Shown here in pieces: positions 1-64,000 of a DNA stretch of 64,000 nt (the stretch's first letter is position 1; every line of letters begins with the position of its first letter). The notes beneath the pieces were generated by a model. The model was not told the DNA's origin and ran no database searches. It worked only from the letters and a program-made list of their open reading frames with translations. The position numbers and the translations under genes are program-made. Origin of the DNA: Dehalococcoidia bacterium (GTDB taxonomy: Bacteria > Chloroflexota > Dehalococcoidia > GIF9 > AB-539-J10); contig JAUWOR010000003.1 of the NCBI GenBank assembly GCA_030612025.1, forward strand, positions 32,001 to 96,000. Reading direction: 5' to 3'.

Positions 1-780
1 TCGTAACTTGCTCGGCATTACATTTTCAATATTGTCATAGATTCCCTCGAGGCTGCCAAACTGCCGAATTAATTTCGTAGCTGTTTTCTCGCCAATTCCT
101 GGTACGCCGGGAATATTATCCGAAACATCACCAACCAAGGCTTTAAAATCAGTAATCTGCTCAGGCCTTATGCCATATTTTTGCTTAACTGCCTCCTCAT
201 CATAAAGGACAGTATCACTAAGGGTTCGCCTTGGCATGAGGGCTTTTATCTCCGGCAACACAAGTTGGAGCACGTCATTGTCACCAGTGACGATGATAGT
301 TTCACTACCCTGTTCACTAGCCTGCTTGCCTAAGGTGCCCAGAACATCGTCAGCCTCAAAGCCGTCAATTTCAAAGATAGGAATGTGAAAAGCATCTACT
401 AGCTGATGAACCCGCTTTATCTGACTTTTCAGTTCCTCTGGTGCCTTGGGACGCTGTGCTTTATACTCCTCGAACATCTCATGTCTGAAAGTTGGAGCTG
501 GGCGGTCAAAAGCCACCGCCCAATAAGTGGGCTTGAATTCGGCGAGCACCTTGAGCAAGGTGTTGGCAAAGCCATAAACAGCATTTACCATCTCCCCGGT
601 TTTAGATACCGTCAGTGGAGGCAAAGCATGAAAGGCACGATGCACTAAAGCATTGCCATCAAAAAGCAACAGCAAGGGTTTTTCTTTCTCGTTCTTTGTC
701 ATTCTGAGCCCTTCACTTCTTGCCATTCCGAGCAACTCCCTGTCATTCTGAGGGAGCGAAGCGACCGAAGAATCTCCCAT
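1..780 (-). CDS. polA: DNA polymerase I, N-terminal 5'-3' exonuclease part (runs off window start)
   Basis: Reverse strand reads ...MTKNEKEKPLLLLFDGNALVHRAFHALPPL...GFEADDVLGT...VTGDND...LVGDVSDNIPGVPGIGEKTA. In-frame ATG at 780 has a GAGGAGG SD; alternative ATG at 702. Absent from the ORF track because it is truncated. Confidence 0.95.
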   Translation of the reverse strand, partial: MGDSSVASLPQNDRELLGMARSEGLRMTKNEKEKPLLLLFDGNALVHRAFHALPPLTVSKTGEMVNAVYGFANTLLKVLAEFKPTYWAVAFDRPAPTFRHEMFEEYKAQRPKAPEELKSQIKRVHQLVDAFHIPIFEIDGFEADDVLGTLGKQASEQGSETIIVTGDNDVLQLVLPEIKALMPRRTLSDTVLYDEEAVKQKYGIRPEQITDFKALVGDVSDNIPGVPGIGEKTATKLIRQFGSLEGIYDNIENVMPSKLR

Positions 781-920
781 AGACTTCCTCCTCAACAATT
801 ATAGCATTTCTCCTCATTGCGGACTCTCCCTCCTGTCATTGCGAGGAGCATAAGCGACGAAGCAATCTCTAGGAAATACTCCACCACCGAGATTGCCACG
901 CCTTCGGCTCGCAATGACAG
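697..920. repeat. TGTCATT-type REP-like palindromic repeats (family A)
   Basis: tgtcattctgag...gaagaatct (741-775) and inverted pair tgtcattgcgag...gaagcaatctc / gagattgcc...ctcgcaatgaca (834-920). Confidence 0.85.
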
Positions 921-982
921 ATAGGACTTGATAAACGACCTCTCTATTATGCTACTTAACAGGCATGATATACTAAAGTCAT

Positions 983-1918
983 ATGAAGAGAGATTTGCTC
1001 TCGGTGTCCGACCTCAGCCGTGCGGAGATTGAGCAGCTCATAGAGCAGGCCTTAATTATGAAGCGGGGGGATACGCTGTGTCTCCTCTCAGGGAAAACCC
1101 TGGCTCTTCTCTTCGAGAAGCCTTCCTTGCGCACCAGGGTTAGCTTCGACCTAGCCATACATCAGTTAGGCGGGCACGCTATCTACCTGTCTCCAGGCGA
1201 GGTAGGCTTGGGCAGGCGAGAGGCGATTCCCGACGTAGCGCGGGTGCTCAGTCGCTATGTTGATGGTATTGTTGCCCGCACCTTTTCTCATCAGACTTTG
1301 CTCATTCTAGCCGAGCATTCCTCTGTGTCGGTAATTAATGCTCTCTCCGATTTGGAACATCCATGTCAGGTACTTTCTGACCTCCTCACCATATATGAAA
1401 AGAAAGGCAGGCTTGCCGGTTTGACTTTGGCTTTCATCGGCGATGGCAATAATGTAGCTCACAGCTTACTACTTGCTGCCTCACTTACAGGAATGAATTT
1501 CCATATTGCCTCCCCGCCGGGTTATGAAATTAAGAAAGAGGTATTGAATCAAAGCCGAGAACTTGCCGCTTCCAGTGGTAGCCAAATTGAGCTAACGGCC
1601 GAGCCTGGTGAGGCAGCCAAAGACGCCGACATAGTATATACTGATGTGTGGACTAGCATGGGACAGGAAGCCGAAGCAGAGAAACGGCGTCTTGCCTTTT
1701 CTGGCTATCAGGTAGATGAGAAGCTATTATCTTTAGCTAAAGGGGATGCTTTATTTATGCACCCTTTGCCAGCCCATCATGGTGAGGAAATCTCCGCCCA
1801 GCTACTAGATAGCCCCCAATCAGTGGTCTTTGACCAGGCAGCAAACAGGCTTCATCTGCAAAAGGCATTACTGGCTAAGATGCTCCCATCAACCCATCCA
1901 GGAGCAATAAGTAAATGA
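983..1918 (+). CDS. argF: Ornithine carbamoyltransferase
   Basis: FEKPSLRTR, HPCQ, GDGNNV, TDVWTSMG and HPLP motifs. Confidence 0.95.
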   Translation: MKRDLLSVSDLSRAEIEQLIEQALIMKRGDTLCLLSGKTLALLFEKPSLRTRVSFDLAIHQLGGHAIYLSPGEVGLGRREAIPDVARVLSRYVDGIVARTFSHQTLLILAEHSSVSVINALSDLEHPCQVLSDLLTIYEKKGRLAGLTLAFIGDGNNVAHSLLLAASLTGMNFHIASPPGYEIKKEVLNQSRELAASSGSQIELTAEPGEAAKDADIVYTDVWTSMGQEAEAEKRRLAFSGYQVDEKLLSLAKGDALFMHPLPAHHGEEISAQLLDSPQSVVFDQAANRLHLQKALLAKMLPSTHPGAISK

Positions 1919-3258
1919 CAAAACCAATCATAGCTATTGTAGGCCGGACTAATGTAGGTAAGTCCACCTTGCTCAACCGCTTGGCGGGCAAGCGCCTAGC
2001 TGTCGTTGCCGATTTACCGGGAACTACTCGGGATCGCGTTCTTGCTCCTGTTTCATGGCAGGGGAGAGAGCTAACTATGGTTGATAGCGGTGGCTGGCAA
2101 GCAAAGCCACAGACGACTTTAGATGAAATGGTTAAGCAGCAAGTGGAAGCAGCCATCAGCCATGCAAACGTCATTATTTTCCTTACCGATGCTAAGGAGG
2201 GGCTTATTCCCGCGGATGAAGAAATAGCCGATATATTGCGTGCTGCCAACAAGCCCGCAGTGTTAGCGGTAAATAAGGCAGATTCTGTAAAGCAAGGGGA
2301 TTCGGTGGCTGATTTTTATCGATTAGGTATCGGTACACCCGTAGCTATTAGTGCCTATCATAACCGAGGGATAGACGAGCTTATGGATGCTGTGCTAGCC
2401 TTTCTCCCCCCATCAACCGCCAGCTTTGTAGAGCCAGAAGAGGCTAAACTAGCTATTGTGGGACGCCCCAACGTAGGAAAGTCAACATTGCTGAATGCAC
2501 TGCTCGGCAATGAGAGGGCCATTGTCCATGAGGCTCCAGGGACTACTCGTGATACTCTTGATGCTATGGTCCGTTGGGATGATAAGAAGGTATTACTCAT
2601 TGATACTGCGGGTATTAAACGACGCGGCAAGGTTGGCGCTGGCGTTAACTACTACAGCCTGATTCGCGCCGTTCAAGCTATTAACCGATGCGATGTTACC
2701 TTATTACTAATCGATGCTGGTGAATTTATCACCGCCCAGGATATGCATATCGCTGGCTATATTATAGAAGTTGGCAAGGGTATGGTGTTAGTGGTTAATA
2801 AATGGGACCTCGTTCCTCAGGAACAGAGACAGCAATTCAAGCAGTATATGAAAAAGCGGCTTAGGTTTATGCCTTATGTGCCTGATCTTTACATCTCCGC
2901 CAAGTTAGGGCACAATATTGATAGAATCTTACCCCAAGCTTGGCAGGTATGGCAGGAAAGGCAGAAGCGTTTACCGAACTCAGCAGTTAACATGGTTATT
3001 AAACAAGCAGTAGACAGTCATCCCCCGCCTCGTATGGGCTCTAAACGATTGCACATCGCCCAAGCTTATCAAGACGAATCCAGACCTTCAGCTTTCGTGC
3101 TACAAGTTAATGACCCACATTTAGTCCACTTTTCCTACCAGAGGTACTTGGAGAATAAACTTCGCCATAGCTTTGGTTTTTGCGGCTCCCCTTTGCACCT
3201 GATTTTCATCAGGGCTAACAGTAAAAGGAGTAGAAGGACAAAGGTGGTGAAAACATGA
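1915..3258 (+). CDS. der: Ribosome biogenesis GTPase Der (EngA)
   Basis: Two GRxNVGKS P-loops, GTTRD twice, KH-like C-terminus. Confidence 0.97.
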   Translation: MTKPIIAIVGRTNVGKSTLLNRLAGKRLAVVADLPGTTRDRVLAPVSWQGRELTMVDSGGWQAKPQTTLDEMVKQQVEAAISHANVIIFLTDAKEGLIPADEEIADILRAANKPAVLAVNKADSVKQGDSVADFYRLGIGTPVAISAYHNRGIDELMDAVLAFLPPSTASFVEPEEAKLAIVGRPNVGKSTLLNALLGNERAIVHEAPGTTRDTLDAMVRWDDKKVLLIDTAGIKRRGKVGAGVNYYSLIRAVQAINRCDVTLLLIDAGEFITAQDMHIAGYIIEVGKGMVLVVNKWDLVPQEQRQQFKQYMKKRLRFMPYVPDLYISAKLGHNIDRILPQAWQVWQERQKRLPNSAVNMVIKQAVDSHPPPRMGSKRLHIAQAYQDESRPSAFVLQVNDPHLVHFSYQRYLENKLRHSFGFCGSPLHLIFIRANSKRSRRTKVVKT

Positions 3259-3890
3259 TAACTGCTAAATTCATTGCTGTGGTGGTCATTGCATATCTTC
3301 TTGGCTCCATTCCCTTTGGCTTGATCATAGGCAAACTTAAAAAAGGTGTTGATGTCAGAAAATATGGAAGTGGCAAGACTGGCGCCACTAATGTAATGCG
3401 CACCGTAGGGACCAAGTTTGGCATTTTAACCATAGTTCTTGATGTGGCTAAAGCTGCTGGAGCAGTGGTGCTAGCTGGAGTAATTATAGACAGCGGCGCC
3501 TTGACCATCGGCGGCATACCCCTCCACCAGATGGCTCAAGTCATGGCTGGCCTAGCAGCAGTGGCAGGGCATAACTGGCCTATATTTGCTAAATTTAAAG
3601 GTGGCCGCGGCGTGACTGCTTATTTTGGCACATTGCTTGCTATCTATCCTCCGGCAGCTATATTTGGAGTCGAAGTTCTAGCTATATCGGCATTGCGTAG
3701 CCGGCACATGTCCTTAGGCTCTATACTTGGAGCCCTAGCCGCTTGGTGTTTATTGATACCCTTAACTATTAATTATAATTCTCCCCCCGTTTATCTAGCT
3801 TATGGCTTAGCAGGTATAGCCTTGCTTGTCTACCAGCACCGCGGCAACATAAGCCGCTTACAGCTGGGCACAGAACGCCGATTATGGTGA
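3255..3890 (+). CDS. plsY: Glycerol-3-phosphate acyltransferase PlsY
   Basis: YLLGSIPFG, GSGKTGATN, GHNWP, FKGGRGV and HRGNI motifs. Confidence 0.95.
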   Translation: MITAKFIAVVVIAYLLGSIPFGLIIGKLKKGVDVRKYGSGKTGATNVMRTVGTKFGILTIVLDVAKAAGAVVLAGVIIDSGALTIGGIPLHQMAQVMAGLAAVAGHNWPIFAKFKGGRGVTAYFGTLLAIYPPAAIFGVEVLAISALRSRHMSLGSILGALAAWCLLIPLTINYNSPPVYLAYGLAGIALLVYQHRGNISRLQLGTERRLW

Positions 3891-3912
3891 AGAAAAAAGC
3901 TAGCCTTAAACC

Positions 3913-4899
3913 ATGCCTAAAACTACCATTATAGGCAATACTACCTGGGGTAACACTTTAGCTTCTTTGCTAAGTGATAAGGGGATAGCGGTAAAGCTAT
4001 GGGCGCGCAGCAAAGCCGAGGTTGAGGGGCTGAATCAGAAAACACGTAGCTACTCCCCTACCAGCCATATTGAAGAGGCTTTAGACAGGGCTGATCTGGT
4101 AATTTGGGCCGTTCCTTCACAAAAACTGAGGCAAAATGTTATTCAGGCTAAGAATTACTTAACCAATTCAATGCTATTGATGAGCGCTGCTAAGGGGTTA
4201 GAGGAGGATAGCGGTAAGAGGATGTCTCAAGTAATGGCAGAGGAAATTGCCCCCGCTTTAAGAAAGCAGATTTGCGTTCTTTCCGGTCCCAATTTGGCCA
4301 AAGAAATTGCTCAAGGCCTGCCTGCTGCCTCGGTAATCGCGGCACAGGATATAACTGTGGCTGAGAGAGCACGAGACCTGATGAATTCGCCTAAATTCCT
4401 TCTGTTCACTACCGATGATGTTATCGGGGTAGAGTTAGGTGGAGCTCTGAAAAATATCGTAGCTTTAGGCGCCGGGATGATCGATGGGTTGGGCCTGGGT
4501 GACAATGCTAAGGCTGCCTTCATCACTTGGAGCTGGACCGAAGTTATTTCCCTCGGGGTAGCCTTGGGAGCTAAGGTTAGCACTTTTTACGGTTTAGCTG
4601 GTTTAGGCGACTTAATAGCCACTTGTGCTAGCGCCTTGAGTCGCAATCACTACGTTGGTTACGAATTAGCTAAAGGGCGATCCTTGAAAAAAATATCTGC
4701 TTCTATGACACAGGTTGCCGAGGGGGTTTACACTGCCATGGCAGTTCATCAAATAATACGGAAGTTGACTTTGGAAACCCCTATTATCAATCTTATTTAT
4801 CAAGTCCTTTTTGAAAACTTGCCAGCAACTGAGGCACTGGCTGATTTCGGTGAGCTAACAAAGAGCCACGATCAACCCTCGTTAAATGCCTTAAGGTAA
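3913..4899 (+). CDS. gpsA: NAD(P)H-dependent glycerol-3-phosphate dehydrogenase
   Basis: [27 protein letters not shown] and AEG motifs; der-plsY-gpsA synteny. Confidence 0.95.
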
Positions 4900-5964
4900 T
4901 TTGGCTTGGGGTAATATCTTAGCTAACTCTTCGAAAAGGCGTCGTTGCTTCCCATCTAAATGTTGCGGAGTAACTACCACAACTTTGACCAATTGATCAC
5001 CCTTCCCCCTAGCGTTAAGTTGCGGCACTCCCTTGCCTTTAAGGCGAAAAATCCTTCCATTCTGTGTGCCTGGTGGTATCCTTAGGCTTGCCTTCCCATC
5101 TAAAGAGGGCACTTCTATCTCATCACCTAGGGTAGCCTGAGCAAAATTAATGGGTAACTCACAAAGAATATCGCTCCCGTCTCTACAAAACAACTTATGT
5201 GGCCTCACTGAAAGGTCAATGTAGAGAGCGCCAGGCGCTCCTCCATACAAGCCAGCATCCCCCTCGCCATCGAGGTGCACTTGATAACCATCATCCACAC
5301 CGGCAGGAATATCCACCGTTAGCTTGCGTTTTACCTTTACTCGCCCCTTTCCACAGCATTGGGAGCAGGGGTGGGGGATTATAATGCCGCTGCCTTTACA
5401 ACGGGGGCAGGTGGTAATGTGGCTGAAGCGGCCAAAAATACTCTGCTGAACTTTTCTCACCTGTCCTGTCCCACGACACTCAGGGCAAGTTTGAGGATTC
5501 GTCCCTGGCTGGCTACCAATGCCCTGGCATGAAGGACAGTTCTCAATACGCTGTATTTCAACTTCTTTCTGACAGCCAAAGACTGCTTCCTCAAAAGAAA
5601 GAGTGAGGTGGGTTTGCAGACTATCCCCCCTTTGTGGAGCACGCTGGGCAGTCCTACCAAACGGACTCCCACCAAAACCACCGAAAAAGGATTCGAAAAT
5701 ATCACCTAGCCCACCAAAATCAGGAAACCCATGCCATTCTTCCGTAGCTACTCGACCATAGCGGTCGTAACTACTCCTTTTCTCCGGGTCAGAAAGGATC
5801 TGGTAAGCCTCATTTATTTCCTTAAATTTATCTTCTGCCCCAGGGTTTTTATTGTGGTCGGGATGATACTGAAAAGCCAGCTTGCGAAACGTCCTCTTGA
5901 TTTCCTCATCACTGGCGTTCCGCGGCACGCCCAACACTTCATAGTAATCTCGCTTTATCGCCAT
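4891..5964 (-). CDS. dnaJ: Chaperone DnaJ
   Basis: J-domain HPD, G/F-rich region, four CxxCxGxG repeats. Confidence 0.97.
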
Positions 5965-6144
5965 AGTTAGTTAACCCCAATCTTTTAGTATAGACCTTAA
6001 ACTGCCCTGTTGACAACTTTTATACGCAAGTATACGCAGATTGCCAAACTATCGAAACTTTACCCGTTTATTCTTATGAGCATGAAAGGCATATTTTGGG
6101 GACTATAGCCAGGATTTTGAAACAGCTCACTGAATTGCTAAAGT

Positions 6145-6163
6145 CTGAGAGTGGGGCTCTCAG
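6145..6163. terminator. Short hairpin, possible terminator
   Basis: ctgagag-tgggg-ctctcag inverted repeat. Confidence 0.35.
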
Positions 6164-6226
6164 TTAATCATTTCTTCTTTAGTCGCCGTCTTTCTATCGC
6201 TATCTACATCACTTCCCTCCTTTCTA

Positions 6227-6403
6227 GAGGCTGTTTAATTTTGCCTCAGATTGAAAACTAGACTTGCCTCATCCAGTTTTAATAACCTTCACCCCATGAT
6301 TCTCGTAATGCGCCCCTTTAGGGTCGTGCACGAGGCTACCCTGTGTAGTAATCTTCGCTACTACACAGGGCTAAAGCCTCGCACTACATTTCTAAACACC
6401 TTC
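6227..6403 (-). mobile_element. MITE-like element with internal GTAG-REP pair (subtype 1)
   Basis: Ends gaggctgtttaa / ctaaacaccttc; near-identical reverse complement of 24131-24309. Confidence 0.8.
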
Positions 6404-6530
6404 TTCTATTTTCCTGGGTAGCCCTGCTCGCACAGCTAATAAACATTATACTGAGCCCTTAAAAATGTTTATAATATAAAAGGGATGGAAGAAATTAAGC
6501 GAGATAAAGTATATCAGGAGGAATAGAACC

Positions 6531-8963
6531 ATGACACCGGAGAAATTTACCGAGCAAGCTCAAGAGGTCTTAGCGGCATCACAGGAGTTAGTTCGACGCT
6601 ATCACCACAATCAATGGGATGTGGAACATGTCCTATTAGCTTTGCTGGAGCAACAAGGGGGGGTAACTATAGACATATTACGAGAACTAGGTGTGGATGT
6701 TGAGGCAATGAAAAGGCGAGTGGAGGCGACGCTGCAAAGCTACCCCACGGTAGCTTATGAGGGAACGCAAATTTATGCTACACCACGAATTTCCCAGCTT
6801 ATGCAGAATGCTCGCCAGGAGGCTGACAGGCTTAAGGATGAGTTCATCAGCACGGAACATCTGCTCATTGCCATTGCTGCCGAAGGCAGGGGCGAAGCCA
6901 CGGCAATCCTAGCCGAATTTGGCCTCAACCAAGAAAGGATTTACCAAGCTTTGCGCAAAATTCGCGGTGCCCATCGGGTTACTGACCAACATGCGGAAAG
7001 CAAATATCGCTCTCTGGAAAAATATGGACATGACCTCACCGAGCTAGCTCGTCAAGGTAAACTCGACCCAGTAATTGGCCGGGAGAAGGAAGTCAAGCGT
7101 GTAATACAGATACTCTCACGCCGCACCAAGAATAACCCTGTGCTTATTGGTGACGCCGGCGTAGGCAAGACAGCCATCGCGGAGGGTTTAGCCCAGAAGA
7201 TTGTCGCTGGGGATGCCCCCGACTCCCTCAAAGAGAAAAGGGTGGTTGCCTTGGATATGGGAGCTTTAGTGGCAGGGAGCAAATTCCGAGGGGAATTTGA
7301 AGAGAGGCTAAAAGCGGTCTTAGACGAAGTCCGTCAGGCGAGTGGAGAAGTCATTCTGTTTATTGACGAGCTTCATACCGTAGTAGGAGCCGGGGCTGCT
7401 GAGGGAGCAATTGATGCCAGCAATATGCTTAAGCCAGCGTTGGCTCGTGGTGAACTTCAATGTATCGGAGCTACCACTCTTGATGAATATCGAAAACGCA
7501 TTGAGAAGGACGCAGCATTGGCAAGGAGGTTCCAGCCTGTCTTCATTGGCGAACCCAGTGTAGAAACAACCATAGAGATGCTTCGAGGACTTCGCCCTAG
7601 ATATGAAGCCCATCATAAGATAAAAATCGATGATTTAGCTCTAGTAGCTGCGGCCAAGCTAAGCCAGAGATATATCTCCGATAGATTCTTGCCTGATAAG
7701 GCCGTTGACCTAATCGATGAAGCCGCCAGCAAACTACGCATTGACATGGAAAGTGCCCCAGAGGAAGTTAAAAAACTAGACCGGGAGATAAAGCATTTGC
7801 GTGATGAGGAAGAAGCTGCTTCACAACGGAGAGCCTACCAAAGGGCAGCGGAGCTGAAAGCAAAAAGATTGAGGTTAGAACAGGAATACAATAATGCCAA
7901 ACTTCAGTGGCAGCAGGAAGGGAAAATTGACGGTGTGGTGGACGAGGAGGATGTTGCTCAGCTAGTTTCCCAATGGACAGGCATCCCGGTCTCTCGAATG
8001 CTTGAAAGTGAAAGTGACAAATTGGTTCACATGGAAGAGGGGCTTCACCAGAGGATAGTGGACCAGGAGGAGGCGGTGGCAGCCATTTCCGAAGCTATCC
8101 GACGGGGCCGAGCCGGACTTAAGGATCCTAAGCGCCCCATTGGTAGTTTTATTTTTCTCGGTCCCACTGGCGTAGGCAAGACAGAGCTAGCTCGAGCTTT
8201 GGCACAATTCCTCTTCGACGATGAAGAGGCCATGGTGAGATTGGACATGTCAGAATATATGGAAAAACATACCGTATCTCGCCTCATTGGCGCACCACCT
8301 GGCTATGTAGGGTATGAAGAAGGTGGTCAGTTAACTGAGGCGGTGAGGCGTCGCCCTTACCGAGTCATTCTCTTCGATGAGGTGGAGAAGGCACATACTG
8401 AGGTATTTAACATACTATTGCAGCTACTAGAGGACGGCCGGCTTACCGATGGGCATGGCAGAACCGTGGATTTCAAAAACACAGTGGTGATTATGACCAG
8501 CAACTTGGGCACCGAGGAATTCCAGCGCCAGGCTATTGGCTTCCACCATAGGGACGAAGCAGATGAACAAAGAATGAGGAAAACCATAGAAAGTGCTTTG
8601 AAGCAAACTTTCCGCCCTGAATTGCTTAATAGAATAGACGATGTCATTATATTTCATCCTTTGACCGAGGAGAACTTGAAGAGCATTGTTGACTTGCTCG
8701 TTCGAGAGGTAGAGCAGAGGTTGGCTGAACGGAATATCAAGATCGAGATCGGTCCTGAAGCCAAAGCTTGGCTGGTAAAAAGAGGCTATGACCCAGTATA
8801 TGGGGCTCGCCCCCTACGTCGGGCTATCCAGAGATATGTGGAAAATCCACTATCAACCAAGATATTAAAGGGTGAGTCTAAGGAGGGAGACACCATAGCT
8901 ATCGGTGTAGAAGGAGATAACCTAAGCTTTACCACTACAAAATCTGCCGAGGCAAGGATATAA
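6531..8963 (+). CDS. Clp/Hsp100 AAA+ ATPase (ClpC-like: short middle domain, IGF loop)
   Basis: Clp N repeats, GDAGVGKT and GPTGVGKT Walker A motifs, QAIGF. Confidence 0.9.
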
Positions 8964-8972
8964 TACTAGACC

Positions 8973-9542
8973 GTGAAATTGAAACCCACCAAGCGGGAGG
9001 CCATCGTAGGGGGCTTATCCCTAACAATTACTATAGCACTCTGTGTTCTTATTATTCAGCATCGAGGTTATCTGGGTGAGATAAGGCGCTGGGGTTATCT
9101 TGGTTGCTTTATCATCAACACGCTTGCTAGCGGGACCCTAGCTGTCCCTGGATTTGGTATCTTAGTTACATTCACTTTAGGCGGGGTGTTAAATCCGGCA
9201 ATAGTGGGCGCTGTAGCTGGAATTGGCGAAACTATAGGTGCTGTGGGTGCTTATTTCACTGGCTACGGTGGCAGGGGGTTATTGCGAGATAACAACAGCG
9301 CTCTTTATACTCGCTTTACCAATATACTACACCGCCATGGTTCTAAGAGTGTTTTCCTTATGGCATCAGTTGTCAATCCCATTTATTATCCCTTCGCTGT
9401 GTTTATGGGCATGCTTCGCTTTGGTCTAACCAGGTTTTTCCTCTTGACTTGGGCCGGGAGGACAATCAAAAGCATGGTTCTGGCTTACCTGGGATACTTT
9501 GGCTTACGGTCTATATTGCAGTGGCTGGGGCTAAGTTTCTAG
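8973..9542 (+). CDS. VTT/DedA-family membrane protein
   Basis: Hydrophobic; GxxxGxxxxYxxG and GRxIK motifs. Confidence 0.7.
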   Translation: MKLKPTKREAIVGGLSLTITIALCVLIIQHRGYLGEIRRWGYLGCFIINTLASGTLAVPGFGILVTFTLGGVLNPAIVGAVAGIGETIGAVGAYFTGYGGRGLLRDNNSALYTRFTNILHRHGSKSVFLMASVVNPIYYPFAVFMGMLRFGLTRFFLLTWAGRTIKSMVLAYLGYFGLRSILQWLGLSF

Positions 9543-9582
9543 CTTGAGTTTTCTAAGATTTCTTGCTATAGTTTTTAAAAGT

Positions 9583-9658
9583 GGGGCTGTAGCTCAATTG
9601 GGAGAGCGTTTGACTGGCAGTCAAAAGGTAGTGGGTTCGAATCCCATCAGCTCCACCA
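9583..9658 (+). tRNA. tRNA-Ala(GGC)
   Basis: Cloverleaf GGGGCTG...CAGCTCC-ACCA; anticodon arm tttga-ctGGCag-tcaaa. Confidence 0.97.
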
Positions 9659-9770
9659 TGATAGAAAGCAGGTAGAATTCCTCTCCGCTCCTCGAGAATT
9701 TCATCAGGTGGTAGAGGCATTATATATGTGAGAACCATTTCTTTTTTACCCTCACCTCTTTTGCGAAACT
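9659..9770 (-). pseudogene. C-terminal remnant of a large serine recombinase abutting the tRNA 3' end
   Basis: Minus strand reads SFAKEVRV(frameshift)EMVLTYIMPLPPDEILEERRGILPAFYHGG, then runs into the tRNA. Resembles C-termini of tRNA-targeting serine integrases (recalled similarity). Confidence 0.55.
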
Positions 9771-9900
9771 ACAGTAATGGTATCCAGAGCGTCTGATATT
9801 CTGCGACAGATGCCTGAGCTCGTTCAGATAGATGGGCGACACTTTAAAGTATAAGGGGATCTTTCGCTTTATGGTTGAGACACAGACTGGCTAGCTTTTG

Positions 9901-10080
9901 TGTCATTGCGAGCGAAGCGAAGCAATCCCACAAAAAAGAAACCAAATAGGAGATTGCTTCGGCACTGAAATGCCTCGTAATGACAGCCGTCCTTTGTCAC
10001 CCTGAACGAAGTGAAGGGGCTGTGAGATTCTTCGCCTTCGGCTCAGAATGACAATAGGGAGCGGCTCCTCGCAATGACAA
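9901..10080. repeat. Cluster of family A REP-like palindromes
   Basis: tgtcattgcgagcgaagcgaagcaatc ... gagattgcttcg...aatgaca; tgtcaccctgaacgaagtgaagg ... gagattcttcgccttcggctcagaatgaca. Confidence 0.85.
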
Positions 10081-10161
10081 GGAAGTCAAGTGTCGCTAAT
10101 CTTATGGAACGAGTACAAAGGCCTTTAATTTACCTTAAAATTAGGTTAAACTTCTACCGAT

Positions 10162-12606
10162 ATGGCTCTGAAATATAACCCTCAAGAAATCGAGAAGAAA
10201 TGGCAGGAGAAATGGGCTGCTGACCGCATCTATGAGGTCAAAGAAGATAGCAGTCAGCCAAAATTTTACGCTCTGACCATGTTCCCCTATACCTCAGGAG
10301 ACCTCCACATTGGGCATTGGTACGCTATGGCTCCTTCAGATGTCCATGCCAGATTTAAGAGAATGCAGGGATATGATGTGCTTCATCCCATGGGTTTTGA
10401 TGCTTTCGGACTACCTGCAGAGAATGCCGCCATTAGTCACGGTATCCACCCTTATGACTGGACAATGGCGAATATAGAGCATATGCGACGCCAGCTCAAG
10501 AGCATGGGGGCAATCTACGACTGGGATCGAGAGGTAGTTAGCTGCCTCCCTGAGTATTATAAGTGGACGCAGTGGTTTTTCCTGAAACTTTATCACGCTG
10601 GTCTGGCTTACCGCGCTAAGGCACCAGTCAATTGGTGTCCTAAGTGTCAGACAGTGTTGGCTAATGAACAGGTGGTAGGGGAAGGATTTTGCGAGCGTTG
10701 TGGCAGCCAGGTGACTAAAAAGGATCTGGAGCAGTGGTTTTTCCGGATCACCAGATATGCTGAGGAACTCCTCGACTTCAGCCACATAGATTGGCCAGAG
10801 CGCATAAAGACAATGCAGAGAAACTGGATTGGCAAAAGCGAGGGCGCCGAGGTTTCCTTTGGCTTAGAGCACGAGGATATAGAGCAAAAAGAGATAAGCG
10901 TGTTTACCACTCGCCCTGATACTATCTTTGGGGTAACTTTTTTCCTTCTGGCGCCAGAGCATCCTCTAGTTCCCAAATTGACTACCCCGGAGTATAAGGC
11001 TAAGGTAGAAGAGTATATTGCCTGGTGTAGGCAGCAGACGGAGTACGAACGGACGGCTTTGGGCAAGGAGAAAACGGGAACCTTTTTGGGAAGCTATGTT
11101 ATCAACAGGTTAAACGGGGAGAAAGTGCCTATCTGGATTACTGATTACGTCTTGCCAACTTATGGTACCGGAGCAGTAATGGGGGTTCCAGCTCATGATG
11201 AGAGAGATCTTGAGTTTGCTAAGAAGTTTAATCTCCCTGTACGAACAGTTATTGCTCCTCCAGGTTGGTCAGGCGAGGAACTAGCAGAGGCATATACTGA
11301 GCCAGGCACAATGGTAAATTCTGGGGAGTTTAACGGCTTACCTAGCGAACAGGGATATGAGCGGATTTGTAATTTGATAGAGAGAAAAGGTTGGGGTAAA
11401 AAAGCCGTTACTTACCGCCTTCGGGATTGGCTTATCTCCAGGCAGAGGTACTGGGGGGCGCCAATACCGATAGTCTATTGTGATAAGTGCGGCATAGTCC
11501 CTGTACCTGAGAAGAGCCTCCCTGTTTTGCTCCCTCCTAATGCTGAGTTTAGGCCCACTGGCGAGTCTCCTTTGAAATATTGCCAGTCATTTGTTAATAC
11601 CACCTGTCCTAAATGTTTTCGACCGGCACGACGGGAGATCGATACTATGGATACCTTTATGTGCTCTAACTGGTATTTTTTGAGGTATACCAGCCCAAAA
11701 ATTGATAATGCCCCCTTTGAGGCTAAAAAGGTGAAGTATTGGCTGCCTGTGGATTTGTATACTGGTGGCGCTGAGCATGCTGTTATGCATCTCCTCTACT
11801 CCCGCTTTTTCATTAAAACCATAAGGGATATAGGCTTGGTTGACTTTGATGAGCCATTTACCCGCCTGTTTAATCAAGGAACGATAATTTACCGCGGGGG
11901 TAAGATGAGTAAATCTAAAGGCAATGTAATTGCTCCGGATGAATATGTGGCTGAATTAGGGGCTGATGCTGTTCGTGGTTACCTTATGTTTATCGGCCCC
12001 TGGGAGTTGGGAGGAGAATGGAGCGATAGCGGTATTGTAGGCATAAGCCGCTGGCTAAACAGGGTGTGGAGCTTAATAGAAACAGGCTACGCCAGTCAGG
12101 ATGTTGTGCCAAAGGCAGAGAAAGGGCTCCACCACGTTATTCATAAGACAATTAAAAAGGTAACCAAAGATCTGGAAAAGTTTCACTTTAATACCATGCT
12201 GGCTAGCCTCATGGAGTTTACTAATTATTTATCTAAGGTGCAGGAAGCAAAGAATATATCAATTTCGCTTTGGCAGGAAGCCATTACATATTTGCTGCTT
12301 CTCCTCGCTCCTACCGCCCCCCATCTTGCTGAGGAGCTATGGGCTAGGACAGGGCATCCTTACAGCATTCACAATCAATCTTGGCCAAGGTGGGATGAAG
12401 AGATGGCTAAGGAAGAGGAGATCACCCTCGTCATCCAGATAAACGGCAAATTACGGGATAAACTAATTGTGCCTGCTTCTATCACTGAGATTGAAGCCAA
12501 GGAACTAGCACTGGAACGGGAGCGAGTAAAGGCCTACACTAACAACAAGAAGATTGCTAATATCATTTACGTCCCTAAGAGGGTGATAAATATTGTCGCC
12601 AAGTGA
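10162..12606 (+). CDS. leuS: Leucine--tRNA ligase
   Basis: MFPYTSGDLHIGH, TTRPDT, SRQRYWG and KMSKS motifs. Confidence 0.98.
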   Translation: MALKYNPQEIEKKWQEKWAADRIYEVKEDSSQPKFYALTMFPYTSGDLHIGHWYAMAPSDVHARFKRMQGYDVLHPMGFDAFGLPAENAAISHGIHPYDWTMANIEHMRRQLKSMGAIYDWDREVVSCLPEYYKWTQWFFLKLYHAGLAYRAKAPVNWCPKCQTVLANEQVVGEGFCERCGSQVTKKDLEQWFFRITRYAEELLDFSHIDWPERIKTMQRNWIGKSEGAEVSFGLEHEDIEQKEISVFTTRPDTIFGVTFFLLAPEHPLVPKLTTPEYKAKVEEYIAWCRQQTEYERTALGKEKTGTFLGSYVINRLNGEKVPIWITDYVLPTYGTGAVMGVPAHDERDLEFAKKFNLPVRTVIAPPGWSGEELAEAYTEPGTMVNSGEFNGLPSEQGYERICNLIERKGWGKKAVTYRLRDWLISRQRYWGAPIPIVYCDKCGIVPVPEKSLPVLLPPNAEFRPTGESPLKYCQSFVNTTCPKCFRPARREIDTMDTFMCSNWYFLRYTSPKIDNAPFEAKKVKYWLPVDLYTGGAEHAVMHLLYSRFFIKTIRDIGLVDFDEPFTRLFNQGTIIYRGGKMSKSKGNVIAPDEYVAELGADAVRGYLMFIGPWELGGEWSDSGIVGISRWLNRVWSLIETGYASQDVVPKAEKGLHHVIHKTIKKVTKDLEKFHFNTMLASLMEFTNYLSKVQEAKNISISLWQEAITYLLLLLAPTAPHLAEELWARTGHPYSIHNQSWPRWDEEMAKEEEITLVIQINGKLRDKLIVPASITEIEAKELALERERVKAYTNNKKIANIIYVPKRVINIVAK

Positions 12607-12609
12607 GAA

Positions 12610-13437
12610 ATGGAAATGCGCATAGCTTTTATTGGCGGTGGGACTATGGGGGAGGCGATGATAGGATGCCTTCTTAACAAAAATATTGCTATGCCCGCCA
12701 ATATTATAGTTAGTGATATGAGGCAATCACGACGAGAACTACTAAGTCGAGAATATGGAGTGAGCACCTTAGCTGATAATAGAAAGGCAATAGAAGGTGC
12801 TGACTTGATTATCCTGGCCGTGAAGCCCCAGGACCTAGCTCAGGCAATGGAGGAAATAAAAAAACCCGCGCCACAGCAAGTTGTATTATCCATCATAGCT
12901 GGTGCCAGCTTGTCTACTTTACAGCATGGCTTGAAGCACCCTGGCATTATCAGGGCTATGCCTAATATGCCAGGGCAAATTGGTGAGGGAATGACCGTAT
13001 GGACAGCAACTACAGAAGTTAGCCAAAAACAGAGGGAGATGGCTCAATCTGTCCTCGGTGCTTTGGGCGAGCAAATTTACGTTGCTGATGAGAAATACCT
13101 AGACATGGCTACAGCCTTAAGCGGAAGTGGTCCGGCTTACGTGTTTCTTTTCATCGAGGCACTTATTGATGCCGGTGTCCATATCGGCTTGCCACGCAAT
13201 ATAGCCGAGAAATTAGTGATGCAAACCATAGTAGGCTCTACTCATACAGTTCAAAAGACAGACAAACACCCTGCTGAGTTGAGAAGCATGGTTACTTCAC
13301 CAGGAGGAACCACTGCAGAGGCTCTTCTTCAATTAGAAAAAGGGAGCTTTCGTTCTCTCCTTCTTGAGGCTGTTGCCGCCGCTTATAACAAGGCTAAACA
13401 TCTTTCTGTTTCCTCTTCCTCGATGGGAGAGGGCTAG
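12610..13437 (+). CDS. proC: Pyrroline-5-carboxylate reductase
   Basis: GGGTMG, AVKPQ, RAMPN, SGSGPAY and VTSPGGTT motifs. Confidence 0.96.
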   Translation: MEMRIAFIGGGTMGEAMIGCLLNKNIAMPANIIVSDMRQSRRELLSREYGVSTLADNRKAIEGADLIILAVKPQDLAQAMEEIKKPAPQQVVLSIIAGASLSTLQHGLKHPGIIRAMPNMPGQIGEGMTVWTATTEVSQKQREMAQSVLGALGEQIYVADEKYLDMATALSGSGPAYVFLFIEALIDAGVHIGLPRNIAEKLVMQTIVGSTHTVQKTDKHPAELRSMVTSPGGTTAEALLQLEKGSFRSLLLEAVAAAYNKAKHLSVSSSSMGEG

Positions 13438-13449
13438 GGTGAGGGTGAA
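13411..13449 (+). repeat. Family C repeat (CCTCTCCC..GGGAGAGG..GGTGAGGGTGA)
   Basis: tcctcttcctcgatgggagagggctagggtgagggtgaa; related copies at 20995, 41131 and 62083. Confidence 0.75.
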
Positions 13450-14371
13450 ATTGGATCCGCTTTTTGAATATCGCCATTGTCCTAATTGCGGACAGAATGA
13501 TTTTATTGTGCTCTTCGACTCTAATATGAAACAGGACGATTTCCAAGAAGGAATAGAGAGTGTATACATGTTACCGGGAGACAAGTATGGAAGGCATGTT
13601 AAATGCCGGAATTGTCATCTAATATATGTAAATCCCATTGAAAAAGGAAGCAAAATCAACGAGGACTACTCTCAAAGGAAAAGTGTCGATGCCTCTATTA
13701 TTCGGGAGAGTCGTTTACGTGCTACTAAATCGCAAGTAGAATTAATTAAAAGGTATAAGAAGGGCACAAATCTTTTAGATATAGGTTGTGGTGAAGGTTT
13801 TTTCCTATGTAATGCCTCTAAGGCTGGGTACGTTGCTAAAGGGATTGAATTATCCCAAGATGCCGCAGCATATGCCAAAAGCGAATTCGGCTTAGATGTA
13901 GAAACAAAACCTTTGGAAGAACTACAACTTCCAGAAAATCACTTTGATGTGGTTACTCTATGGGTGGTTCTAGAGCATGTTCCGCACCCACTTACAATCC
14001 TTAAAGAAGTTCACAGGATACTCAAGCCTGGGGGGCTGCTAGCAGTGTCAACTCCAAATATCGGGAGCGTGCTAGCAAAAACCCTGGGCAAAAGATGGTG
14101 GGAGATAAGGAGAGTTCATATCAACCAATTTACCACGAAAAGCCTTATGGATATCCTCAAGAATGCCGAATTCAAAAACATATCTTCTGTCTGTTATAAG
14201 GAATTTATAAGTTTACTCTATCTATTTATACCGATACTAAAATACTTAAAGCTATATGAGAAGGTAAAAACTTCCCTTTTACCTGACTCTGTTTTAGGCA
14301 GGATTATGAATAAGATAATGCTGGTATATCCCTCAAAACTTAATTATTCCGCAGTGATTGCTTTCAAATAG
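13445..14371 (+). CDS. Class I SAM-dependent methyltransferase with N-terminal Cys motifs
   Basis: CPNC...CRNC, LLDIGCGEG, VLEHV and LKPGG motifs; GTG at 13445 avoids the proC overlap of the listed 13364 start. Confidence 0.85.
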   Translation: MKLDPLFEYRHCPNCGQNDFIVLFDSNMKQDDFQEGIESVYMLPGDKYGRHVKCRNCHLIYVNPIEKGSKINEDYSQRKSVDASIIRESRLRATKSQVELIKRYKKGTNLLDIGCGEGFFLCNASKAGYVAKGIELSQDAAAYAKSEFGLDVETKPLEELQLPENHFDVVTLWVVLEHVPHPLTILKEVHRILKPGGLLAVSTPNIGSVLAKTLGKRWWEIRRVHINQFTTKSLMDILKNAEFKNISSVCYKEFISLLYLFIPILKYLKLYEKVKTSLLPDSVLGRIMNKIMLVYPSKLNYSAVIAFK

Positions 14372-14382
14372 GAGGTTGATAA

Positions 14383-15384
14383 ATGACAAATTTTTCTCCA
14401 TTACAAGGGATTAAGCTTGCCAAAAGGGGGATTTATAACTATATAACCAGCCGTCCTTTAGTAGTTTCCTACGAGCTAACACTTTCTTGTAATTGCAACT
14501 GCCGGCATTGTGAGTTGGGCGGAATAATAAAGAACGAGATGCAACTTCAACCAGATGATTATGCTAACTTAACTCGACTCATAAAGCCGCCAGTAGTGCA
14601 AATCTCTGGTGGTGAACCACTTTTGCGTAAGGATATAGTAGCTATAGTTAAGGCTATCAAGCAATCTGATGGGCTACCGTACTTGATACTCGTTACCAAT
14701 GGGGTGCTACTAAACGAGAGTCACTATTTACAACTGCATGAAGCTGGAGTGAACCAACTTTCAGTATCACTTGACTTCCCTGATGAGCGCCATGATGAAT
14801 TTCGGCGGCACCGAGGTTTGTATGAACACTTGGAACAAACACTTCCTAAGCTGGCAAAGTTTGGTTACCGAGATATCATCTTGAACACTGCTATAACTCA
14901 AGCCAATTTGAAAGATGTATTGCCTTTGGCAAAAAAGGCTATGGACTGGAATATATCCATATCATACAGCGCATATACCGCACTGCGAACAGGCAACAAA
15001 GATTACTGCATCGATAGCGAAGAGGATTTGAACATTTTACGCCAGACGATTAGCGAACTTATAGAATTGAAAAAGCAAACCAGCCATGTAATCAACTCTA
15101 AAGCTATACTTTTAGATACTTTAAGGTATTTTGAGCGAGGTTATATGCCCAATTGTAAGGCTGGTAAGAGATTCTTTGTCGTGATGCCTGATGGGGGTTT
15201 TGTTCCTTGCTCACATCGCGGTAATAAATATTCTACTCAAAAAGAGATGATAGAGGATTTTTCTCAGGCAAACCAATGTAGCGCTTGCTATGATGCTATA
15301 AGGTCTTATAGCGAACGATCGCTCTCGGGACAACTAAAAGATGTCCCAGGATACAGCAAACAACTTTTCGCCCGAAATGCTTGA
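14383..15384 (+). CDS. Radical SAM protein with C-terminal Cys-rich (SPASM/Twitch-like) part
   Basis: CNCNCRHC, SGGEPLLR, VTNG; later C..G, PC and CSAC. Confidence 0.88.
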   Translation: MTNFSPLQGIKLAKRGIYNYITSRPLVVSYELTLSCNCNCRHCELGGIIKNEMQLQPDDYANLTRLIKPPVVQISGGEPLLRKDIVAIVKAIKQSDGLPYLILVTNGVLLNESHYLQLHEAGVNQLSVSLDFPDERHDEFRRHRGLYEHLEQTLPKLAKFGYRDIILNTAITQANLKDVLPLAKKAMDWNISISYSAYTALRTGNKDYCIDSEEDLNILRQTISELIELKKQTSHVINSKAILLDTLRYFERGYMPNCKAGKRFFVVMPDGGFVPCSHRGNKYSTQKEMIEDFSQANQCSACYDAIRSYSERSLSGQLKDVPGYSKQLFARNA

Positions 15385-15395
15385 CAGGTTTTATC

Positions 15396-15662
15396 CTAAG
15401 TAACAGCCGGTGTCTCGCCCGGATATAGCTTACGCCATTTCTCCAGAAGCTGCTCGCGTGTTTCCTTATGATCAGGATCGAGAATGCAACAATCCACAGG
15501 GCAAACCTCAACACATTTAGATGATTCAAACCAGCCGACACACTCAGTGCATTTATTGGGGTCAATAATGTAAATTGTCTCCCCCTCGCTAATTGCTTCA
15601 TTTTTACATTCTGGCAGGCAAGCGCCACAAGCAATACACTCATCAGTAATTTTATACGCCAT
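15396..15662 (-). CDS. 2[4Fe-4S] ferredoxin (YfhL-like)
   Basis: CIACGAC...C and CTECVG...CVEVCP. Confidence 0.92.
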   Translation of the reverse strand: MAYKITDECIACGACLPECKNEAISEGETIYIIDPNKCTECVGWFESSKCVEVCPVDCCILDPDHKETREQLLEKWRKLYPGETPAVT

Positions 15663-15706
15663 CTTTACATGACCTCCTTAAAATTTTATTTGCTTTATTT
15701 TAACAC

Positions 15707-16216
15707 CTAGCCTTCCCTTTTTGAACCCCCAGGAATCCTTACTGAGAACTTTTCCCTCAGCGCAGTACCAACATGGTCAGGGACCATGCCTCGAAGGCAA
15801 CCTCCTAGCTTAGCTACTTCTTTAATCAGGCTAGAGCTAAGGAATTGATATTCAGAACTTGTCATTAAACAAATTAGCTCGATATCCGGGGCCAGCTTTT
15901 TATTCATCAGCGCCATTTCAAATTCTCGTTCAAAATCAGAACTCGCCCTCAATCCCCGAATCATAACTGTCCCCCCCACCTCATGAATAAAATCGACAGC
16001 AAGCCCATTAAAAGATTTAACACATACATTAGGCAAATCAGCTACCGCCTTTTCTACCATATCCATCCTTTCTTCCGGGGAGAAAAGTAGCTGTTTACTA
16101 GGCTGATCATAGATGCCGATAATTAACTTATCAAAAACGGCTAAGGCACGGTTGATAATGTCAAGGTGCCCGTTGGTAAGGGGGTCGAAGGTTCCAGGAT
16201 AGACCGCTATCGTCAT
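15707..16216 (-). CDS. coaD: Pantetheine-phosphate adenylyltransferase
   Basis: YPGTFDPLTNGH, RGLR and SSS motifs. Confidence 0.97.
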   Translation of the reverse strand: MTIAVYPGTFDPLTNGHLDIINRALAVFDKLIIGIYDQPSKQLLFSPEERMDMVEKAVADLPNVCVKSFNGLAVDFIHEVGGTVMIRGLRASSDFEREFEMALMNKKLAPDIELICLMTSSEYQFLSSSLIKEVAKLGGCLRGMVPDHVGTALREKFSVRIPGGSKREG

Positions 16217-16219
16217 AGC

Positions 16220-16768
16220 TTAACCCTCCCTTTGGTAAACGGAAATAAAGGTATCACCATAGTGACGTTGTTTAGCTAGATGTAATCCATCATAATCAGA
16301 ACTTAGTGGAAAGCGATTTGCATGACAAACTGCGATAGCAGTGTTTTCTCCTAATAATCTTGAGCTAGCTATAGTTGCCAAGAAATTACTCACAGTAGCG
16401 TCTGAGTAAGGGGGATCCATAAAGATGATATCATAACTATTACTAAGAAAAGTAACTGCCTTACTGGCGCTACAGCAATAAATATGGGCTTTGTCTAATA
16501 GCCTCGCCCTATCCAAATTGTATTTAATAATGTCACAGCATTTTCTACTCCGGTCAACAAAATCGGCCCACTCCGCCTGGCGGCTTAAAGCTTCTATCCC
16601 CAGAGCACCGCTGCCGGCATATAAATCGAGAACGCGATCCCAACAACTAGCAGTATTCTCCAAAATAGAGAACATAGCTTCCTTCACTACACTGGTTGTG
16701 GGGCGAATCAACTGCCTCGGGGGAGTTTTTAGCAAAGTTCCCTTAGCTTTACCACCAATAACTCGCAT
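16220..16768 (-). CDS. rsmD: 16S rRNA m2G966 methyltransferase
   Basis: MRVIGG, RPT, LDLYAGSGALG and DPPY motifs; rsmD-coaD synteny. Confidence 0.95.
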   Translation of the reverse strand: MRVIGGKAKGTLLKTPPRQLIRPTTSVVKEAMFSILENTASCWDRVLDLYAGSGALGIEALSRQAEWADFVDRSRKCCDIIKYNLDRARLLDKAHIYCCSASKAVTFLSNSYDIIFMDPPYSDATVSNFLATIASSRLLGENTAIAVCHANRFPLSSDYDGLHLAKQRHYGDTFISVYQREG

Positions 16769-16911
16769 TTTTTAGCCTTTGATAAACCTTCAATATTTTA
16801 TTATAATTTAGCCATTGTTTCAACCGCTCTACGTAGTTTGACTATAAAGGGTGGCATAATTTATAATGGGCTTAAAATTAAGTAACAGACATTGGATCTG
16901 GAGAGTCGAAT

Positions 16912-19365
16912 ATGAGTGTTGGTTTTGAAAGGTTTTCCGAAGGAGCTCGTAGGGTGCTAATGCGTGCCCAAGAGGAGGCCAGGCGTCTAGGCCACAGTTA
17001 CATTGATACCGAACATATATTGTTGGGAGTAATAGCGGATGAATCAGGAATAGGGGCTAAAGTTCTAACCAATCTAGGTGTCTCACTGAATAAAGTGCAA
17101 GCAGCGGTGGAGTTTGTAGTTGGGAAGGGCGGGAAACAAACCAGTGGAGAAGTTAGCCTCGCTCCTCGGGCTAAGAGAATTATTGAACTTGCTGTTGATG
17201 AAGCACGCCGTTTTAATTCTAACTACATAGGCACTGAACACCTTCTACTCGGGTTACTGCGTGGAAGCGAAGGAGTGGCCAGTAATGTTTTAGAGAGTTT
17301 CGGCATTACTCTGGAGCAGGCACGTGATGAAGTCAATCGCGTTATGAGGCATGAAGCAATACATGCTCGTACTACTCGTAGTGCTACACGCACACCAACA
17401 CTGGATCAACTTGGAACAGACCTAACTGCCTTAGCCCGAGCGGATAAGCTTGACCCCGTTATTGGACGCACCAAGGAAATTGAGAGAGTAACTCAAATAC
17501 TAAGCCGCCGTACTAAAAACAACCCAGCACTTATAGGTGAACCAGGCGTGGGCAAGACAGCTATTGTTGAAGGGCTAGCTCAGCGCATAGTAGCTGGAGA
17601 TGTCCCTGAGGTATTACAGGGTAAAAGAATAGTCGCCTTAGATGTAGGTGCACTGGTAGCCGGAACAAAGTATCGTGGCGAATTTGAAGAGAGGCTGAAG
17701 AAAGTTATTGCCGAGGAGAAAGCTGCTGGCAATTGCATCTTATTTATCGATGAAATGCAGACTATTGTAGGTGCCGGAGCCGCTGAGGGTGCTGTCGACG
17801 CTTCTAGCATCTTAAAACCTTCGCTGTCACGTGGTGAAATACAATGTATTGGTGCTACCACCCTGAACGATTACCGCAAACATGTAGAGAAAGACCCGGC
17901 TTTGGAACGGAGGTTTCAGACTGTCTTGGTAGCTGAACCCACTGTAGAAGAGACTCTGGAAATTTTGCGAGGTATCAAACATAGGTACGAAGAATTCCAC
18001 CGCCTAATTATAAGTGATGAAGCCTTGCAGGCAGCAGCTTCTTTGGCCGCCAGGTATATACCCGATCGCTTTTTGCCTGATAAGGCTATTGATTTAGTAG
18101 ATGAGTCTAGCTCTCGGGTGCGCATCAAGCATGGTAGCGCCCCCATTGGTTTAACTGAGACGAGACAAGCTCTAGAAAGCGTACACAAAGAGAAAGAGTC
18201 CGCCCTCGCCGCTCAACAGTATGAATATTCCGCTGAGCTGCGTGACCGCGAGCTCCAGCTAATAGAAAAGGTTAGCATGATGGAAAAAGAATGGCAAGTT
18301 AAGCAGGAGCTGGGCAAACCCACAGTTACTGCGGACAACATTGCCGAAGTGACTAGCATGTGGACTGGAGTCCCGGTGGTGAGATTGACTACTGATGAAA
18401 CTAGCCGCCTTCTTCAAATGGAGGAGGCTTTGCACCGTCGCATCATTGGCCAGGATGAAGCTATAAACACCATGGCCAAAGCGGTGAGAAGAGCTCGAGC
18501 TGGCTTGAAAGACACTCGACGTCCAATCGGTGCCTTCATATTTTTAGGCCCTACCGGAGTGGGTAAAACCGAGTTAGTCAAAGCCCTAGCCGAATTCATG
18601 TTTGGCAGTGAAGATGCTTTAATCAGGCTTGACATGTCGGAGTTTATGGAACGTCATACCGTGGCTCGTCTGGTTGGAGCACCTCCTGGCTATATCGGCT
18701 ATGAAGAAGGTGGTCAATTAACTGAGGCAGTAAGACGCAAATCTTACTGTTGTATTCTTCTCGATGAAATTGAAAAGGCACATTACGATGTATTCAATAT
18801 GCTGCTCCAGATTTTCGATGACGGGCATTTAACTGATGCCAAGGGGCGTCGCGTTGATTTCCGCAATAGCATCATAGTTATGACTAGTAACATCGGCGCC
18901 GAGCTTATTAAGCGTGATATGAGCATCGGTTTCGCCACTCATATTGATAGCAAAGAAAAACAGCAAGGGGAATATGAAAAGATGAAGGAGAAGGTGCTTG
19001 GGGCAATGAAGAAAACTTTCCGCCCTGAGTTCCTCAACCGCATTGATGCCACGGTTGTCTTTCACGCCTTAACTAAAGAACATATCCGCCAGATTGTTGA
19101 CTTACTGCTCAATCAAGTTGCCACCTCGCTTAAAGAGAAGAATGTAACTTTAGAAATCACCGATGCCGCTAAGGATTTTCTCGGCAGTAAAGGCTATGAC
19201 CCTGTTTTTGGAGCGCGCCCCCTGCGCCGCGTAATTCAGAATTTGGTCGAAGATCCTCTTTCCGAGGCTTTCCTACGGGGCGAATTCTTGCCCGGAGATA
19301 CTGTGGTGGTGGACTGCGATGGTGAGAAAATTGTAATGAAGTCACTAGTTAAGGAAGCTGTGTAG
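16912..19365 (+). CDS. clpC: ATP-dependent Clp protease ATPase subunit ClpC
   Basis: Two N repeats, two AAA modules, UVR-like middle domain, SIGF loop; upstream of radA-ispD. Confidence 0.93.
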
Positions 19366-19367
19366 AA

Positions 19368-19589
19368 ATGGCACAAGAGGTAATTGAAGCACCGCTACCG
19401 GGGAAAATATTGCAAGTCAATGTTACTGTCGGTAATACTGTTGAGGAAGGCGGAGTAATTTGCACTATAGAGGCCATGAAGATGGAAAACCCTATATTGT
19501 CTCCAGTAAAAGGCTCGGTCATAGAAGTAGCAGTTTCACCAGAGCAGATAGTTAAGACTGGAGAAAAGATAGCCGTTATTGAGTATTAA
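19368..19589 (+). CDS. Stand-alone biotinyl-carrier domain protein
   Basis: APLPG...IEAMKMEN motif. Confidence 0.88.
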   Translation: MAQEVIEAPLPGKILQVNVTVGNTVEEGGVICTIEAMKMENPILSPVKGSVIEVAVSPEQIVKTGEKIAVIEY

Positions 19590-19607
19590 CTATCTTAGCT
19601 AAATAAT

Positions 19608-21020
19608 TTGAAACCTGTTCGGGGTAAATCCAAAAGTATTTTTGTTTGTCAGCAATGTGGTAAGGAAAGTGCCAAGTGGCTAGGGCGATGTCCTAATTGC
19701 CAAGCATGGAATAGTTTTGTAGAGACTACGGTTACTCTTTCTCGCGCTTCCCCTCATTGGCTTCCCACCAGGGAAAATAGACCCCAAGAGCTTTCTCAAG
19801 TAGAGAGGGGCTCATTTCCTCGCTTTCACCTCGGCTTGGCCGAGATGGATCGGGTTCTCGGAGGCGGTTTAGTTCCTGGCTCTTTAGTACTCATTGGTGG
19901 AGAGCCAGGAATAGGTAAGTCTACGCTTCTACTTCAAGCTTCAGCCATGGTAGCTGAGAATAACAAGCCTGTAGCCTATGTTTCTGGAGAGGAATCTATT
20001 AATCAAGTCAAACTTAGAGCTGAGAGGTTAGGCATGGCTGGCAAAGGGCTTTTTATTCTTTCCCAAACCAATCTCCCCGCCGTCTTAGGGTGGCTAGAAG
20101 AGCTCTCACCTAGCTTAGTTGTCATTGATTCCATTCAAACTATGTATCTGGAAAATATATCTGGAACGCCTGGTAGCATTACCCAAATACGTGAATGCAC
20201 ACTAGAACTAATGTATTGGGCAAAGCAAAATAATGTGTCGGCATTTATCGCTGGGCATGTGACTAAAGAGGGGGCTATTGCTGGTCCTGGAGCGCTGGAG
20301 CATATTGTTGACGTAGTGCTTTACCTCGAGGGTGAACCATTTAGTAGCTATCGAGTGCTACGAAGTGTAAAAAATCGCTTTGGCTCCACCAACGAGGTAG
20401 GTATCTTTGAGATGAGCCATAACGGGCTAGTAGAGGTAAGTAACCCATCTCAAGTTTTCTTATCTAAATATAGCGATGCCGCTATTGGCTCAGTTGTTGT
20501 GCCAACGCTTGAGGGAAGTCGTCCCTTACTGGTGGAGATTCAAGCTTTGACTACCCCCGCCAGTTTCGGTCCACCAAGGCGCATTGCTAATGGCATCGAT
20601 TTTAATCGTCTTCTCCTGATTAGTGCTGTGCTCACTAAACGTGCTGGGATAAGGCTTTCTAACCAGGATATTATAGTTAACGTCACTGGCGGGCTGAAGG
20701 TCAATGAGCCAGCGGTTGATTTAGGAATCGCCTCAGCTATCGCCTCCAGCTTTCACGATAGTAAACCACTTCCAAAGTTAGTCGTTCTGGGAGAAGTAGG
20801 TTTAAATGGAGAGCTCAGGGCTGTGCCACAGATAGAGAGGCGAGTTAGCGAAGCTATCAGATTAGGTTTTAAATCTTGTCTCATGCCCAAACTTCCACCC
20901 CAGCTTTCTCTTGACTACGCCGATATCCAATTAATCCAGGCTAGCTCTGTAGTAGAAGCTCTGAGGCTAGGACTTAGTAGGCGAGGACACAGTGCCTCTC
21001 CCTTGAAGGGAGAGGATTAA
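19608..21020 (+). CDS. radA: DNA repair protein RadA/Sms
   Basis: C4 zinc finger, GEPGIGKS, KNRFG. Confidence 0.97.
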   Translation: MKPVRGKSKSIFVCQQCGKESAKWLGRCPNCQAWNSFVETTVTLSRASPHWLPTRENRPQELSQVERGSFPRFHLGLAEMDRVLGGGLVPGSLVLIGGEPGIGKSTLLLQASAMVAENNKPVAYVSGEESINQVKLRAERLGMAGKGLFILSQTNLPAVLGWLEELSPSLVVIDSIQTMYLENISGTPGSITQIRECTLELMYWAKQNNVSAFIAGHVTKEGAIAGPGALEHIVDVVLYLEGEPFSSYRVLRSVKNRFGSTNEVGIFEMSHNGLVEVSNPSQVFLSKYSDAAIGSVVVPTLEGSRPLLVEIQALTTPASFGPPRRIANGIDFNRLLLISAVLTKRAGIRLSNQDIIVNVTGGLKVNEPAVDLGIASAIASSFHDSKPLPKLVVLGEVGLNGELRAVPQIERRVSEAIRLGFKSCLMPKLPPQLSLDYADIQLIQASSVVEALRLGLSRRGHSASPLKGED

Positions 21021-21065
21021 GGTGAGGGTGACGAAATGTCATTGCGAGCGCAGCGAAGCAATCTC
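20995..21065 (+). repeat. Family C repeat followed by family A repeat at the radA/ispD junction
   Basis: cctctcccttgaagggagaggattaaggtgagggtga then tgtcattgcgagcgcagcgaagcaatctc. Confidence 0.8.
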
Positions 21066-21764
21066 AAAGTAGGAGCTATCATAGTTGCCGCTGGTAGCGG
21101 TGAGCGGATAGATAACATAGATAAAATCTTTGTCCCCCTCGGGGGCAAACCTCTACTAGCCTGGTCAGTGGATACTTGCCAGCGATGTGACTTAGTTCAA
21201 CAAATAGTCATCACTTTGAATAATAATAACTTTGAGTTGGGTCAAAAGTTAATGAAAGAAAGAGCTTGGTCTAAGGCTACTATATGCCTCGGTGGTCTGC
21301 GGCGACAAGATTCAGTGAAGGAAGGACTACGCAAGCTGAAGGACTGTGATTGGGTTATAATTCATGATGGAGCCCGCCCTTTTTTGACCTTGGATTTAAT
21401 TCAGAATGGCTTGAAGGCAGCTATGGAAACTGGGGCTGCTATAGCTGCAGTACCTGTTAAAGACACTATAAAGGTTGCCAATAGCAATGGGGCGATTAGA
21501 AAAACACTTCAGCGTGACGAATTATGGGCAGCACAAACTCCGCAGATATTCCGCTTTGGCATGATAACCGAAGCCTACCAGAAGGTTACAAATGAGGTTA
21601 CCGATGATGCCACTATGGTAGAGCGCTTAGGATACAAAGTGAAACTTTACCTGGGCGCTTATAATAATATAAAAGTAACTACACCTGAGGATTTGGCACT
21701 GGCGGAGATCATTGCTCAAAATATCTCAACCTTGCCCCTGCCAATATTAAAAAGCAGAATCTAA
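21036..21764 (+). CDS. ispD: 2-C-methyl-D-erythritol 4-phosphate cytidylyltransferase
   Basis: AAGSGER, RQDSV, IHDGARP, QTPQ and NIKVTTPED motifs. Confidence 0.96.
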   Translation: MSLRAQRSNLKVGAIIVAAGSGERIDNIDKIFVPLGGKPLLAWSVDTCQRCDLVQQIVITLNNNNFELGQKLMKERAWSKATICLGGLRRQDSVKEGLRKLKDCDWVIIHDGARPFLTLDLIQNGLKAAMETGAAIAAVPVKDTIKVANSNGAIRKTLQRDELWAAQTPQIFRFGMITEAYQKVTNEVTDDATMVERLGYKVKLYLGAYNNIKVTTPEDLALAEIIAQNISTLPLPILKSRI

Positions 21765-21917
21765 CAAAATAGCTGAATGTTTAAAGAGTGATAACCCTTG
21801 ACATGACAGCTTAGCTACCACTAATATCCTTTAGTGAGCAGTATCAATTTTGCAACTAGCGCTAAACCAAAATCAAGTTTCCTCGTTATCTATATCGACA
21901 GGCTAAAATAAGGAGGG

Positions 21918-22361
21918 ATGGAAATGAAATCAAAGCTAACCTTAGTATTTATTATTACTGCCATCTCAACATTGCTGTTTGCTTGCTCCCCAGTCTCAAA
22001 GCAAGTATCTGTAGAGGCTTCCTGTGATGACTTTATCAAGCTCCCCCCTGAGGAACGTGCTATTAGCAAAGAAATCGAAGTTCCTGTTGATAGCTCATTT
22101 ACAGTAACTTTGTGCTCTAACCCGACAACAGGCTTTAAGTGGGAGTCGGCACAAATTAGTGACCAAGCTGTGTTACAGCTGGTAGACCACAAATTCGTGC
22201 CTCCTGAAAAAACTGGTGTTGAGGGAGCTCCTGGTCAGGAAGTATGGACATTCAAGGTGCTAGAGAAAGGCACAAGCGTTATATCTATGGAATATAGCCG
22301 CCCTTGGGAAGGTGGTGAGAAGGGAGCTTGGACATTCAACCTAACCGTAGTTGTTAAATAG
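21918..22361 (+). CDS. Lipoprotein, chagasin-like (I42) cysteine protease inhibitor family
   Basis: Lipobox LFAC; NPTTGFKW, GAPG and RPWE motifs. Confidence 0.88.
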   Translation: MEMKSKLTLVFIITAISTLLFACSPVSKQVSVEASCDDFIKLPPEERAISKEIEVPVDSSFTVTLCSNPTTGFKWESAQISDQAVLQLVDHKFVPPEKTGVEGAPGQEVWTFKVLEKGTSVISMEYSRPWEGGEKGAWTFNLTVVVK

Positions 22362-22556
22362 AGTACCACAGAGATAACAGCACGTATCGCCTACCCACAA
22401 GGTAACAGAAGCTTTGACTTGTTCAATATGCTTAGCGAGTGGGAAAACCGAGAAGCTATCTTACAAAGTTTAGGTGTATACTAATAATGACTTTGGGGGA
22501 TATAGGTGGCTTTCTGCACAGACATAGCATGTTTTGAGCATAGCGAAGGGTCTCGA

Positions 22557-23054
22557 ATGGAAAGAGAGTTAAGAGTTGGCATTGGCTATGATAGCCACCC
22601 TTTAGCTCCAGGGCGCAAGCTAGTTTTGGGAGGTATTGATATTCCCTATGATAAAGGGTTGCTGGGGTGGAGCGATGCTGACGTGGCAACTCATGCCATA
22701 ATAGACGCTTTATGTGGCGCCGCTGACCTTGGTGATATCGGCACTCAATTTCCCCCCGAGGAGCCAGAACACGAAGGCGTCTCCAGTTTAACTTTACTGA
22801 ATAGAATTCATGAACTAGTTAAAGCAAAAGGCTTCAGCGTAGCTAATATTGACACTACTATTATTGCCCAGCGTCCTAGACTTACACCTTTTATCCCTGA
22901 GATGCGAAAACGCATTAGCCAAGCTTTGGGTATTGAACCACCCCGGGTGACAATCAAGGCCACCACCACCGATGGTTTAGGCTTTATCGGCCGGGAAGAG
23001 GGAATAGCTGCTCAATCTGTAGCTTTAATTCAGAAGGAAAGCTCAGAAAACTAG
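22557..23054 (+). CDS. ispF: MECDP synthase
   Basis: RVGIGYDSH, SDADV, GDIG..FP and KATT motifs; ATG at 22557 preferred. Confidence 0.95.
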   Translation: MERELRVGIGYDSHPLAPGRKLVLGGIDIPYDKGLLGWSDADVATHAIIDALCGAADLGDIGTQFPPEEPEHEGVSSLTLLNRIHELVKAKGFSVANIDTTIIAQRPRLTPFIPEMRKRISQALGIEPPRVTIKATTTDGLGFIGREEGIAAQSVALIQKESSEN

Positions 23055-23323
23055 GTTACCACCATGTCATAACTTGGTTTATTTTCTTTCCAGTAGATTA
23101 CAAATTTAACTGTTTTTCCCTGCATTAAGTGCTTTTCGCTTTCCCGACGGAGTTTTCTAAAATCCATCGATTCCAGAAAGGCCTTAAGAAGCTCGATTCT
23201 CTGTTGTAGTTCTTTATCTTCTTGCTCATCTTCCATAAACTTGTTTACCGAACTCCAGTATTCCTCTTTGGCTACAGTTTCTATGCAATGGGAAAGGCTG
23301 GGGAAAAGCTCTACACAAACCAT
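23051..23323 (-). CDS. Hypothetical protein
   Basis: 90-aa ORF, protein-like composition, upstream GGTGGTGA. Confidence 0.7.
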   Translation of the reverse strand: MVCVELFPSLSHCIETVAKEEYWSSVNKFMEDEQEDKELQQRIELLKAFLESMDFRKLRRESEKHLMQGKTVKFVIYWKENKPSYDMVVT

Positions 23324-23362
23324 ATCCTAATTTGTATCACCACCTGAGAATATTTTCAAAAT

Positions 23363-23414
23363 TTGACAATTTTGAGCCTGGTTGTTAGACTTATTATTGA
23401 CATATGTTCATAAT
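23363..23414 (+). promoter_or_regulatory. Sigma70-type promoter plus palindromic operator of the DUF134 operon
   Basis: TTGACA (23363)-17 bp-TAGACT with a TGn extension, then the imperfect palindrome ATTATTGACATATGTTCATAAT (23393-23414). Confidence 0.7.
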
Positions 23415-23440
23415 TACTAGCGAAAATGAGGTGATTTTCG

Positions 23441-23914
23441 ATGTCTAGACCAGTGAAGTTGCGATATGTTGCTCAGCTACCGAGCACGGGCTTCTTTAGA
23501 CCGATGGGGATTCCTGGGGCTAGTTTACAAGAGGTTCGTCTTTCGCTTGAGGAAGCTGAATCTATCCGCCTCAAGGATTTAGAGGGATTGGAGCAGGAGG
23601 AATGTGCTGAAAGCATGCATATTTCCAGACCGACTTTCCATCGCATACTGGAGTTAGCTCGAAGAAAACTGGCCGATGCCTTAACCAATGGCAAAGCAAT
23701 TCAAATCGAAGGGGGTAACTTTGGATTGCCTCAAAGCCGCTTTAAGTGTAACAACGACGGACACGAATGGAATGTGCCCTTTGAGACTCTAGCGCGCCGG
23801 CTTCCCTTATCTTGCCCGGCGTGCTCCAGCGCGAATATCCAGCCCATGCCTTTACCCCCATTTGGTTGGGGCAGAGGGCGTGGCAGGGGATTTCGCCGTG
23901 GCAGATGGCGCTAA
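23441..23914 (+). CDS. DUF134 (UPF0251) HTH protein with Zn-ribbon-like part and Gly/Arg tail
   Basis: MSRP, EEAESIRLKD, QEECA..M.ISRPTF, ARRKLADAL.GKAI.IEGG; tail GWGRGRGRGFRRGRWR. Confidence 0.9.
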   Translation: MSRPVKLRYVAQLPSTGFFRPMGIPGASLQEVRLSLEEAESIRLKDLEGLEQEECAESMHISRPTFHRILELARRKLADALTNGKAIQIEGGNFGLPQSRFKCNNDGHEWNVPFETLARRLPLSCPACSSANIQPMPLPPFGWGRGRGRGFRRGRWR

Positions 23915-23943
23915 GAAAATAAAAGGAAAGGAGGTGAAAGAAG

Positions 23944-24105
23944 ATGCCATTTGGAAGAGGTTGGTTTGGCTGGGGAGGTGGTTGGGGTAGAGGATTTGGC
24001 AGGGGTTGGCTTGGGTATGGCATGCCCTACGGTTATCCTTATGGAGGATATGGGTCAGGTTACCCCTACTATGGTTACGGTGCAGCACCGCCCTATGGCT
24101 ACTAG
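23944..24105 (+). CDS. 53-aa Gly/Tyr/Trp low-complexity protein (not in ORF track)
   Basis: AAGGAGGTGA SD; MPFGRGWFGWGGGWGRGFGRGWLGYGMPYGYPYGGYGSGYPYYGYGAAPPYGY*; shares GMPYGYPY with its neighbours. Confidence 0.8.
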   Translation: MPFGRGWFGWGGGWGRGFGRGWLGYGMPYGYPYGGYGSGYPYYGYGAAPPYGY

Positions 24106-24130
24106 CCATGGTAAGAGTGTATAGCAAAGT

Positions 24131-24309
24131 GAGGGTGTTTAAAAATGTAGTGCGCGGCTTTAGCCCTGTGTAGTAGCGAAGATTACTACACGGGGTAGCC
24201 TCGGGCACGACCCTAAAGGGTCGCACTACGAGGATCTTGGGGGTGAATGGCTATTAAAACTGGGTGAGGCAAATCTAGTTTTGAATCTGAGGCAAAATTA
24301 AACGGCCTC
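24131..24309 (+). mobile_element. MITE-like element with internal GTAG-REP pair (subtype 1)
   Basis: gagggtgtttaa...ttaaacggcctc terminal inverted repeats; copy of 6227-6403. Confidence 0.8.
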
Positions 24310-24333
24310 AAAGTAGAAAAGAGGTGATTGAGA

Positions 24334-24597
24334 ATGCCGTTTGGAGATGGAACTGGACCAATGGGACTGGGGCCAATGACGGGAAGAGCAGCAGGTTTCT
24401 GCGCTGGCTTTGCTAGATCTGGATTTACCAACCCTATTCCGGGGAGGCGGTTTGGCTTTGGTTGGGGGATGCCTTACGGGTATCCCTATGCTGGCGGGCA
24501 TGGAGGAGCCACTCCTTATATGGGATATGGCTATCCCTACTATGGCAGGGGCTATATTCCGTCCTACGGATACCCTTATGGATACCCACCACGCTGA
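24334..24597 (+). CDS. DUF5320-like Gly/Tyr/Pro-rich protein (no C-terminal coil)
   Basis: MPFGDGTGPMGLGPMTGRAAGFC N-terminal motif; YGYPY repeats. Confidence 0.85.
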   Translation: MPFGDGTGPMGLGPMTGRAAGFCAGFARSGFTNPIPGRRFGFGWGMPYGYPYAGGHGGATPYMGYGYPYYGRGYIPSYGYPYGYPPR

Positions 24598-24644
24598 GCT
24601 AATTAACCTGGAAGAATAAGAAATTTTTTAAAGGAGGTGATAAA

Positions 24645-24842
24645 ATGTGGCCTTGGTTTGGATGGAATCCCTCGGGATATGGAATGCCTTATGGATATCC
24701 CTATGGAGGATATGGTTATGGTTATTCGCCTTGGGGAGCTATGCCTAAGGAAGAAGAGCTAAGAATGCTTGAAGAGCAAGAAAAATGGTTGACAAGCGAA
24801 TTGGACGGAGTGAGGAAGAGGCTGGAGGAGCTTCGCAAATAA
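24645..24842 (+). CDS. Small Gly/Tyr/Trp-rich protein with C-terminal coiled coil
   Basis: AAGGAGGTGA SD; GMPYGYPYGG plus EELRMLEEQEKWLTSELDGVRKRLEEL. Confidence 0.85.
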   Translation: MWPWFGWNPSGYGMPYGYPYGGYGYGYSPWGAMPKEEELRMLEEQEKWLTSELDGVRKRLEELRK

Positions 24843-24890
24843 AGAAAAGGGACTGGTGTATAATATCTAAATTAGGAAAGGAGGTGAACT

Positions 24891-25325
24891 ATGCCAGGAT
24901 TTGATGGAACAGGACCCCGTGGGATGGGTCCAATGACAGGAGGAGGAAGGGGCTTTTGCAGTCCTTGGGGTATAGGGCGAGGATATGGCTTTGGAAGAGG
25001 GTATGGGTTTGGACGAGGATACGGGTTTAGAATGGGGATGCCTTATCCTATGGCTGGTCAATGGTCAGGGGCGCCAGCTCCAGGAGCTTATGGTAGCCCC
25101 GCGGCTATGCCCTATGGATATCCTTATGGAGGTAACCCCTATGCCGGAGGTATGCCATATGGTGGCTACAGTGGAGCACCTATGGGAACAGCATCAGGAG
25201 CAGACCCTTACGCTCCACAGATGACTCGAGAGCAGGAGCTTGATTTCCTGAGAAACCAAGCTGAAGGGATAAAAGGGCAACTGGAGCAAATTGATGCTAG
25301 AATAAAAGAGCTAGAGATAGAGTAA
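24891..25325 (+). CDS. DUF5320-family protein (Gly/Tyr low-complexity region plus coiled coil)
   Basis: MPGFDGTGPRGMGPMTGGGRGFC, (GRGYGF)x3, EQELDFLRNQAEGIKGQLEQIDARIKELE. Confidence 0.9.
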   Translation: MPGFDGTGPRGMGPMTGGGRGFCSPWGIGRGYGFGRGYGFGRGYGFRMGMPYPMAGQWSGAPAPGAYGSPAAMPYGYPYGGNPYAGGMPYGGYSGAPMGTASGADPYAPQMTREQELDFLRNQAEGIKGQLEQIDARIKELEIE

Positions 25326-25343
25326 GCAAAAAGGAGGTGCATC

Positions 25344-25919
25344 GTGAAAATCGCCATTTCAGCGACTGGCCCTAGCTTAGATGCTGAGGTAGACCCTCGC
25401 TTTGGTCGTTGCCAATACTTTATCATTGTTGACCCACAAACCATGCAGTATGAGGCCTTGGAGAATCCTAATATTCAAGCTGCAGGTGGTGCCGGTATTA
25501 GCACAGCTCAGATGATTGCCAACAAAGGAGTGGAAGTAGTTCTTACTGGCAATTGTGGGCCAAATGCTTACCAGACATTATCCGCCGCAGGTCTTCAGGT
25601 GATCAGCGGCGTGGCCGGTAGGATAAGAGACGCTGTTGAAGCCTACAAAGCAGGCAGCCTTCAACCAAGTGCCCAGCCTAGTGTAAGTGCTCACTACGGC
25701 ATGGGAATGGGCATGGGCCGTGGTATGGGTATGGGCAGAGGTATGGGAATGGGCCGTGGCATGGGTATGGGTACGGGGATGACACCTATGGCAGGGCCAG
25801 CACCTCAAGCGATGAGCCCGGAGCAGGAAGTAGAAATGCTTAAAAATCAAGCACAGACGCTAGGACAGCAATTAAGCGAGATCCAGCGCCGCCTTGAGGA
25901 GCTAGGGAAAGGGAAGTAA
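25344..25919 (+). CDS. NifB/NifX-family protein with Gly/Met/Arg repeat and coiled-coil tail (IssA-like architecture)
   Basis: MKIAIS, DPRFGRC, GGAGI and GNCGPNA motifs; (GMGRGM)n; EQEVEMLKNQAQTLGQQLSEIQRRLEEL. Confidence 0.9.
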   Translation: MKIAISATGPSLDAEVDPRFGRCQYFIIVDPQTMQYEALENPNIQAAGGAGISTAQMIANKGVEVVLTGNCGPNAYQTLSAAGLQVISGVAGRIRDAVEAYKAGSLQPSAQPSVSAHYGMGMGMGRGMGMGRGMGMGRGMGMGTGMTPMAGPAPQAMSPEQEVEMLKNQAQTLGQQLSEIQRRLEELGKGK

Positions 25920-25929
25920 GGAGTATACT

Positions 25930-26154
25930 GTGCCCATCTATGAGTATCAATGCACCCAGTGCGGACAAAAATTTGAGGTTCGTCAAGACCTTGGTGAGGG
26001 GGGCTCTAATTTGAACTGTCCTAAATGCCATGCCCCAAATCCTACAAGGCTCTTTTCCTCATTCTTCAGCCCCGGCTCCAGCGCACTCAAGCCTTCAGGA
26101 ATAAGTTGTCCCACTTGCAGCTCTGGAGTCTGCGGACTCCCGCCAATGGAGTAA
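25930..26154 (+). CDS. FmdB-type zinc-ribbon protein
   Basis: MPIYEYQCTQCG..FE, CPKC, C-terminal CPTC..G.C. Confidence 0.88.
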   Translation: MPIYEYQCTQCGQKFEVRQDLGEGGSNLNCPKCHAPNPTRLFSSFFSPGSSALKPSGISCPTCSSGVCGLPPME

Positions 26155-26184
26155 GACAAAAACGATTCTTAGTGGAGGTGATTT

Positions 26185-26415
26185 ATGCCTAGAGGAGATG
26201 GCACAGGTCCTTTTGGTCAAGGAGCGGGAACAGGTAGAGGATTGGGGCGTGGCATGGGCAAAGGGATGGGTAGAATGGGAGGAAGTCGTCCTGGGGCAGG
26301 CCCAAGTGGAAGCTGTCTTTGCCCCAGTTGTGGGACGAGGGTTCCCCACGAGGCAGGCGTTCCCTGCTATAACTTAAGTTGCCCCAAGTGTGGCGCAAAG
26401 ATGATTAGAGAATGA
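26185..26415 (+). CDS. Gly-rich DUF5320-like N-terminus fused to Cys-rich ribbon
   Basis: MPRGDGTGP...GRG.G; CLCPSCG..PH..G.PC...CPKCG..M.R. Confidence 0.85.
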   Translation: MPRGDGTGPFGQGAGTGRGLGRGMGKGMGRMGGSRPGAGPSGSCLCPSCGTRVPHEAGVPCYNLSCPKCGAKMIRE

Positions 26416-27272
26416 TAATTTCTGTTGCCAGTGGCAAAGGCGGCACAGGAAAGACACTGGTGGCTACCAGCTTAGCTCTTTCCCTTAAGGGTAGGAGTAA
26501 GGTGCAGCTACTAGATTGTGATGTAGAGGAACCCAATGTCCATATTTTTCTCCGCTCAACTACGAACCAAAGCCAACCTGTGTTCCTCCCCATCCCCAAA
26601 GTAGATGAGACAAAATGCACCTATTGTGGCAAATGCGCTGAGGTATGCGCCTATAACGCCATTGCGGTAGTCAAGCAAAAGGTACTTGTTTTCCCTGAGC
26701 TATGTCATGGCTGTGGAGCGTGCTCTTATCTATGCCCCGAGTCTGCTATTACCGAAGAAGGGAGAGAAATAGGAGTAGTGGAAACAGGCAGCTTAGGAAA
26801 TATGGAGTTTATTCAAGGGAGACTCACCATTGGCGAACCAATGGCTCCGCCTATAATTAGAGAAGTGAAGAAGCACATTGACCCTACCAAAGAGGTCATC
26901 ATTGATGTCTCTCCAGGAACCTCATGTCCGGTAATAGAAGCAGTTAAGGACAGTGATTTCTGTCTCCTTGTGACTGAGCCCACACCTTTTGGCTTGAATG
27001 ACCTTTCACTGGCAGTGGAAGTAACGAGAAAATTGGGCATTTCATGCGGAGTAGTAATCAATCGTGTTGGGGTTGGGGATGAGAAGGTCGAGAGCTACTG
27101 CTATGAGCAAGGAATACCCGTCTTGCTGAAAATTCCTTTAGATAGAAAAATTGCCACACTCTACTCCAAAGGAATTTGCTTGATAGAGGGGATACCTAGG
27201 TGGCGCAAGGCCTTCCTCAGGCTTTTTCAAGACATCAAAGAAATAGTCACAGCTAGTCAGGTAACGAAATGA
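26412..27272 (+). CDS. MinD-superfamily P-loop ATPase with inserted ferredoxin domain
   Basis: SGKGGTGKT, DCDVEEPN, two CxxCxxCxxxC, VTEPTPFG. Confidence 0.92.
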   Translation: MIISVASGKGGTGKTLVATSLALSLKGRSKVQLLDCDVEEPNVHIFLRSTTNQSQPVFLPIPKVDETKCTYCGKCAEVCAYNAIAVVKQKVLVFPELCHGCGACSYLCPESAITEEGREIGVVETGSLGNMEFIQGRLTIGEPMAPPIIREVKKHIDPTKEVIIDVSPGTSCPVIEAVKDSDFCLLVTEPTPFGLNDLSLAVEVTRKLGISCGVVINRVGVGDEKVESYCYEQGIPVLLKIPLDRKIATLYSKGICLIEGIPRWRKAFLRLFQDIKEIVTASQVTK

Positions 27273-27469
27273 CATGTTGGCAGGAAGTCGCCATAGACGG
27301 TGAAACACTCGTCAAAAGGATAACAGATATGTATGAAGAGCTTGGTTTCGAAGTTCGCCTTGAAGAACTTAAACCAGAGGAAGTGGAGCAATGCACTAAG
27401 TGCTACTAGGAAAGAGGTGAGAGAATTTACCGAGTCTATATACGACGCAAGCGAGAGGATAATAGCTAG
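27269..27469 (+). pseudogene. 66-codon small CxxC protein gene interrupted by an in-frame TAG
   Basis: MTCWQEVAIDGETLVKRITDMYEELGFEVRLEELKPEEVEQCTKCY*ERGERIYRVYIRRKREDNS*; coupled to both neighbours; TAG at 27407. Confidence 0.65.
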
Positions 27470-28327
27470 ATGAAAGAAGTAGTGGTTCTCAGCGGTAAAG
27501 GAGGGACGGGAAAGACAAGTATAGCAGCTTCCTTCGCTGCTTTAGCTCAAAGCAAGGTATTGGTTGATTGTGATGTGGATGCTGCTGACCTTCACCTTCT
27601 CCTCGAGCCACAAATTAAAGAGGAAAACGAGTTCTGGAGCGGGCAAGTTGCCTTTATTGGTAAAGAAAAATGCACTGAATGTGGACTTTGCCAGGAAGTG
27701 TGCCGCTTTGGAGCGATAAAAGATTACGTAGTTGATGAGATTTCCTGTGAAGGTTGTGAGCTATGTTCTCAAATTTGCCCTGTTGATGCTATCACCATGA
27801 GACCTTGCATGGCTGGGCATTGGTTTATTTCTGACACACGCTATGGTGCTCTCGTCCACGCCAGGTTAGGAATTGCTGAGGAAAACTCCGGTAAGTTAGT
27901 GACTTTAGTTCGGAACAATGCTAGACTCATAGCTGAGAAAGGAGAGCTCGATTATATCATCAGCGATGGTCCACCGGGCATTGGCTGTCCAGTCATTGCT
28001 TCTCTATCCGGAGCAAATTTAGCTCTTTTAGTAACCGAGCCAACATTATCAGGAATCCACGACCTTGAACGTGTAATTGGCGTCTGCCGCCACTTCGGCA
28101 TTCCTGCCCTGATTTGCATAAATAAATATGACATTAACGAAGAGAATTCCTGCCGCATTGAAAATTACTGTCATAAAGAAGGGATAGAGGTAGCTTCAAA
28201 GATTCCCTTCGATAATGTAGTAACCGAGGCAATTGTCCGCGGGATGCCCGTAGTGGAATATTCCAAAGGCAAGATTACTCAGGAGATAGGGTCACTATGG
28301 CAGCGCCTCACACGGACACTGAAGTAA
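27470..28327 (+). CDS. Second MinD-superfamily ATPase with inserted ferredoxin domain
   Basis: SGKGGTGKT, DCDVDAADL, two 4Fe-4S motifs, DGPPGIGC. Confidence 0.92.
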   Translation: MKEVVVLSGKGGTGKTSIAASFAALAQSKVLVDCDVDAADLHLLLEPQIKEENEFWSGQVAFIGKEKCTECGLCQEVCRFGAIKDYVVDEISCEGCELCSQICPVDAITMRPCMAGHWFISDTRYGALVHARLGIAEENSGKLVTLVRNNARLIAEKGELDYIISDGPPGIGCPVIASLSGANLALLVTEPTLSGIHDLERVIGVCRHFGIPALICINKYDINEENSCRIENYCHKEGIEVASKIPFDNVVTEAIVRGMPVVEYSKGKITQEIGSLWQRLTRTLK

Positions 28328-28347
28328 CGAAATGTTAAGGAGGTAAA

Positions 28348-29694
28348 ATGAAAAAGTCTGATGTAGTAGTTATTGGAGGCAGCGCTGGGGGAATACCAGC
28401 AGCGATAAGTTGCCGCAGGCGGTACCCAGAAAAGAGCGTGCTTTTAATTCGCAAAGAGGAGCAAGTATTAATCCCCTGTGGCTTGCCGTATATTTTTGGA
28501 ACTGTAGGTAGTCCTGAGAAAAACCTGATTCCTGATGCAATGCTTAAGAACAATGGCATCGAGCTTATTATTGGCGAAGTAGAGGAAATAGATAGGGATA
28601 AGAAGGTGGTTTCCATAGCTGACTGTTTCCCCATCAGCTATGATAAGCTTGTTTTGGCTACTGGTTCCTCGCCTGTGATTTTGCCTCTCCCTGGTGTAGA
28701 CAAGGAGAACGTCTTTTCCGCAATAAAGGATGTTGCCTATTTGAATAACATGTTAGATAAGGTCAATCAAGCTAAGGATATTATAATAATTGGCGGTGGC
28801 TTTATTGGTGTAGAATTCGCTGACGAGTGCAAGAAAAACCGCGATAATAGCGTCACCATTATAGAGATACTCCCCCATTGCTTACAGCTAGCCCTCGATG
28901 AAGAATTCTGCATTGAGGCTGAGAGGGGGCTTGCAGAGAGGGGGATCAAACTTCTCACTAATAAAAGAGTGGAGGCTATCCTTGGTAATAAGCAGGTTAG
29001 CGCTGTCAGATTAGCTGACGGTCAGGAGCGAAAGGCTGACATGGTTATCATGGGGGTAGGGGCAAGACCAAATACCGAATTGGCTGAAAAGGCTGGACTT
29101 CAAATAGGCCCAACGAGAGCCATTGCCGTTGACCGATTTATGCGTACTATTACCGACCCAAATATATTTGCTTGTGGTGACTGCGCTGAAAAATATGCCT
29201 ACCTTAGCGGTAAGCCGAGCCGTATCATGCTTGCCTCTATTGCCGGAGCCGAGGGGCGCATAGTCGGAGCTAATCTCTTTGATACCCGTTATCGCAATTG
29301 TGGTGAAATTGGCGTCTTCTCTACCATTATTGGTGAACAGGCATTTGGCTGTGCTGGTTTAATCGAGGGAATGGCAAGGCAGGAAGGCTACGATGTAGTA
29401 ACTGGCGAAGCAACAGCACCCGATAGACACCCGGGCCTCATGCCAGGAGCGACTTCCACAAAAGTAAAGCTGATATTTTCCAAGGATAATGGCTTACTCC
29501 TTGGTGGTGAAGTCTCAGGTGGCAGGGGTACAGGTGAGTTAACCAATATCATTAGTGCCTGCATTCAGAATGACATGACTGCTTACGAGGTTTCTCTGTT
29601 TCAAATGGGTACCCACCCTGCTCTAACCGCATCGCCAATGGTCTATCAATTGGTGAACGCTGCAGAGCTTGGGGTCAAGGCGATAGCAAAATAA
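28348..29694 (+). CDS. FAD-dependent oxidoreductase, CoA-disulfide reductase/NADH oxidase family
   Basis: VVIGGSAGG, single redox Cys PCGLPY, ATGS, GGGFIG, GDC. Confidence 0.88.
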   Translation: MKKSDVVVIGGSAGGIPAAISCRRRYPEKSVLLIRKEEQVLIPCGLPYIFGTVGSPEKNLIPDAMLKNNGIELIIGEVEEIDRDKKVVSIADCFPISYDKLVLATGSSPVILPLPGVDKENVFSAIKDVAYLNNMLDKVNQAKDIIIIGGGFIGVEFADECKKNRDNSVTIIEILPHCLQLALDEEFCIEAERGLAERGIKLLTNKRVEAILGNKQVSAVRLADGQERKADMVIMGVGARPNTELAEKAGLQIGPTRAIAVDRFMRTITDPNIFACGDCAEKYAYLSGKPSRIMLASIAGAEGRIVGANLFDTRYRNCGEIGVFSTIIGEQAFGCAGLIEGMARQEGYDVVTGEATAPDRHPGLMPGATSTKVKLIFSKDNGLLLGGEVSGGRGTGELTNIISACIQNDMTAYEVSLFQMGTHPALTASPMVYQLVNAAELGVKAIAK

Positions 29695-29716
29695 TACCCA
29701 ATGAAGGAGAAAAGCA

Positions 29717-29956
29717 ATGCCAATTTATGAATATAAATGCTTGGACTGTGGAGAAACCTCAGAAGTATTCCTTCGCAGTCCTGATAGCGAAAGTGTTAAA
29801 TGCCCGGTCTGCGGCAGTAAGAACCTGGAGAGACTTTTGTCAGCTTCCTACGCTATAAGGATGAGTAGCTCTACACCAGGTAGAACTTGCTGCGGCAGAG
29901 CGGAGCGCTGTGAGACGCCTCCTTGCTCCACTGAGGGGGTTTGCCGTAGAGATTAA
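29717..29956 (+). CDS. FmdB-type zinc-ribbon protein
   Basis: MPIYEYKCLDCG, CPVCGS, Cys-rich tail TCCG...C..PPC. Confidence 0.88.
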   Translation: MPIYEYKCLDCGETSEVFLRSPDSESVKCPVCGSKNLERLLSASYAIRMSSSTPGRTCCGRAERCETPPCSTEGVCRRD

Positions 29957-29993
29957 GTGGAGAGTAGCTACAGCGCCAAAGGAGGACAAAAAG

Positions 29994-30332
29994 TTGAGGT
30001 ATGCAGTGCCTATAGTAGATGGCAAAGTGGCTATGCATTTTGGCCATTGCAGCCATTTTGCTTTTTTTGATGTGGATGAGACGAGAAATGTAATTATAAG
30101 AAAGGAGATAGTAGCTTCACCAGGACATGAACCTGGACTCCTTCCCGCCTGGCTTGCCGAGGAAGGAATTTCCGTTGTTATAGCTAGCGGCATGGGCTCC
30201 AGAGCTCAAAGTCTCTTTAGAGAGAACCGCATTGAGGTTGTTATTAATGCCTTGGAAGATGACCCTGAGAAGGCTGTTTGGGATTATATAAAGGGTACAC
30301 TGGCAGTAGGCGAGGATATATGTGACCATTAG
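29994..30332 (+). CDS. NifB/NifX-family protein
   Basis: HFGHC..F, PGH.PG, GMG.RA and C-terminal CDH; TTG start after GGAGG. Confidence 0.88.
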   Translation: MRYAVPIVDGKVAMHFGHCSHFAFFDVDETRNVIIRKEIVASPGHEPGLLPAWLAEEGISVVIASGMGSRAQSLFRENRIEVVINALEDDPEKAVWDYIKGTLAVGEDICDH

Positions 30333-30350
30333 AGTAAAAGGAGGTTATTA

Positions 30351-31358
30351 ATGAGCTTAGAGGCAGAAGAACAGATCCAACACAAGTTGGAACAAGTGCT
30401 TGTCCCTGGAGTGATGCGTAGCTTGGTGCAAATGAACTTGGTGCGAAGCATTGAAGTTAAGGATGGCAAAGCGAAAATCACTCTGGCTTCGACTGCTATA
30501 CCTTCCGAAAGTCATGATTGGCTAAGGGGGAAAGTGGTCACAACGATTCGTGAACTGCCTGAAGTGAACGAGGTCGCTATTGATCTTGTAGAAGCCAAGC
30601 CTAAGGAGCTTAACCAAATTGACCGTATAATAGCGGTGATGAGCGGCAAAGGAGGAGTAGGCAAATCTCTGGTAGCTAGCTTGTTAGCTGCTTCTTTTGC
30701 CCGAGAAGGCAAGGATGTTGGCATACTTGATGCTGACATCACCGGTCCCAGCATTCCTAAAATGTTTGGTTTGAATGTTCGTCCCAGTGGCAGTGAGACA
30801 GGCATTTTACCTATATCATCGAGGTCTGGAATTGAGGTCATGTCTATGAACCTTCTATTGCCCAGCGAAGATGAAGCTGTTATCTGGCGAGGTCCTCTCA
30901 TGTCTAAGGCTATCACACAATTCTGGGAGGAGGTGCTTTGGGGAAAGCTTGACTATCTCGTGATAGACCTGCCACCTGGCACTGGAGACGCCCCATTAAC
31001 AGTAATGCAAACGGTACCGCTCTCCGGGGTAATCGATGTCTTTACTCCTCAGGACTTAACCACAATGATAGTAAGGAAGGCAGTCAAAATGGCGAGGAAA
31101 TTGAATGTTCATGTGCTGGGTGTGATAGAAAACATGAGCTATCTGTTGTTACCGGAAACAGGAAAGAAACTGGAAGTTTTTGGTCGGAGCAAAGGGGAAG
31201 AGATGGCTAAGGCTTCTCAAGCTCCTTTACTGGGAAAGTTGCCCATAGACCCAGAGCTAGCCAGGCTATGTGATCAAGGCGAAATTGAAAGGTATAGTTC
31301 AGATGCCCTATCTGAAATCTTTGCTAGTTTAGTTACTGTTCTGAATGAGAGAAAGTAA
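30351..31358 (+). CDS. Mrp/ApbC/NBP35-family ATPase with N-terminal MIP18/DUF59-like domain
   Basis: SGKGGVGKS, DADITGPS, VIWRGP, DLPPGTGD and ENMS motifs. Confidence 0.92.
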   Translation: MSLEAEEQIQHKLEQVLVPGVMRSLVQMNLVRSIEVKDGKAKITLASTAIPSESHDWLRGKVVTTIRELPEVNEVAIDLVEAKPKELNQIDRIIAVMSGKGGVGKSLVASLLAASFAREGKDVGILDADITGPSIPKMFGLNVRPSGSETGILPISSRSGIEVMSMNLLLPSEDEAVIWRGPLMSKAITQFWEEVLWGKLDYLVIDLPPGTGDAPLTVMQTVPLSGVIDVFTPQDLTTMIVRKAVKMARKLNVHVLGVIENMSYLLLPETGKKLEVFGRSKGEEMAKASQAPLLGKLPIDPELARLCDQGEIERYSSDALSEIFASLVTVLNERK

Positions 31359-31364
31359 TTCACC

Positions 31365-31466
31365 CGTCACCCTGACCCTGAACAAAGTGAAGGGGAAGGG
31401 TCTTGAGATTCTTCGCCGAGCCTGTCCTGAGCGTTGTGAGATTCTTCGCTACGCTCAGAATGACAC
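31365..31466. repeat. Family A REP-like palindromes
   Basis: cgtcaccctga...gtgaagg...gagattcttcg...ctcagaatgaca. Confidence 0.8.
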
Positions 31467-31486
31467 ACAGCAAGAAGAAGCTTTTC

Positions 31487-31619
31487 GAGGGTGTTTAAAA
31501 ACGTAGTTGCCCAATTTATTGGGCGACTGTGCCTGATAAATCAGGCAACTACAAAAATTTGGGGGTGAAACACCTCTGCGATAGCTGAAATTGAACAGGG
31601 AATCAAAATTAAACAGCCT
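31487..31619 (+). mobile_element. MITE-like element with internal GTAG-REP pair (subtype 2)
   Basis: gagggtgtttaaaaacgtagttgcccaatttattgggc...aattaaacagcct; near-identical to the 55191 and 57220 copies. Confidence 0.85.
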
Positions 31620-31643
31620 GGTTTCCCTGAAGGAGGTGAGAAG

Positions 31644-32102
31644 ATGGCACTGGAATTTGATGACTCCTTTAAAGAGCTAGAGGAGTCTGTTATGGAGGAT
31701 ATGCGGAGGATCTACTCCGAGAAGGTGATCGCCAATTTTCTTAACCCAAGAAATTTGGGCCAGATCCAAGCTCCTGATGGATTTGGGAGAGTAACCGGCC
31801 CTTGTGGGGATACCATGGAGATATATCTTAAGACGAAAAATGGTAAGGTTACAAATGCCACCTTCTGGACTGATGGCTGTGGCCCCAGTATTGCCTCTGG
31901 CAGCATGACCACCGAGCTAATTAAGGGAAGGAGCATCGCCGAGGCTCGAAAAATCACCCATGATGATATTCTAAACGCCCTAGGAGGGCTCCCTGAGGAG
32001 AGCCTTCACTGCGCCCTCTTGGCGGCAAACACGCTTAGGGAGGCGATCAAGGACTATTTAGCTTTCAAGAACGAACCCTGGAAAAGAGTTTATAGAAGAT
32101 GA
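31644..32102 (+). CDS. IscU/NifU-N-type Fe-S scaffold protein
   Basis: NPRNLG, GPCGD, GCG..IAS and HCA motifs. Confidence 0.92.
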   Translation: MALEFDDSFKELEESVMEDMRRIYSEKVIANFLNPRNLGQIQAPDGFGRVTGPCGDTMEIYLKTKNGKVTNATFWTDGCGPSIASGSMTTELIKGRSIAEARKITHDDILNALGGLPEESLHCALLAANTLREAIKDYLAFKNEPWKRVYRR

Positions 32103-32213
32103 AGGCCTCGAAGTATGATTCCTGGTTTGAAAATAAGGGAAAAAATTATCTCTCTATTAAATGTTGGTTTTATAAAGAAGGAACCAAAGCCATGAACCCT
32201 AAGGATGTAACCC

Positions 32214-32354
32214 ATGAGCGTAGAAGAGACACTAGCTGAACTTCAAGCTATCTTAGGTAAGGGATTGCATCCCACAGCAATCTCCAAGGTGAGAGAGGTT
32301 CTGACTAAACTTAAAAGGGGACGATACTCAAGGCAACAAACGGCCCAAAAGTGA
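32214..32354 (+). CDS. Possible 46-aa small protein
   Basis: MSVEETLAELQAILGKGLHPTAISKVREVLTKLKRGRYSRQQTAQK*; weak AAGGA SD. Confidence 0.35.
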   Translation: MSVEETLAELQAILGKGLHPTAISKVREVLTKLKRGRYSRQQTAQK

Positions 32355-32397
32355 TGCCCAAAAGAATATGAGAACCTGAGCTAGTAAATAGTGGAAT

Positions 32398-32592
32398 TTA
32401 AGATTTTTTTTGGATTATTACTGAGTGTTCCCTCAAGAAATCAACGCTCTTTAGTCTGCCTTTAATAAATTTCTCTGCTCCAAGCAAGGTGACGAGCAAA
32501 AAACCATCTTTTTCGGCTTTAAGCTCGACTACATCCCGCATTACCTCTTCCCGCTGCCTCCCATCATCAAAGTAGATTGTGGCTATACACAT
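32398..32592 (-). CDS. CooT-family nickel-binding protein
   Basis: N-terminal MC, M.DV, L.G, VDF..H pattern. Confidence 0.8.
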   Translation of the reverse strand: MCIATIYFDDGRQREEVMRDVVELKAEKDGFLLVTLLGAEKFIKGRLKSVDFLREHSVIIQKKS

Positions 32593-32683
32593 ATTTTTAC
32601 CTTGCCCCTTGTCACTGCAAGGTTAATTTTATTCGATACAGCTCCTTCTTTGCAAATTTCATTTGTTAGGCAAATTTTAAATT

Positions 32684-33034
32684 TCATGGCGGGTATAGAG
32701 TTTTAACTTCCTCCTTTACTTTCTTAAGGCTAATCCGCTCTTTCTCGATATCCTCCGGCTTACTTATACCTAAATTTTTCATTTCTTCTAGAACTTTGCT
32801 TGCAACCTCAGTCCGATGAATCCAATTACAGTCTTCGCATGACCAAATTGCACCCCTAATCCATTTGCCTCCTATAGATTCGTCTCCACAAGGATAAAAG
32901 GGACAATAACAGAAAGTACAATCTTCTAAATCATTATGGTGACAGGAAGAATAATACTTGCAACTTTTATCAATTCCCAAAAGCTCACCTTTCTCTAATA
33001 TTTTGTCAAAGTGTCTTTTAGCAAATGATTGCAT
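32684..33034 (-). CDS. Cysteine-rich small domain protein
   Basis: CKYY..CH...CTFCYCPFYPC...WSCEDCNWIH. Confidence 0.8.
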   Translation of the reverse strand: MQSFAKRHFDKILEKGELLGIDKSCKYYSSCHHNDLEDCTFCYCPFYPCGDESIGGKWIRGAIWSCEDCNWIHRTEVASKVLEEMKNLGISKPEDIEKERISLKKVKEEVKTLYPP

Positions 33035-33056
33035 AATTGTTCTCGTTTAGAATTCC

Positions 33057-33428
33057 TTACTCTCCTAACTTTTCGATTCTAGCCAAAATATTGTCAACTC
33101 TCCGGGATAATCCACTCACCTCTTCTTTTAATGATGCTGAAGAGAGAGGTTCCGGTCTTTGAGCCAAAATAGGCTGATAGAATGTATATCTATAGCCAAT
33201 CTCTGGAGCTTTCGCTCCGATGCTTTCACTTATTTTGTAGCCTGCCCAAGGATTCTGCCGGCAGCCAAAAGGCGAGGCTTTCCCTTCTGCCACTGCTCTA
33301 GCGAATTGCCCACAATTACCATACCCACAAAGGCCACAATTAAGCTTAGGCAAAGCTTCATAGATATTCCTTATTATTTTTTCCTTATTAGCGACTGCCA
33401 CCTTTTCATCCCCCTCATTGCAATTCAA
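33057..33428 (-). CDS. Fe-S protein (RnfB N-terminal-like) with C-terminal coiled coil
   Basis: LPKLNCGLCGYGNC...C; tail LKEEVSGLSRRVDNILARIEKL; start uncertain. Confidence 0.82.
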   Translation of the reverse strand: MNCNEGDEKVAVANKEKIIRNIYEALPKLNCGLCGYGNCGQFARAVAEGKASPFGCRQNPWAGYKISESIGAKAPEIGYRYTFYQPILAQRPEPLSSASLKEEVSGLSRRVDNILARIEKLGE

Positions 33429-33948
33429 TTAATAATTGAGATAGCCTTTCATTGGCTTTTTCCATCTCCTGCGCCGCCCGTAATATGCTACTATAAATTG
33501 GATCGGCTTCTGCATTCTTGGCATTCTCCGTCCATTTCCTAAATTTCTCGCTATCTTGTTTGTTATGCTCAATCCAAGAGGTTAAAAGCACTTTAAGCTT
33601 GCCCCTTTCATCAGTGGGGAAATTTTTGACAATACCTTCAACCATTGTCCGGATCGTATGTTCGGGAACTGCACCGAGGATTTCATCAACCTTCTCACCA
33701 CCAGCGAAATACATCTGCATGGGTATGCTCATAATCTGATATTTCGCTGCCGTTTGGGGATTCTCATCCACATTAATCATGCAGAACTTGAATCTGCCAT
33801 CATATTCCTCTGAGAGCTTCTCGTATATAGGTATAACCATCCTGCATGGACCACACCAAGGTGCCCAGAAATCAACCTCTGTGGGAAGGTCTGCTCTTAG
33901 AACCTCCTCGTCAAAATTTCGATCCGTGATGTCTATTATTTTACTCAT
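33415..33948 (-). CDS. Thioredoxin with C-terminal helical extension
   Basis: DFWAPWCGPC, cis-Pro SIP; extra ~65 aa containing WIEHN. Confidence 0.9.
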   Translation of the reverse strand: MSKIIDITDRNFDEEVLRADLPTEVDFWAPWCGPCRMVIPIYEKLSEEYDGRFKFCMINVDENPQTAAKYQIMSIPMQMYFAGGEKVDEILGAVPEHTIRTMVEGIVKNFPTDERGKLKVLLTSWIEHNKQDSEKFRKWTENAKNAEADPIYSSILRAAQEMEKANERLSQLLIELQ

Positions 33949-33981
33949 ACTACCTCCTTTAAGTTGCTAATGTATCAAATC

Positions 33982-34479
33982 TTACCTTAACCTCAAAATC
34001 TTGAGCAATTCGGAGAGGCTCTTTATTACAAAGTCAGGCCTCTCTTCTTCATTGCTTATCGTTTCTTGGTAGCGGTTGTTCCACTTGAACCAGACGCTTT
34101 TCATACCAATTCTGTTTGCTCCGACAATATCTGCGTCAATCCTGTTGCCAACCATAATCGTGTTTTCGGCTTTGACCTTGAGTCTGTCCAATGCAGCCTC
34201 GAATATCTCCCTGGCTGGCTTCTCGATACCAATTTCCTCAGAGATTACTATTGCGTCAAAATAATCCCTCAAGCCACAAGCGGCTATAACTTTTCTCGCA
34301 CCAACGCTGTCAGCATTAGCTATAATAGCAATCTTGTATTCACCTTTTCTGATGGTCTCCAAGACCTCGATTACACCCTCGACGACCTCAGCAGTAATAG
34401 CTTGCCCAGAGCTATTGTGAATAATGGTTTCTTCAGCAATCAAGGTATCCCCTAGGTCAAAGCAAACAGCTTCGATCAT
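33982..34479 (-). CDS. HAD-superfamily hydrolase
   Basis: FDLGDTL, EKP...IF, VGN...DI.GA. Confidence 0.88.
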   Translation of the reverse strand: MIEAVCFDLGDTLIAEETIIHNSSGQAITAEVVEGVIEVLETIRKGEYKIAIIANADSVGARKVIAACGLRDYFDAIVISEEIGIEKPAREIFEAALDRLKVKAENTIMVGNRIDADIVGANRIGMKSVWFKWNNRYQETISNEEERPDFVIKSLSELLKILRLR

Positions 34480-34547
34480 AAACTTATACCCATATCCCTA
34501 ATATTTACAATGAGCAGCAACTTTTATGTCTCCTCCTTTTTATTTCA

Positions 34548-35072
34548 TCACTTTTTCCTGAAATTTAAGATTTGGCCCCCTTCGCGATCCTTATTATCAT
34601 GAATAAGCGTCTCGGAATGTTCCTCTTCCAAATAAAAGTTTGCATTTTTTATTTCATCTTTAGCCTCTGATTCCATGTGCTTTGGCCAAACCGAAATAAA
34701 GGCAGAAAGTTTCATCACCCTATGGATTTCATTTAGCAAGCTTCTTCTATCCTCTACTTGCGGAAAATAGTAGGAGTGAAAGACGTCGAAAAAGAGAACT
34801 ACGTCCACAGACTCGTCAGTTAAATCAATTCTTGGCTCTCCTGACGTGTCCATTCTTTCTATGTTTTTTAAGCCTGCTAATTTAGCCTTTTGCATCAGCT
34901 CGTCCAAAACCTTCTTATCTTTGTCTAAGGCGTATACTCTCCCTTGCTCAGCAACTATTTTGGCAGCCGGAATGCTGTACGTGCCAGACCCACAGCCAAA
35001 ATCCAACACAATTTGGCCTCTGTTAATGCCTAATCTTTCTAATACCTCAAAGGCTTGTGATTCTAACTCCAT
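34548..35072 (-). CDS. Class I SAM-dependent methyltransferase
   Basis: VLDFGCGSG, VYALD. Confidence 0.85.
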   Translation of the reverse strand: MELESQAFEVLERLGINRGQIVLDFGCGSGTYSIPAAKIVAEQGRVYALDKDKKVLDELMQKAKLAGLKNIERMDTSGEPRIDLTDESVDVVLFFDVFHSYYFPQVEDRRSLLNEIHRVMKLSAFISVWPKHMESEAKDEIKNANFYLEEEHSETLIHDNKDREGGQILNFRKK

Positions 35073-35107
35073 TTTCTCATGCCTAAGGATAATGTGAATC
35101 TACGTTC

Positions 35108-36025
35108 TTAGCTTCTCTCCTGAAGGTATTTGAAAGCGGACATGGCAGCAGTGGCGCCATCCCCAACAGCAGCAGCAATCTGGCGTGCCGAGTTCTTGCG
35201 TATGTCGCCGGCAGCGAAGATACCAGGAGCAGAGGTAGCCATTGTCTCATCAGTAATGATATATCCGACATCGTCAAGCTTCACGGTGTTGGAAAAGCAC
35301 TGGCTATTGGGTGTAAGCCCTACGGCAACAAAGACACCAGCCACCTCTAAGGTCGAAAAGTTGTGGGTTTTCACGTTGCACAGCCTGAGCCCCTTCACTA
35401 GTTGCTCTCCCAAGATTTCTTCTACCACAGTGCTCCAAATGAACTCCAGCTTGGGCTGGGCAAAGGCTTGTTGCTGGAGGACTTGCCCTGCCCTAAGCTG
35501 GTCTCGCCGATGTATTACATAGACCTTCTTAGCATGCCGACTCAATTCCAGAGCATCGGTGATGGCGGTATCGCCCCCACCCACAACTGCCACCTCACGG
35601 TCACGAAAGAGAAACCCATCACAGGTGGCGCAATAGGAAACGCCATGCCCTGAGAGCCTCTCCTCGCCAATGGCTCCCAACTTACGATACTCGGAGCCGG
35701 CAGCGATGATTATGGACACAGCTTCAAAGCTGCCCTCAGTCGTAGAGACACCATAGGGTTGCCCCGGGGTAATCCCGGTAACCTCAGCAGTTACAACCTC
35801 CAGACCGTATTTGATTGCCTGTTGATGCATAAGCGAACTCAGCTCAGCGCCTGGGATACCCTCGGGAAAGCCGGGATAATTCTCTACTAATGCGGCATTC
35901 ACCACTTGGCCTCCAAACATCCCACGCTCGACCAGCAAGCTCTTAAGACCCGCCCGTGAGGCATACAGTCCTGCGGTAAACCCAGCAGGACCACCTCCAA
36001 CAATGACTACTTCATATTTTGCCAC
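35108..36025 (-). CDS. trxB: Thioredoxin reductase
   Basis: GGGPAG, ENYPGF, CATCDG, GGGD.A, HRR and AAGD motifs. Confidence 0.96.
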   Translation of the reverse strand: MAKYEVVIVGGGPAGFTAGLYASRAGLKSLLVERGMFGGQVVNAALVENYPGFPEGIPGAELSSLMHQQAIKYGLEVVTAEVTGITPGQPYGVSTTEGSFEAVSIIIAAGSEYRKLGAIGEERLSGHGVSYCATCDGFLFRDREVAVVGGGDTAITDALELSRHAKKVYVIHRRDQLRAGQVLQQQAFAQPKLEFIWSTVVEEILGEQLVKGLRLCNVKTHNFSTLEVAGVFVAVGLTPNSQCFSNTVKLDDVGYIITDETMATSAPGIFAAGDIRKNSARQIAAAVGDGATAAMSAFKYLQERS

Positions 36026-36046
36026 TGCTTACACCTGTTCCATAAT

Positions 36047-36313
36047 TTAGCTAGATGCCGGAGTTTCGCCTGGATGTAACCCGTGCCACTTAGCTATCAG
36101 CTCCTCGCGGCTTTCCACATGGTCTGGATCGGGCACAGCAGCATCTACCGGACATATCTCCGCACACTTAGGTGATTCGAAATTGCCCACGCATTCAGTG
36201 CACTTGTCAGGGTCGATTACATAGACCTCTTCCCCCTCCGAGATTGCTCCATTCTTGCACTCCGCTTCACAGGCACCGCAACTGATGCACTCCTCAGTAA
36301 TTTTGTAAGCCAT
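36047..36313 (-). CDS. 2[4Fe-4S] ferredoxin (YfhL-like), paralog of 15396-15662
   Basis: CISCGAC...C, CTECVG...CAEICP. Confidence 0.92.
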
Positions 36314-36340
36314 CTATTAACCTCCCTCAATTTATTATCG

Positions 36341-36613
36341 TTACCTAATCACAGCGAGAATATCACTTCTCGAGATGATTAAATACTTTTTACCCTCGAA
36401 TTCAATCTCATCACCAGTAAATTTAGCGTAAACTATTGTATCCCCTATTTTAATTTTCTCAGCAAGCTCCTCATCAGTTCCAACCTCCACAACCTTGCCT
36501 CTCCTGGGTTTCTCCTTGGCAGTATCAGGAAGGATTATCCCTGCTTTGCTTTTACTTTCTGCAACTTCTTCCGGCTCAATTAAAACTCGGTCCTCAAATG
36601 GCTTGAGCTGCAT
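36341..36613 (-). CDS. groES: Co-chaperonin GroES (stand-alone)
   Basis: LKPFEDRV, GIILPDTAKEKP, DILAV. Confidence 0.93.
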   Translation of the reverse strand: MQLKPFEDRVLIEPEEVAESKSKAGIILPDTAKEKPRRGKVVEVGTDEELAEKIKIGDTIVYAKFTGDEIEFEGKKYLIISRSDILAVIR

Positions 36614-36631
36614 CTTAAAAAACCTCCTTTC

Positions 36632-36880
36632 TTATTTGATACCCAGTAGTTTATCGATTTTCGCCTTATCAAAGCCGACAATCGGGTGATTGTTAATCAA
36701 GACGACAGGAACACCCATTATATTTCGACGCTTGAGCTCTCTAGCTCCCTCAGGGTCTTTTTCTACGTTTACCTCCCTGAATCTGAACCTCTTCTCCCTT
36801 AAATACTGTTTAACTGTGTTACACCAAGGGCATGAAGCTCCTGTAAGAATTATGATCCTTGGCTGACTAGAAGCAGGCAT
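36632..36880 (-). CDS. Glutaredoxin/NrdH-like redoxin
   Basis: CPWC, GVPV, VGFD. Confidence 0.9.
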   Translation of the reverse strand: MPASSQPRIIILTGASCPWCNTVKQYLREKRFRFREVNVEKDPEGARELKRRNIMGVPVVLINNHPIVGFDKAKIDKLLGIK

Positions 36881-36967
36881 AGATACCTCTTTATTGTTCT
36901 AAATGACTTGTAAGTTTTGGTGATGATTTTAGTAGGACACACTTTCGACACCACCTTTCGCGGTAGA

Positions 36968-37798
36968 TTAGCTTATCTTGTTTTGCCTCCCTTCGCCTCC
37001 TGTTTCAAGTCTCGAGAGCAGGAAATCTAAGACTTCCCCGATCTCCTGCGTTGATTTGCCTCCACATACTGGGCGCCCCTCGAAGCAAGCCTCAAAAATC
37101 TCCGGATCATACTGGATAGTTCCAATCACTGTAATGCCCCGCCTGCCCAGCTCCCCCACCAACTTCGATGCCATCTCATTCGAGGTTACCTTGTTGAGCA
37201 CAGCCCAGGTATTACTTACTCCACTCCCAGCAGCCAAGCTATTTACTCTTTCAGCAAGTGCTATAGATTCCCAAGAGGGCTCAACCACAGTCAGCACATC
37301 GTCTATACTTGTCTCCACACCTCTGCCAAAATGCTCCACTCCTGCCTCCATATCCACAATTGTTATCTCCTTATCTTTCAGGCGAAGTTTTTTCAAAAAC
37401 TCCCGACTCAATACCCCCATAGGGCAGGCACACCCCTCAAGCGATTGGAGTATCTTACCTATAGAGACAAACCTTATACCGTCCCTCTGCAAAATATGTG
37501 GATAGGGTATATCTTTGATAGATATCTCACGCTGCGCTAACACATTCATCTGGTGCTCTGATTCTCCAGGAGAGAATCCAGATTTCATTTGTCGCTGTAC
37601 TCTTTTCTTACCTCCTGCCAGTTCCATGAGAGGAGTAGGTGGGATGTCAAAACCTAGCAGCCGGTAGAGCCCCGAATTTGACTCGTCAGAATCAACGACG
37701 AGAACTTGGTAACTTCTGCCCCGAGCTCTGTTTGCTAGCAGGGTGACTATACTGCTTTTGCCGCTGCCACCCTTTCCACAAATCGAAATCTTCATCAT
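36968..37798 (-). CDS. CooC/AcsF-type nickel-insertion ATPase
   Basis: GKGGSGKS, EGCACP, DMEAGVEHFGRG. Confidence 0.88.
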   Translation of the reverse strand: MMKISICGKGGSGKSSIVTLLANRARGRSYQVLVVDSDESNSGLYRLLGFDIPPTPLMELAGGKKRVQRQMKSGFSPGESEHQMNVLAQREISIKDIPYPHILQRDGIRFVSIGKILQSLEGCACPMGVLSREFLKKLRLKDKEITIVDMEAGVEHFGRGVETSIDDVLTVVEPSWESIALAERVNSLAAGSGVSNTWAVLNKVTSNEMASKLVGELGRRGITVIGTIQYDPEIFEACFEGRPVCGGKSTQEIGEVLDFLLSRLETGGEGRQNKIS

Positions 37799-37817
37799 AT
37801 CATCTGCGAGCTAGCCT

Positions 37818-38075
37818 TTATTCCTCACCAAGGAGAGCTACCTTCCTGAATTCAGGTACCACTTCCTTGAGCTGATCCTCGAGTACCTCAGTCACTATCT
37901 CCTTAGTTGTTCGTGTCCTGTCTACATGGCAGGCAGAAGGGTTTGATAGTGGCCTATAATACTGCACTGTTACTATTCCCTGCTTCACGTCTCTTAACTG
38001 GACATCAGCCCCTCCCAGGCTTGGCTTTATCCTAGCTAACACGGCTTCTACTTCTTCCTTTAATCCTTGTTCCAT
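37818..38075 (-). CDS. NifU C-terminal-like domain protein (single Cys)
   Basis: VEAVL.RIKPSL.G.DV.L...G.VTV; lacks the full CxxC. Confidence 0.6.
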   Translation of the reverse strand: MEQGLKEEVEAVLARIKPSLGGADVQLRDVKQGIVTVQYYRPLSNPSACHVDRTRTTKEIVTEVLEDQLKEVVPEFRKVALLGEE

Positions 38076-38245
38076 TCTAAACTGCCAGTACTAAACTGGT
38101 TAGATATGTCCTTTATTTGGACAAAAACCCTGCTCACATTCAAACGCCATACTGTCATCCTTAGCAGATGACTTAAGCACATCGTAGTTGACTCGTTTCC
38201 CATCTTCCACTCTGCATTCTCACGCTGTTTGCACCTGCTTAGCTT

Positions 38246-38899
38246 TCAACAGCATTGCCACTTTGCCGCTTTAAGCAAGCGTAAGTGCCCCTTTAAGAAG
38301 AGTTCCTCCTCCAAGCCAGTGAATCCCTGCTTCGAGAGCATTCCCTTTAGGTCAAGCTTGAGAAATTCTAAAGCAAGCTGGCACTCCCCACGGATAAATG
38401 CCTGGCGAAGGGGAAACCATAACCTCTCCAGGTCGAATTCATTATAGTCTAGAATATAAAAGACTCCTCCAGACTTTAAGGCTCGGTAAGCATTGCTGAT
38501 AATCCCGACCTTCTGGGCATCCTCAAAGCCGTGCAAGACAAATGAGGTGAATACCTTGTCGAATTCATCCTGGTATGTCAAAGGTGTCTCAATTCGTTGC
38601 TCCCTAAACTCGACATTGGGATATGATTGGCAGTGTTTTCGAGACAAGCTCAGCATTTCCTTACTGATGTCAAGTCCCAGGATACTGCCCTCAGGGCCTA
38701 CCTTTTGGGCTATGAAGCAGTCGTTCCTGCCTGTCCCTGAACCGAGATCCAGAATAGATTGTCCAAGTTGAATATCCATCTTGTCAACGACCCTCTTAAT
38801 CAGAAAGGGATAATATCCTAGCGAGATCACGTTCATAAAAAGGTCATAGTGGCGGGCTTCCTCTGGCCTGACCTCTACTTTCGACCTTGGCGACGGCAA
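38246..38899 (-). CDS. Class I SAM-dependent methyltransferase (UbiE-like)
   Basis: YDLFM, ILDLGSGTG, GLDIS..ML, LKSGG; TTG at 38899 follows GAGGTG. Confidence 0.85.
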   Translation of the reverse strand: MPSPRSKVEVRPEEARHYDLFMNVISLGYYPFLIKRVVDKMDIQLGQSILDLGSGTGRNDCFIAQKVGPEGSILGLDISKEMLSLSRKHCQSYPNVEFREQRIETPLTYQDEFDKVFTSFVLHGFEDAQKVGIISNAYRALKSGGVFYILDYNEFDLERLWFPLRQAFIRGECQLALEFLKLDLKGMLSKQGFTGLEEELFLKGHLRLLKAAKWQCC

Positions 38900-38909
38900 A
38901 AATGCACCT

Positions 38910-39110
38910 CTAGCTAAGCATTGCCAGATACTCACTGGCGTACTTCCCGTTCTTAGCGCCCTCAAACATCTCACCTTTCTTTACCATTTGCAATGCCAGG
39001 TACTCGCTGGCAGCTATCCTGGCGCAGGCTCCCTCGGAGGCAGCAGTGATGATAATCATATCTCTTTCTTCTATCGTATGCTTTCTTTCATTAGTTGGTG
39101 CATCATATAT
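38910..39110 (-). pseudogene. Internally deleted thioredoxin-reductase-like remnant
   Basis: One frame reads IYDAPTNERKHTIEERDMIII|TAASEGACARIAASEYLALQMVKKG...LS*, joining the N-terminal 'D-x-III' to the C-terminal 'TAA.EG..A...A.EYL'. Confidence 0.6.
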
Positions 39111-39119
39111 CCGTCCGGC

Positions 39120-39332
39120 TTAGAGCATCCTAATTGCCTTTAGCGGGCAAGACTCAACACATGTGCCACAATCCTGACAAAAGCCCGGAATGGGATAGGG
39201 CAAATCGTATGGCTCCTCTTGCCTCCAGAGCTTAGCGGGACATTCAAGAACAGCAGCGCAAACTCCTTTGTCGCATCTCTCCGGGTGGCACCTCTCATAA
39301 TCCACTGCACCCTTTAATTTTGGCTCCAACAT
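39120..39332 (-). CDS. Small 4Fe-4S ferredoxin-like protein
   Basis: C.PE.C...C...CP and CQDCGTCVESCP; ATG at 39332. Confidence 0.82.
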   Translation of the reverse strand: MLEPKLKGAVDYERCHPERCDKGVCAAVLECPAKLWRQEEPYDLPYPIPGFCQDCGTCVESCPLKAIRML

Positions 39333-39345
39333 TTTTGTTTCCCAG

Positions 39346-39663
39346 CTAGAGCAGTGTCTCCACCTTAGGCCGAATCGCACTTTCGGGAACAGCACCAAGA
39401 CTGGAATCAATAAGCTGACCATTTTTGAAAAACAGCATCAAGGGAATGCTCATAACCTGATATCTTATGACCGTCTGAGGGTTCTCATCTAGGTTAAGCT
39501 TACAGAACTTGAATTTTCCATTATATTCCTTCGACAGCTTCTCAATTATCGGAGCAACCACAAAGCATCGCCCATACCACGGGCCCCAAAAATCTACCAC
39601 TACAGGCAGCTCAGATTTCAGAACCTCGTCCTCGAAATTCTGATCCGTGGGCTACTCTGGCAC
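39346..39663 (-). pseudogene. Degenerate thioredoxin
   Basis: Active site WGPWYGRC instead of WAPWCGPC; upstream frame VPE*PTDQNFEDEVLKSELPVV contains a TAG. Confidence 0.7.
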
Positions 39664-39720
39664 TCCTCCTATGGGGAAAGTGGTTATTTTTGTCGCCAGC
39701 ACATCCACCAAAGTAAGAAA

Positions 39721-40140
39721 CTACCTTTTCTCCTCCTTACATTTATGGCAATAACCCTCCAGGTACAACTCAATTCTGGTAACACAGAAGTCGTTTTTGT
39801 GTTGCACCTCTGCTACCAATTCACGAATCAAGGGGCTTTCAAACTCAATGACTCGCCTACAGCCTCGGCATACTAGATGCTGATGTTCTCCTAAGCGCTT
39901 CATCTCATAACTACAACGAACCTGACCTAGATGCCTTTCCTCTATCAAGCCTTGTTCCTTAAATAAGCGTAAACTACGGTAAACTGTAGCAAGGCTAATA
40001 CTAGCGTCTTTCTCGATAGCTCGGCGATACAGTTCCTTAGCATCTAAATGCGTTCCAGCTTCTCGTATAGTAGAAAGGAGAAGACTTCGCTGTGGTGTAA
40101 GTGGGCGGATATTGCTGAGATTGTTGCGATTGATTCTCAT
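39721..40140 (-). CDS. Fur-family transcriptional regulator
   Basis: LTPQR, H.DA.ELY, SLATVYR, HQHLVC..C, G.C..C. Confidence 0.93.
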   Translation of the reverse strand: MRINRNNLSNIRPLTPQRSLLLSTIREAGTHLDAKELYRRAIEKDASISLATVYRSLRLFKEQGLIEERHLGQVRCSYEMKRLGEHQHLVCRGCRRVIEFESPLIRELVAEVQHKNDFCVTRIELYLEGYCHKCKEEKR

Positions 40141-40178
40141 TATCACAACAGAATAGCAGCATCTCTACACTCTGTCAA
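40126..40178 (-). promoter_or_regulatory. Promoter of the Fur-family gene with overlapping Fur-box-like site
   Basis: Minus strand TTGACA-17 bp-TATTCT; GATAATGAGAATCAATCGC (40144-40126) matches 15/19 of GATAATGATAATCATTATC. Confidence 0.6.
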
Positions 40179-40334
40179 GTCGGGCCGACTAGACAGTATT
40201 TATTAACCCGCGCTTCTTTGAAACCATACACAATCTTATGATACACTACTGGAAGTGAGTCAAGGGCATTCAAAGAAGTATTTGCCTTTAGGATTTGCGT
40301 CTTTGGTTCTCCGCCATTGGCTTTCAGGCGAGCG

Positions 40335-41102
40335 ATGGATTCTGTTATCTACGGTCCAGTACCTTCGTGGCGACTAGGTAGATCATTAGGTATAGACCTT
40401 CTCTGTGCGCCAGGCAAAACCTGCTCTTTCGACTGCGTTTACTGCCAACTGGGCACAACTACCAGGCCGACCACTAAGCGAGCGGAATTTGTCTCAATCG
40501 GCAAATTAACTAAAGAGCTAGAGGAAATAAAGGATATAGCTGCTGATTATGTCACCTTCTCCGGGACAGGCGAGCCTACCCTAGCCAGCAATTTAGGGCA
40601 AGCCATCGAGATAGCCAAATCAATTTTGCCTCTCCCTGTAGCAGTCTTGACTAATTCTTCCTTAATGCCTAGAGAGGATGTGAGAGAAGACCTTGCCAAG
40701 GCGGACGTAGTGGTAGCTAAACTAGATGTCCACAACCAAGAGCTATTCAGACAAGTCAATAGGCCTATAGCTGACCTTATGCTTAGCGATATAATTGAAG
40801 GCATTAAGCTATTCAAAAACAAATTCCCTGGCAAGCTATGCCTTCAGGTAATGCTTATTGAGGCGAATAAAACTTTTGCCAGGGAAATAGCACAAATAGC
40901 AAGTTACCTGAGTCCTGACGAAGTGCAACTCAATACTCCTTTACGTCCTTGCGCTGTTAAGCCTCTAACACCATCACAAATGGCTTCTATCAAGAGTGCC
41001 TTTCATAATTTTGGGAACGTAGTAACAGTTTATGAAGCACCAAGGCCTGAAGTTAAGCCATTGAATTTGCGGGAAACCTTACGGCGAAGGCCAAAGCTTT
41101 GA
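40335..41102 (+). CDS. Radical SAM protein (YGPVPS.RLG.SLG family)
   Basis: CSFDCVYCQLG, SGTGEPTL, LTNSS. Confidence 0.9.
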   Translation: MDSVIYGPVPSWRLGRSLGIDLLCAPGKTCSFDCVYCQLGTTTRPTTKRAEFVSIGKLTKELEEIKDIAADYVTFSGTGEPTLASNLGQAIEIAKSILPLPVAVLTNSSLMPREDVREDLAKADVVVAKLDVHNQELFRQVNRPIADLMLSDIIEGIKLFKNKFPGKLCLQVMLIEANKTFAREIAQIASYLSPDEVQLNTPLRPCAVKPLTPSQMASIKSAFHNFGNVVTVYEAPRPEVKPLNLRETLRRRPKL

Positions 41103-41130
41103 TTATAGTTGGTCTTAAAATCCCTTATAA

Positions 41131-41206
41131 TTCTCCCTCCCTTGGCGGGAGGGAGTTAGAGGGAGGGAGAATTCACCCTCACCTTAATCCTCTCTTGTAA
41201 GGAAGA
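41131..41206. repeat. Family C repeat pair
   Basis: ctccctcccttggcgggagggag...ttcaccctcaccttaatcctctc. Confidence 0.75.
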
Positions 41207-41262
41207 AAAAATTCATTACATGAGAGGGGTTTTAGAAGAAGTTAGCTGGAAGACTATAAGTT

Positions 41263-41532
41263 ATGCTAAAAATAAATAAGAACCTCTGTTTGGGCTGTGG
41301 CTTATGTGCCCAAGTTTGCCCTCAGGGAGCAATTAACCTCCTTTGGGACAAAGCAGAAATAGATGCAAGGAGATGCAATTCTTGCTATCAATGTCTTAAC
41401 GTATGCCCTCAAGGAGCGATTTTTGAAATGATTATAATCTCGCCTGCAGAGCTAAGAACCACTGCCTCCAACTTAAAACAGCAAACTGATGCTATAATTC
41501 GAAGAATTGATAGATTAGCTAGCAGAGCTTAA
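41263..41532 (+). CDS. 2[4Fe-4S] protein with C-terminal coiled coil
   Basis: CLGCGLCAQVCP, CNSCYQCLNVCP; tail LRTTASNLKQQTDAIIRRIDRL. Confidence 0.88.
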   Translation: MLKINKNLCLGCGLCAQVCPQGAINLLWDKAEIDARRCNSCYQCLNVCPQGAIFEMIIISPAELRTTASNLKQQTDAIIRRIDRLASRA

Positions 41533-41538
41533 GCAATT

Positions 41539-42003
41539 ATGGAAGAGAAGCATAGTCTGGAATTGAAGCCCATAGGGGTAATCCATTCTCCCTACCGTAG
41601 TAGAGGGGGAGCACCACATCAGGGCTGCGGAAGAGAGGAAGTCAGCGAGATAGAGCTGTTTAAAGAGTTTGAGGAGGGTTTGAAAGACATAGAGGGGTTT
41701 TCTCACATTATCTTGATATATTGGTTTCGCAAATCCCAAGGATATCATCTGCTTGTTAAAACGCCCTGGGATACAAAGCCACATGGGCTATTTACCACTA
41801 GATCGCCAAACAGACCCTGTCCATTAGGCTTATGTGTGGTAGAGCTGGTAGCCAGAGAAAAGAATATCCTTAAGGTAAAAGGGTTAGATGCTATAGATGG
41901 CACGCCGCTTTTGGATATCAAGCCCTATATCCCCTCCATAGATGAAAAGGCTAATGTCAAAATTGGCTGGCTTGAAGGCAGGTTAAGGATGGAGAGGACC
42001 TGA
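41539..42003 (+). CDS. TsaA/TrmO-family SAM-binding protein
   Basis: LKPIG.I.SP, F.TRSP.RP.P.G, GLDA.DGTPLLDIKPY. Confidence 0.9.
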   Translation: MEEKHSLELKPIGVIHSPYRSRGGAPHQGCGREEVSEIELFKEFEEGLKDIEGFSHIILIYWFRKSQGYHLLVKTPWDTKPHGLFTTRSPNRPCPLGLCVVELVAREKNILKVKGLDAIDGTPLLDIKPYIPSIDEKANVKIGWLEGRLRMERT

Positions 42004-42053
42004 TATTGAGCTACTCTGACCAAAGCTATCTATTTTTAGCGTAAGGAATTAAT

Positions 42054-42809
42054 ATGGGCGGCATTTACTTTGTTCCCATCCTCTTTTTTGTAATTGCGTT
42101 TGTATTCTCAATGTTGGGGAGAGGTGGAGCAACCCTATATGTGCCTATCCTCTTCTGGCTGGGAATGGATTTTAAAACCCAAGCAATTCCCCTGGGGATG
42201 CTATTAAATGTGGCAAATACATCTGTGCCAGCTTTGACCTTTGGGCTTAAAAAAATGATAAATTGGAAATTAGCTATCCCTTTTGGCTTAGCGATGGTAA
42301 TCTTTGCCCCACTAGGAGCTTGGGCAAATCTCAATCTTCCCACAAAACCCATAATCCTGGCATTAGCCTTGTTCGCGGCCATCTCTACTATTCCTCTTAT
42401 AGTTAATTGGCGTTCTAAATGTGAATTATCTACAAAGAGGGGTATTAAAATAGGTATTTTAGGGGGCTCTATTCTTGGGTTTTTTGCTGGTTTGATAGGA
42501 AGAGGTGGAGGAAGTTTTATCGTGCCTTTGCTTTATGTCATAGGCTTAGATATAAAGGTTGCTGCGGCAACATCGGCTTTCATAGTTACATGCTCTGGCG
42601 TGTCCAGTTTTTTGTCTCATGTGGCTTTACAGGCACAACCTCAATGGGTTATCTGGGTTCCTTGCGTAATAGCAGTGCTGATTGGAAGCCAACTTGGCTC
42701 CAGGTTAATGATAACAAGATTGAAGCCAAGTTATCTAAAATGGACTTTTATAACTATCAATCTTGGAGTTGCAGCAACTCTTATTGTTAAAGATGTGATA
42801 CTGGGATGA
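42054..42809 (+). CDS. TauE/SafE-family sulfite exporter
   Basis: Two G.GGG...VP repeats, AAATS, hydrophobic. Confidence 0.88.
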   Translation: MGGIYFVPILFFVIAFVFSMLGRGGATLYVPILFWLGMDFKTQAIPLGMLLNVANTSVPALTFGLKKMINWKLAIPFGLAMVIFAPLGAWANLNLPTKPIILALALFAAISTIPLIVNWRSKCELSTKRGIKIGILGGSILGFFAGLIGRGGGSFIVPLLYVIGLDIKVAAATSAFIVTCSGVSSFLSHVALQAQPQWVIWVPCVIAVLIGSQLGSRLMITRLKPSYLKWTFITINLGVAATLIVKDVILG

Positions 42810-43654
42810 GAACATACTTAGATTGTATACCTTGTTTTTTTAAGCAAGCTCTTAAGGCGGCAAGAATGGCTGGAGCAGATGAGGATGTCCAGAAAAAGAT
42901 ACTGGATAACCTAGCTGCAGAAGTGCCTAATTTTCCTTTATCGAGTTCCCCACCTGAGATGGGAAGAATTGTTTATAGGCTTGTTAGAGAAATTACTAGC
43001 GAGGAAGATCCTTTCAAAAAGGTAAAGGATAAATACAATAAGATAGCCCTTAATATCTATCCAGATTTGAAAGATAAAGTAGCCCACTCTAAAGATAGAT
43101 TATTAACAGCTATAAGGCTAGCTGTTGCTGGTAATATAATTGACTTTGGGGTAGATAATCCCTTTGTCCTGGAAAAGGAAATAGAGGATGTGTTTAGAAA
43201 AGATTTTGCTATATTTGATTATCAGGAATTCAAGGAGACTCTTAAAAATGCAAAGCAAATTCTCTATTTGGCCGATAATGCTGGAGAGGTGGTCTTTGAC
43301 CGTATATTAATTGAAGAATTAAATAAAGAGGTCATCTATGTGGTGAAGGATAAGCCTGTTATTAATGATGCCTTAGCAGAAGATGCCCAATTTTGTGGCA
43401 TAGATAAAATAGCCGAAGTTGTCTCCAATGGGTCGGATGCACCGGGGACAATTCTAAGTTTATGCTCGGAGGCTTTTTTAAGCCTTTATGAAACAGCAAA
43501 GCTAATTATCAGTAAAGGGCAAGGAAATTTTGAGGGGTTAGTGGGGAGAAGTAAGGCACCCATTTTCTTTTTATTTAAAGTAAAATGCCCGGTTATTGCT
43601 AATGACGTTGGATGTAGGGTCAATGATATTGTTTTAAAATATAATTGTAAGTAA
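42806..43654 (+). CDS. DUF89/ARMT1-like damage-control phosphatase
   Basis: C.PC, AGNIID, DNAGE..FD, KGQGNFE and KC motifs. Confidence 0.9.
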   Translation: MRTYLDCIPCFFKQALKAARMAGADEDVQKKILDNLAAEVPNFPLSSSPPEMGRIVYRLVREITSEEDPFKKVKDKYNKIALNIYPDLKDKVAHSKDRLLTAIRLAVAGNIIDFGVDNPFVLEKEIEDVFRKDFAIFDYQEFKETLKNAKQILYLADNAGEVVFDRILIEELNKEVIYVVKDKPVINDALAEDAQFCGIDKIAEVVSNGSDAPGTILSLCSEAFLSLYETAKLIISKGQGNFEGLVGRSKAPIFFLFKVKCPVIANDVGCRVNDIVLKYNCK

Positions 43655-43694
43655 GAAAGATATTTCTCTATTTTTATCATGGTGATAAAAAGTT

Positions 43695-44537
43695 ATGGCT
43701 TTATGGAGGAGTGTTGCAGAGTTTTTCCCCATATTACTGGCTACTGGCGCCGGCGCTGGTTTTGCCAGCGGGCTGCTTGGTATTGGCGGTGGCTTTATCA
43801 TGGTCCCGGTTATGTATTCGGTAATTGGAGCCATGGGTTTTCCAGATATTGCTATGAAAGTAGCCTTAGGCACAAGTTTGCTGGTAATTTTGCCCACAGC
43901 TATGAGCGGTGCATGGAGACACAACAAGAAAAAGGCAGTTCAGTGGAAGACAGCGTTAGTCCTGGGACTGTGTGGCTTAGGTGGAGGTCTGGCTGGGTCT
44001 ACCCTGGCTACTTACCTGCCAGAGCGAGTGCTAAAGACGGGCTTCGGAGGCTTAGTCCTAGCTATAGCCATATGGATGGGCTTGGGGATGATGCCAAAGC
44101 TGGCAAAACAAAGGGCAGAGCCGAAAGATAATCCCCGGCTATTGCCAGCTCTGGGCTTCCCCATAGGTATGGTAAGCGGACTTACAGGCCTCGGTGGCGG
44201 GGCACTGATAGTTCCCGCGCTAGTATTGGCACTCGATTTTCCTATGCACCTGGCCATAGGAACATCTGTAAGCGCAATAATACTTACCAGTCTAGGTGGT
44301 ATCATTGGATATATCATACACGGTATCGGAGTGCCTGGCCTTCCCTATTCAATAGGCTACATAAATCTACCCATATGGCTATGTTTGGCCGGTATGAGCG
44401 TGCCTCTGGCACAACTTGGCGCTAAGACAGCGCATGCTTTACCAGCTAAGCAACTAAGATATATATTTATTGCCCTCATGGTTTATATCGGACTGAGGAT
44501 GATTGGTGTATTCAGCTGGCTGGGATTGCCTATTTAA
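43695..44537 (+). CDS. TauE/SafE-family sulfite exporter
   Basis: GLLGIGGG..MVP, GTSL, GLTGLGGG...VP, AIGTS. Confidence 0.9.
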   Translation: MALWRSVAEFFPILLATGAGAGFASGLLGIGGGFIMVPVMYSVIGAMGFPDIAMKVALGTSLLVILPTAMSGAWRHNKKKAVQWKTALVLGLCGLGGGLAGSTLATYLPERVLKTGFGGLVLAIAIWMGLGMMPKLAKQRAEPKDNPRLLPALGFPIGMVSGLTGLGGGALIVPALVLALDFPMHLAIGTSVSAIILTSLGGIIGYIIHGIGVPGLPYSIGYINLPIWLCLAGMSVPLAQLGAKTAHALPAKQLRYIFIALMVYIGLRMIGVFSWLGLPI

Positions 44538-44549
44538 CACAGCACCCTA

Positions 44550-45383
44550 CTAAGCTGGCAATACCTTCATTTCGTCTCCCACTCCCATGCCAAGAAAGTC
44601 ACAGGCACTCCCGCTGCTTAATGATATTTCTAGATAACCACTGCTGCCCACAATGGCCATCAATCCCTCTTCCTGTTCATAATAATGAGTTATACCTTGA
44701 ATACGTTGTCCTGCTACCTCAATAATAACATCCCCACCTGGCAAATCAGTGCTTTTAATGTTGCTGATTAGATTGCCAAAATGGTCAATATATAAAATAT
44801 GGCCCACTAAGTTATCTTGTGAGTCAAAGTATGGCTTTGGAGTAGGGAAAACATAAAGGGAGGTAATCTTTTCCCCAAATTCATAAAGTGAAATACCCAA
44901 GGAAAGGCCAGCAGCAACTGGAGCAAAGATGTCTCTCCCATGAAAGGTAGGGCTGACTGGATGCCGCCAAAAACGGGGGTCAGTAATAGCCACGGCTTCA
45001 AGCCCCGTTTTGAACTTCGCTTCCTCAAGGCTTTGAGAACACTGGCTCAAGGCGCCTTCATTGAGGGAGAACTCATTAATTACATAGCTGAGGATGCCAT
45101 TATCGGGAGCAACGAACAAAGCCGAAACCGTTTTCAAAATTATCCCCCGACGCTCACCCCCTACGCCGGGATCAACAATAGCCATATGAACAGTTCGCTT
45201 AGGGAAATAGCGATAAGCGATATTGACAACGAAAGCAGCTTGGAGAATGTTCTGCGGCTCGATAGAATGAGTTATATCAACAATGTTAACTTCGGGGTTA
45301 ATGCTCAGGATGACGCCTTTCATAATAGCAACATAGGCATCATCAGAGCCAAAATCGGTGGTTAGCGTTATTATGGAATTCAT
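44550..45383 (-). CDS. DUF62 SAM hydroxide adenosyltransferase (SAM hydrolase)
   Basis: LTTDFG, VDPGVG..R, APDNG, TFHGRD; Asp-Arg-His triad present. Confidence 0.88.
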   Translation of the reverse strand: MNSIITLTTDFGSDDAYVAIMKGVILSINPEVNIVDITHSIEPQNILQAAFVVNIAYRYFPKRTVHMAIVDPGVGGERRGIILKTVSALFVAPDNGILSYVINEFSLNEGALSQCSQSLEEAKFKTGLEAVAITDPRFWRHPVSPTFHGRDIFAPVAAGLSLGISLYEFGEKITSLYVFPTPKPYFDSQDNLVGHILYIDHFGNLISNIKSTDLPGGDVIIEVAGQRIQGITHYYEQEEGLMAIVGSSGYLEISLSSGSACDFLGMGVGDEMKVLPA

Positions 45384-45389
45384 CCCCGG

Positions 45390-45611
45390 TTACTGAGCAG
45401 ACATAACCATTAACACTGCCAAGGTGACAAAAATGATAGCTAGGACAATGGTGAGCTTAAACAAGGTTTTTTCTATCCCCCGCCTGGTCCGATAAACAGA
45501 ATCGGATTGACCGAAGATTCCTCCTAAACCTCCACCATGGAGTTGAAATAAGATAGTAGCAATTAAAGCCGCAGCTATTAATATTTGAGCAATAACAAGA
45601 TAAATAGGCAA
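45390..45611 (-). CDS. secG: Preprotein translocase subunit SecG
   Basis: Two TM segments, Q..GGGLGGIFG, RRG.EK.L. Confidence 0.9.
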   Translation of the reverse strand: MPIYLVIAQILIAAALIATILFQLHGGGLGGIFGQSDSVYRTRRGIEKTLFKLTIVLAIIFVTLAVLMVMSAQ

Positions 45612-45612
45612 T

Positions 45613-47049
45613 TTATTTCCCTCCTAACTCTTCAATAAGAATCTCCCTCGTCAAAGAGGGATTGGCTCTCCCTCTTGTAGCCCTCATTACCTGCCCGGTA
45701 ATGAAGGTCAAGGCTTGCTGCTTGCCAGCCTTATAATCTGACACTGCCTTGGCATTATTAGCTATTACCTTCTTCACCACCTCCCTTATCTCAGCAGCAT
45801 CGCTAATTTGGCTGAGCTTCTTTTCCGCCACAATAGCACTAGCCCTCTTACCACTATAAAACATTTCTTCAAACACTGCCTTGGCAGTTGCTCCACTAAT
45901 AGTCCCCTTATCCACCAAGTTGAGCATTTCTGCCAGGTGTTCAGGAGTTATTTTCGCCTTTCCAATTTCAGTATTAGTAGCATTAAGCAGTCGGCTAAAG
46001 TCTCCTAAGAACCAGTTGCTTACCAGCTTCGCCTTGTTGTGATCCATTAATTTGAGGCAATTTTCAAAATACTCAGCCATTGCTTTGGAACCAGTCAAGA
46101 TATTAGCATCATATAAGGGCAAACCATACTGAGTCACAAAGCGCTCTCTTCTGGCTTCAGGTAACTCGGGTAGCTTTGCTCTGATTTCCTCTATCCAAGC
46201 TCTATTAAAAACCAGCGGAGGCAAATCAGGCTCAGGGAAATATCGGTAGTCATCGGCATATTCTTTACTCCTTTGACTTACCGTTGTGCCCTTCTCATCT
46301 ACCCAACCTCGCGTTTCCTGCACAAGCGCGCCACCTTCCTCAAGCACCCTCCTCTGCCGCCTGGCTTCATATTCCATCGCCTGATAAACCGCTTTAAAAC
46401 TATTCATATTCTTGACCTCAATCTTAGCCAGCAACTCTTTGCTGCCCCGGGGGCGAACACTTATATTAGCATCACACCTGAAGCTGCCCTCTTCCATATT
46501 GCCCGTGGACACTCCTAGATAACGAAGGATAGAGCGTAACTTGATAAGGTAATCCCGAGCCTCTTCAGGGGAGCTAATTTCAGGTTCGCTAACAATCTCC
46601 ATCAACGGTACACCAGAGCGATTGACATCTATCAGACTGTAATCTCCCCTATGCCATAACTTAGCCACATCCTCCTCAAGATGCACTCTAGTAATATTAA
46701 TTCTTTTCTTCGTGCCATTGCTATCAATGACTAGCCAGCCCTGCCTTGCGATAGGAACATCATACTGGGAAATCTGGTAACCCTTCATTAGGTCAGGGTA
46801 ACAATAGTTCTTACGGTCAAATTTGGTATAGTCAGGAATGGTGCAGCTTAAGGCTAAGGCAGTCATCACGGTATACTCCACCGCCTTTTTATTAATAACA
46901 GGGAGGACACCAGGCATGCCCAGGCAAATAGGGCAAACGTGGGTATTAGGCGGAGCATTAATGTAATCAGTGCTACAAGAGCAAAACATCTTGCTCTTAG
47001 TCAGTAGCTGGACATGAACTTCCAAACCTATGACAGTCTCACAATCCAT
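45613..47049 (-). CDS. gatB: Asp/Glu-tRNA amidotransferase subunit B
   Basis: GLEVH, HLEED, RCDANIS, EVKNMNS and YRYFPEPD motifs. Confidence 0.98.
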
Positions 47050-47139
47050 AACTTGGGACTAGTATATCAACCCTGCCAGGTCGAGACAAGAAGATTTAAC
47101 TTGACCTAAAGCTCAAGGCGTTGCTACAATTGAACTTGT

Positions 47140-47215
47140 GGGGATATAGCTCAGTAGGGAGAGCGCTGCGTTCGCATCGCAGAGGTTGGGGGTTCGAATC
47201 CCCCTATCTCCACCA
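47140..47215 (+). tRNA. tRNA-Ala(CGC)
   Basis: Cloverleaf; arm ctgcg-ttCGCat-cgcag; CCA end; upstream TTGACC...TACAAT promoter. Confidence 0.95.
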
Positions 47216-47216
47216 T

Positions 47217-47254
47217 GCCCCTGTAGCTCAGAGGATAGAGCAGCGGTTTCCTAA
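47217..47254 (+). repeat. 5' half of tRNA-Arg(CCT), att-like duplicate
   Basis: 37/38 identical to 49374-49411; stops after the anticodon loop ttcctaa. Confidence 0.9.
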
Positions 47255-47428
47255 TTCTAGGCTAAATTGTCAAAGTGTGGTTTTACGTTCAGTTTAGAAC
47301 TTTTGTGTTACTTGGCAAAAACCTGTTTTGAAGCTAAAATACCATCTGGTGTTAACCCGTCCCTTTTAATTTAACGCCAAAATACCAGCTTTGACTTGAA
47401 GCTAACTAAAAAATAAAAAGGGGATGAT

Positions 47429-48088
47429 ATGGGATTATTCAAAAAGGACAAAAAGAATAGTGAGGCGTCTTTCTCTATAGAAGTCAAAACCTCCATCGGA
47501 ATGGGAACGGACGATACAGTTCAGAGACTATTGAAGGAAGCAAGTCAAAAAAAGAGGGATGGCGACCTTGATGGAGCTATTGCGCTTTTAAGAGCAGCCT
47601 ACAAGGAGTTGGATAGACACCCTTGGTTCTTTCCGATTGAAGTTTACTTGCGGTTACCATTGTACCTGCAAGAGTCCGGTAAGAAAGACGAGGCATGGGA
47701 AGAGTTCAATAGGTTGGTATTATGGGTCAATTCTAAACCGAGATATTCTCCTGAAGGCACCCCAATGGAGCTTTCGGCCATCTGGGACAAAATGAGGTTG
47801 TTTTTACAAAGAGAGGGCAAGAACGAATATGCAATAACATTTGGTGTCTGGTCATACCTTTCATGGGCTAGAGGTCTCCATGAGCACAAAAGGCTATCTG
47901 AGTTGGAGACCTACACTACTATCGAAGGTATCACAAAAAGCATAAACCCTCTTCTTAAAAAGGCTGGTAAAGAATTATTCGTTGAGAGAATCACAAAAGT
48001 GGTATTTGAGTCACTAAAACAGTTGCCCGACTTAGATTTTAAGAACATAGCTAGTCAGATAAAGGTAGAATTGAGTACCACAGATTAG
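47429..48088 (+). CDS. Hypothetical helical (TPR-like) protein
   Basis: 219 aa; GDLDGAIALL..AY, YLRLP.YLQ..G..DEAW. Confidence 0.7.
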   Translation: MGLFKKDKKNSEASFSIEVKTSIGMGTDDTVQRLLKEASQKKRDGDLDGAIALLRAAYKELDRHPWFFPIEVYLRLPLYLQESGKKDEAWEEFNRLVLWVNSKPRYSPEGTPMELSAIWDKMRLFLQREGKNEYAITFGVWSYLSWARGLHEHKRLSELETYTTIEGITKSINPLLKKAGKELFVERITKVVFESLKQLPDLDFKNIASQIKVELSTTD

Positions 48089-48378
48089 ACAAACTGGTGT
48101 AGTTTTATATCCGCGGCCCCGAATACCCGCCTAAAATCGCATCCTAGAGCGTCAGTTATTGTCAACTAGGCTGCTCACCCCTAGCAATAGCTTCAAGGTC
48201 AGCGTAAGACGGTGACGGAAAAAGTATTCACAAGAGAAATTGTATTACCAGTATGGTTAAACCGCCTACCCGTTGATTCTGTGCATTCTGGTGGGCTTAC
48301 TGGTGATTAGACACCCTGTATTGAATTGACAAAATGGTTTATAATACATAATACAAATACAGTGGAAGGAGGAGACCA

Positions 48379-49209
48379 ATGCCTAAACACAGCCTAGGTA
48401 AAGACATTAAAAAGGCAATCTTTGGGGCTCGCAGTATGGTAGAAGCAAGTGCTAAAGCAGATAGTAATGAGGCTGAAACACGTAAACGTATAGATCATAT
48501 TTTTGAAGCACTTATGGGGTACGACCGTTTCAAACATATCACAGAGGAATACGCAATCCATACAACTGGGGATACCGTACATTGTGATATTGCAATTCAA
48601 CTCAGTCATGAAGAATCATCAAAGCCTGAAATGCTTATTGAAGTTAAAAGGGTAAACATTGACCTCAGCCCGAAGCATCTTAAACAAGCTGCATCCTATG
48701 CTATTGATATTGGCTGCGAATGGATATTGTTAACTAACAGCAAAGAATGGAGGCTTTACCATATCACATTTGGGCAGCCTCCCCAGACTAAATTGATAGA
48801 GTCCTGGAATTTACTTAATGATGACCTCCTTGTCTTAGCTAAGAAGTTTGAAATAGTCAGCTATAAGAATGTTAGAAAGCAAGGCTTGGACAAATTGTGG
48901 GAAAAACGGAACGTATTAACCACTAATAATATGCTGAAGGCTATCTTGGCAGAAGATTCAATAAAGCTATATCAACGCAGGATAAAGAAAGCCACTGAAA
49001 TAACGGTATCTCCAGAAGATATTGTTAGCTCCTTTCGCCACTTACTAAACGAGGCTGCTCTCTCTGAAATGGATAAAATCAAGATATCCCTACCAGCAAG
49101 ACAGCAGCGTGCTAAGACTCCAAAAGCCGCTAAGAGTAAGCCAACCTCAATAGAGCAAGAGGTGGAGGCTATACTGGCAGAAAAACAGTCGAATGACCGG
49201 GAAAGCTAG
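48379..49209 (+). CDS. Stand-alone HsdR-N-like PD-(D/E)xK nuclease domain protein
   Basis: NEAET, EY...CDIAI...LIEVKR, QA..YA, W.LLTN..EW.LY; GGAGG SD. Confidence 0.8.
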   Translation: MPKHSLGKDIKKAIFGARSMVEASAKADSNEAETRKRIDHIFEALMGYDRFKHITEEYAIHTTGDTVHCDIAIQLSHEESSKPEMLIEVKRVNIDLSPKHLKQAASYAIDIGCEWILLTNSKEWRLYHITFGQPPQTKLIESWNLLNDDLLVLAKKFEIVSYKNVRKQGLDKLWEKRNVLTTNNMLKAILAEDSIKLYQRRIKKATEITVSPEDIVSSFRHLLNEAALSEMDKIKISLPARQQRAKTPKAAKSKPTSIEQEVEAILAEKQSNDRES

Positions 49210-49220
49210 GGGATAAGTTT

Positions 49221-49364
49221 ATGGGGTTACGGAGTTCTTTATACAAAATAGCTAGACTTATGGGTGACGTTAACGCCGTCCAGAAAGGCAAAGTGGGGAA
49301 ACGGATAGCAAGGCGGGCAGCCGGTAAAGCTACTGGTAGGACACTAAGGAAGCTGCTTAAGTAA
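49221..49364 (+). CDS. 47-aa basic small protein (not in ORF track)
   Basis: MGLRSSLYKIARLMGDVNAVQKGKVGKRIARRAAGKATGRTLRKLLK*; GGGGA SD; amphipathic pattern. Confidence 0.7.
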   Translation: MGLRSSLYKIARLMGDVNAVQKGKVGKRIARRAAGKATGRTLRKLLK

Positions 49365-49373
49365 CCACTCCAT

Positions 49374-49449
49374 GCCCCTGTAGCTCAGTGGATAGAGCAG
49401 CGGTTTCCTAAACCGCGTGTCGGGCGTTCGAGTCGCCCCAGGGGTACCA
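49374..49449 (+). tRNA. tRNA-Arg(CCT)
   Basis: Full cloverleaf; gcggt-ttCCTaa-accgc; CCA end. Confidence 0.96.
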
Positions 49450-49548
49450 TAAACTAAATTTGCCCCAAAAGGAGGTTTTTACCACAGATGTGATACCCGA
49501 TTTGGTTGGTTCATGGTTTTTTGACCAGCAAAGAAACTTGGTTAGACA

Positions 49549-49731
49549 ATGTCTTCTAGACAAAAGAGGTGGGCATCTGTGGATAGAACTTCCATACCAA
49601 TTGCAAGTTTGCTAGGTCAGTGCCTCTCTGCATGCCGCCCAGCCGGCATGGGCCCCAAGACTATTCATGGTTACAATGAGAAGTTGAAGAGATATGTGCG
49701 CATCGTAGGCGGCGCTCTCAGTAACGGATGA
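49549..49731 (+). pseudogene. Truncated tyrosine-integrase N-terminal fragment
   Basis: ...L..C...G..PKTI.GY...L..Y resembles the SAM-like N-terminal domain; lies 100 bp from the tRNA; no catalytic domain. Confidence 0.55.
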
Positions 49732-49866
49732 CTGTTATTTTTGCCAGTCCACAGGTGACAGAACAAGGTAAACAAGCCGTTCCGACTTCAATTGACGAAG
49801 CTTCCTGGCTGTTATATGATGCAAGCAACTGTTGGCAAGGCAGAACCTCCACCGTAGCTTGGAACC

Positions 49867-51306
49867 ATGGGCAAAAAATTTCGCTCTCCCCTGATAGAAG
49901 AATTAGACACAGAACTGTCACCGCTCGATGCCTTCGAACTCCTCTTTGAAGGCCAGCATTTCAGTTTCTTTCTGGATAGCGGTATGGACCCTGGCAAGTT
50001 AGGACGCTATTCCTTTGTCGGCAGTAGTCCTTTCTTAATATTGAGTTCCCGCGGCAGTGAGATTACTCTTATCCAGGGCACTGAGAAGAGCAGTTTAAGA
50101 GGCAATCCCTTTGATGTACTGAATAATTTCCTGGGAGTCTATCACCTGGATTCTTCTTCTCCACAGGTACCATTCCTTGGCGGCGCAGTAGGTTACTTCA
50201 GCTATGACCTCTGTCACTTTATTGAGCGTTTGCCTGGTACTGCTGTCGACGACCTACAGCTCCCTGAGTGCTATTTCGGCTTCTATGACCTGGTGGTAGC
50301 CTTTGACAATCTTCAAGGTAAGGCCTATATCATCTCCACCGGTTTCCCGGAATTGAGGGAGAGTGAAAGAATGGAGAGAGCTAGGCAGCGTCTTAAGGAA
50401 GTTAAGGAGAAGCTGGCCGATGTGTCAGCTTCCGGCAGAAAGGCAGCGTTGCTGCCCATATCTTCTACCATGGAGCAGGTGACCCTTGCAGGGGGTTTTA
50501 CTCATCAAGAATACGTCGCTGCAGTCGAGAAAGCCCGGCAGTATATCATTGCTGGTGATATTTTCGAAGTGAATCTCTCTCAGCGTTTTGAAGCTAAGCT
50601 TTCTACTACTCCTTATGAACTATACCGCCGGCTGCGGCAGGTAAACCCAGCACCCTTCGCCTGTTATCTCAGCTTTGATGAGGTCTCAGTGGTAAGTGCC
50701 TCACCGGAAAGATTTCTCCGCGTGCACGGAGACTGGGTAGAGACACGACCCATCAAGGGTACTCGCCCGCGGGGAAGGACTCCAGAGGAAGATGAAGCGC
50801 TGGCCAATGAGCTGGTGAGCAGCGTCAAGGATCGGGCCGAGAATATCATGATAGTGGACTTGGAGAGAAATGATTTGGGGCGCGTGTGTCGTTTTGGCAC
50901 CATCAAGGTGACCGAATTAGCCATACTGGAGGTGTTTCCTACTGTCTTCCACCTTACCTCTACAGTGGAGGGGAATCTCAGAGAGGGCAAGAACTGCATT
51001 GATTTGCTCAAAGCTAGCTTTCCTGGTGGTTCCATAACGGGAGCACCTAAGGTACGCGCTATGGAGATTATCGATGAACTGGAGCCTACCAAGAGGAGTG
51101 TATATACGGGAAATATCGGCTATCTGAGCTTTAATGGTGACCTCGACCTTAACATTGCTATCCGTACTTTTCTGGTCAAGGGAAGCAAGGCTTACTTCCA
51201 GGTGGGCGGTGCCGTTGTTTATGATTCTGACCCTGAGGCTGAGTATCAGGAAACACTGGATAAGGCGAGGGCGCTGATTAATGCCCTGAACATGGTGGCA
51301 ACTTAG
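49867..51306 (+). CDS. pabB: Aminodeoxychorismate synthase component I
   Basis: FFLDSG, NPAPF, SPERF, PIKGT, MIVDL.RND and PGGSITGAPK motifs; next to pabA, pabC and folP. Confidence 0.92.
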   Translation: MGKKFRSPLIEELDTELSPLDAFELLFEGQHFSFFLDSGMDPGKLGRYSFVGSSPFLILSSRGSEITLIQGTEKSSLRGNPFDVLNNFLGVYHLDSSSPQVPFLGGAVGYFSYDLCHFIERLPGTAVDDLQLPECYFGFYDLVVAFDNLQGKAYIISTGFPELRESERMERARQRLKEVKEKLADVSASGRKAALLPISSTMEQVTLAGGFTHQEYVAAVEKARQYIIAGDIFEVNLSQRFEAKLSTTPYELYRRLRQVNPAPFACYLSFDEVSVVSASPERFLRVHGDWVETRPIKGTRPRGRTPEEDEALANELVSSVKDRAENIMIVDLERNDLGRVCRFGTIKVTELAILEVFPTVFHLTSTVEGNLREGKNCIDLLKASFPGGSITGAPKVRAMEIIDELEPTKRSVYTGNIGYLSFNGDLDLNIAIRTFLVKGSKAYFQVGGAVVYDSDPEAEYQETLDKARALINALNMVAT

Positions 51307-51316
51307 TAGGGTAAAT

Positions 51317-51904
51317 ATGGTCTTAGTCATTGATAACTACGATTCCTTTGTTTATAACCTCGCCCAGTACCTGGGTGAACTGGGCTGGGAACCGGTGGTT
51401 TATCGCAATGACCAGATAACCCTGGCACAAATTGAGAGCTTGAGTCCCTCCCACATTATCATCTCTCCCGGACCCGCTACCCCACTTGAGGCAGGCATCT
51501 CCAATGATATTATCTGGCGCTTTGCTGGGAGAATTCCAATTCTTGGTGTCTGTCTGGGGCACCAGTGTATCGGCTATGTCTTTGGTGGTCAGGTCGTCCG
51601 TGCCGCTGTGCCTACTCATGGTAAGAGCTCCCTGGTTTATCACGATGGTAAGACGGTATATCAAAACCTCCCCAATCCCTTTGAGGCAGGACGTTACCAT
51701 TCCTTAGTAGTCAAACGGGATACTCTCCCTTGGTCACTGGCATTGACCGCGGAGACCGATGACGGTGTCATCATGGGTATCAGGCACAAGGATTATGTTG
51801 TCGAGGGGGTGCAGTTCCATCCGGAGTCAATCATGACTGACGTAGGTCACGATCTACTCAAAAACTTCCTCAGCTTCCTGCAGCCAAGGTGGCCCCAGGA
51901 GTAG
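51317..51904 (+). CDS. pabA: Glutamine amidotransferase component II (PabA/TrpG)
   Basis: IDNYDSF, SPGP, GVCLGHQ, RYHSL and QFHPES motifs. Confidence 0.9.
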   Translation: MVLVIDNYDSFVYNLAQYLGELGWEPVVYRNDQITLAQIESLSPSHIIISPGPATPLEAGISNDIIWRFAGRIPILGVCLGHQCIGYVFGGQVVRAAVPTHGKSSLVYHDGKTVYQNLPNPFEAGRYHSLVVKRDTLPWSLALTAETDDGVIMGIRHKDYVVEGVQFHPESIMTDVGHDLLKNFLSFLQPRWPQE

Positions 51905-51908
51905 GTTT

Positions 51909-52775
51909 ATGAGCGAAATTGTTTATCTTAATGGTTCCTTAATTCCCCGCAGTCAAGCCAGGATATCCGCCCTGGACTACGGTTTTCTCTATGGGTTTGG
52001 CCTCTTTGAAACCATGCGTGCTTATGGAGGTCAGGTATTTCGTTTGGATAGCCACTTAAACCGGCTAGCACGTTCCGCTGAAATACTGGGATTGCCAATC
52101 GAGGCACTGGACCTAAAAGGTGCGGTAATGGACACTATCCACGCTAACAAGCTTAGTGAAGCTCGTGTCCGTATCACTATTTCTATCGGTGAGGGAGGGA
52201 TGGTTCCTGACCCCAGCACGTGTAGGCAACCCACGGTGCTGATAGTAGCTGGATATTACAAGCCTTACCCCGAACAAGTTTATGAAAAGGGATTTAGGGC
52301 TGTTGTCTCATCCATCCGCCGCAACAGTCAATCACCTCTCTCCAAGCTCAAGTCGGCCAATTACCTGGAAAATATGCTTGCCAAACAGGAGGCAAGAGCG
52401 GCTGGGGTTGACGAAGCCATCTGCCTCAACGAAAAAGGGCTCCTTGCTGAGGCTAGTATGAGTAATATCTTTCTGGTAAATGACGGCATACTGCGGACGC
52501 CAGGAGAGCAGAGTGGTATCCTGCCCGGAATTACCCGCGAGGTGGTTCTGGAGCTAGCTTCACAGCTAGACATCAATACCTTTGAGCAGGATATCAGGCT
52601 GGACGAGCTTTTCCAGACTCAGGAAGCTTTCCTGACCAACTCGCTTATGGAGATTATGCCGCTTACCGAGATAGATGGCAAACCTGTTGGTTCGGGCAAA
52701 CCGGAGTCTGTCACACGGAGACTTATGGCAAACTACAAGAAATTAGTGCGCCCTTCTAGGACCAGCGAACAATAG
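51909..52775 (+). CDS. pabC: Class IV aminotransferase, probable 4-amino-4-deoxychorismate lyase
   Basis: YG.GLFET, KSANY, E.S.SN.F, LPGITR; position in the pab operon. Confidence 0.8.
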   Translation: MSEIVYLNGSLIPRSQARISALDYGFLYGFGLFETMRAYGGQVFRLDSHLNRLARSAEILGLPIEALDLKGAVMDTIHANKLSEARVRITISIGEGGMVPDPSTCRQPTVLIVAGYYKPYPEQVYEKGFRAVVSSIRRNSQSPLSKLKSANYLENMLAKQEARAAGVDEAICLNEKGLLAEASMSNIFLVNDGILRTPGEQSGILPGITREVVLELASQLDINTFEQDIRLDELFQTQEAFLTNSLMEIMPLTEIDGKPVGSGKPESVTRRLMANYKKLVRPSRTSEQ

Positions 52776-53616
52776 CGTCACTCACCCGGCAGACCCTTAC
52801 CATCTGTTGCACGTCATGTACCCGTACCATGTCAGCACCCTTGGCGATGCCGATTGCTATTGCAGCAGCGGTACCTTCCAAGCGTTCATCAGTGGGGAGG
52901 TCCAGTACCATGCCAATGAAGGATTTGCGGGATGGTCCAATTAAAATAGCTCTTCCTAGTCCTTGCAGTTCGCCCAAGCGGCGAATTATCTCCAGCTCCT
53001 GCCGCCAAGTCTTGCCAAATCCAATCCCAGGGTCAACAATAATGCTCTCCCGGGGTACCCCCAGTTTCAATGCCAGCTCTAAGCTATTTTTGAGGGACGA
53101 AGTTACTTCAGTCATAAGGTCATCATAGTAGGCGGTATCGCGCTGAATCCCAGCGTCATAACCTCCCTTGTCCCGCTGGTTACTCATCAAGATAATAGGA
53201 ATGCCCCACTCAGCAGCTAGTCCTGCAAGATGAGAGTCCCTTTTCAAACCCCACTGGTCGTTTATCATAGCTGCGCCAGCCTCAAGCGCTCGTTGTGCTA
53301 CCTCCGACTTATAAGTATCAATGCTCAGAGGAACGGGTATTTCAGAAGCCAGCCGCTCTATCACCGGGACTACCCGCCTGATTTCCTCGTCAATTGAGAC
53401 CGGGACTGAGCCAGGACGGGTGGATTCACCACCGATGTCCAGGATATCAGCGCCCTGACTCACGAAGTAATGTGCCTGCGCAACGGCTGCTTCAAGGTCG
53501 GTAATTCCATCGCCGGAGAAGGAGTCCGGGGATACATTGATTATGCCCATAACATAGGTCCGCTCTCCCCAGCGGAACTCTGTATTTCCACACTTGGTAG
53601 TACCCAGTCTAGTCAT
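52756..53616 (-). CDS. folP: Dihydropteroate synthase
   Basis: MGIIN.SPDSFS, GGESTRPG, DPGIGFGK, SRKS and RVHDV motifs. Confidence 0.97.
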   Translation of the reverse strand: MTRLGTTKCGNTEFRWGERTYVMGIINVSPDSFSGDGITDLEAAVAQAHYFVSQGADILDIGGESTRPGSVPVSIDEEIRRVVPVIERLASEIPVPLSIDTYKSEVAQRALEAGAAMINDQWGLKRDSHLAGLAAEWGIPIILMSNQRDKGGYDAGIQRDTAYYDDLMTEVTSSLKNSLELALKLGVPRESIIVDPGIGFGKTWRQELEIIRRLGELQGLGRAILIGPSRKSFIGMVLDLPTDERLEGTAAAIAIGIAKGADMVRVHDVQQMVRVCRVSDAIVRWS

Positions 53617-53785
53617 AGCTTACACCTTACAAAAGAATCACTTAACCGTTTTGCATGGATGGCTGTGTAGGTTCTCCTTTAATATATGCAAAAATACTCC
53701 AAAAAGTCCACTTTTTGGCGAGATAGCTAGCCCTATTCTACCACATCGTATGAAGCTATCATAAGTCCGGGCATATCTCCAGAAT

Positions 53786-53836
53786 GTAGTTGCCCAATTT
53801 ATTGGGCGATAGAAGCCTGATGAATCAGACAACTAC
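53786..53836. repeat. Solo GTAG-REP pair (inner module of MITE subtype 2)
   Basis: gtagttgcccaatttattgggc...caactac. Confidence 0.8.
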
Positions 53837-54039
53837 AACAAGCTGCCGCTGAAACCACATTGAAATTTCTCTCATTCTCCTCTACAATAGCCTCGCAACT
53901 GGTTAAGAGGTTGACACCGCAACCCGAACAAAAGGAGAGGATAGTTTAGGGAGAGGCGCAATATGTTGAAGTGGAAAACGAAATGACCTACATATTGCGC
54001 CTTACGATAGCCAGGGTGAGTAGGCCCTGAAGGCGATTC

Positions 54040-54076
54040 CCTAAACCGCGTGTCGGGCGTTCGAGTCGCCCCAGGG
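54040..54076 (+). repeat. 3' half of tRNA-Arg(CCT), att-like duplicate
   Basis: cctaaaccgcgtgtcgggcgttcgagtcgccccaggg. Confidence 0.9.
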
Positions 54077-54101
54077 ATGTTTGATATAATTTAGTAGTTA
54101 T

Positions 54102-54178
54102 AGGGGTGTAGCTCAGTTGGTCAGAGCAGCGGTCTCCAAAACCGCAGGTCGCGGGTTCGAATCCTGCCGCCCCTGCCA
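54102..54178 (+). tRNA. tRNA-Trp(CCA)
   Basis: gcggt-ctCCAaa-accgc; CCA end. Confidence 0.96.
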
Positions 54179-54179
54179 T

Positions 54180-54266
54180 GCCGGGGTGGTGGAATAGGTA
54201 GACACGCCATCTTGAGGGGGTGGTGGGCATAAGCCCGTGGGAGTTCAAGTCTCCCCCTCGGCACCA
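54180..54266 (+). tRNA. tRNA-Leu(GAG)
   Basis: Long variable arm; ccatc-ttGAGgg-ggtgg; CCA end. Confidence 0.95.
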
Positions 54267-54310
54267 ATTTGGTTTGCTTGGATTGAGAGAAGGCGGTAAA
54301 ATTTAGTTAG

Positions 54311-54385
54311 GCGGAAGTAGTTCAGCGGCAGAATGCTTCCTTGCCAAGGAAGAGGTCGCGAGTTCGAATCTCGTCTTCCGCTCCA
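54311..54385 (+). tRNA. tRNA-Gly(GCC)
   Basis: cttcc-ttGCCaa-ggaag; TCCA end. Confidence 0.96.
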
Positions 54386-54402
54386 GTAGAATTAGCAATT
54401 AT

Positions 54403-54475
54403 GGCGGTGTAGCCAAGAGGTTAAGGCAGGGGTCTGCAAAACCCCGATACAGCGGTTCGAATCCGCTCGCCGCCT
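54403..54475 (+). tRNA. tRNA-Cys(GCA), CCA not encoded
   Basis: ggggt-ctGCAaa-acccc; U73 discriminator. Confidence 0.93.
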
Positions 54476-54497
54476 TTTAAATATAAAGGAGTTAATA

Positions 54498-54812
54498 ATG
54501 ATTCCCACTGATGCGAACAATTTATTAGATTTTCATTGCCCTCATTGCAATGCTGGCATTGTGATTGCCCCCGTATTTCACATATTCAAGAAGGGTGTTA
54601 AGAAGGGCATTAAATGTGAAGCTGCTGCAATATTTAGCATTAGTGGAGGTGAAGCAAGGCTTCACCAAATAGTATACGACGGAAGGGAATACTCCTTCCC
54701 TTCTGGAGCCGGGAAGAAAATCACTGGGTATCAGGTTAGAGGCCCAACCTTTTGGAAGTTTAAAACTAAAAAAGGCAATATAATTACACTGGCTCAATTA
54801 ACTAAGCTTTAA
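54498..54812 (+). CDS. Hypothetical protein with CPHC motif
   Basis: AAGGAG SD, 104 aa. Confidence 0.65.
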   Translation: MIPTDANNLLDFHCPHCNAGIVIAPVFHIFKKGVKKGIKCEAAAIFSISGGEARLHQIVYDGREYSFPSGAGKKITGYQVRGPTFWKFKTKKGNIITLAQLTKL

Positions 54813-54845
54813 AAATCAAAGTTCCATGGGCTAAAATCCTAATCT

Positions 54846-54928
54846 GCCGAGGTGGCGGAATGGCAGACGCGGCGGACTTAAAATCCGTTTCCCGCTAGGG
54901 AGTGTGGGTTCGAGTCCCTCCCTCGGCA
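54846..54928 (+). tRNA. tRNA-Leu(TAA), CCA not encoded
   Basis: gcgga-ctTAAaa-tccgt; long variable arm; intact T-loop. Confidence 0.93.
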
Positions 54929-55190
54929 CTGAACTGCTAGTCCAAAATGCTTCTTTTACAAAGCCTGGAACATTATGCGAAACGCACTTCTTGCAGTGCT
55001 CAGAGAAATGGTAACCTCAGGTGTTTTTATTCTTGTTGCTTCATTTAACCTGAAGCCTAACATGATGAATTTGGACAAATACTACAACACATATTAGAAT
55101 TCGACAGGGTAGACCAGATGGGGCGAATTTTGAGCTCACCTGTATAGCTAATTATCGAATTTGTTTTTTAGCATAGGAATCGTAAATACG

Positions 55191-55323
55191 GGGGCTGTTT
55201 AAAAATGTAGTTGCCCAATTTATTGGGCGACTGTGCCTGATAAATCAGGCAACTACAAAAATTTGGGGGTGAAACACCTCCAAGATGGCTGAAATTGAAC
55301 GGGGAATCAAAATTAAACAGCCT
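55191..55323 (+). mobile_element. MITE-like element (subtype 2)
   Basis: ggggctgtttaa...aattaaacagcct. Confidence 0.85.
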
Positions 55324-55349
55324 GAAAATAAGGTTAAGGGGGTAGAAAA

Positions 55350-55544
55350 ATGAAAGCGAGAGAATTAATTTTTAAGGAGATAGAAAAACTTCCTGAGCCT
55401 TATCTCATAGAGATATTGGATTTTATACGCTTTTTAGAGGCTAAAACTTCGGAACAAAAGATGGGGCTAGCAATCGCAAGCGAAACATCTCTTAAAAAAG
55501 ATTGGCTGACACCTGAGGAAAATGAAGCATGGAGAGATTTGTAA
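55350..55544 (+). CDS. DUF2281-like antitoxin
   Basis: I.KLPE....E.LDFI.FL...ASE.SL.KDW..PEE.EAW.DL; overlaps the toxin gene. Confidence 0.85.
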   Translation: MKARELIFKEIEKLPEPYLIEILDFIRFLEAKTSEQKMGLAIASETSLKKDWLTPEENEAWRDL

Positions 55545-55861
55545 AAGGGGATGTAGTGGTTGTTCCTTTCCCCTTCTCAGATTTAACTCGAGCTAAACGA
55601 CGACCAGCTTTAGTAATTGCAGAATTGGAAGGGGATGATTTAATTCTCTGCCAGATAACTAGCCACTCAGTTAGAGACAGATACGCGGTTCCAATTGATG
55701 AGAATGATTTTGAAACTGGGACACTCAGGAAAAGGAGCAATTTGCGACCGAATCGCATATTTACGGCAGACCGCCACATCATCCTGTATAGAGCTGGTCA
55801 TCTCAAACCTGAGAAGATGAATGAAGTAATTAAAGAGATAGTAGGTTTCCTTCGACCATAA
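55529..55861 (+). CDS. PemK/MazF-family toxin
   Basis: KGDVVVVPFPFSD...KRRPALV, CQITS. Confidence 0.92.
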   Translation: MERFVKGDVVVVPFPFSDLTRAKRRPALVIAELEGDDLILCQITSHSVRDRYAVPIDENDFETGTLRKRSNLRPNRIFTADRHIILYRAGHLKPEKMNEVIKEIVGFLRP

Positions 55862-55890
55862 AGCAACTTTCCATAATAGAGTAAGGGAGA

Positions 55891-55957
55891 GGTAGACGCG
55901 GCGGACTTAAAATCCGTTTCCCGTAAGGGAGTGTGGGTTCGAGTCCCTCCCTCGGCA
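55891..55957 (+). pseudogene. 5'-truncated tRNA-Leu(TAA) copy
   Basis: Matches 54846-54928 from the D-loop onward; acceptor 5' strand missing. Confidence 0.88.
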
Positions 55958-56217
55958 CTAAGCTGTGTCGAGAGCTCTGGCATAGCAGTACTATTTTCAT
56001 TCGTAGGTTTTCCGTCTAGTCCAAGCATCGGACAACTGATAGGTTATTCACCTTGTTCACCTGGATATTTTGCCTTCGAAAGAATCAAAAACAAAAACCT
56101 GAACAATATGGCGTATTGTGCAATTTACGCCCACTGCAGAGGATGGATTACAAGCTCTAACTGCAGAAAGCGGCTAAGGTTGCAAGCAAGAATCCGCAGG
56201 TTGATAATAGTGCCGAT

Positions 56218-57198
56218 ATGGCTGAAGTTTATTTCTTTACCGAGGCTGAGAAGCTGCTAAGTGCTCTTGACCTCCTTGGTATTGAGGACTTTGGAGGAGC
56301 CAGGGTTCCAATCAAGCTTCATATGGGGGAGCCAGGTAATAGGTACTACATTTCCCCCTCCCTTGTAAAGTTGACAGTAGGAAGGCTGAAAGACGTAGGT
56401 GCGGAACCGTTTCTGTTTGATACCACTGTGGCTTACCCCGGACCAAGGTCTACGAGGGATGGATATAAGAGGGTGGCTTACAGGCATGGCTTCGGAGAGA
56501 ACGAAATGGGCTGCGAAGTGGTTATCGGGGAGGAAGGAGTGAAGGTGGCCGAAGGTGGCTATGACTTTGAGGTGGCGAAGGAGATATACGAAAGCACCCA
56601 CCTGCTCGTCATGTCTCATGTCAAAGGACACATCCAGGCTGGATTCGGAGGGGCTATAAAGAACTTGGGCATGGGTGGAGTGACCAAAGGCACGAAGCGA
56701 ATAATCCACCGCATGAGCATCCCCAGGTTTTTGGCGGAGAAGTGCGACCTCTGTGGTTCCTGCGCTGAAGCCTGCCCGTGCCACGCTATAACTGTGGATT
56801 TGGACTGGAGATACGATAGCCTCGCCTGCGAAGGTTGCGGCAAGTGCGTATCGGTTTGCCCTAGAGGGGCTTTGAGCTACGACGTCATGGATTTCCAACA
56901 AGGGCTGGCACTGGCGGCCAAGGCATGCATCCGGGGGAAGAAGGCACTCTACATAAATGCTCTGGTGAATATAACTCGTAGCTGTGATTGTGACCCCCAC
57001 CCCGATCCTATAATCTGTCCCGACATAGGCTATCTAGCATCCAATGATCTGGCAGCTATAGATAGAGCATCGCTGCAACTCATACACGAGCTGAAGCCGG
57101 GAGTCTTTCAGGAAGTGAACCAAATTGATCCTTTAAAGCAAGTTCGATATGCACAGGAGATTGGCCTTATTGGCTCCTATAAGCTGGGGAGACTTTGA
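56218..57198 (+). CDS. DUF362 Fe-S protein
   Basis: IKLHMGE.GN, DT...Y.G.R, H.KGH...GFGGAIKNLGMG, two 4Fe-4S motifs, CDC. Confidence 0.9.
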   Translation: MAEVYFFTEAEKLLSALDLLGIEDFGGARVPIKLHMGEPGNRYYISPSLVKLTVGRLKDVGAEPFLFDTTVAYPGPRSTRDGYKRVAYRHGFGENEMGCEVVIGEEGVKVAEGGYDFEVAKEIYESTHLLVMSHVKGHIQAGFGGAIKNLGMGGVTKGTKRIIHRMSIPRFLAEKCDLCGSCAEACPCHAITVDLDWRYDSLACEGCGKCVSVCPRGALSYDVMDFQQGLALAAKACIRGKKALYINALVNITRSCDCDPHPDPIICPDIGYLASNDLAAIDRASLQLIHELKPGVFQEVNQIDPLKQVRYAQEIGLIGSYKLGRL

Positions 57199-57219
57199 GC
57201 CCCATAATGCCGGTGCATT

Positions 57220-57353
57220 GAGGCCGTTTAAAAACGTAGTTGCCCAATTTATTGGGCGACTGGGCCTGATTACCCAAGGCAACTACAAAAATTTGGGGGT
57301 GAAACACCTCTGAGATGGTTGAAATTGAACAGGGAATCAAAATTGAACAGCCG
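57220..57353 (+). mobile_element. MITE-like element (subtype 2)
   Basis: gaggccgtttaa...aattgaacagccg. Confidence 0.85.
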
Positions 57354-57377
57354 CGCATTCAATAGGAGGTGATGAAT

Positions 57378-57722
57378 ATGGCATTTAAAGCAGCTTTCCT
57401 TGCCCATGCTCCTGATGCCGAGCCAGAAAGGCACAGGTGCGTGATTGAAACGTCCAAGTACAAACTTTTTGTCGTGCTGCTGAGGAATCAAGAGCAAGCA
57501 ATTGAAGTGTGCCAAAAGCTTGTCAAAGAAGAGGGCGTTCACTCAATCCTCCTCTCCCCAGGATTTACACATCGGGATGTTGCGGGGATAGCAGAAGCGG
57601 TTGGAGAGAACGTTGGTGTTGCCGTAGCCAGAGGAGACGGTCCAAGCAGCAGAGTTTCAAGGGAAGTAATGAAAGGGGAAGGATGGTTCTCAAAAAAGAA
57701 ACAAAGAACGGAAGAGATTTGA
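57378..57722 (+). CDS. DUF6506-like protein
   Basis: MAFKAAF.A..PD..PE.HR, EG...I.L.PGF; GGAGGTG SD. Confidence 0.7.
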   Translation: MAFKAAFLAHAPDAEPERHRCVIETSKYKLFVVLLRNQEQAIEVCQKLVKEEGVHSILLSPGFTHRDVAGIAEAVGENVGVAVARGDGPSSRVSREVMKGEGWFSKKKQRTEEI

Positions 57723-57927
57723 AAATCTAAAAAAACGAGCTGTGGCACGGACTTTTCACACAGTCTGACATTAGCCGATAACTCCCTGTAAGTTTAGCAC
57801 TCTGTGAAGGGAAGCCTCTTTCCAACGTGTTGGCAGGGTAACAAATGTCCAGATTGTGTGCTGCAGCGTTTCGCCTGCAGAATATGATATAATCGCATCG
57901 AATAACTCTGTAGTTTTGGTTGATAAT

Positions 57928-59409
57928 GTGGCACTAACTAGTGATTCCCCTTCATCATATCTGTGGCGGATTCAATGGAGGGAAAGGGCGTTCCAGTGGA
58001 TTAGACAGAAAAGACAGTATTATGATTTTGACTTAGACAGTTGCTTGAGCAAACTAGAGGAGAACCCTTTACTGCGTGAAGCTGCTCTGGCTGCGTTTTG
58101 GTGTGCTTATCTTGCTAATGAATTACCACCGATTCTGACTGATCTCCAGGATGAAAGAATAAAAAAACTCCTATACTATGGTTCTTTGCATGATTTACAC
58201 TCAGAAGATATAAAAGACCTAGCTTTTGTCAAACTTCATCTGGCCGGGTTGCTAGCTATTTGCCTCATACGCCCTGATTGGCCAATCGCTGAGAACCCCA
58301 GTGCCAAGGCAATGCTTGAAAAAATACTGGAGGCATATCGGTTAGCCGAACGGCCGAGTATTATCGACGAAATCATTGATGACCCGTCTGGCTGGGGTAA
58401 TAAATACTTCGATGAGAACCTATTTACATTCTCATTAGTAATGGTGAGCGGCATCGCCCGTGTTGAACTATCTTTTTGGCGTATCGAGCAGACAAACTAT
58501 GAAGAGGCCTTTTGGGATATTACTAATGGTGCTTGGGATATCTGCGCGACCACAGTCGAAGACAAATCAAGCGAGCTACCAAACTTCAGACCATATTTGC
58601 CCCATTCGGGAAGCCAATTTAGTATTCAAGAGGTCGCTGATATTTTTGAACAAGTTAAGAGGCATTCTAAAGGTATAAAGGACTGGGAATATATGCAAAT
58701 GGGCTGTGAAGCAATTCAACACCTTGGATACTGCGACCTTTATGATTTTCTTGATGATATCAGGGATGACAATGGAGAGACATATGGTGCTATTGAATAC
58801 TGGGGAAGGGCTGCTACTTTCGCTGAACAGCAAAAGTATTTTACTGACCTTCCAATCAATGTCCTTACTAGAGATACGATCAAAAGAAATGAAACGGAAG
58901 AGAGACTAAAAAGAGATTTCTTATGTGACATCTGGGAGGAAATGGATGAAAAGGCACAGGATATCCTAGTGGGTGCAGAAATGCAGTGGGAGTATAGAAG
59001 GCCGGATAATATGGTAAAGGAGATTCGTCCGATGCTCGAGCTCATACTTCCCTCTGTCTTTTTGTTTCTAGAGCCTACGATTAAGCAAAGCGACGGGCGT
59101 TTGATCCTGACCCACATGAGGGATGAACTTAGAACAAATAGAGTCGTTAGAGCGTCAATAAATGGTCTAAGAATGGATGTCCGTGACAAGGAATGGGTCA
59201 AGAATGAATTACCTGATTTTCTTCAGAAGGTGATTGATGCCAGAAACTACTTCGAAAAAGAACAGCATTTGTCTAGCAAAAAGTCTTATAAGTATCTGCA
59301 AATGACAGAAAAGGCAGTATCTATTCACAGGGAATTGCTAGGTATTGGATGCGAAGGCGTGCTGCCACGGCTGATGAAAATCAAACAGGCTGCCTACCGA
59401 GGAAAGTGA
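57928..59409 (+). CDS. Large hypothetical helical protein
   Basis: Long uninterrupted ORF; no recognised motif; start uncertain (57856 or 57928). Confidence 0.7.
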   Translation: MALTSDSPSSYLWRIQWRERAFQWIRQKRQYYDFDLDSCLSKLEENPLLREAALAAFWCAYLANELPPILTDLQDERIKKLLYYGSLHDLHSEDIKDLAFVKLHLAGLLAICLIRPDWPIAENPSAKAMLEKILEAYRLAERPSIIDEIIDDPSGWGNKYFDENLFTFSLVMVSGIARVELSFWRIEQTNYEEAFWDITNGAWDICATTVEDKSSELPNFRPYLPHSGSQFSIQEVADIFEQVKRHSKGIKDWEYMQMGCEAIQHLGYCDLYDFLDDIRDDNGETYGAIEYWGRAATFAEQQKYFTDLPINVLTRDTIKRNETEERLKRDFLCDIWEEMDEKAQDILVGAEMQWEYRRPDNMVKEIRPMLELILPSVFLFLEPTIKQSDGRLILTHMRDELRTNRVVRASINGLRMDVRDKEWVKNELPDFLQKVIDARNYFEKEQHLSSKKSYKYLQMTEKAVSIHRELLGIGCEGVLPRLMKIKQAAYRGK

Positions 59410-59493
59410 AGGAGATTACTGCGAGGGAAAATCTACTTCGCCAGATGCGCAAGTACTGCACAAAAGCCTGTTTTGTTACCTAATTGCACATTT

Positions 59494-59639
59494 GTCCATT
59501 TTGTTTAACCTCGCATATGAGGGAGAATCGATTTCCAAATGTTGGCGGGCTAATCTGCTTCAAAAGGAGTCAGTAGCTTTGCTTGAGTGTCCCTCTATTG
59601 GAGTTCTTACTTCCTCTTGATTACTGAGTTCACCACCTT
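59494..59639. repeat. Diverged duplicate of the tkt 3' end plus downstream region (61020-61171)
   Basis: gtccattttgtttaacc...gggaga...ctgcttcaaaa...ggagttcttacttcctcttga in both; encodes VVNSVIKRK* versus AVKSVVKRK*. Confidence 0.88.
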
Positions 59640-59647
59640 TTACTTTA

Positions 59648-59730
59648 CCCGAGGTGGCGGAACGGTAGACGCGGCGGACTTAAAATCCGTTTCCTGAAAA
59701 GGAGTGTGGGGGCGAGTCCCTCCCTCGGCA
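59648..59730 (+). pseudogene. Degenerate full-length tRNA-Leu(TAA) copy
   Basis: G1 changed to C; T-loop GGCGAGT instead of TTCGAGT. Confidence 0.85.
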
Positions 59731-59965
59731 CCTCCTACTTAAATCGGTCAATTTGCCGCCCAAGTGCTTCTTCTTTGCGAGGCTCAAGGACATCCACACA
59801 GAACGCCTGAACAAAATAGCGTAATGTTCATTGACAAAGCTTACCTTGATATCTCGCCCGGACTATACCACACCACTCTATCCACATGATATACTGATGC
59901 CCAAAGGAGTGGGTTCTGTCAGCGAGAGGGCAAGCACTTCAAATAGCAAACGGGAGGACAAAGAC

Positions 59966-60259
59966 GTGGTAGAGTCAGCCGACCGAGAGGCTAAGTTTGG
60001 TGAGCGGATGATTGAGCTGAAGGTATGTTTTTGGACGGACGGGATTGCTGAAGGAAAAGGATATATCAGGCCAAAGCACGCTTGGACAAGGGGTGAGGTA
60101 AGGATTATCAAGAATGACCCTCATGGGATCGATCCCGTCCGCGGGTATAAGTTCAACTCTCTCATGGAGATACCCAGTGCTATTGAGAAAGTATTAGTAG
60201 AACACGATATACAGCTTCATCTCTGCTCTAAGATGGACAGATACGTCCTGTGCCTGTGA
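59966..60259 (+). CDS. Hypothetical protein
   Basis: GTG after GGAGG; FWTD.IA...KHAW..G.V....N..HGI pattern. Confidence 0.7.
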   Translation: MVESADREAKFGERMIELKVCFWTDGIAEGKGYIRPKHAWTRGEVRIIKNDPHGIDPVRGYKFNSLMEIPSAIEKVLVEHDIQLHLCSKMDRYVLCL

Positions 60260-60393
60260 ATCCGACGTTCTGCTGGCCAGAAACCTACAGAGTTCGGTTT
60301 TTGTCCCTACTCAGGCTGAGCTTGTCTTAGAACTCTACAAGGCATGAGAATTGAACGAAAGGGTGTAATGTTATTAAGATATGGAGGCTCACA

Positions 60394-60966
60394 GTGAATG
60401 ATACTGTAGACAGGCTGCTGGAGGCCAAGTTCTTCTTAGAGCGCATGAAGGAGACGCAGTCTAACCGTTTTGCTTTCAAATGCTATCTGACTGCATTCTT
60501 GAGTTTAGCACGAAGTGTCACTTGGATTATGCAAAAGGAATTCGATAAGGCTCCGGGTTTTGCGGGATGGTATGATGAGGTGCGTAGCAAGATGATAAAA
60601 GATAGTGATATGAACTTATTGAAGAAAAAACGAAATTTCACGATTAAAAAGAGCCCTGTTCAACTTCAAGCGCATGTTGACGTTTCTATCAGTGCTCCAA
60701 CGGCAAACATTACGGTTACCGCACATCCCCCGACTGTAATCATTACTAAAACTGATGGAACCGTTGAGCAGAGGGTGGAACCAGCGCCGACCCCATCACC
60801 TTCATCACCTGTGACCGGTGAGACAACAACTGAGGGTAAGGTAATAACAGAGTGGCGGTGGTTCTTCGATGACTTGCCAAATAAGGATGTTATCACTTGG
60901 TGCGAGGAGCAGGTGTCCAAACTAAACACTCTCGTTGCAGAATGCAAATCTAAGTTTGCATCTTAA
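60394..60966 (+). CDS. Hypothetical protein
   Basis: GGAGG SD; EA.FFL..M...AFL..ARSV...Q.E...RN pattern. Confidence 0.72.
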   Translation: MNDTVDRLLEAKFFLERMKETQSNRFAFKCYLTAFLSLARSVTWIMQKEFDKAPGFAGWYDEVRSKMIKDSDMNLLKKKRNFTIKKSPVQLQAHVDVSISAPTANITVTAHPPTVIITKTDGTVEQRVEPAPTPSPSSPVTGETTTEGKVITEWRWFFDDLPNKDVITWCEEQVSKLNTLVAECKSKFAS

Positions 60967-61143
60967 GATAATATAAGTTTTCCTGAGAATCTGGTTGGTA
61001 CAGGCTACTTTCAACAATAGTCCATTTTGTTTAACCCATATATGAAGGGAGAGTTGATTTCAAAATGCTAGTGGAGCTAAGCTGCTTCAAAAAAGAGCCA
61101 ACAGCTTCTGTAGCTTTACTTGAGCGTTCCTCTACGGGAGTTC

Positions 61144-62079
61144 TTACTTCCTCTTGACCACCGACTTCACCGCTACCTCAATATCTTTGGCAGTCAATCC
61201 ATATCTTTGAAGCAGCTCATCGGCTTTGCCTGAGAGGGCATAGCTGTCTTTGAGGTTAACAAACTCCATAAGAATTGGTTTTTCCCTAGCTACCACTTGA
61301 GCAACACGGCTGCCTAAACCTCCCTGGGCTAGATGTTCTTCAGCAACAACAATAGCCCCTGTCTCTGAGGCTGCTCTGACTATGACTTCTTCATCTAAGG
61401 GCTTAAGGGTGGGCATGTTGATTACACGGCAATCTATCCCTTGCCTTGCCAAGATATCTGATGCCTCCAAAGCCCTGGCTACCATAATGCCCATAGTGAT
61501 AACGGTGGCATCCTCGCCTTGTCTCATGGTCACTGCCTTGCCCAAGGTAAAGTGATAGCTTTCAGGATAGACAAGTGGCGTTTTAGGGCGGCTTAGCCTG
61601 ATATAAAAAGGCCCATATGTGGCTGCAGCTACCTTTACTGCCTCGGCAGTCTCCATGGCATCGGCGGGAACAACAACAGTAAAGCCGGGCAGGGAACAAT
61701 ATAAAGCTAAGTCCTCAATGGCATGATGTGATGTGCCATCCTCACCCACGCTAATGCCACTATGAGTGGCTACGATTTTGACATTTAACCTGGGCTGAGA
61801 TAGACACATCCTTAGCTGGTCAAAACAGCGGCAGGAGGCAAAGACAGCAAAAGTGCTGGCAAATACTGTTTTCCCTGAGGCAGCCAAACCAGCCGCTATG
61901 GCGATCATATTTTGCTCTTCTAAGCCACAATCAAAAAAACGGTCTGGGAACTCCCGGGCAAAGAAGTGAGTCATGGTTGAAGGCGACAAATCAGCATCAA
62001 GGACAATGATATCCTTGTTTTCTTTGCCTAGCTCTACCAGAGTCTTGCCATAGGTTTCCCGAGTGGAGACTTTAATCAT
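61144..62079 (-). CDS. Transketolase, C-terminal subunit
   Basis: DADL..ST, EQNM, GEDG.SH, PAD, KPLD and EEH motifs. Confidence 0.95.
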   Translation of the reverse strand: MIKVSTRETYGKTLVELGKENKDIIVLDADLSPSTMTHFFAREFPDRFFDCGLEEQNMIAIAAGLAASGKTVFASTFAVFASCRCFDQLRMCLSQPRLNVKIVATHSGISVGEDGTSHHAIEDLALYCSLPGFTVVVPADAMETAEAVKVAAATYGPFYIRLSRPKTPLVYPESYHFTLGKAVTMRQGEDATVITMGIMVARALEASDILARQGIDCRVINMPTLKPLDEEVIVRAASETGAIVVAEEHLAQGGLGSRVAQVVAREKPILMEFVNLKDSYALSGKADELLQRYGLTAKDIEVAVKSVVKRK

Positions 62080-62082
62080 GAT

Positions 62083-62320
62083 TTCACCCTCACCTTAGTT
62101 CCTTCGCTACGCTCAGGACTAGCCTCACCTCCCATCGAGGGAGAGGAAAGTTGTTGATAGCCTTAATCCCCTCCCTTGAAGGGATATGAGATTGCTTCGC
62201 TGCGCTCGCAATGACAATAAAATACTCTCATTTTTTCGTAGTTGCCTTGGGTAATCAGGCAATATCGCCCAATAAATTGGGCAACTACATTTTTTAAAGC
62301 TTCGGCTCACCGCAATGACA
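62083..62320. repeat. Composite of family C, family A and GTAG-REP repeats between the tkt subunit genes
   Basis: ttcaccctcacc...gggagagg; gagattgcttcgctgcgctcgcaatgaca; gtagttgcc...gggcaactac (62238-62288). Confidence 0.85.
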
Positions 62321-62324
62321 GCCA

Positions 62325-63221
62325 CTATTCTAGCTCCTTTAGCGCCCTTTCTGCTTCTTCTGGGGTAGGCGCCTTGCCATGAAATTTTGCCTTGTTTTCC
62401 ATAAAACTGACACCTTTGCCTTTGATAGTGCGGGCAATGATGACAGGGGGCTTGTTTTTAATTTTTTCAGCTTCCTTGAAAGCAGCTAGAATTTGATTGA
62501 AGTCGTGACCATCTACATCAATAGTGTGCCAGCCAAAAGCTTGCCATTTCTGGCTCAAAGGCTCAAGGTTCATGATATCTCGAGTCCAGCCAGTGAGCTG
62601 AATTTGGTTGCAATCCACGATTGCAGTTAAGTTATCTATTTTGAAGTGGGCGGCTGAGAGAGCCGCTTCCCAAGTTTGTCCTTCATCACATTCCCCATCG
62701 CTAAGGAGGACGTAGGTTCTATAGTCACGATGGTCAAGCTTAGCGGCTAAAGCAACACCAATACCAAAGGATAAACCCATGCCTAGAGAGCCGGCGGACA
62801 TCTCCCCTCCGGGAGTAAGATTCCTATCAGTATGTCCCTGAAGTCGGCTATCCAGCTTTCTTAGGGTAGCTAATTCCTCCACGGGGAAATAGCCACTTTC
62901 AGCTAAGGCGGCATATAAGATTGGGGCAGCGTGTCCTTTGCTCAATATGAATCGGTCGCGGTCTAGCCACTGGGGATTTTGCGGGTTATGGCGCATAGCT
63001 TTGAAGTAAAGTGCGGTGATAATATCAGCGGCTGATAGAGAACCGCCTGGATGCCCGCTGCCCGCTGTGGCTGTCATAGTAATTACATGACGACGCAGCC
63101 TTTTAGCCATTTCTTTAAGCTCCTCTATAGACAAGTTGAATGTGTTAGCTTGCGAGGCAGGCTCAGGAGGTACTTTGATATGATTTGGCATCTGTTGCGT
63201 GGGTAAATTGTAACCTAGCAA
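62325..63221 (-). CDS. Transketolase, N-terminal subunit
   Basis: GHPGGSLS, DRFILSKGH, LQGH, SDGE.DEG..WEA, KGKG, HG; start uncertain. Confidence 0.95.
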   Translation of the reverse strand: MLGYNLPTQQMPNHIKVPPEPASQANTFNLSIEELKEMAKRLRRHVITMTATAGSGHPGGSLSAADIITALYFKAMRHNPQNPQWLDRDRFILSKGHAAPILYAALAESGYFPVEELATLRKLDSRLQGHTDRNLTPGGEMSAGSLGMGLSFGIGVALAAKLDHRDYRTYVLLSDGECDEGQTWEAALSAAHFKIDNLTAIVDCNQIQLTGWTRDIMNLEPLSQKWQAFGWHTIDVDGHDFNQILAAFKEAEKIKNKPPVIIARTIKGKGVSFMENKAKFHGKAPTPEEAERALKELE

Positions 63222-63325
63222 TAGCCTATATGTCTATGGCTATTGACAAATATTTCTAAGTTTTTGTAGACAATCCCGCTCCTAGCTAAGAAATACTGGG
63301 CAAATTTAGGTATAATACGGCAAAA

Positions 63326-64000
63326 GTGATTATAGACTTTCACACTCATATATTCCCTCCCTGGATAAAGGAACGGCGTGATGAATATCTCAAGCGTGAT
63401 TCCTGCTTCTCCCTGCTTTATTCTCAACCAAAAGCTAAACTGGTAACCGCTGAAGAGTTGATTGCCAGCATGGATAAGAACGGGATTGATTTATCCGTTG
63501 CTCTCAATATAGGTTGGGTGAGCCATGAACTTTGTGTGGAAACTAACGATTATATCCTGGATTCCATATCACGCTATCCCGACAGGCTTATCGGCTTCTG
63601 TAGCGTTCAACCTAAGGCTGGGGATGCTGCTATAATTGAGCTAGAGCGCTGTGCCAAAGCCGGAGCTAGAGGGATTGGGGAAATGAGGTCTGATGTGCAG
63701 GGCTTTGACCTGACAGATAAAACGATTATGAAGCCTCTAGTTGATGCCGCGAGGAAACACAATTTAATTTTTCTAACCCATTCCTCCGAGCCTGTGGGAC
63801 ATCAATATATTGGCAAAGGCAGCATTACTCCCGACGTCCTCTACTCTTTTGTATTAAGCTTCCCCGATTTGAAGCTGGTTTGTGCCCATTGGGGTGGTGG
63901 TTTGCCCTTCTACGCCTTAATGCCTGAGGTAGCTCAAGTGTTGACTAACGTTTTCTTTGATACCGCCGCCACCGTTTTTCTTTACCAACCTCAGATTTTC
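63326..64000 (+). CDS. Amidohydrolase_2-family protein (runs off window end)
   Basis: MIIDFHTHIFP...GIGE...THSSEPVGH.Y.GKG...CAHWGGG...FFDTAA. Confidence 0.9.
   Translation, partial: MIIDFHTHIFPPWIKERRDEYLKRDSCFSLLYSQPKAKLVTAEELIASMDKNGIDLSVALNIGWVSHELCVETNDYILDSISRYPDRLIGFCSVQPKAGDAAIIELERCAKAGARGIGEMRSDVQGFDLTDKTIMKPLVDAARKHNLIFLTHSSEPVGHQYIGKGSITPDVLYSFVLSFPDLKLVCAHWGGGLPFYALMPEVAQVLTNVFFDTAATVFLYQPQIF

Follow-up and report, generated by a model that had tools for sequence, protein, structure and literature searches.

In an anaerobic member of the Dehalococcoidia that comes from sulfidic sediments, the gene array at positions 23441-32102 of the window (the whole stretch of 64,000 nucleotides analysed) is an iron-sulfur gene cluster of the ORP ("orange protein complex") type. 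Seven of its products, P1, P2, P3, P4, P5, P6 and P8, are low-complexity (LC) proteins rich in Gly, Tyr, Arg and Met, which are shown here to be encoded by real, conserved genes and to be built of three DUF5320 modules in varying combinations. The best, though tentative, reading of the set is an IssA-like Fe-S scaffold or buffer. These conserved, disordered small proteins may serve to scaffold an iron-sulfur store or to position it.

Layout and gene content of the array

The array forms a single run on the + strand of a 1.4-Mb genome (95.6% complete), with intergenic gaps of -4 to 48 bp, barring two that house dispersed repeats:

23363..23391, + strand: candidate promoter, best sigma-70-like match (TTGACA-17-TAGACT with TG), ~50 bp upstream of P1
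23441-23914, + strand: P1, DUF134 HTH protein (putative regulator), Pfam DUF134 80.2 bits
23944-24105, + strand: P2, 53-aa pure LC protein (G 38%, Y 21%, zero acidic residues)
24106..24333, no strand: spacer of 228 bp with a dispersed hairpin repeat (REP-like)
24334-24597, + strand: P3, DUF5320 N-motif MPFGDGTGPMGLGPMTGRAAGFC plus Gly/Tyr/Pro/Arg LC tract, without C-terminal helix
24645-24842, + strand: P4, uncharged W/Y/G/P LC tract plus C-terminal amphipathic helix, without N-motif
24891-25325, + strand: P5, full DUF5320 (Pfam 59.1 bits) with N-motif including invariant Cys23, 85-aa LC tract and C-terminal helix
25344-25919, + strand: P6, orange-protein/IssA-type NifX domain, (GMGR)n Met/Gly/Arg disordered tail and DUF5320 C-terminal helix
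25930..26154, + strand: P7, FmdB-family zinc ribbon with Cys-bearing tail (Zn_ribbon_8 54.4 bits, TIGR02605 61 bits)
26185-26415, + strand: P8, DUF5320-type N-motif, Gly/Arg tract and C-terminal knuckle
26412..27272, + strand: P9, MinD/CbiA-type deviant Walker-A ATPase with inserted 2x[4Fe-4S] ferredoxin domain (Orp3/Orp4-like; profile matches, alignment)
27269..27472, + strand: P10, small CxxC protein encoded between P9 and P11 (Orp5-like position)
27470..28327, + strand: P11, second MinD-ferredoxin ATPase with 2x[4Fe-4S] insert (Orp3/Orp4-like; profile matches, alignment)
28348..29694, + strand: P12, CoADR/persulfide-reductase/NADH-oxidase-type flavoprotein with single-Cys CGLPY motif (Pyr_redox_2 214.6 bits)
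29717..29956, + strand: P13, FmdB-family zinc ribbon with Cys-rich tail (profile matches)
29994..30332, + strand: P14, NifX-type domain corresponding to the C-terminal "Di-Nase" domain of MrpORP, with HFGHC and terminal CDH
30351..31358, + strand: P15, Mrp/NBP35/ApbC Fe-S carrier ATPase corresponding to the N-terminal domain of MrpORP (ParA/NUBPL 303.4 bits)
31359..31643, no strand: spacer of 285 bp with a multi-copy repeat
31644..32102, + strand: P16, IscU/NifU-N-type Fe-S scaffold (NifU_N 117.5 bits, TIGR03419 136.3 bits)

The operon-like run with seven LC proteins described in the first-pass annotation was recovered in full, with all ORFs on the + strand and at the starts given there. The shared strand and short gaps are consistent with the single operon it proposed; they fall short of proof, and two longer gaps, of 228 and 285 bp, bear repeats. 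Since sigma-70-like matches in the region are no more numerous than in shuffles, position alone favours the candidate promoter. The hairpin of the first spacer (24165-24195) has another copy in the window at 6339-6369 and 16 copies genome-wide. Metagenome depth is 343-503x over this spacer vs ~25x nearby, and 3,023x in the bin 31427-31727 at the second; on some metagenome contigs the two spacers are joined to each other.

Profile searches bore out the downstream genes previously claimed, namely two ferredoxin-MinD ATPases, a CoADR-like enzyme, a second NifX-domain protein, Mrp and IscU. P14 and P15 match NF041136 at profile positions 259-365 (117.9 bits) and 1-245 (321.2 bits), respectively. 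The start of P14 was reassigned to the TTG at 29994, which is preceded by AAGGAGG; its relatives are 112 aa long. P12 reaches 241 bits against PRK09564, under the cut-off of 458, and its nearest solved structures are NoxA-3 (6PFZ, 1e-58) and a CoA-persulfide reductase (8A56, 1.4e-49).

Two FmdB zinc ribbons (P7, P13) and a 46-aa ORF (P10) were absent from the earlier listing. P10, for which no Pfam family was matched, ends at 46 aa at an in-frame TAG (27407-27409), where the same-genus genome has CAG; its homologues comprise 65-84 aa.

The low-complexity proteins and their modules

LC proteins cluster at this locus far more than chance would allow. In the full set of 5,295 six-frame ORFs of at least 50 aa in the 1.4-Mb genome, P2, P3, P5 and P4 rank 1, 2, 5 and 10 for Gly plus aromatic content, and P5, P1, P8, P6 and P2 are the top five for RG/GR density. 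A Shine-Dalgarno sequence of the GGAGG/GAGGTG type lies a few bases 5' of the start in all seven LC ORFs, and dN/dS values against a same-genus genome (0.07-0.23; P1 0.18, P2 0.11, P3 0.23, P4 0.11, P5 0.07) indicate purifying selection, within the range of the neighbouring enzyme genes (0.07-0.25). All paralog types are represented by orthologues in other genera. RNA-library contigs, with DNA carry-over possible, cover P5 (24991-25195, matched by a metatranscriptome-library contig with 0 differences) and P6-P9.

The peptide MPYGYPY, previously noted in four LC proteins, indeed occurs in exactly four: P2 (residue 27), P3 (46), P4 (14) and P5 (73). The DNA coding these copies is 73-92% identical and the differences are synonymous, which argues that the peptide is conserved and was not recently copied. 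The claimed lack of signal peptides agrees with a simple Kyte-Doolittle hydropathy test, in which none of the seven proteins has a hydrophobic N-terminal stretch (top 12-residue mean <=0.87 within the first 40 residues).

The modules comprise (a) an invariant N-terminal Gly/Pro/Cys peptide, MPxxDGTGPxGxGPxTGxGxGxC, (b) a disordered tract nearly devoid of Asp, Glu and Lys, in the conserved flavours Gly/Tyr/Pro/Arg, Gly/Met/Arg or Gly/Arg, and (c) an amphipathic C-terminal helix common to P4, P5 and the NifX-tail protein P6. Tract residues are 0.3-1.9% acidic, 6.6-13.5% Arg and 0.1-1.0% Lys; judged by composition, such acid-poor, Arg-over-Lys tracts are of the kind expected for polyanion binding or Arg/Tyr-driven condensation.

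P3 covers positions 1-62 of the Pfam DUF5320 profile (47.1 bits) and P4 positions 42-99 (31.0 bits), with 7/9 heptad a/d positions of the P4 helix hydrophobic; P8 scores 24.6 bits, under the 27-bit cut-off. P2, which yielded no Pfam match and has orthologues in relatives, consists of an RG/W half and an MPYGYPY/YG half. P1 ends in a Cys/His knuckle followed by the RG/W-rich tail PPFGWGRGRGRGFRRGRWR, charged +7/-0 over the last 21 aa. P6 combines Nitro_FeMo-Co (91.1 bits) with DUF5320 (49.2 bits), and all of its top 120 relatives carry PF02579 and PF17253; at one locus NifX is fused to both a GMGR tract and a zinc knuckle of the P8 kind. A literature search found no published function for DUF5320.

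Gene linkage and candidate functions

The wide spread in anaerobes assumed by the first-pass annotation was confirmed by the neighbourhood survey it had proposed, which covered the best 80 loci of a DUF5320 profile search from several anaerobic phyla. At least one NifX, MinD-ferredoxin, Mrp or IscU gene is found at 69/80 of these loci (25/34 outside Chloroflexota). By class, a NifX-domain ORF is found at 64, a MinD-ferredoxin ATPase at 54 (two or more at 48), Mrp at 42 and IscU at 38; these counts are lower bounds, since 22 of the 80 loci are shorter than 10 kb. A NifX gene is present in 24/24 relatives with DUF5320 above cut-off vs 9/17 other relatives, and the cassette is accessory, since seven relatives of at least 94% completeness lack both above-cut-off DUF5320 and NifX. 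The paralog expansion, earlier considered unusual, is typical of this Dehalococcoidia clade and not unique to the genome: two or more small DUF5320 ORFs occur at 34/46 Chloroflexota-labelled loci among the best 80.

According to the scaffold or buffer reading, the helix-bearing P4 and P5 would co-assemble with the NifX domain of P6, and the cationic tracts of P2, P3 and P8 would join in to yield a multivalent cytoplasmic matrix. The matrix would retain anionic inorganic Fe-S species, similar to what has been proposed for the IssA tail and thioferrate, buffer them and hand them to Mrp, IscU and the MinD-ferredoxin ATPases; transcription may be linked to the same ligand or assembly through the RG tail of P1, the DUF134 regulator. 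The storage scaffold put forward earlier is partly supported: it is favoured by the conserved LC genes, their Fe-S linkage, the fusions, the IssA-type build of P6, the acid-poor Arg tracts and a genome search that found no ferritin-family gene, although 14/14 control genomes have one; the IssA-like criteria applied to P6 (see below) tell against it. The sulfane-sulfur role also suggested is not supported, resting on a CoADR/persulfide-reductase-like gene that occurs at only 11/80 best DUF5320 loci. Further points against a store are the Met-rich, aromatic-poor P6 tail (none of 40 P6-type tails reaches 10% aromatic), which a purely electrostatic model leaves unexplained, the uncharged P4 tract, the accessory nature of the cassette and the other ORP roles proposed in print. 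Moreover, the invariant N-motif with its one Cys, and Cys23, Cys71 and His117 of P6, point to specific ligation or a specific partner, not to a generic matrix.

These residues are central to a somewhat unlikely alternative, in which the proteins carry Fe-S clusters transiently or help to mature the ORP complex, without a storage body. The lone N-motif Cys would ligate bridging clusters, grouped by the C-terminal helices or paired with the P6 residues, the clusters would move back and forth between IscU/Mrp and the MinD-ferredoxin ATPases, and the LC tracts would be flexible linkers. Cys23 is invariant in 40/40 aligned P5-type sequences, six Cys and one His are invariant in the P8-type knuckle, and P6-type proteins, which gained conserved Cys/His absent from ORP, keep Cys23 in 40/40 (Ala at this position in ORP and MTH1175), Cys71 in 34/40 and His117 in 38/40. 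The array itself includes Mrp and IscU. In vitro, MrpORP is reported to supply Orp3/Orp4 with clusters, and Cys/His motifs of its Di-Nase domain to bind a cluster (PMC6345978). However, linkers would need neither type-specific compositions kept across phyla nor near-exclusion of Asp/Glu/Lys, P2 and P4 are devoid of Cys, and four to six paralogs would be odd for a simple carrier.

It is unlikely that the LC proteins are partners or adaptors of MinD/ParA-type ATPases, like McdB, MinE or ParB. McdB combines disorder with a coiled coil and phase-separates. The conserved, disordered N-terminal peptide would bind P9/P11 (or Mrp) in the form of the ATP-loaded dimer and modulate its ATPase activity, while the tract and helix tether cargo; the resulting cell positioning would fit the cell-division and polar-localisation observations on ORP. 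After P8-type genes, the next match downstream is a MinD-ferredoxin or Mrp ATPase gene in 45/51 cases (<=20 bp away in 33/45), and here the P8 stop and P9 start overlap by 4 bp. The N-motif of P8 is predicted to be disordered alone, as expected of a docking peptide (AF2 pLDDT 41-51 at residues 1-40, 81-86 at 41-76). A helix is reported for Orp3 and Orp4, and MrpORP is polar in the cell (PMC6345978). Yet, no ATPase-stimulating Lys/Arg was mapped, DUF5320 genes on some contigs adjoin NifX genes with the ATPase genes missing, and the ATPases of this array, with their ferredoxin inserts, look no less like Fe-S carriers or NifH-like proteins than like positioning ATPases.

It is quite improbable that the proteins bind or detoxify thiometallates or soft metals (Mo/W-Cu-S, Cu(I)) instead of Fe-S. 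The P6 domain would hold a Mo-Cu-sulfide cluster, and its Met/Arg tail would bind Cu(I) plus the anion. Met-rich tracts are known Cu(I) ligands, P6-type tails are 17% Met (at least 15% in 27/40), and the P6 tail matches the Met-rich stretch of a multicopper oxidase (6TTD/6SYY, E 2e-4), a compositional match. What the orange-protein Mo-Cu cluster does physiologically is itself unsettled, all other genes here encode Fe-S machinery (IscU, Mrp, ferredoxin-type ATPases), P6 is the sole Met-rich LC protein (P5-type tracts 3% Met), and its conserved Cys/His are missing from ORP. The top solved relative of P6 is nevertheless the Desulfovibrio gigas orange protein (2WFB, 4.5e-22), followed by MTH1175 (4.2e-21), and orange-protein homologues bear a non-covalent [S2MoS2CuS2MoS2] cluster (PMC6345978).

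Finally, small RGG/YG-type RNA/DNA binders or regulators working with the DUF134 protein are highly improbable. Eukaryotic proteins do use RG/RGG and Tyr-rich tracts to bind nucleic acids, P1 joins an HTH domain to an RG tail, and 24/52 DUF134 neighbours of DUF5320 end in a similar tail (R/G/W/F at least 60% of the last 22 aa), but a Pfam search found no nucleic-acid-binding domain in P2-P8, LC proteins occur in fusion with NifX and zinc-knuckle modules, and synteny across phyla is with Fe-S genes.

Comparison with ORP and IssA systems

The first-pass annotation knew of no function assigned to this neighbourhood and overlooked the ORP literature, which proposes expression only at very low redox potential and roles in equipping the complex itself with Fe-S clusters, in cell division and in polar localisation (PMC6345978, PMC8359166). 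Counterparts of the Desulfovibrio ORP complex are the MinD-ferredoxin pair (Orp3/4), the NifX protein (Orp8) and Mrp (Orp9); MrpORP of the Desulfovibrio-type cluster is split here into P14 and P15, beside IscU. The scaffold or buffer reading draws published support from a methanogen: on pyrite, the NifX-type Mvol_0689 and Mvol_0693 as well as Mvol_0691 and Mvol_0692, annotated as cobyrinic acid a,c-diamide synthases and included in the paper's FeS-binding sheet, are up 2.3-5.0-fold, and a thioferrate-like EPR signal shows up in the same condition (PMC8516115).

The parallel to IssA drawn earlier holds for the build of P6, which shares with IssA-type proteins a NifX domain (AF2 pLDDT ~98 at residues 1-110) and a disordered tail (<50 at 118-156, before a helix at 159-189); MTH1175 was the protein used for modelling IssA (PMC5524996). 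It does not extend to the published IssA-like criteria of pI >=9, Gly >=20% of the last 40 residues and <5 Cys (PMC5524996, supplementary Fig. 7 legend): P6 has a pI of 6.6 and 7% Gly, and agrees in Cys number only. The residue classes reported for the IssA tail, Gly, aromatic, Pro and Arg (PMC5524996), dominate the tracts of P2, P3 and P5.

The gene array and its low-complexity proteins

The stretch 23441-32102 comprises sixteen open reading frames (ORFs; P1-P16), all of which lie on the + strand and are read in a single direction. The seven low-complexity (LC) proteins proposed by the first-pass annotation (P1-P6 and P8) were all found at the predicted starts, and a GGAGG/GAGGTG-type ribosome-binding site precedes each of their ORFs.

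Genes of the array (all + strand), with modules a, b and c as defined in the next section, and counterparts in the orange protein complex (ORP) of Desulfovibrio
P1, 23441-23914: DUF134 protein; sigma-70-region-4-like helix-turn-helix, Cys/His knuckle and RG tail
P2, 23944-24105: LC protein; module b only
P3, 24334-24597: DUF5320 (PF17253), 47.1 bits; modules a and b
P4, 24645-24842: DUF5320, 31.0 bits; modules b and c
P5, 24891-25325: DUF5320, 59.1 bits; modules a, b and c
P6, 25344-25919: NifX-type domain (PF02579, 91.1 bits), then modules b and c, matching the C-terminal two-thirds of DUF5320 (49.2 bits); orange protein, Orp8
P7, 25930-26154: FmdB zinc ribbon
P8, 26185-26415: DUF5320 N-terminus (24.6 bits, under the cut-off); modules a and b, then a Cys-rich zinc knuckle (six invariant Cys, one invariant His)
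P9: MinD/CbiA ATPase with inserted 2x[4Fe-4S] ferredoxin domain (MinD-ferredoxin ATPase); with P11, the Orp3/Orp4 pair
P10, 27269-27472: 46-aa protein between the two MinD-ferredoxin ATPase genes, the Orp5 position
P11: MinD/CbiA ATPase, built as P9
P12: flavoprotein of the CoA-disulfide reductase (CoADR)/NADH-oxidase type; closest solved relatives NoxA-3 and CoA-persulfide reductase, CGLPY cysteine kept
P13, 29717-29956: FmdB zinc ribbon
P14: NifX-type domain; with P15, Orp9 (MrpORP)
P15: Mrp
P16: IscU

The curated gathering cut-off of 27 bits places P3, P4, P5 and P6 in DUF5320, while P8, scoring through its N-terminal motif only, and P2, which gave no match, are put in the set by motif and synteny only. 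As claimed earlier, the peptide MPYGYPY occurs in four LC proteins, namely P2, P3, P4 and P5, and is absent from the rest of the set. Its coding DNA is 73-92% identical between the copies with differences at synonymous positions, and therefore the peptide has been selectively kept and does not reflect recent copying. The supposed lack of signal peptides also held in a hydropathy test, in which none of the seven proteins had a hydrophobic N-terminus (maximal 12-residue Kyte-Doolittle mean ≤0.87). Among 5,295 six-frame ORFs of at least 50 aa in the genome, P2, P3, P5 and P4 rank 1, 2, 5 and 10 by Gly plus aromatic content, and the top five ORFs by RG/GR density all come from this array; the clustering of LC ORFs is beyond chance.

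Comparison with a genome of the same genus (about 89-91% DNA identity) yielded dN/dS values of 0.11 (P2), 0.23 (P3), 0.11 (P4), 0.07 (P5), 0.13 (P6) and 0.12 (P8), and of 0.07-0.25 for the neighbouring enzymes. Other genera of the family harbour orthologues of each paralog type in the same order. Spurious ORFs are thus ruled out by dN/dS, Shine-Dalgarno sites and orthologues, and precursors of ribosomally synthesized peptides (RiPPs) by the lack of maturase genes and by N- and C-terminal modules that are conserved and fused to NifX. An Rfam search of 22900-32700 gave nothing credible, the sole row having an E value of 0.71. One metatranscriptome library contains a contig identical to P5 at 24991-25195 (zero differences) and another a 799-nt contig comprising the P6 end, P7, P8 and the P9 start (28 differences), although DNA carry-over is possible and a single contig is no proof of a single transcript. 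Contigs from these libraries fall in 11 and 3 of 30 bins, and that most of the 9-kb stretch is uncovered is no evidence of silence.

Several features of the surrounding DNA were observed along the way. The ORF of P10 carries an in-frame TAG at 27407-27409, where the same-genus genome has CAG (Gln); conservation continues for the 20 codons past it (ERGERIYRVY...), and homologues have a length of 65-84 aa. Possible origins of the TAG are a nonsense mutation of recent date, a faulty assembly or a codon that is read through; selenocysteine and pyrrolysine appear unlikely, given that the stop is TAG and the congener codon CAG (Gln). In the same-genus genome about 1.7 kb of extra DNA separates the P14 and P15 homologues (equivalents of 30339/30365 in the window). 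The two long gaps of the array (24106-24333 and 31359-31643) are occupied by dispersed repeats, including a 27-31-nt hairpin (24165-24195) with 16 genome copies, one of them at 6339-6369. Metagenome depth over these spacers is 343-3,023x versus about 25x in the surroundings, some contigs join both spacers, and the repeat is a REP/MITE-like element without an Rfam match. A convergent block on the minus strand (32398-33948) adjoins the array, and judging from its gene content further metal and redox genes lie next to it:

32398-32592, minus strand: CooT-like nickel chaperone
32684-33034, minus strand: Cys-rich small-domain protein
33057-33428, minus strand: PF04060 'FeS' domain protein
33415-33948, minus strand: thioredoxin with C-terminal extension

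Modular anatomy of the DUF5320 set

Alignments of 40 P5-type, 40 P6-type and 34 P8-type sequences resolve the LC proteins into three modules, of which P5 alone in the window has the full DUF5320 build, aligning with profile positions 1-62 and with the C-terminal part. Module a is an N-terminal peptide (N-motif, MPxxDGTGPxGxGPxTGxGxGxC), in which M1, P2, G6, G8, P9, G11, G13, T16, G17, G21 and C23 are invariant among P5-type proteins; the equivalent region of P8 is predicted by AF2 to be disordered (pLDDT 41-51). Module b is a tract that differs in length between proteins (24-101 aa) and has a composition conserved per type. Module c, at the C-terminus, is an amphipathic helix showing heptad periodicity, and residues 159-189 of P6 are modelled as a helix (pLDDT 75-83).

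Composition of module b by protein type
P5-type: G 23%, P 17%, Y 13%, A 12%, R 8%, K 0.1%; Asp+Glu 0.8%
P6-type: G 38%, M 17%, R 6.6%, aromatic 2.7%; Asp+Glu 1.9%
P8-type: G 47%, R 13.5%; Asp+Glu 0.3%

The tract of P4 bears no charge, and with Q+N at about 3.5-5.5% of the tracts, prion-like domains of the Q/N type are ruled out. Tract length varies, as seen from a 23-residue extra RG/W repeat block in the P2 homologue of the same-genus genome. Conserved residues of P6-type proteins include Cys23 (40/40), Cys71 (34/40) and His117 (38/40), and the position of Cys23 is Ala in the orange protein and in MTH1175. Together, the single invariant Cys of the N-motif and the Cys/Cys/His of P6 suggest that clusters may be ligated in a specific manner.

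No solved structure corresponds to the DUF5320 profile at E <0.07, and a Foldseek comparison of the P8 model with the PDB gave no match at E ≤0.001, the top weak rows being generic rubredoxin/zinc-ribbon knuckles. Some database proteins of 160-190 aa (P0259, P0260, P0269, P0274 and P0286) have two tandem N-motifs, the first followed by GYC and a short hydrophobic stretch, the second belonging to an entire DUF5320; these may be genuine tandem proteins or the product of gene calls that were merged. In a search rated weak evidence, no fusion form of P5 with a length of 253-2000 aa was found.

DUF5320 genes in ORP-type clusters

DUF5320 is a large family: at E ≤0.001, P5 as query retrieved 2,071 clusters at 90% identity and the P5-type profile 7,759 representatives at 50% identity (1,978 at E ≤1e-10). 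Its named members are all 'DUF5320 domain-containing' or hypothetical, and a protein-atlas search gave only 'DUF5320 domain-containing protein' clusters. The profile of the family also matches in Methanosarcina acetivorans. A locus scan with one genome per species gave at least 404 confirmed loci among at least 600 pattern matches, and the best 80 were analysed; as 22 of these are shorter than 10 kb, the neighbour counts are lower bounds. The best 80 loci contain ORFs for a NifX domain (64), a MinD-ferredoxin ATPase (54; two or more in 48), DUF134 (51), a P8-type protein (50), Mrp (42), IscU (38), FmdB (33) and a CoADR-like enzyme (11). Hence, the survey of DUF5320 neighbourhoods proposed as a check bore out the linkage to Fe-S genes, with at least one of NifX, MinD-ferredoxin ATPase, Mrp and IscU in 69 of the best 80 loci. 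Since FmdB recurs in this way, the FmdB ribbons may also belong to the system as metal binders; in the window both carry extra Cys-rich C-terminal tails (SCPTCSSGVCG in P7; TCCGRAERCETPPCSTEGVC in P13).

The linkage is kept in 25 of the 34 loci outside Chloroflexota-labelled records, which are labelled Bipolaricaulota, Omnitrophota, Desulfobacterota, Syntrophorhabdus, Pelotomaculum, Planctomycetota, UBP3 and Zipacnadia. Among the best 80, at least two small DUF5320 ORFs were present in 34 of the 46 loci labelled Chloroflexota versus 4 of the 34 others, and therefore the expanded paralog set, initially regarded as unusual, characterises the clade and is no peculiarity of this genome. In 41 relatives (the present genome included), which are kin and not independent samples, a NifX gene accompanies DUF5320 above the cut-off in 24 of 24 cases and is found in 9 of the 17 others. 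Seven relatives, at least 94% complete, are missing both, and thus the cassette is accessory.

Fusions and gene order tie the components to each other. In each of the best 120 relatives of P6, PF02579 is accompanied by PF17253, and a Dehalococcoidales protein (locus L051, 3188-3814) unites NifX and a GMGR tract with a Cys/His zinc knuckle of the P8 type within a single polypeptide, a 'Rosetta stone' linking P6 and P8. After a P8-type gene, the next match is a MinD-ferredoxin or Mrp ATPase gene in 45 of 51 cases, at a distance of ≤20 bp in 33 of the 45. Such close pairing of P8 with the first of the ATPase genes suggests that the two proteins may be partners; a complex prediction for P9, P11 and P8 scored 0.00, which is no verdict, neither for nor against.

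The neighbourhood as a whole is an ORP-type cluster, as follows from the MinD-ferredoxin ATPase pair, the orange-protein-like NifX protein and the two MrpORP halves. P9 and P11 each consist of CbiA/ParA and two Fer4 stretches, the ferredoxin-motif Cys being invariant in the alignments of both. The best solved match of P6 residues 2-112 is the Desulfovibrio gigas orange protein (2WFB, 4.5e-22), followed by MTH1175 (4.2e-21). P15 and P14 match halves of the MrpORP profile NF041136 with 321.2 and 117.9 bits, each under the 450-bit cut-off; in P14 the first Cys of CxHFGHCE is replaced (MHFGHC), and CDH stands at the terminus. With ORP the window shares a pair of MinD-like ATPases bearing two [4Fe-4S] motifs apiece, a small CxxC protein encoded between the pair, a NifX protein of the orange-protein kind and modules of the Mrp and Di-Nase types, and its cluster is likewise anaerobe-specific in distribution; a small Fe-S protein, Orp5, is part of the published complex (PMC6345978).

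Differences from ORP are equally clear. MrpORP is split here into two genes in reversed order, the NifX protein P6 bears an added tail, and the array further includes the DUF5320 paralogs, the two FmdB ribbons, IscU and an enzyme resembling CoADR. The putative regulator belongs to DUF134, whereas Desulfovibrio employs the sigma-54 activator OrpR between divergent operons; no such activator is encoded in or beside the array, and OrpR is reported to be restricted to delta-proteobacteria. The view of the first-pass annotation that the neighbourhood lacks an assigned function does not stand, since the ORP literature makes several proposals: MrpORP would mature Fe-S clusters, the system would be localised at the poles and have a putative connection with cell division, and expression would be confined to very low redox potential (PMC6345978; PMC8359166). 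The complex was first described in 2011 (PMC6345978) and has had no settled function since. The consulted portions of both papers make no mention of DUF5320 (PMC6345978, PMC8359166).

A candidate iron-sulfur scaffold and known systems

The 1.4-Mb genome has one SufB/D-type gene and two NifX-domain genes only, both of them in the array. At 95.6% completeness it gave no match to the ferritin/Dps/bacterioferritin family (PF00210), which is present in 14 of 14 control genomes. Near-identical DNA occurs in cold-seep-labelled metagenomes (word share up to 0.97; the top one may be the source sample), and metagenomes labelled sediment, hydrothermal vent and subsurface reach word shares of 0.39-0.49. 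To our knowledge, no Fe-S storage protein other than IssA has been described, and the storage and traffic of iron and sulfide in strict anaerobes are poorly understood.

For IssA of Pyrococcus furiosus (UniProt Q8TZG9, according to PMC8351635) it has been proposed that the NifX-type domain nucleates anionic thioferrate and that the disordered Gly/aromatic/cationic tail wraps it, oligomerisation being mineral-dependent (PMC5524996). P6 resembles this build in that a NifX-type globular domain (IPR003731; residues 1-110, pLDDT about 98) precedes a disordered (pLDDT <50), Gly-rich and Arg-bearing tail. The composition published for the IssA tail, dominated by Gly, aromatic residues, Pro and cationic residues, recurs in P2, P3 and P5, as compared by published description. 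The LC proteins are predicted to be cytoplasmic, and their host is an anaerobe from sulfidic habitats. In contrast to IssA, most of the tail-like sequence resides on separate small proteins with their own conserved N-motif, the P6 domain contains conserved Cys/His, and its tail (+3/-0) is rich in Met, Gly and Arg, nearly without aromatics and ends in an amphipathic helix.

A further parallel stems from Methanococcus voltae grown on pyrite, where two NifX-type proteins were up 2.3-5.0-fold, as were the two proteins whose genes lie in between; both of the latter carry the annotation cobyrinic acid a,c-diamide synthase and appear on the FeS-binding sheet of that study. A thioferrate-like EPR signal was also seen (PMC8516115). 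The IssA proposals, the split tail chemistry and this pyrite response lead us to favour, tentatively and with some doubt, an IssA-like Fe-S scaffold or buffer. IssA-type tail chemistry would be divided among several polypeptides, which could be linked by the common helix, and Mrp, IscU and the MinD-ferredoxin ATPases might serve the assembly. The tracts are nearly free of acidic residues and contain Arg in place of Lys.

The likeness to IssA invoked at the outset stands for the NifX domain, is partial for the disordered tail and fails on the operational definition of IssA-like proteins in supplementary Fig. 7 (pI ≥9, fewer than 5 Cys, at least 20% Gly in the last 40 residues; PMC5524996). P6 has 2 Cys and falls outside on the other two counts, with a pI of 6.6 and 7% Gly; it also lies outside the looser 'IssX' definition (pI ≥8, ≥10% Gly). 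This result speaks against regarding the scaffold as established, and so does the uncharged tract of P4. Moreover, the Met-rich tail of P6 is unexplained by electrostatics and resembles Cu(I)-binding Met tracts; its match to a multicopper oxidase (E 2e-4) is compositional. The conserved Cys and His residues of the N-motif and of P6, with their hint of specific ligation, and the coupling of P8 to an ATPase gene likewise count against treating the scaffold as settled.

We regard as rather improbable a bolder reading by analogy with McdB-McdA and carboxysomes, in which DUF5320 proteins would build and tether a membraneless organelle so far unrecognised in anaerobes. Its disordered subunits, rich in Arg, Tyr and Met, would form a condensate with the orange-protein/IssA-type NifX protein around an inorganic iron-sulfur polymer, and the MinD/ParA-type ferredoxin-ATPase pair would handle or position the body, the invariant N-peptide serving as docking motif for the ATPases. 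If true, this would provide a function for the ORP complex and for about 7,800 DUF5320 sequence clusters.

The gene neighbourhood (ORP) and the idea of NifX plus tail (IssA) are already known, and DUF5320 is catalogued as an uncharacterised family, for which no function was found in print under the family name, as judged by titles and abstract starts. New with respect to the literature found are the modular anatomy with its type-specific, acid-free compositions, and the finding that DUF5320 modules are integral, syntenic and fused parts of ORP/IssA-type clusters across anaerobic phyla, although some small ORFs may already be covered in the 2011 ORP and 2007 synteny papers. This places a large and so far unstudied family in such clusters of Dehalococcoidia, Bipolaricaulota, Omnitrophota, Desulfobacterota, Pelotomaculum, Planctomycetota and others, and supplies testable parts, i.e., a docking-like N-peptide with one Cys, acid-free tracts specific for each type and a common helix. 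Should the tracts bind Fe-S polymers or condense, they would represent bacterial functional low-complexity scaffolding tied to metal homeostasis; should the LC proteins be ATPase partners, the MinD-like half of the ORP system would be explained.

Beyond ORP and IssA, three systems invite comparison. As in the McdB-McdA pair and other pairs of a ParA/MinD ATPase and its partner (PMC11407121; PMC10554743), a small putative partner with a disordered N-terminus and a helical/coiled-coil part is encoded directly beside a deviant Walker-A ATPase gene. Many ParA/MinD ATPases bind an N-terminal region of their partners (PMC11407121). Phase separation, as in McdB, appears plausible from the LC composition. 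Yet, McdB has no sequence similarity to the LC proteins, the ATPases here bear ferredoxin inserts, and the pairing is predicted from tight gene adjacency.

Sulfur globule proteins (SGPs; PF17228) of purple sulfur bacteria are also small, repetitive and Gly/Tyr-rich, and are tied to a sulfur-containing inclusion. They are exported, and exported sulfur-globule or structural proteins are ruled out here by the lack of signal peptides and by an SGP score under the cut-off (P4 17.8 versus 26.7 bits, no match for the other LC proteins). Finally, the RGG/Tyr domains of FUS-type proteins follow a grammar of stickers and spacers, which the tracts resemble with Arg and Tyr as 'stickers', Gly as 'spacer', Arg in large excess over Lys and acidic residues nearly absent. 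Unlike FUS-type domains, the tracts are bacterial, short (24-101 aa) and not Q/N/S-rich, and what adjoins them in the chain is a conserved peptide with a Cys, a helix, a NifX domain or a zinc knuckle.
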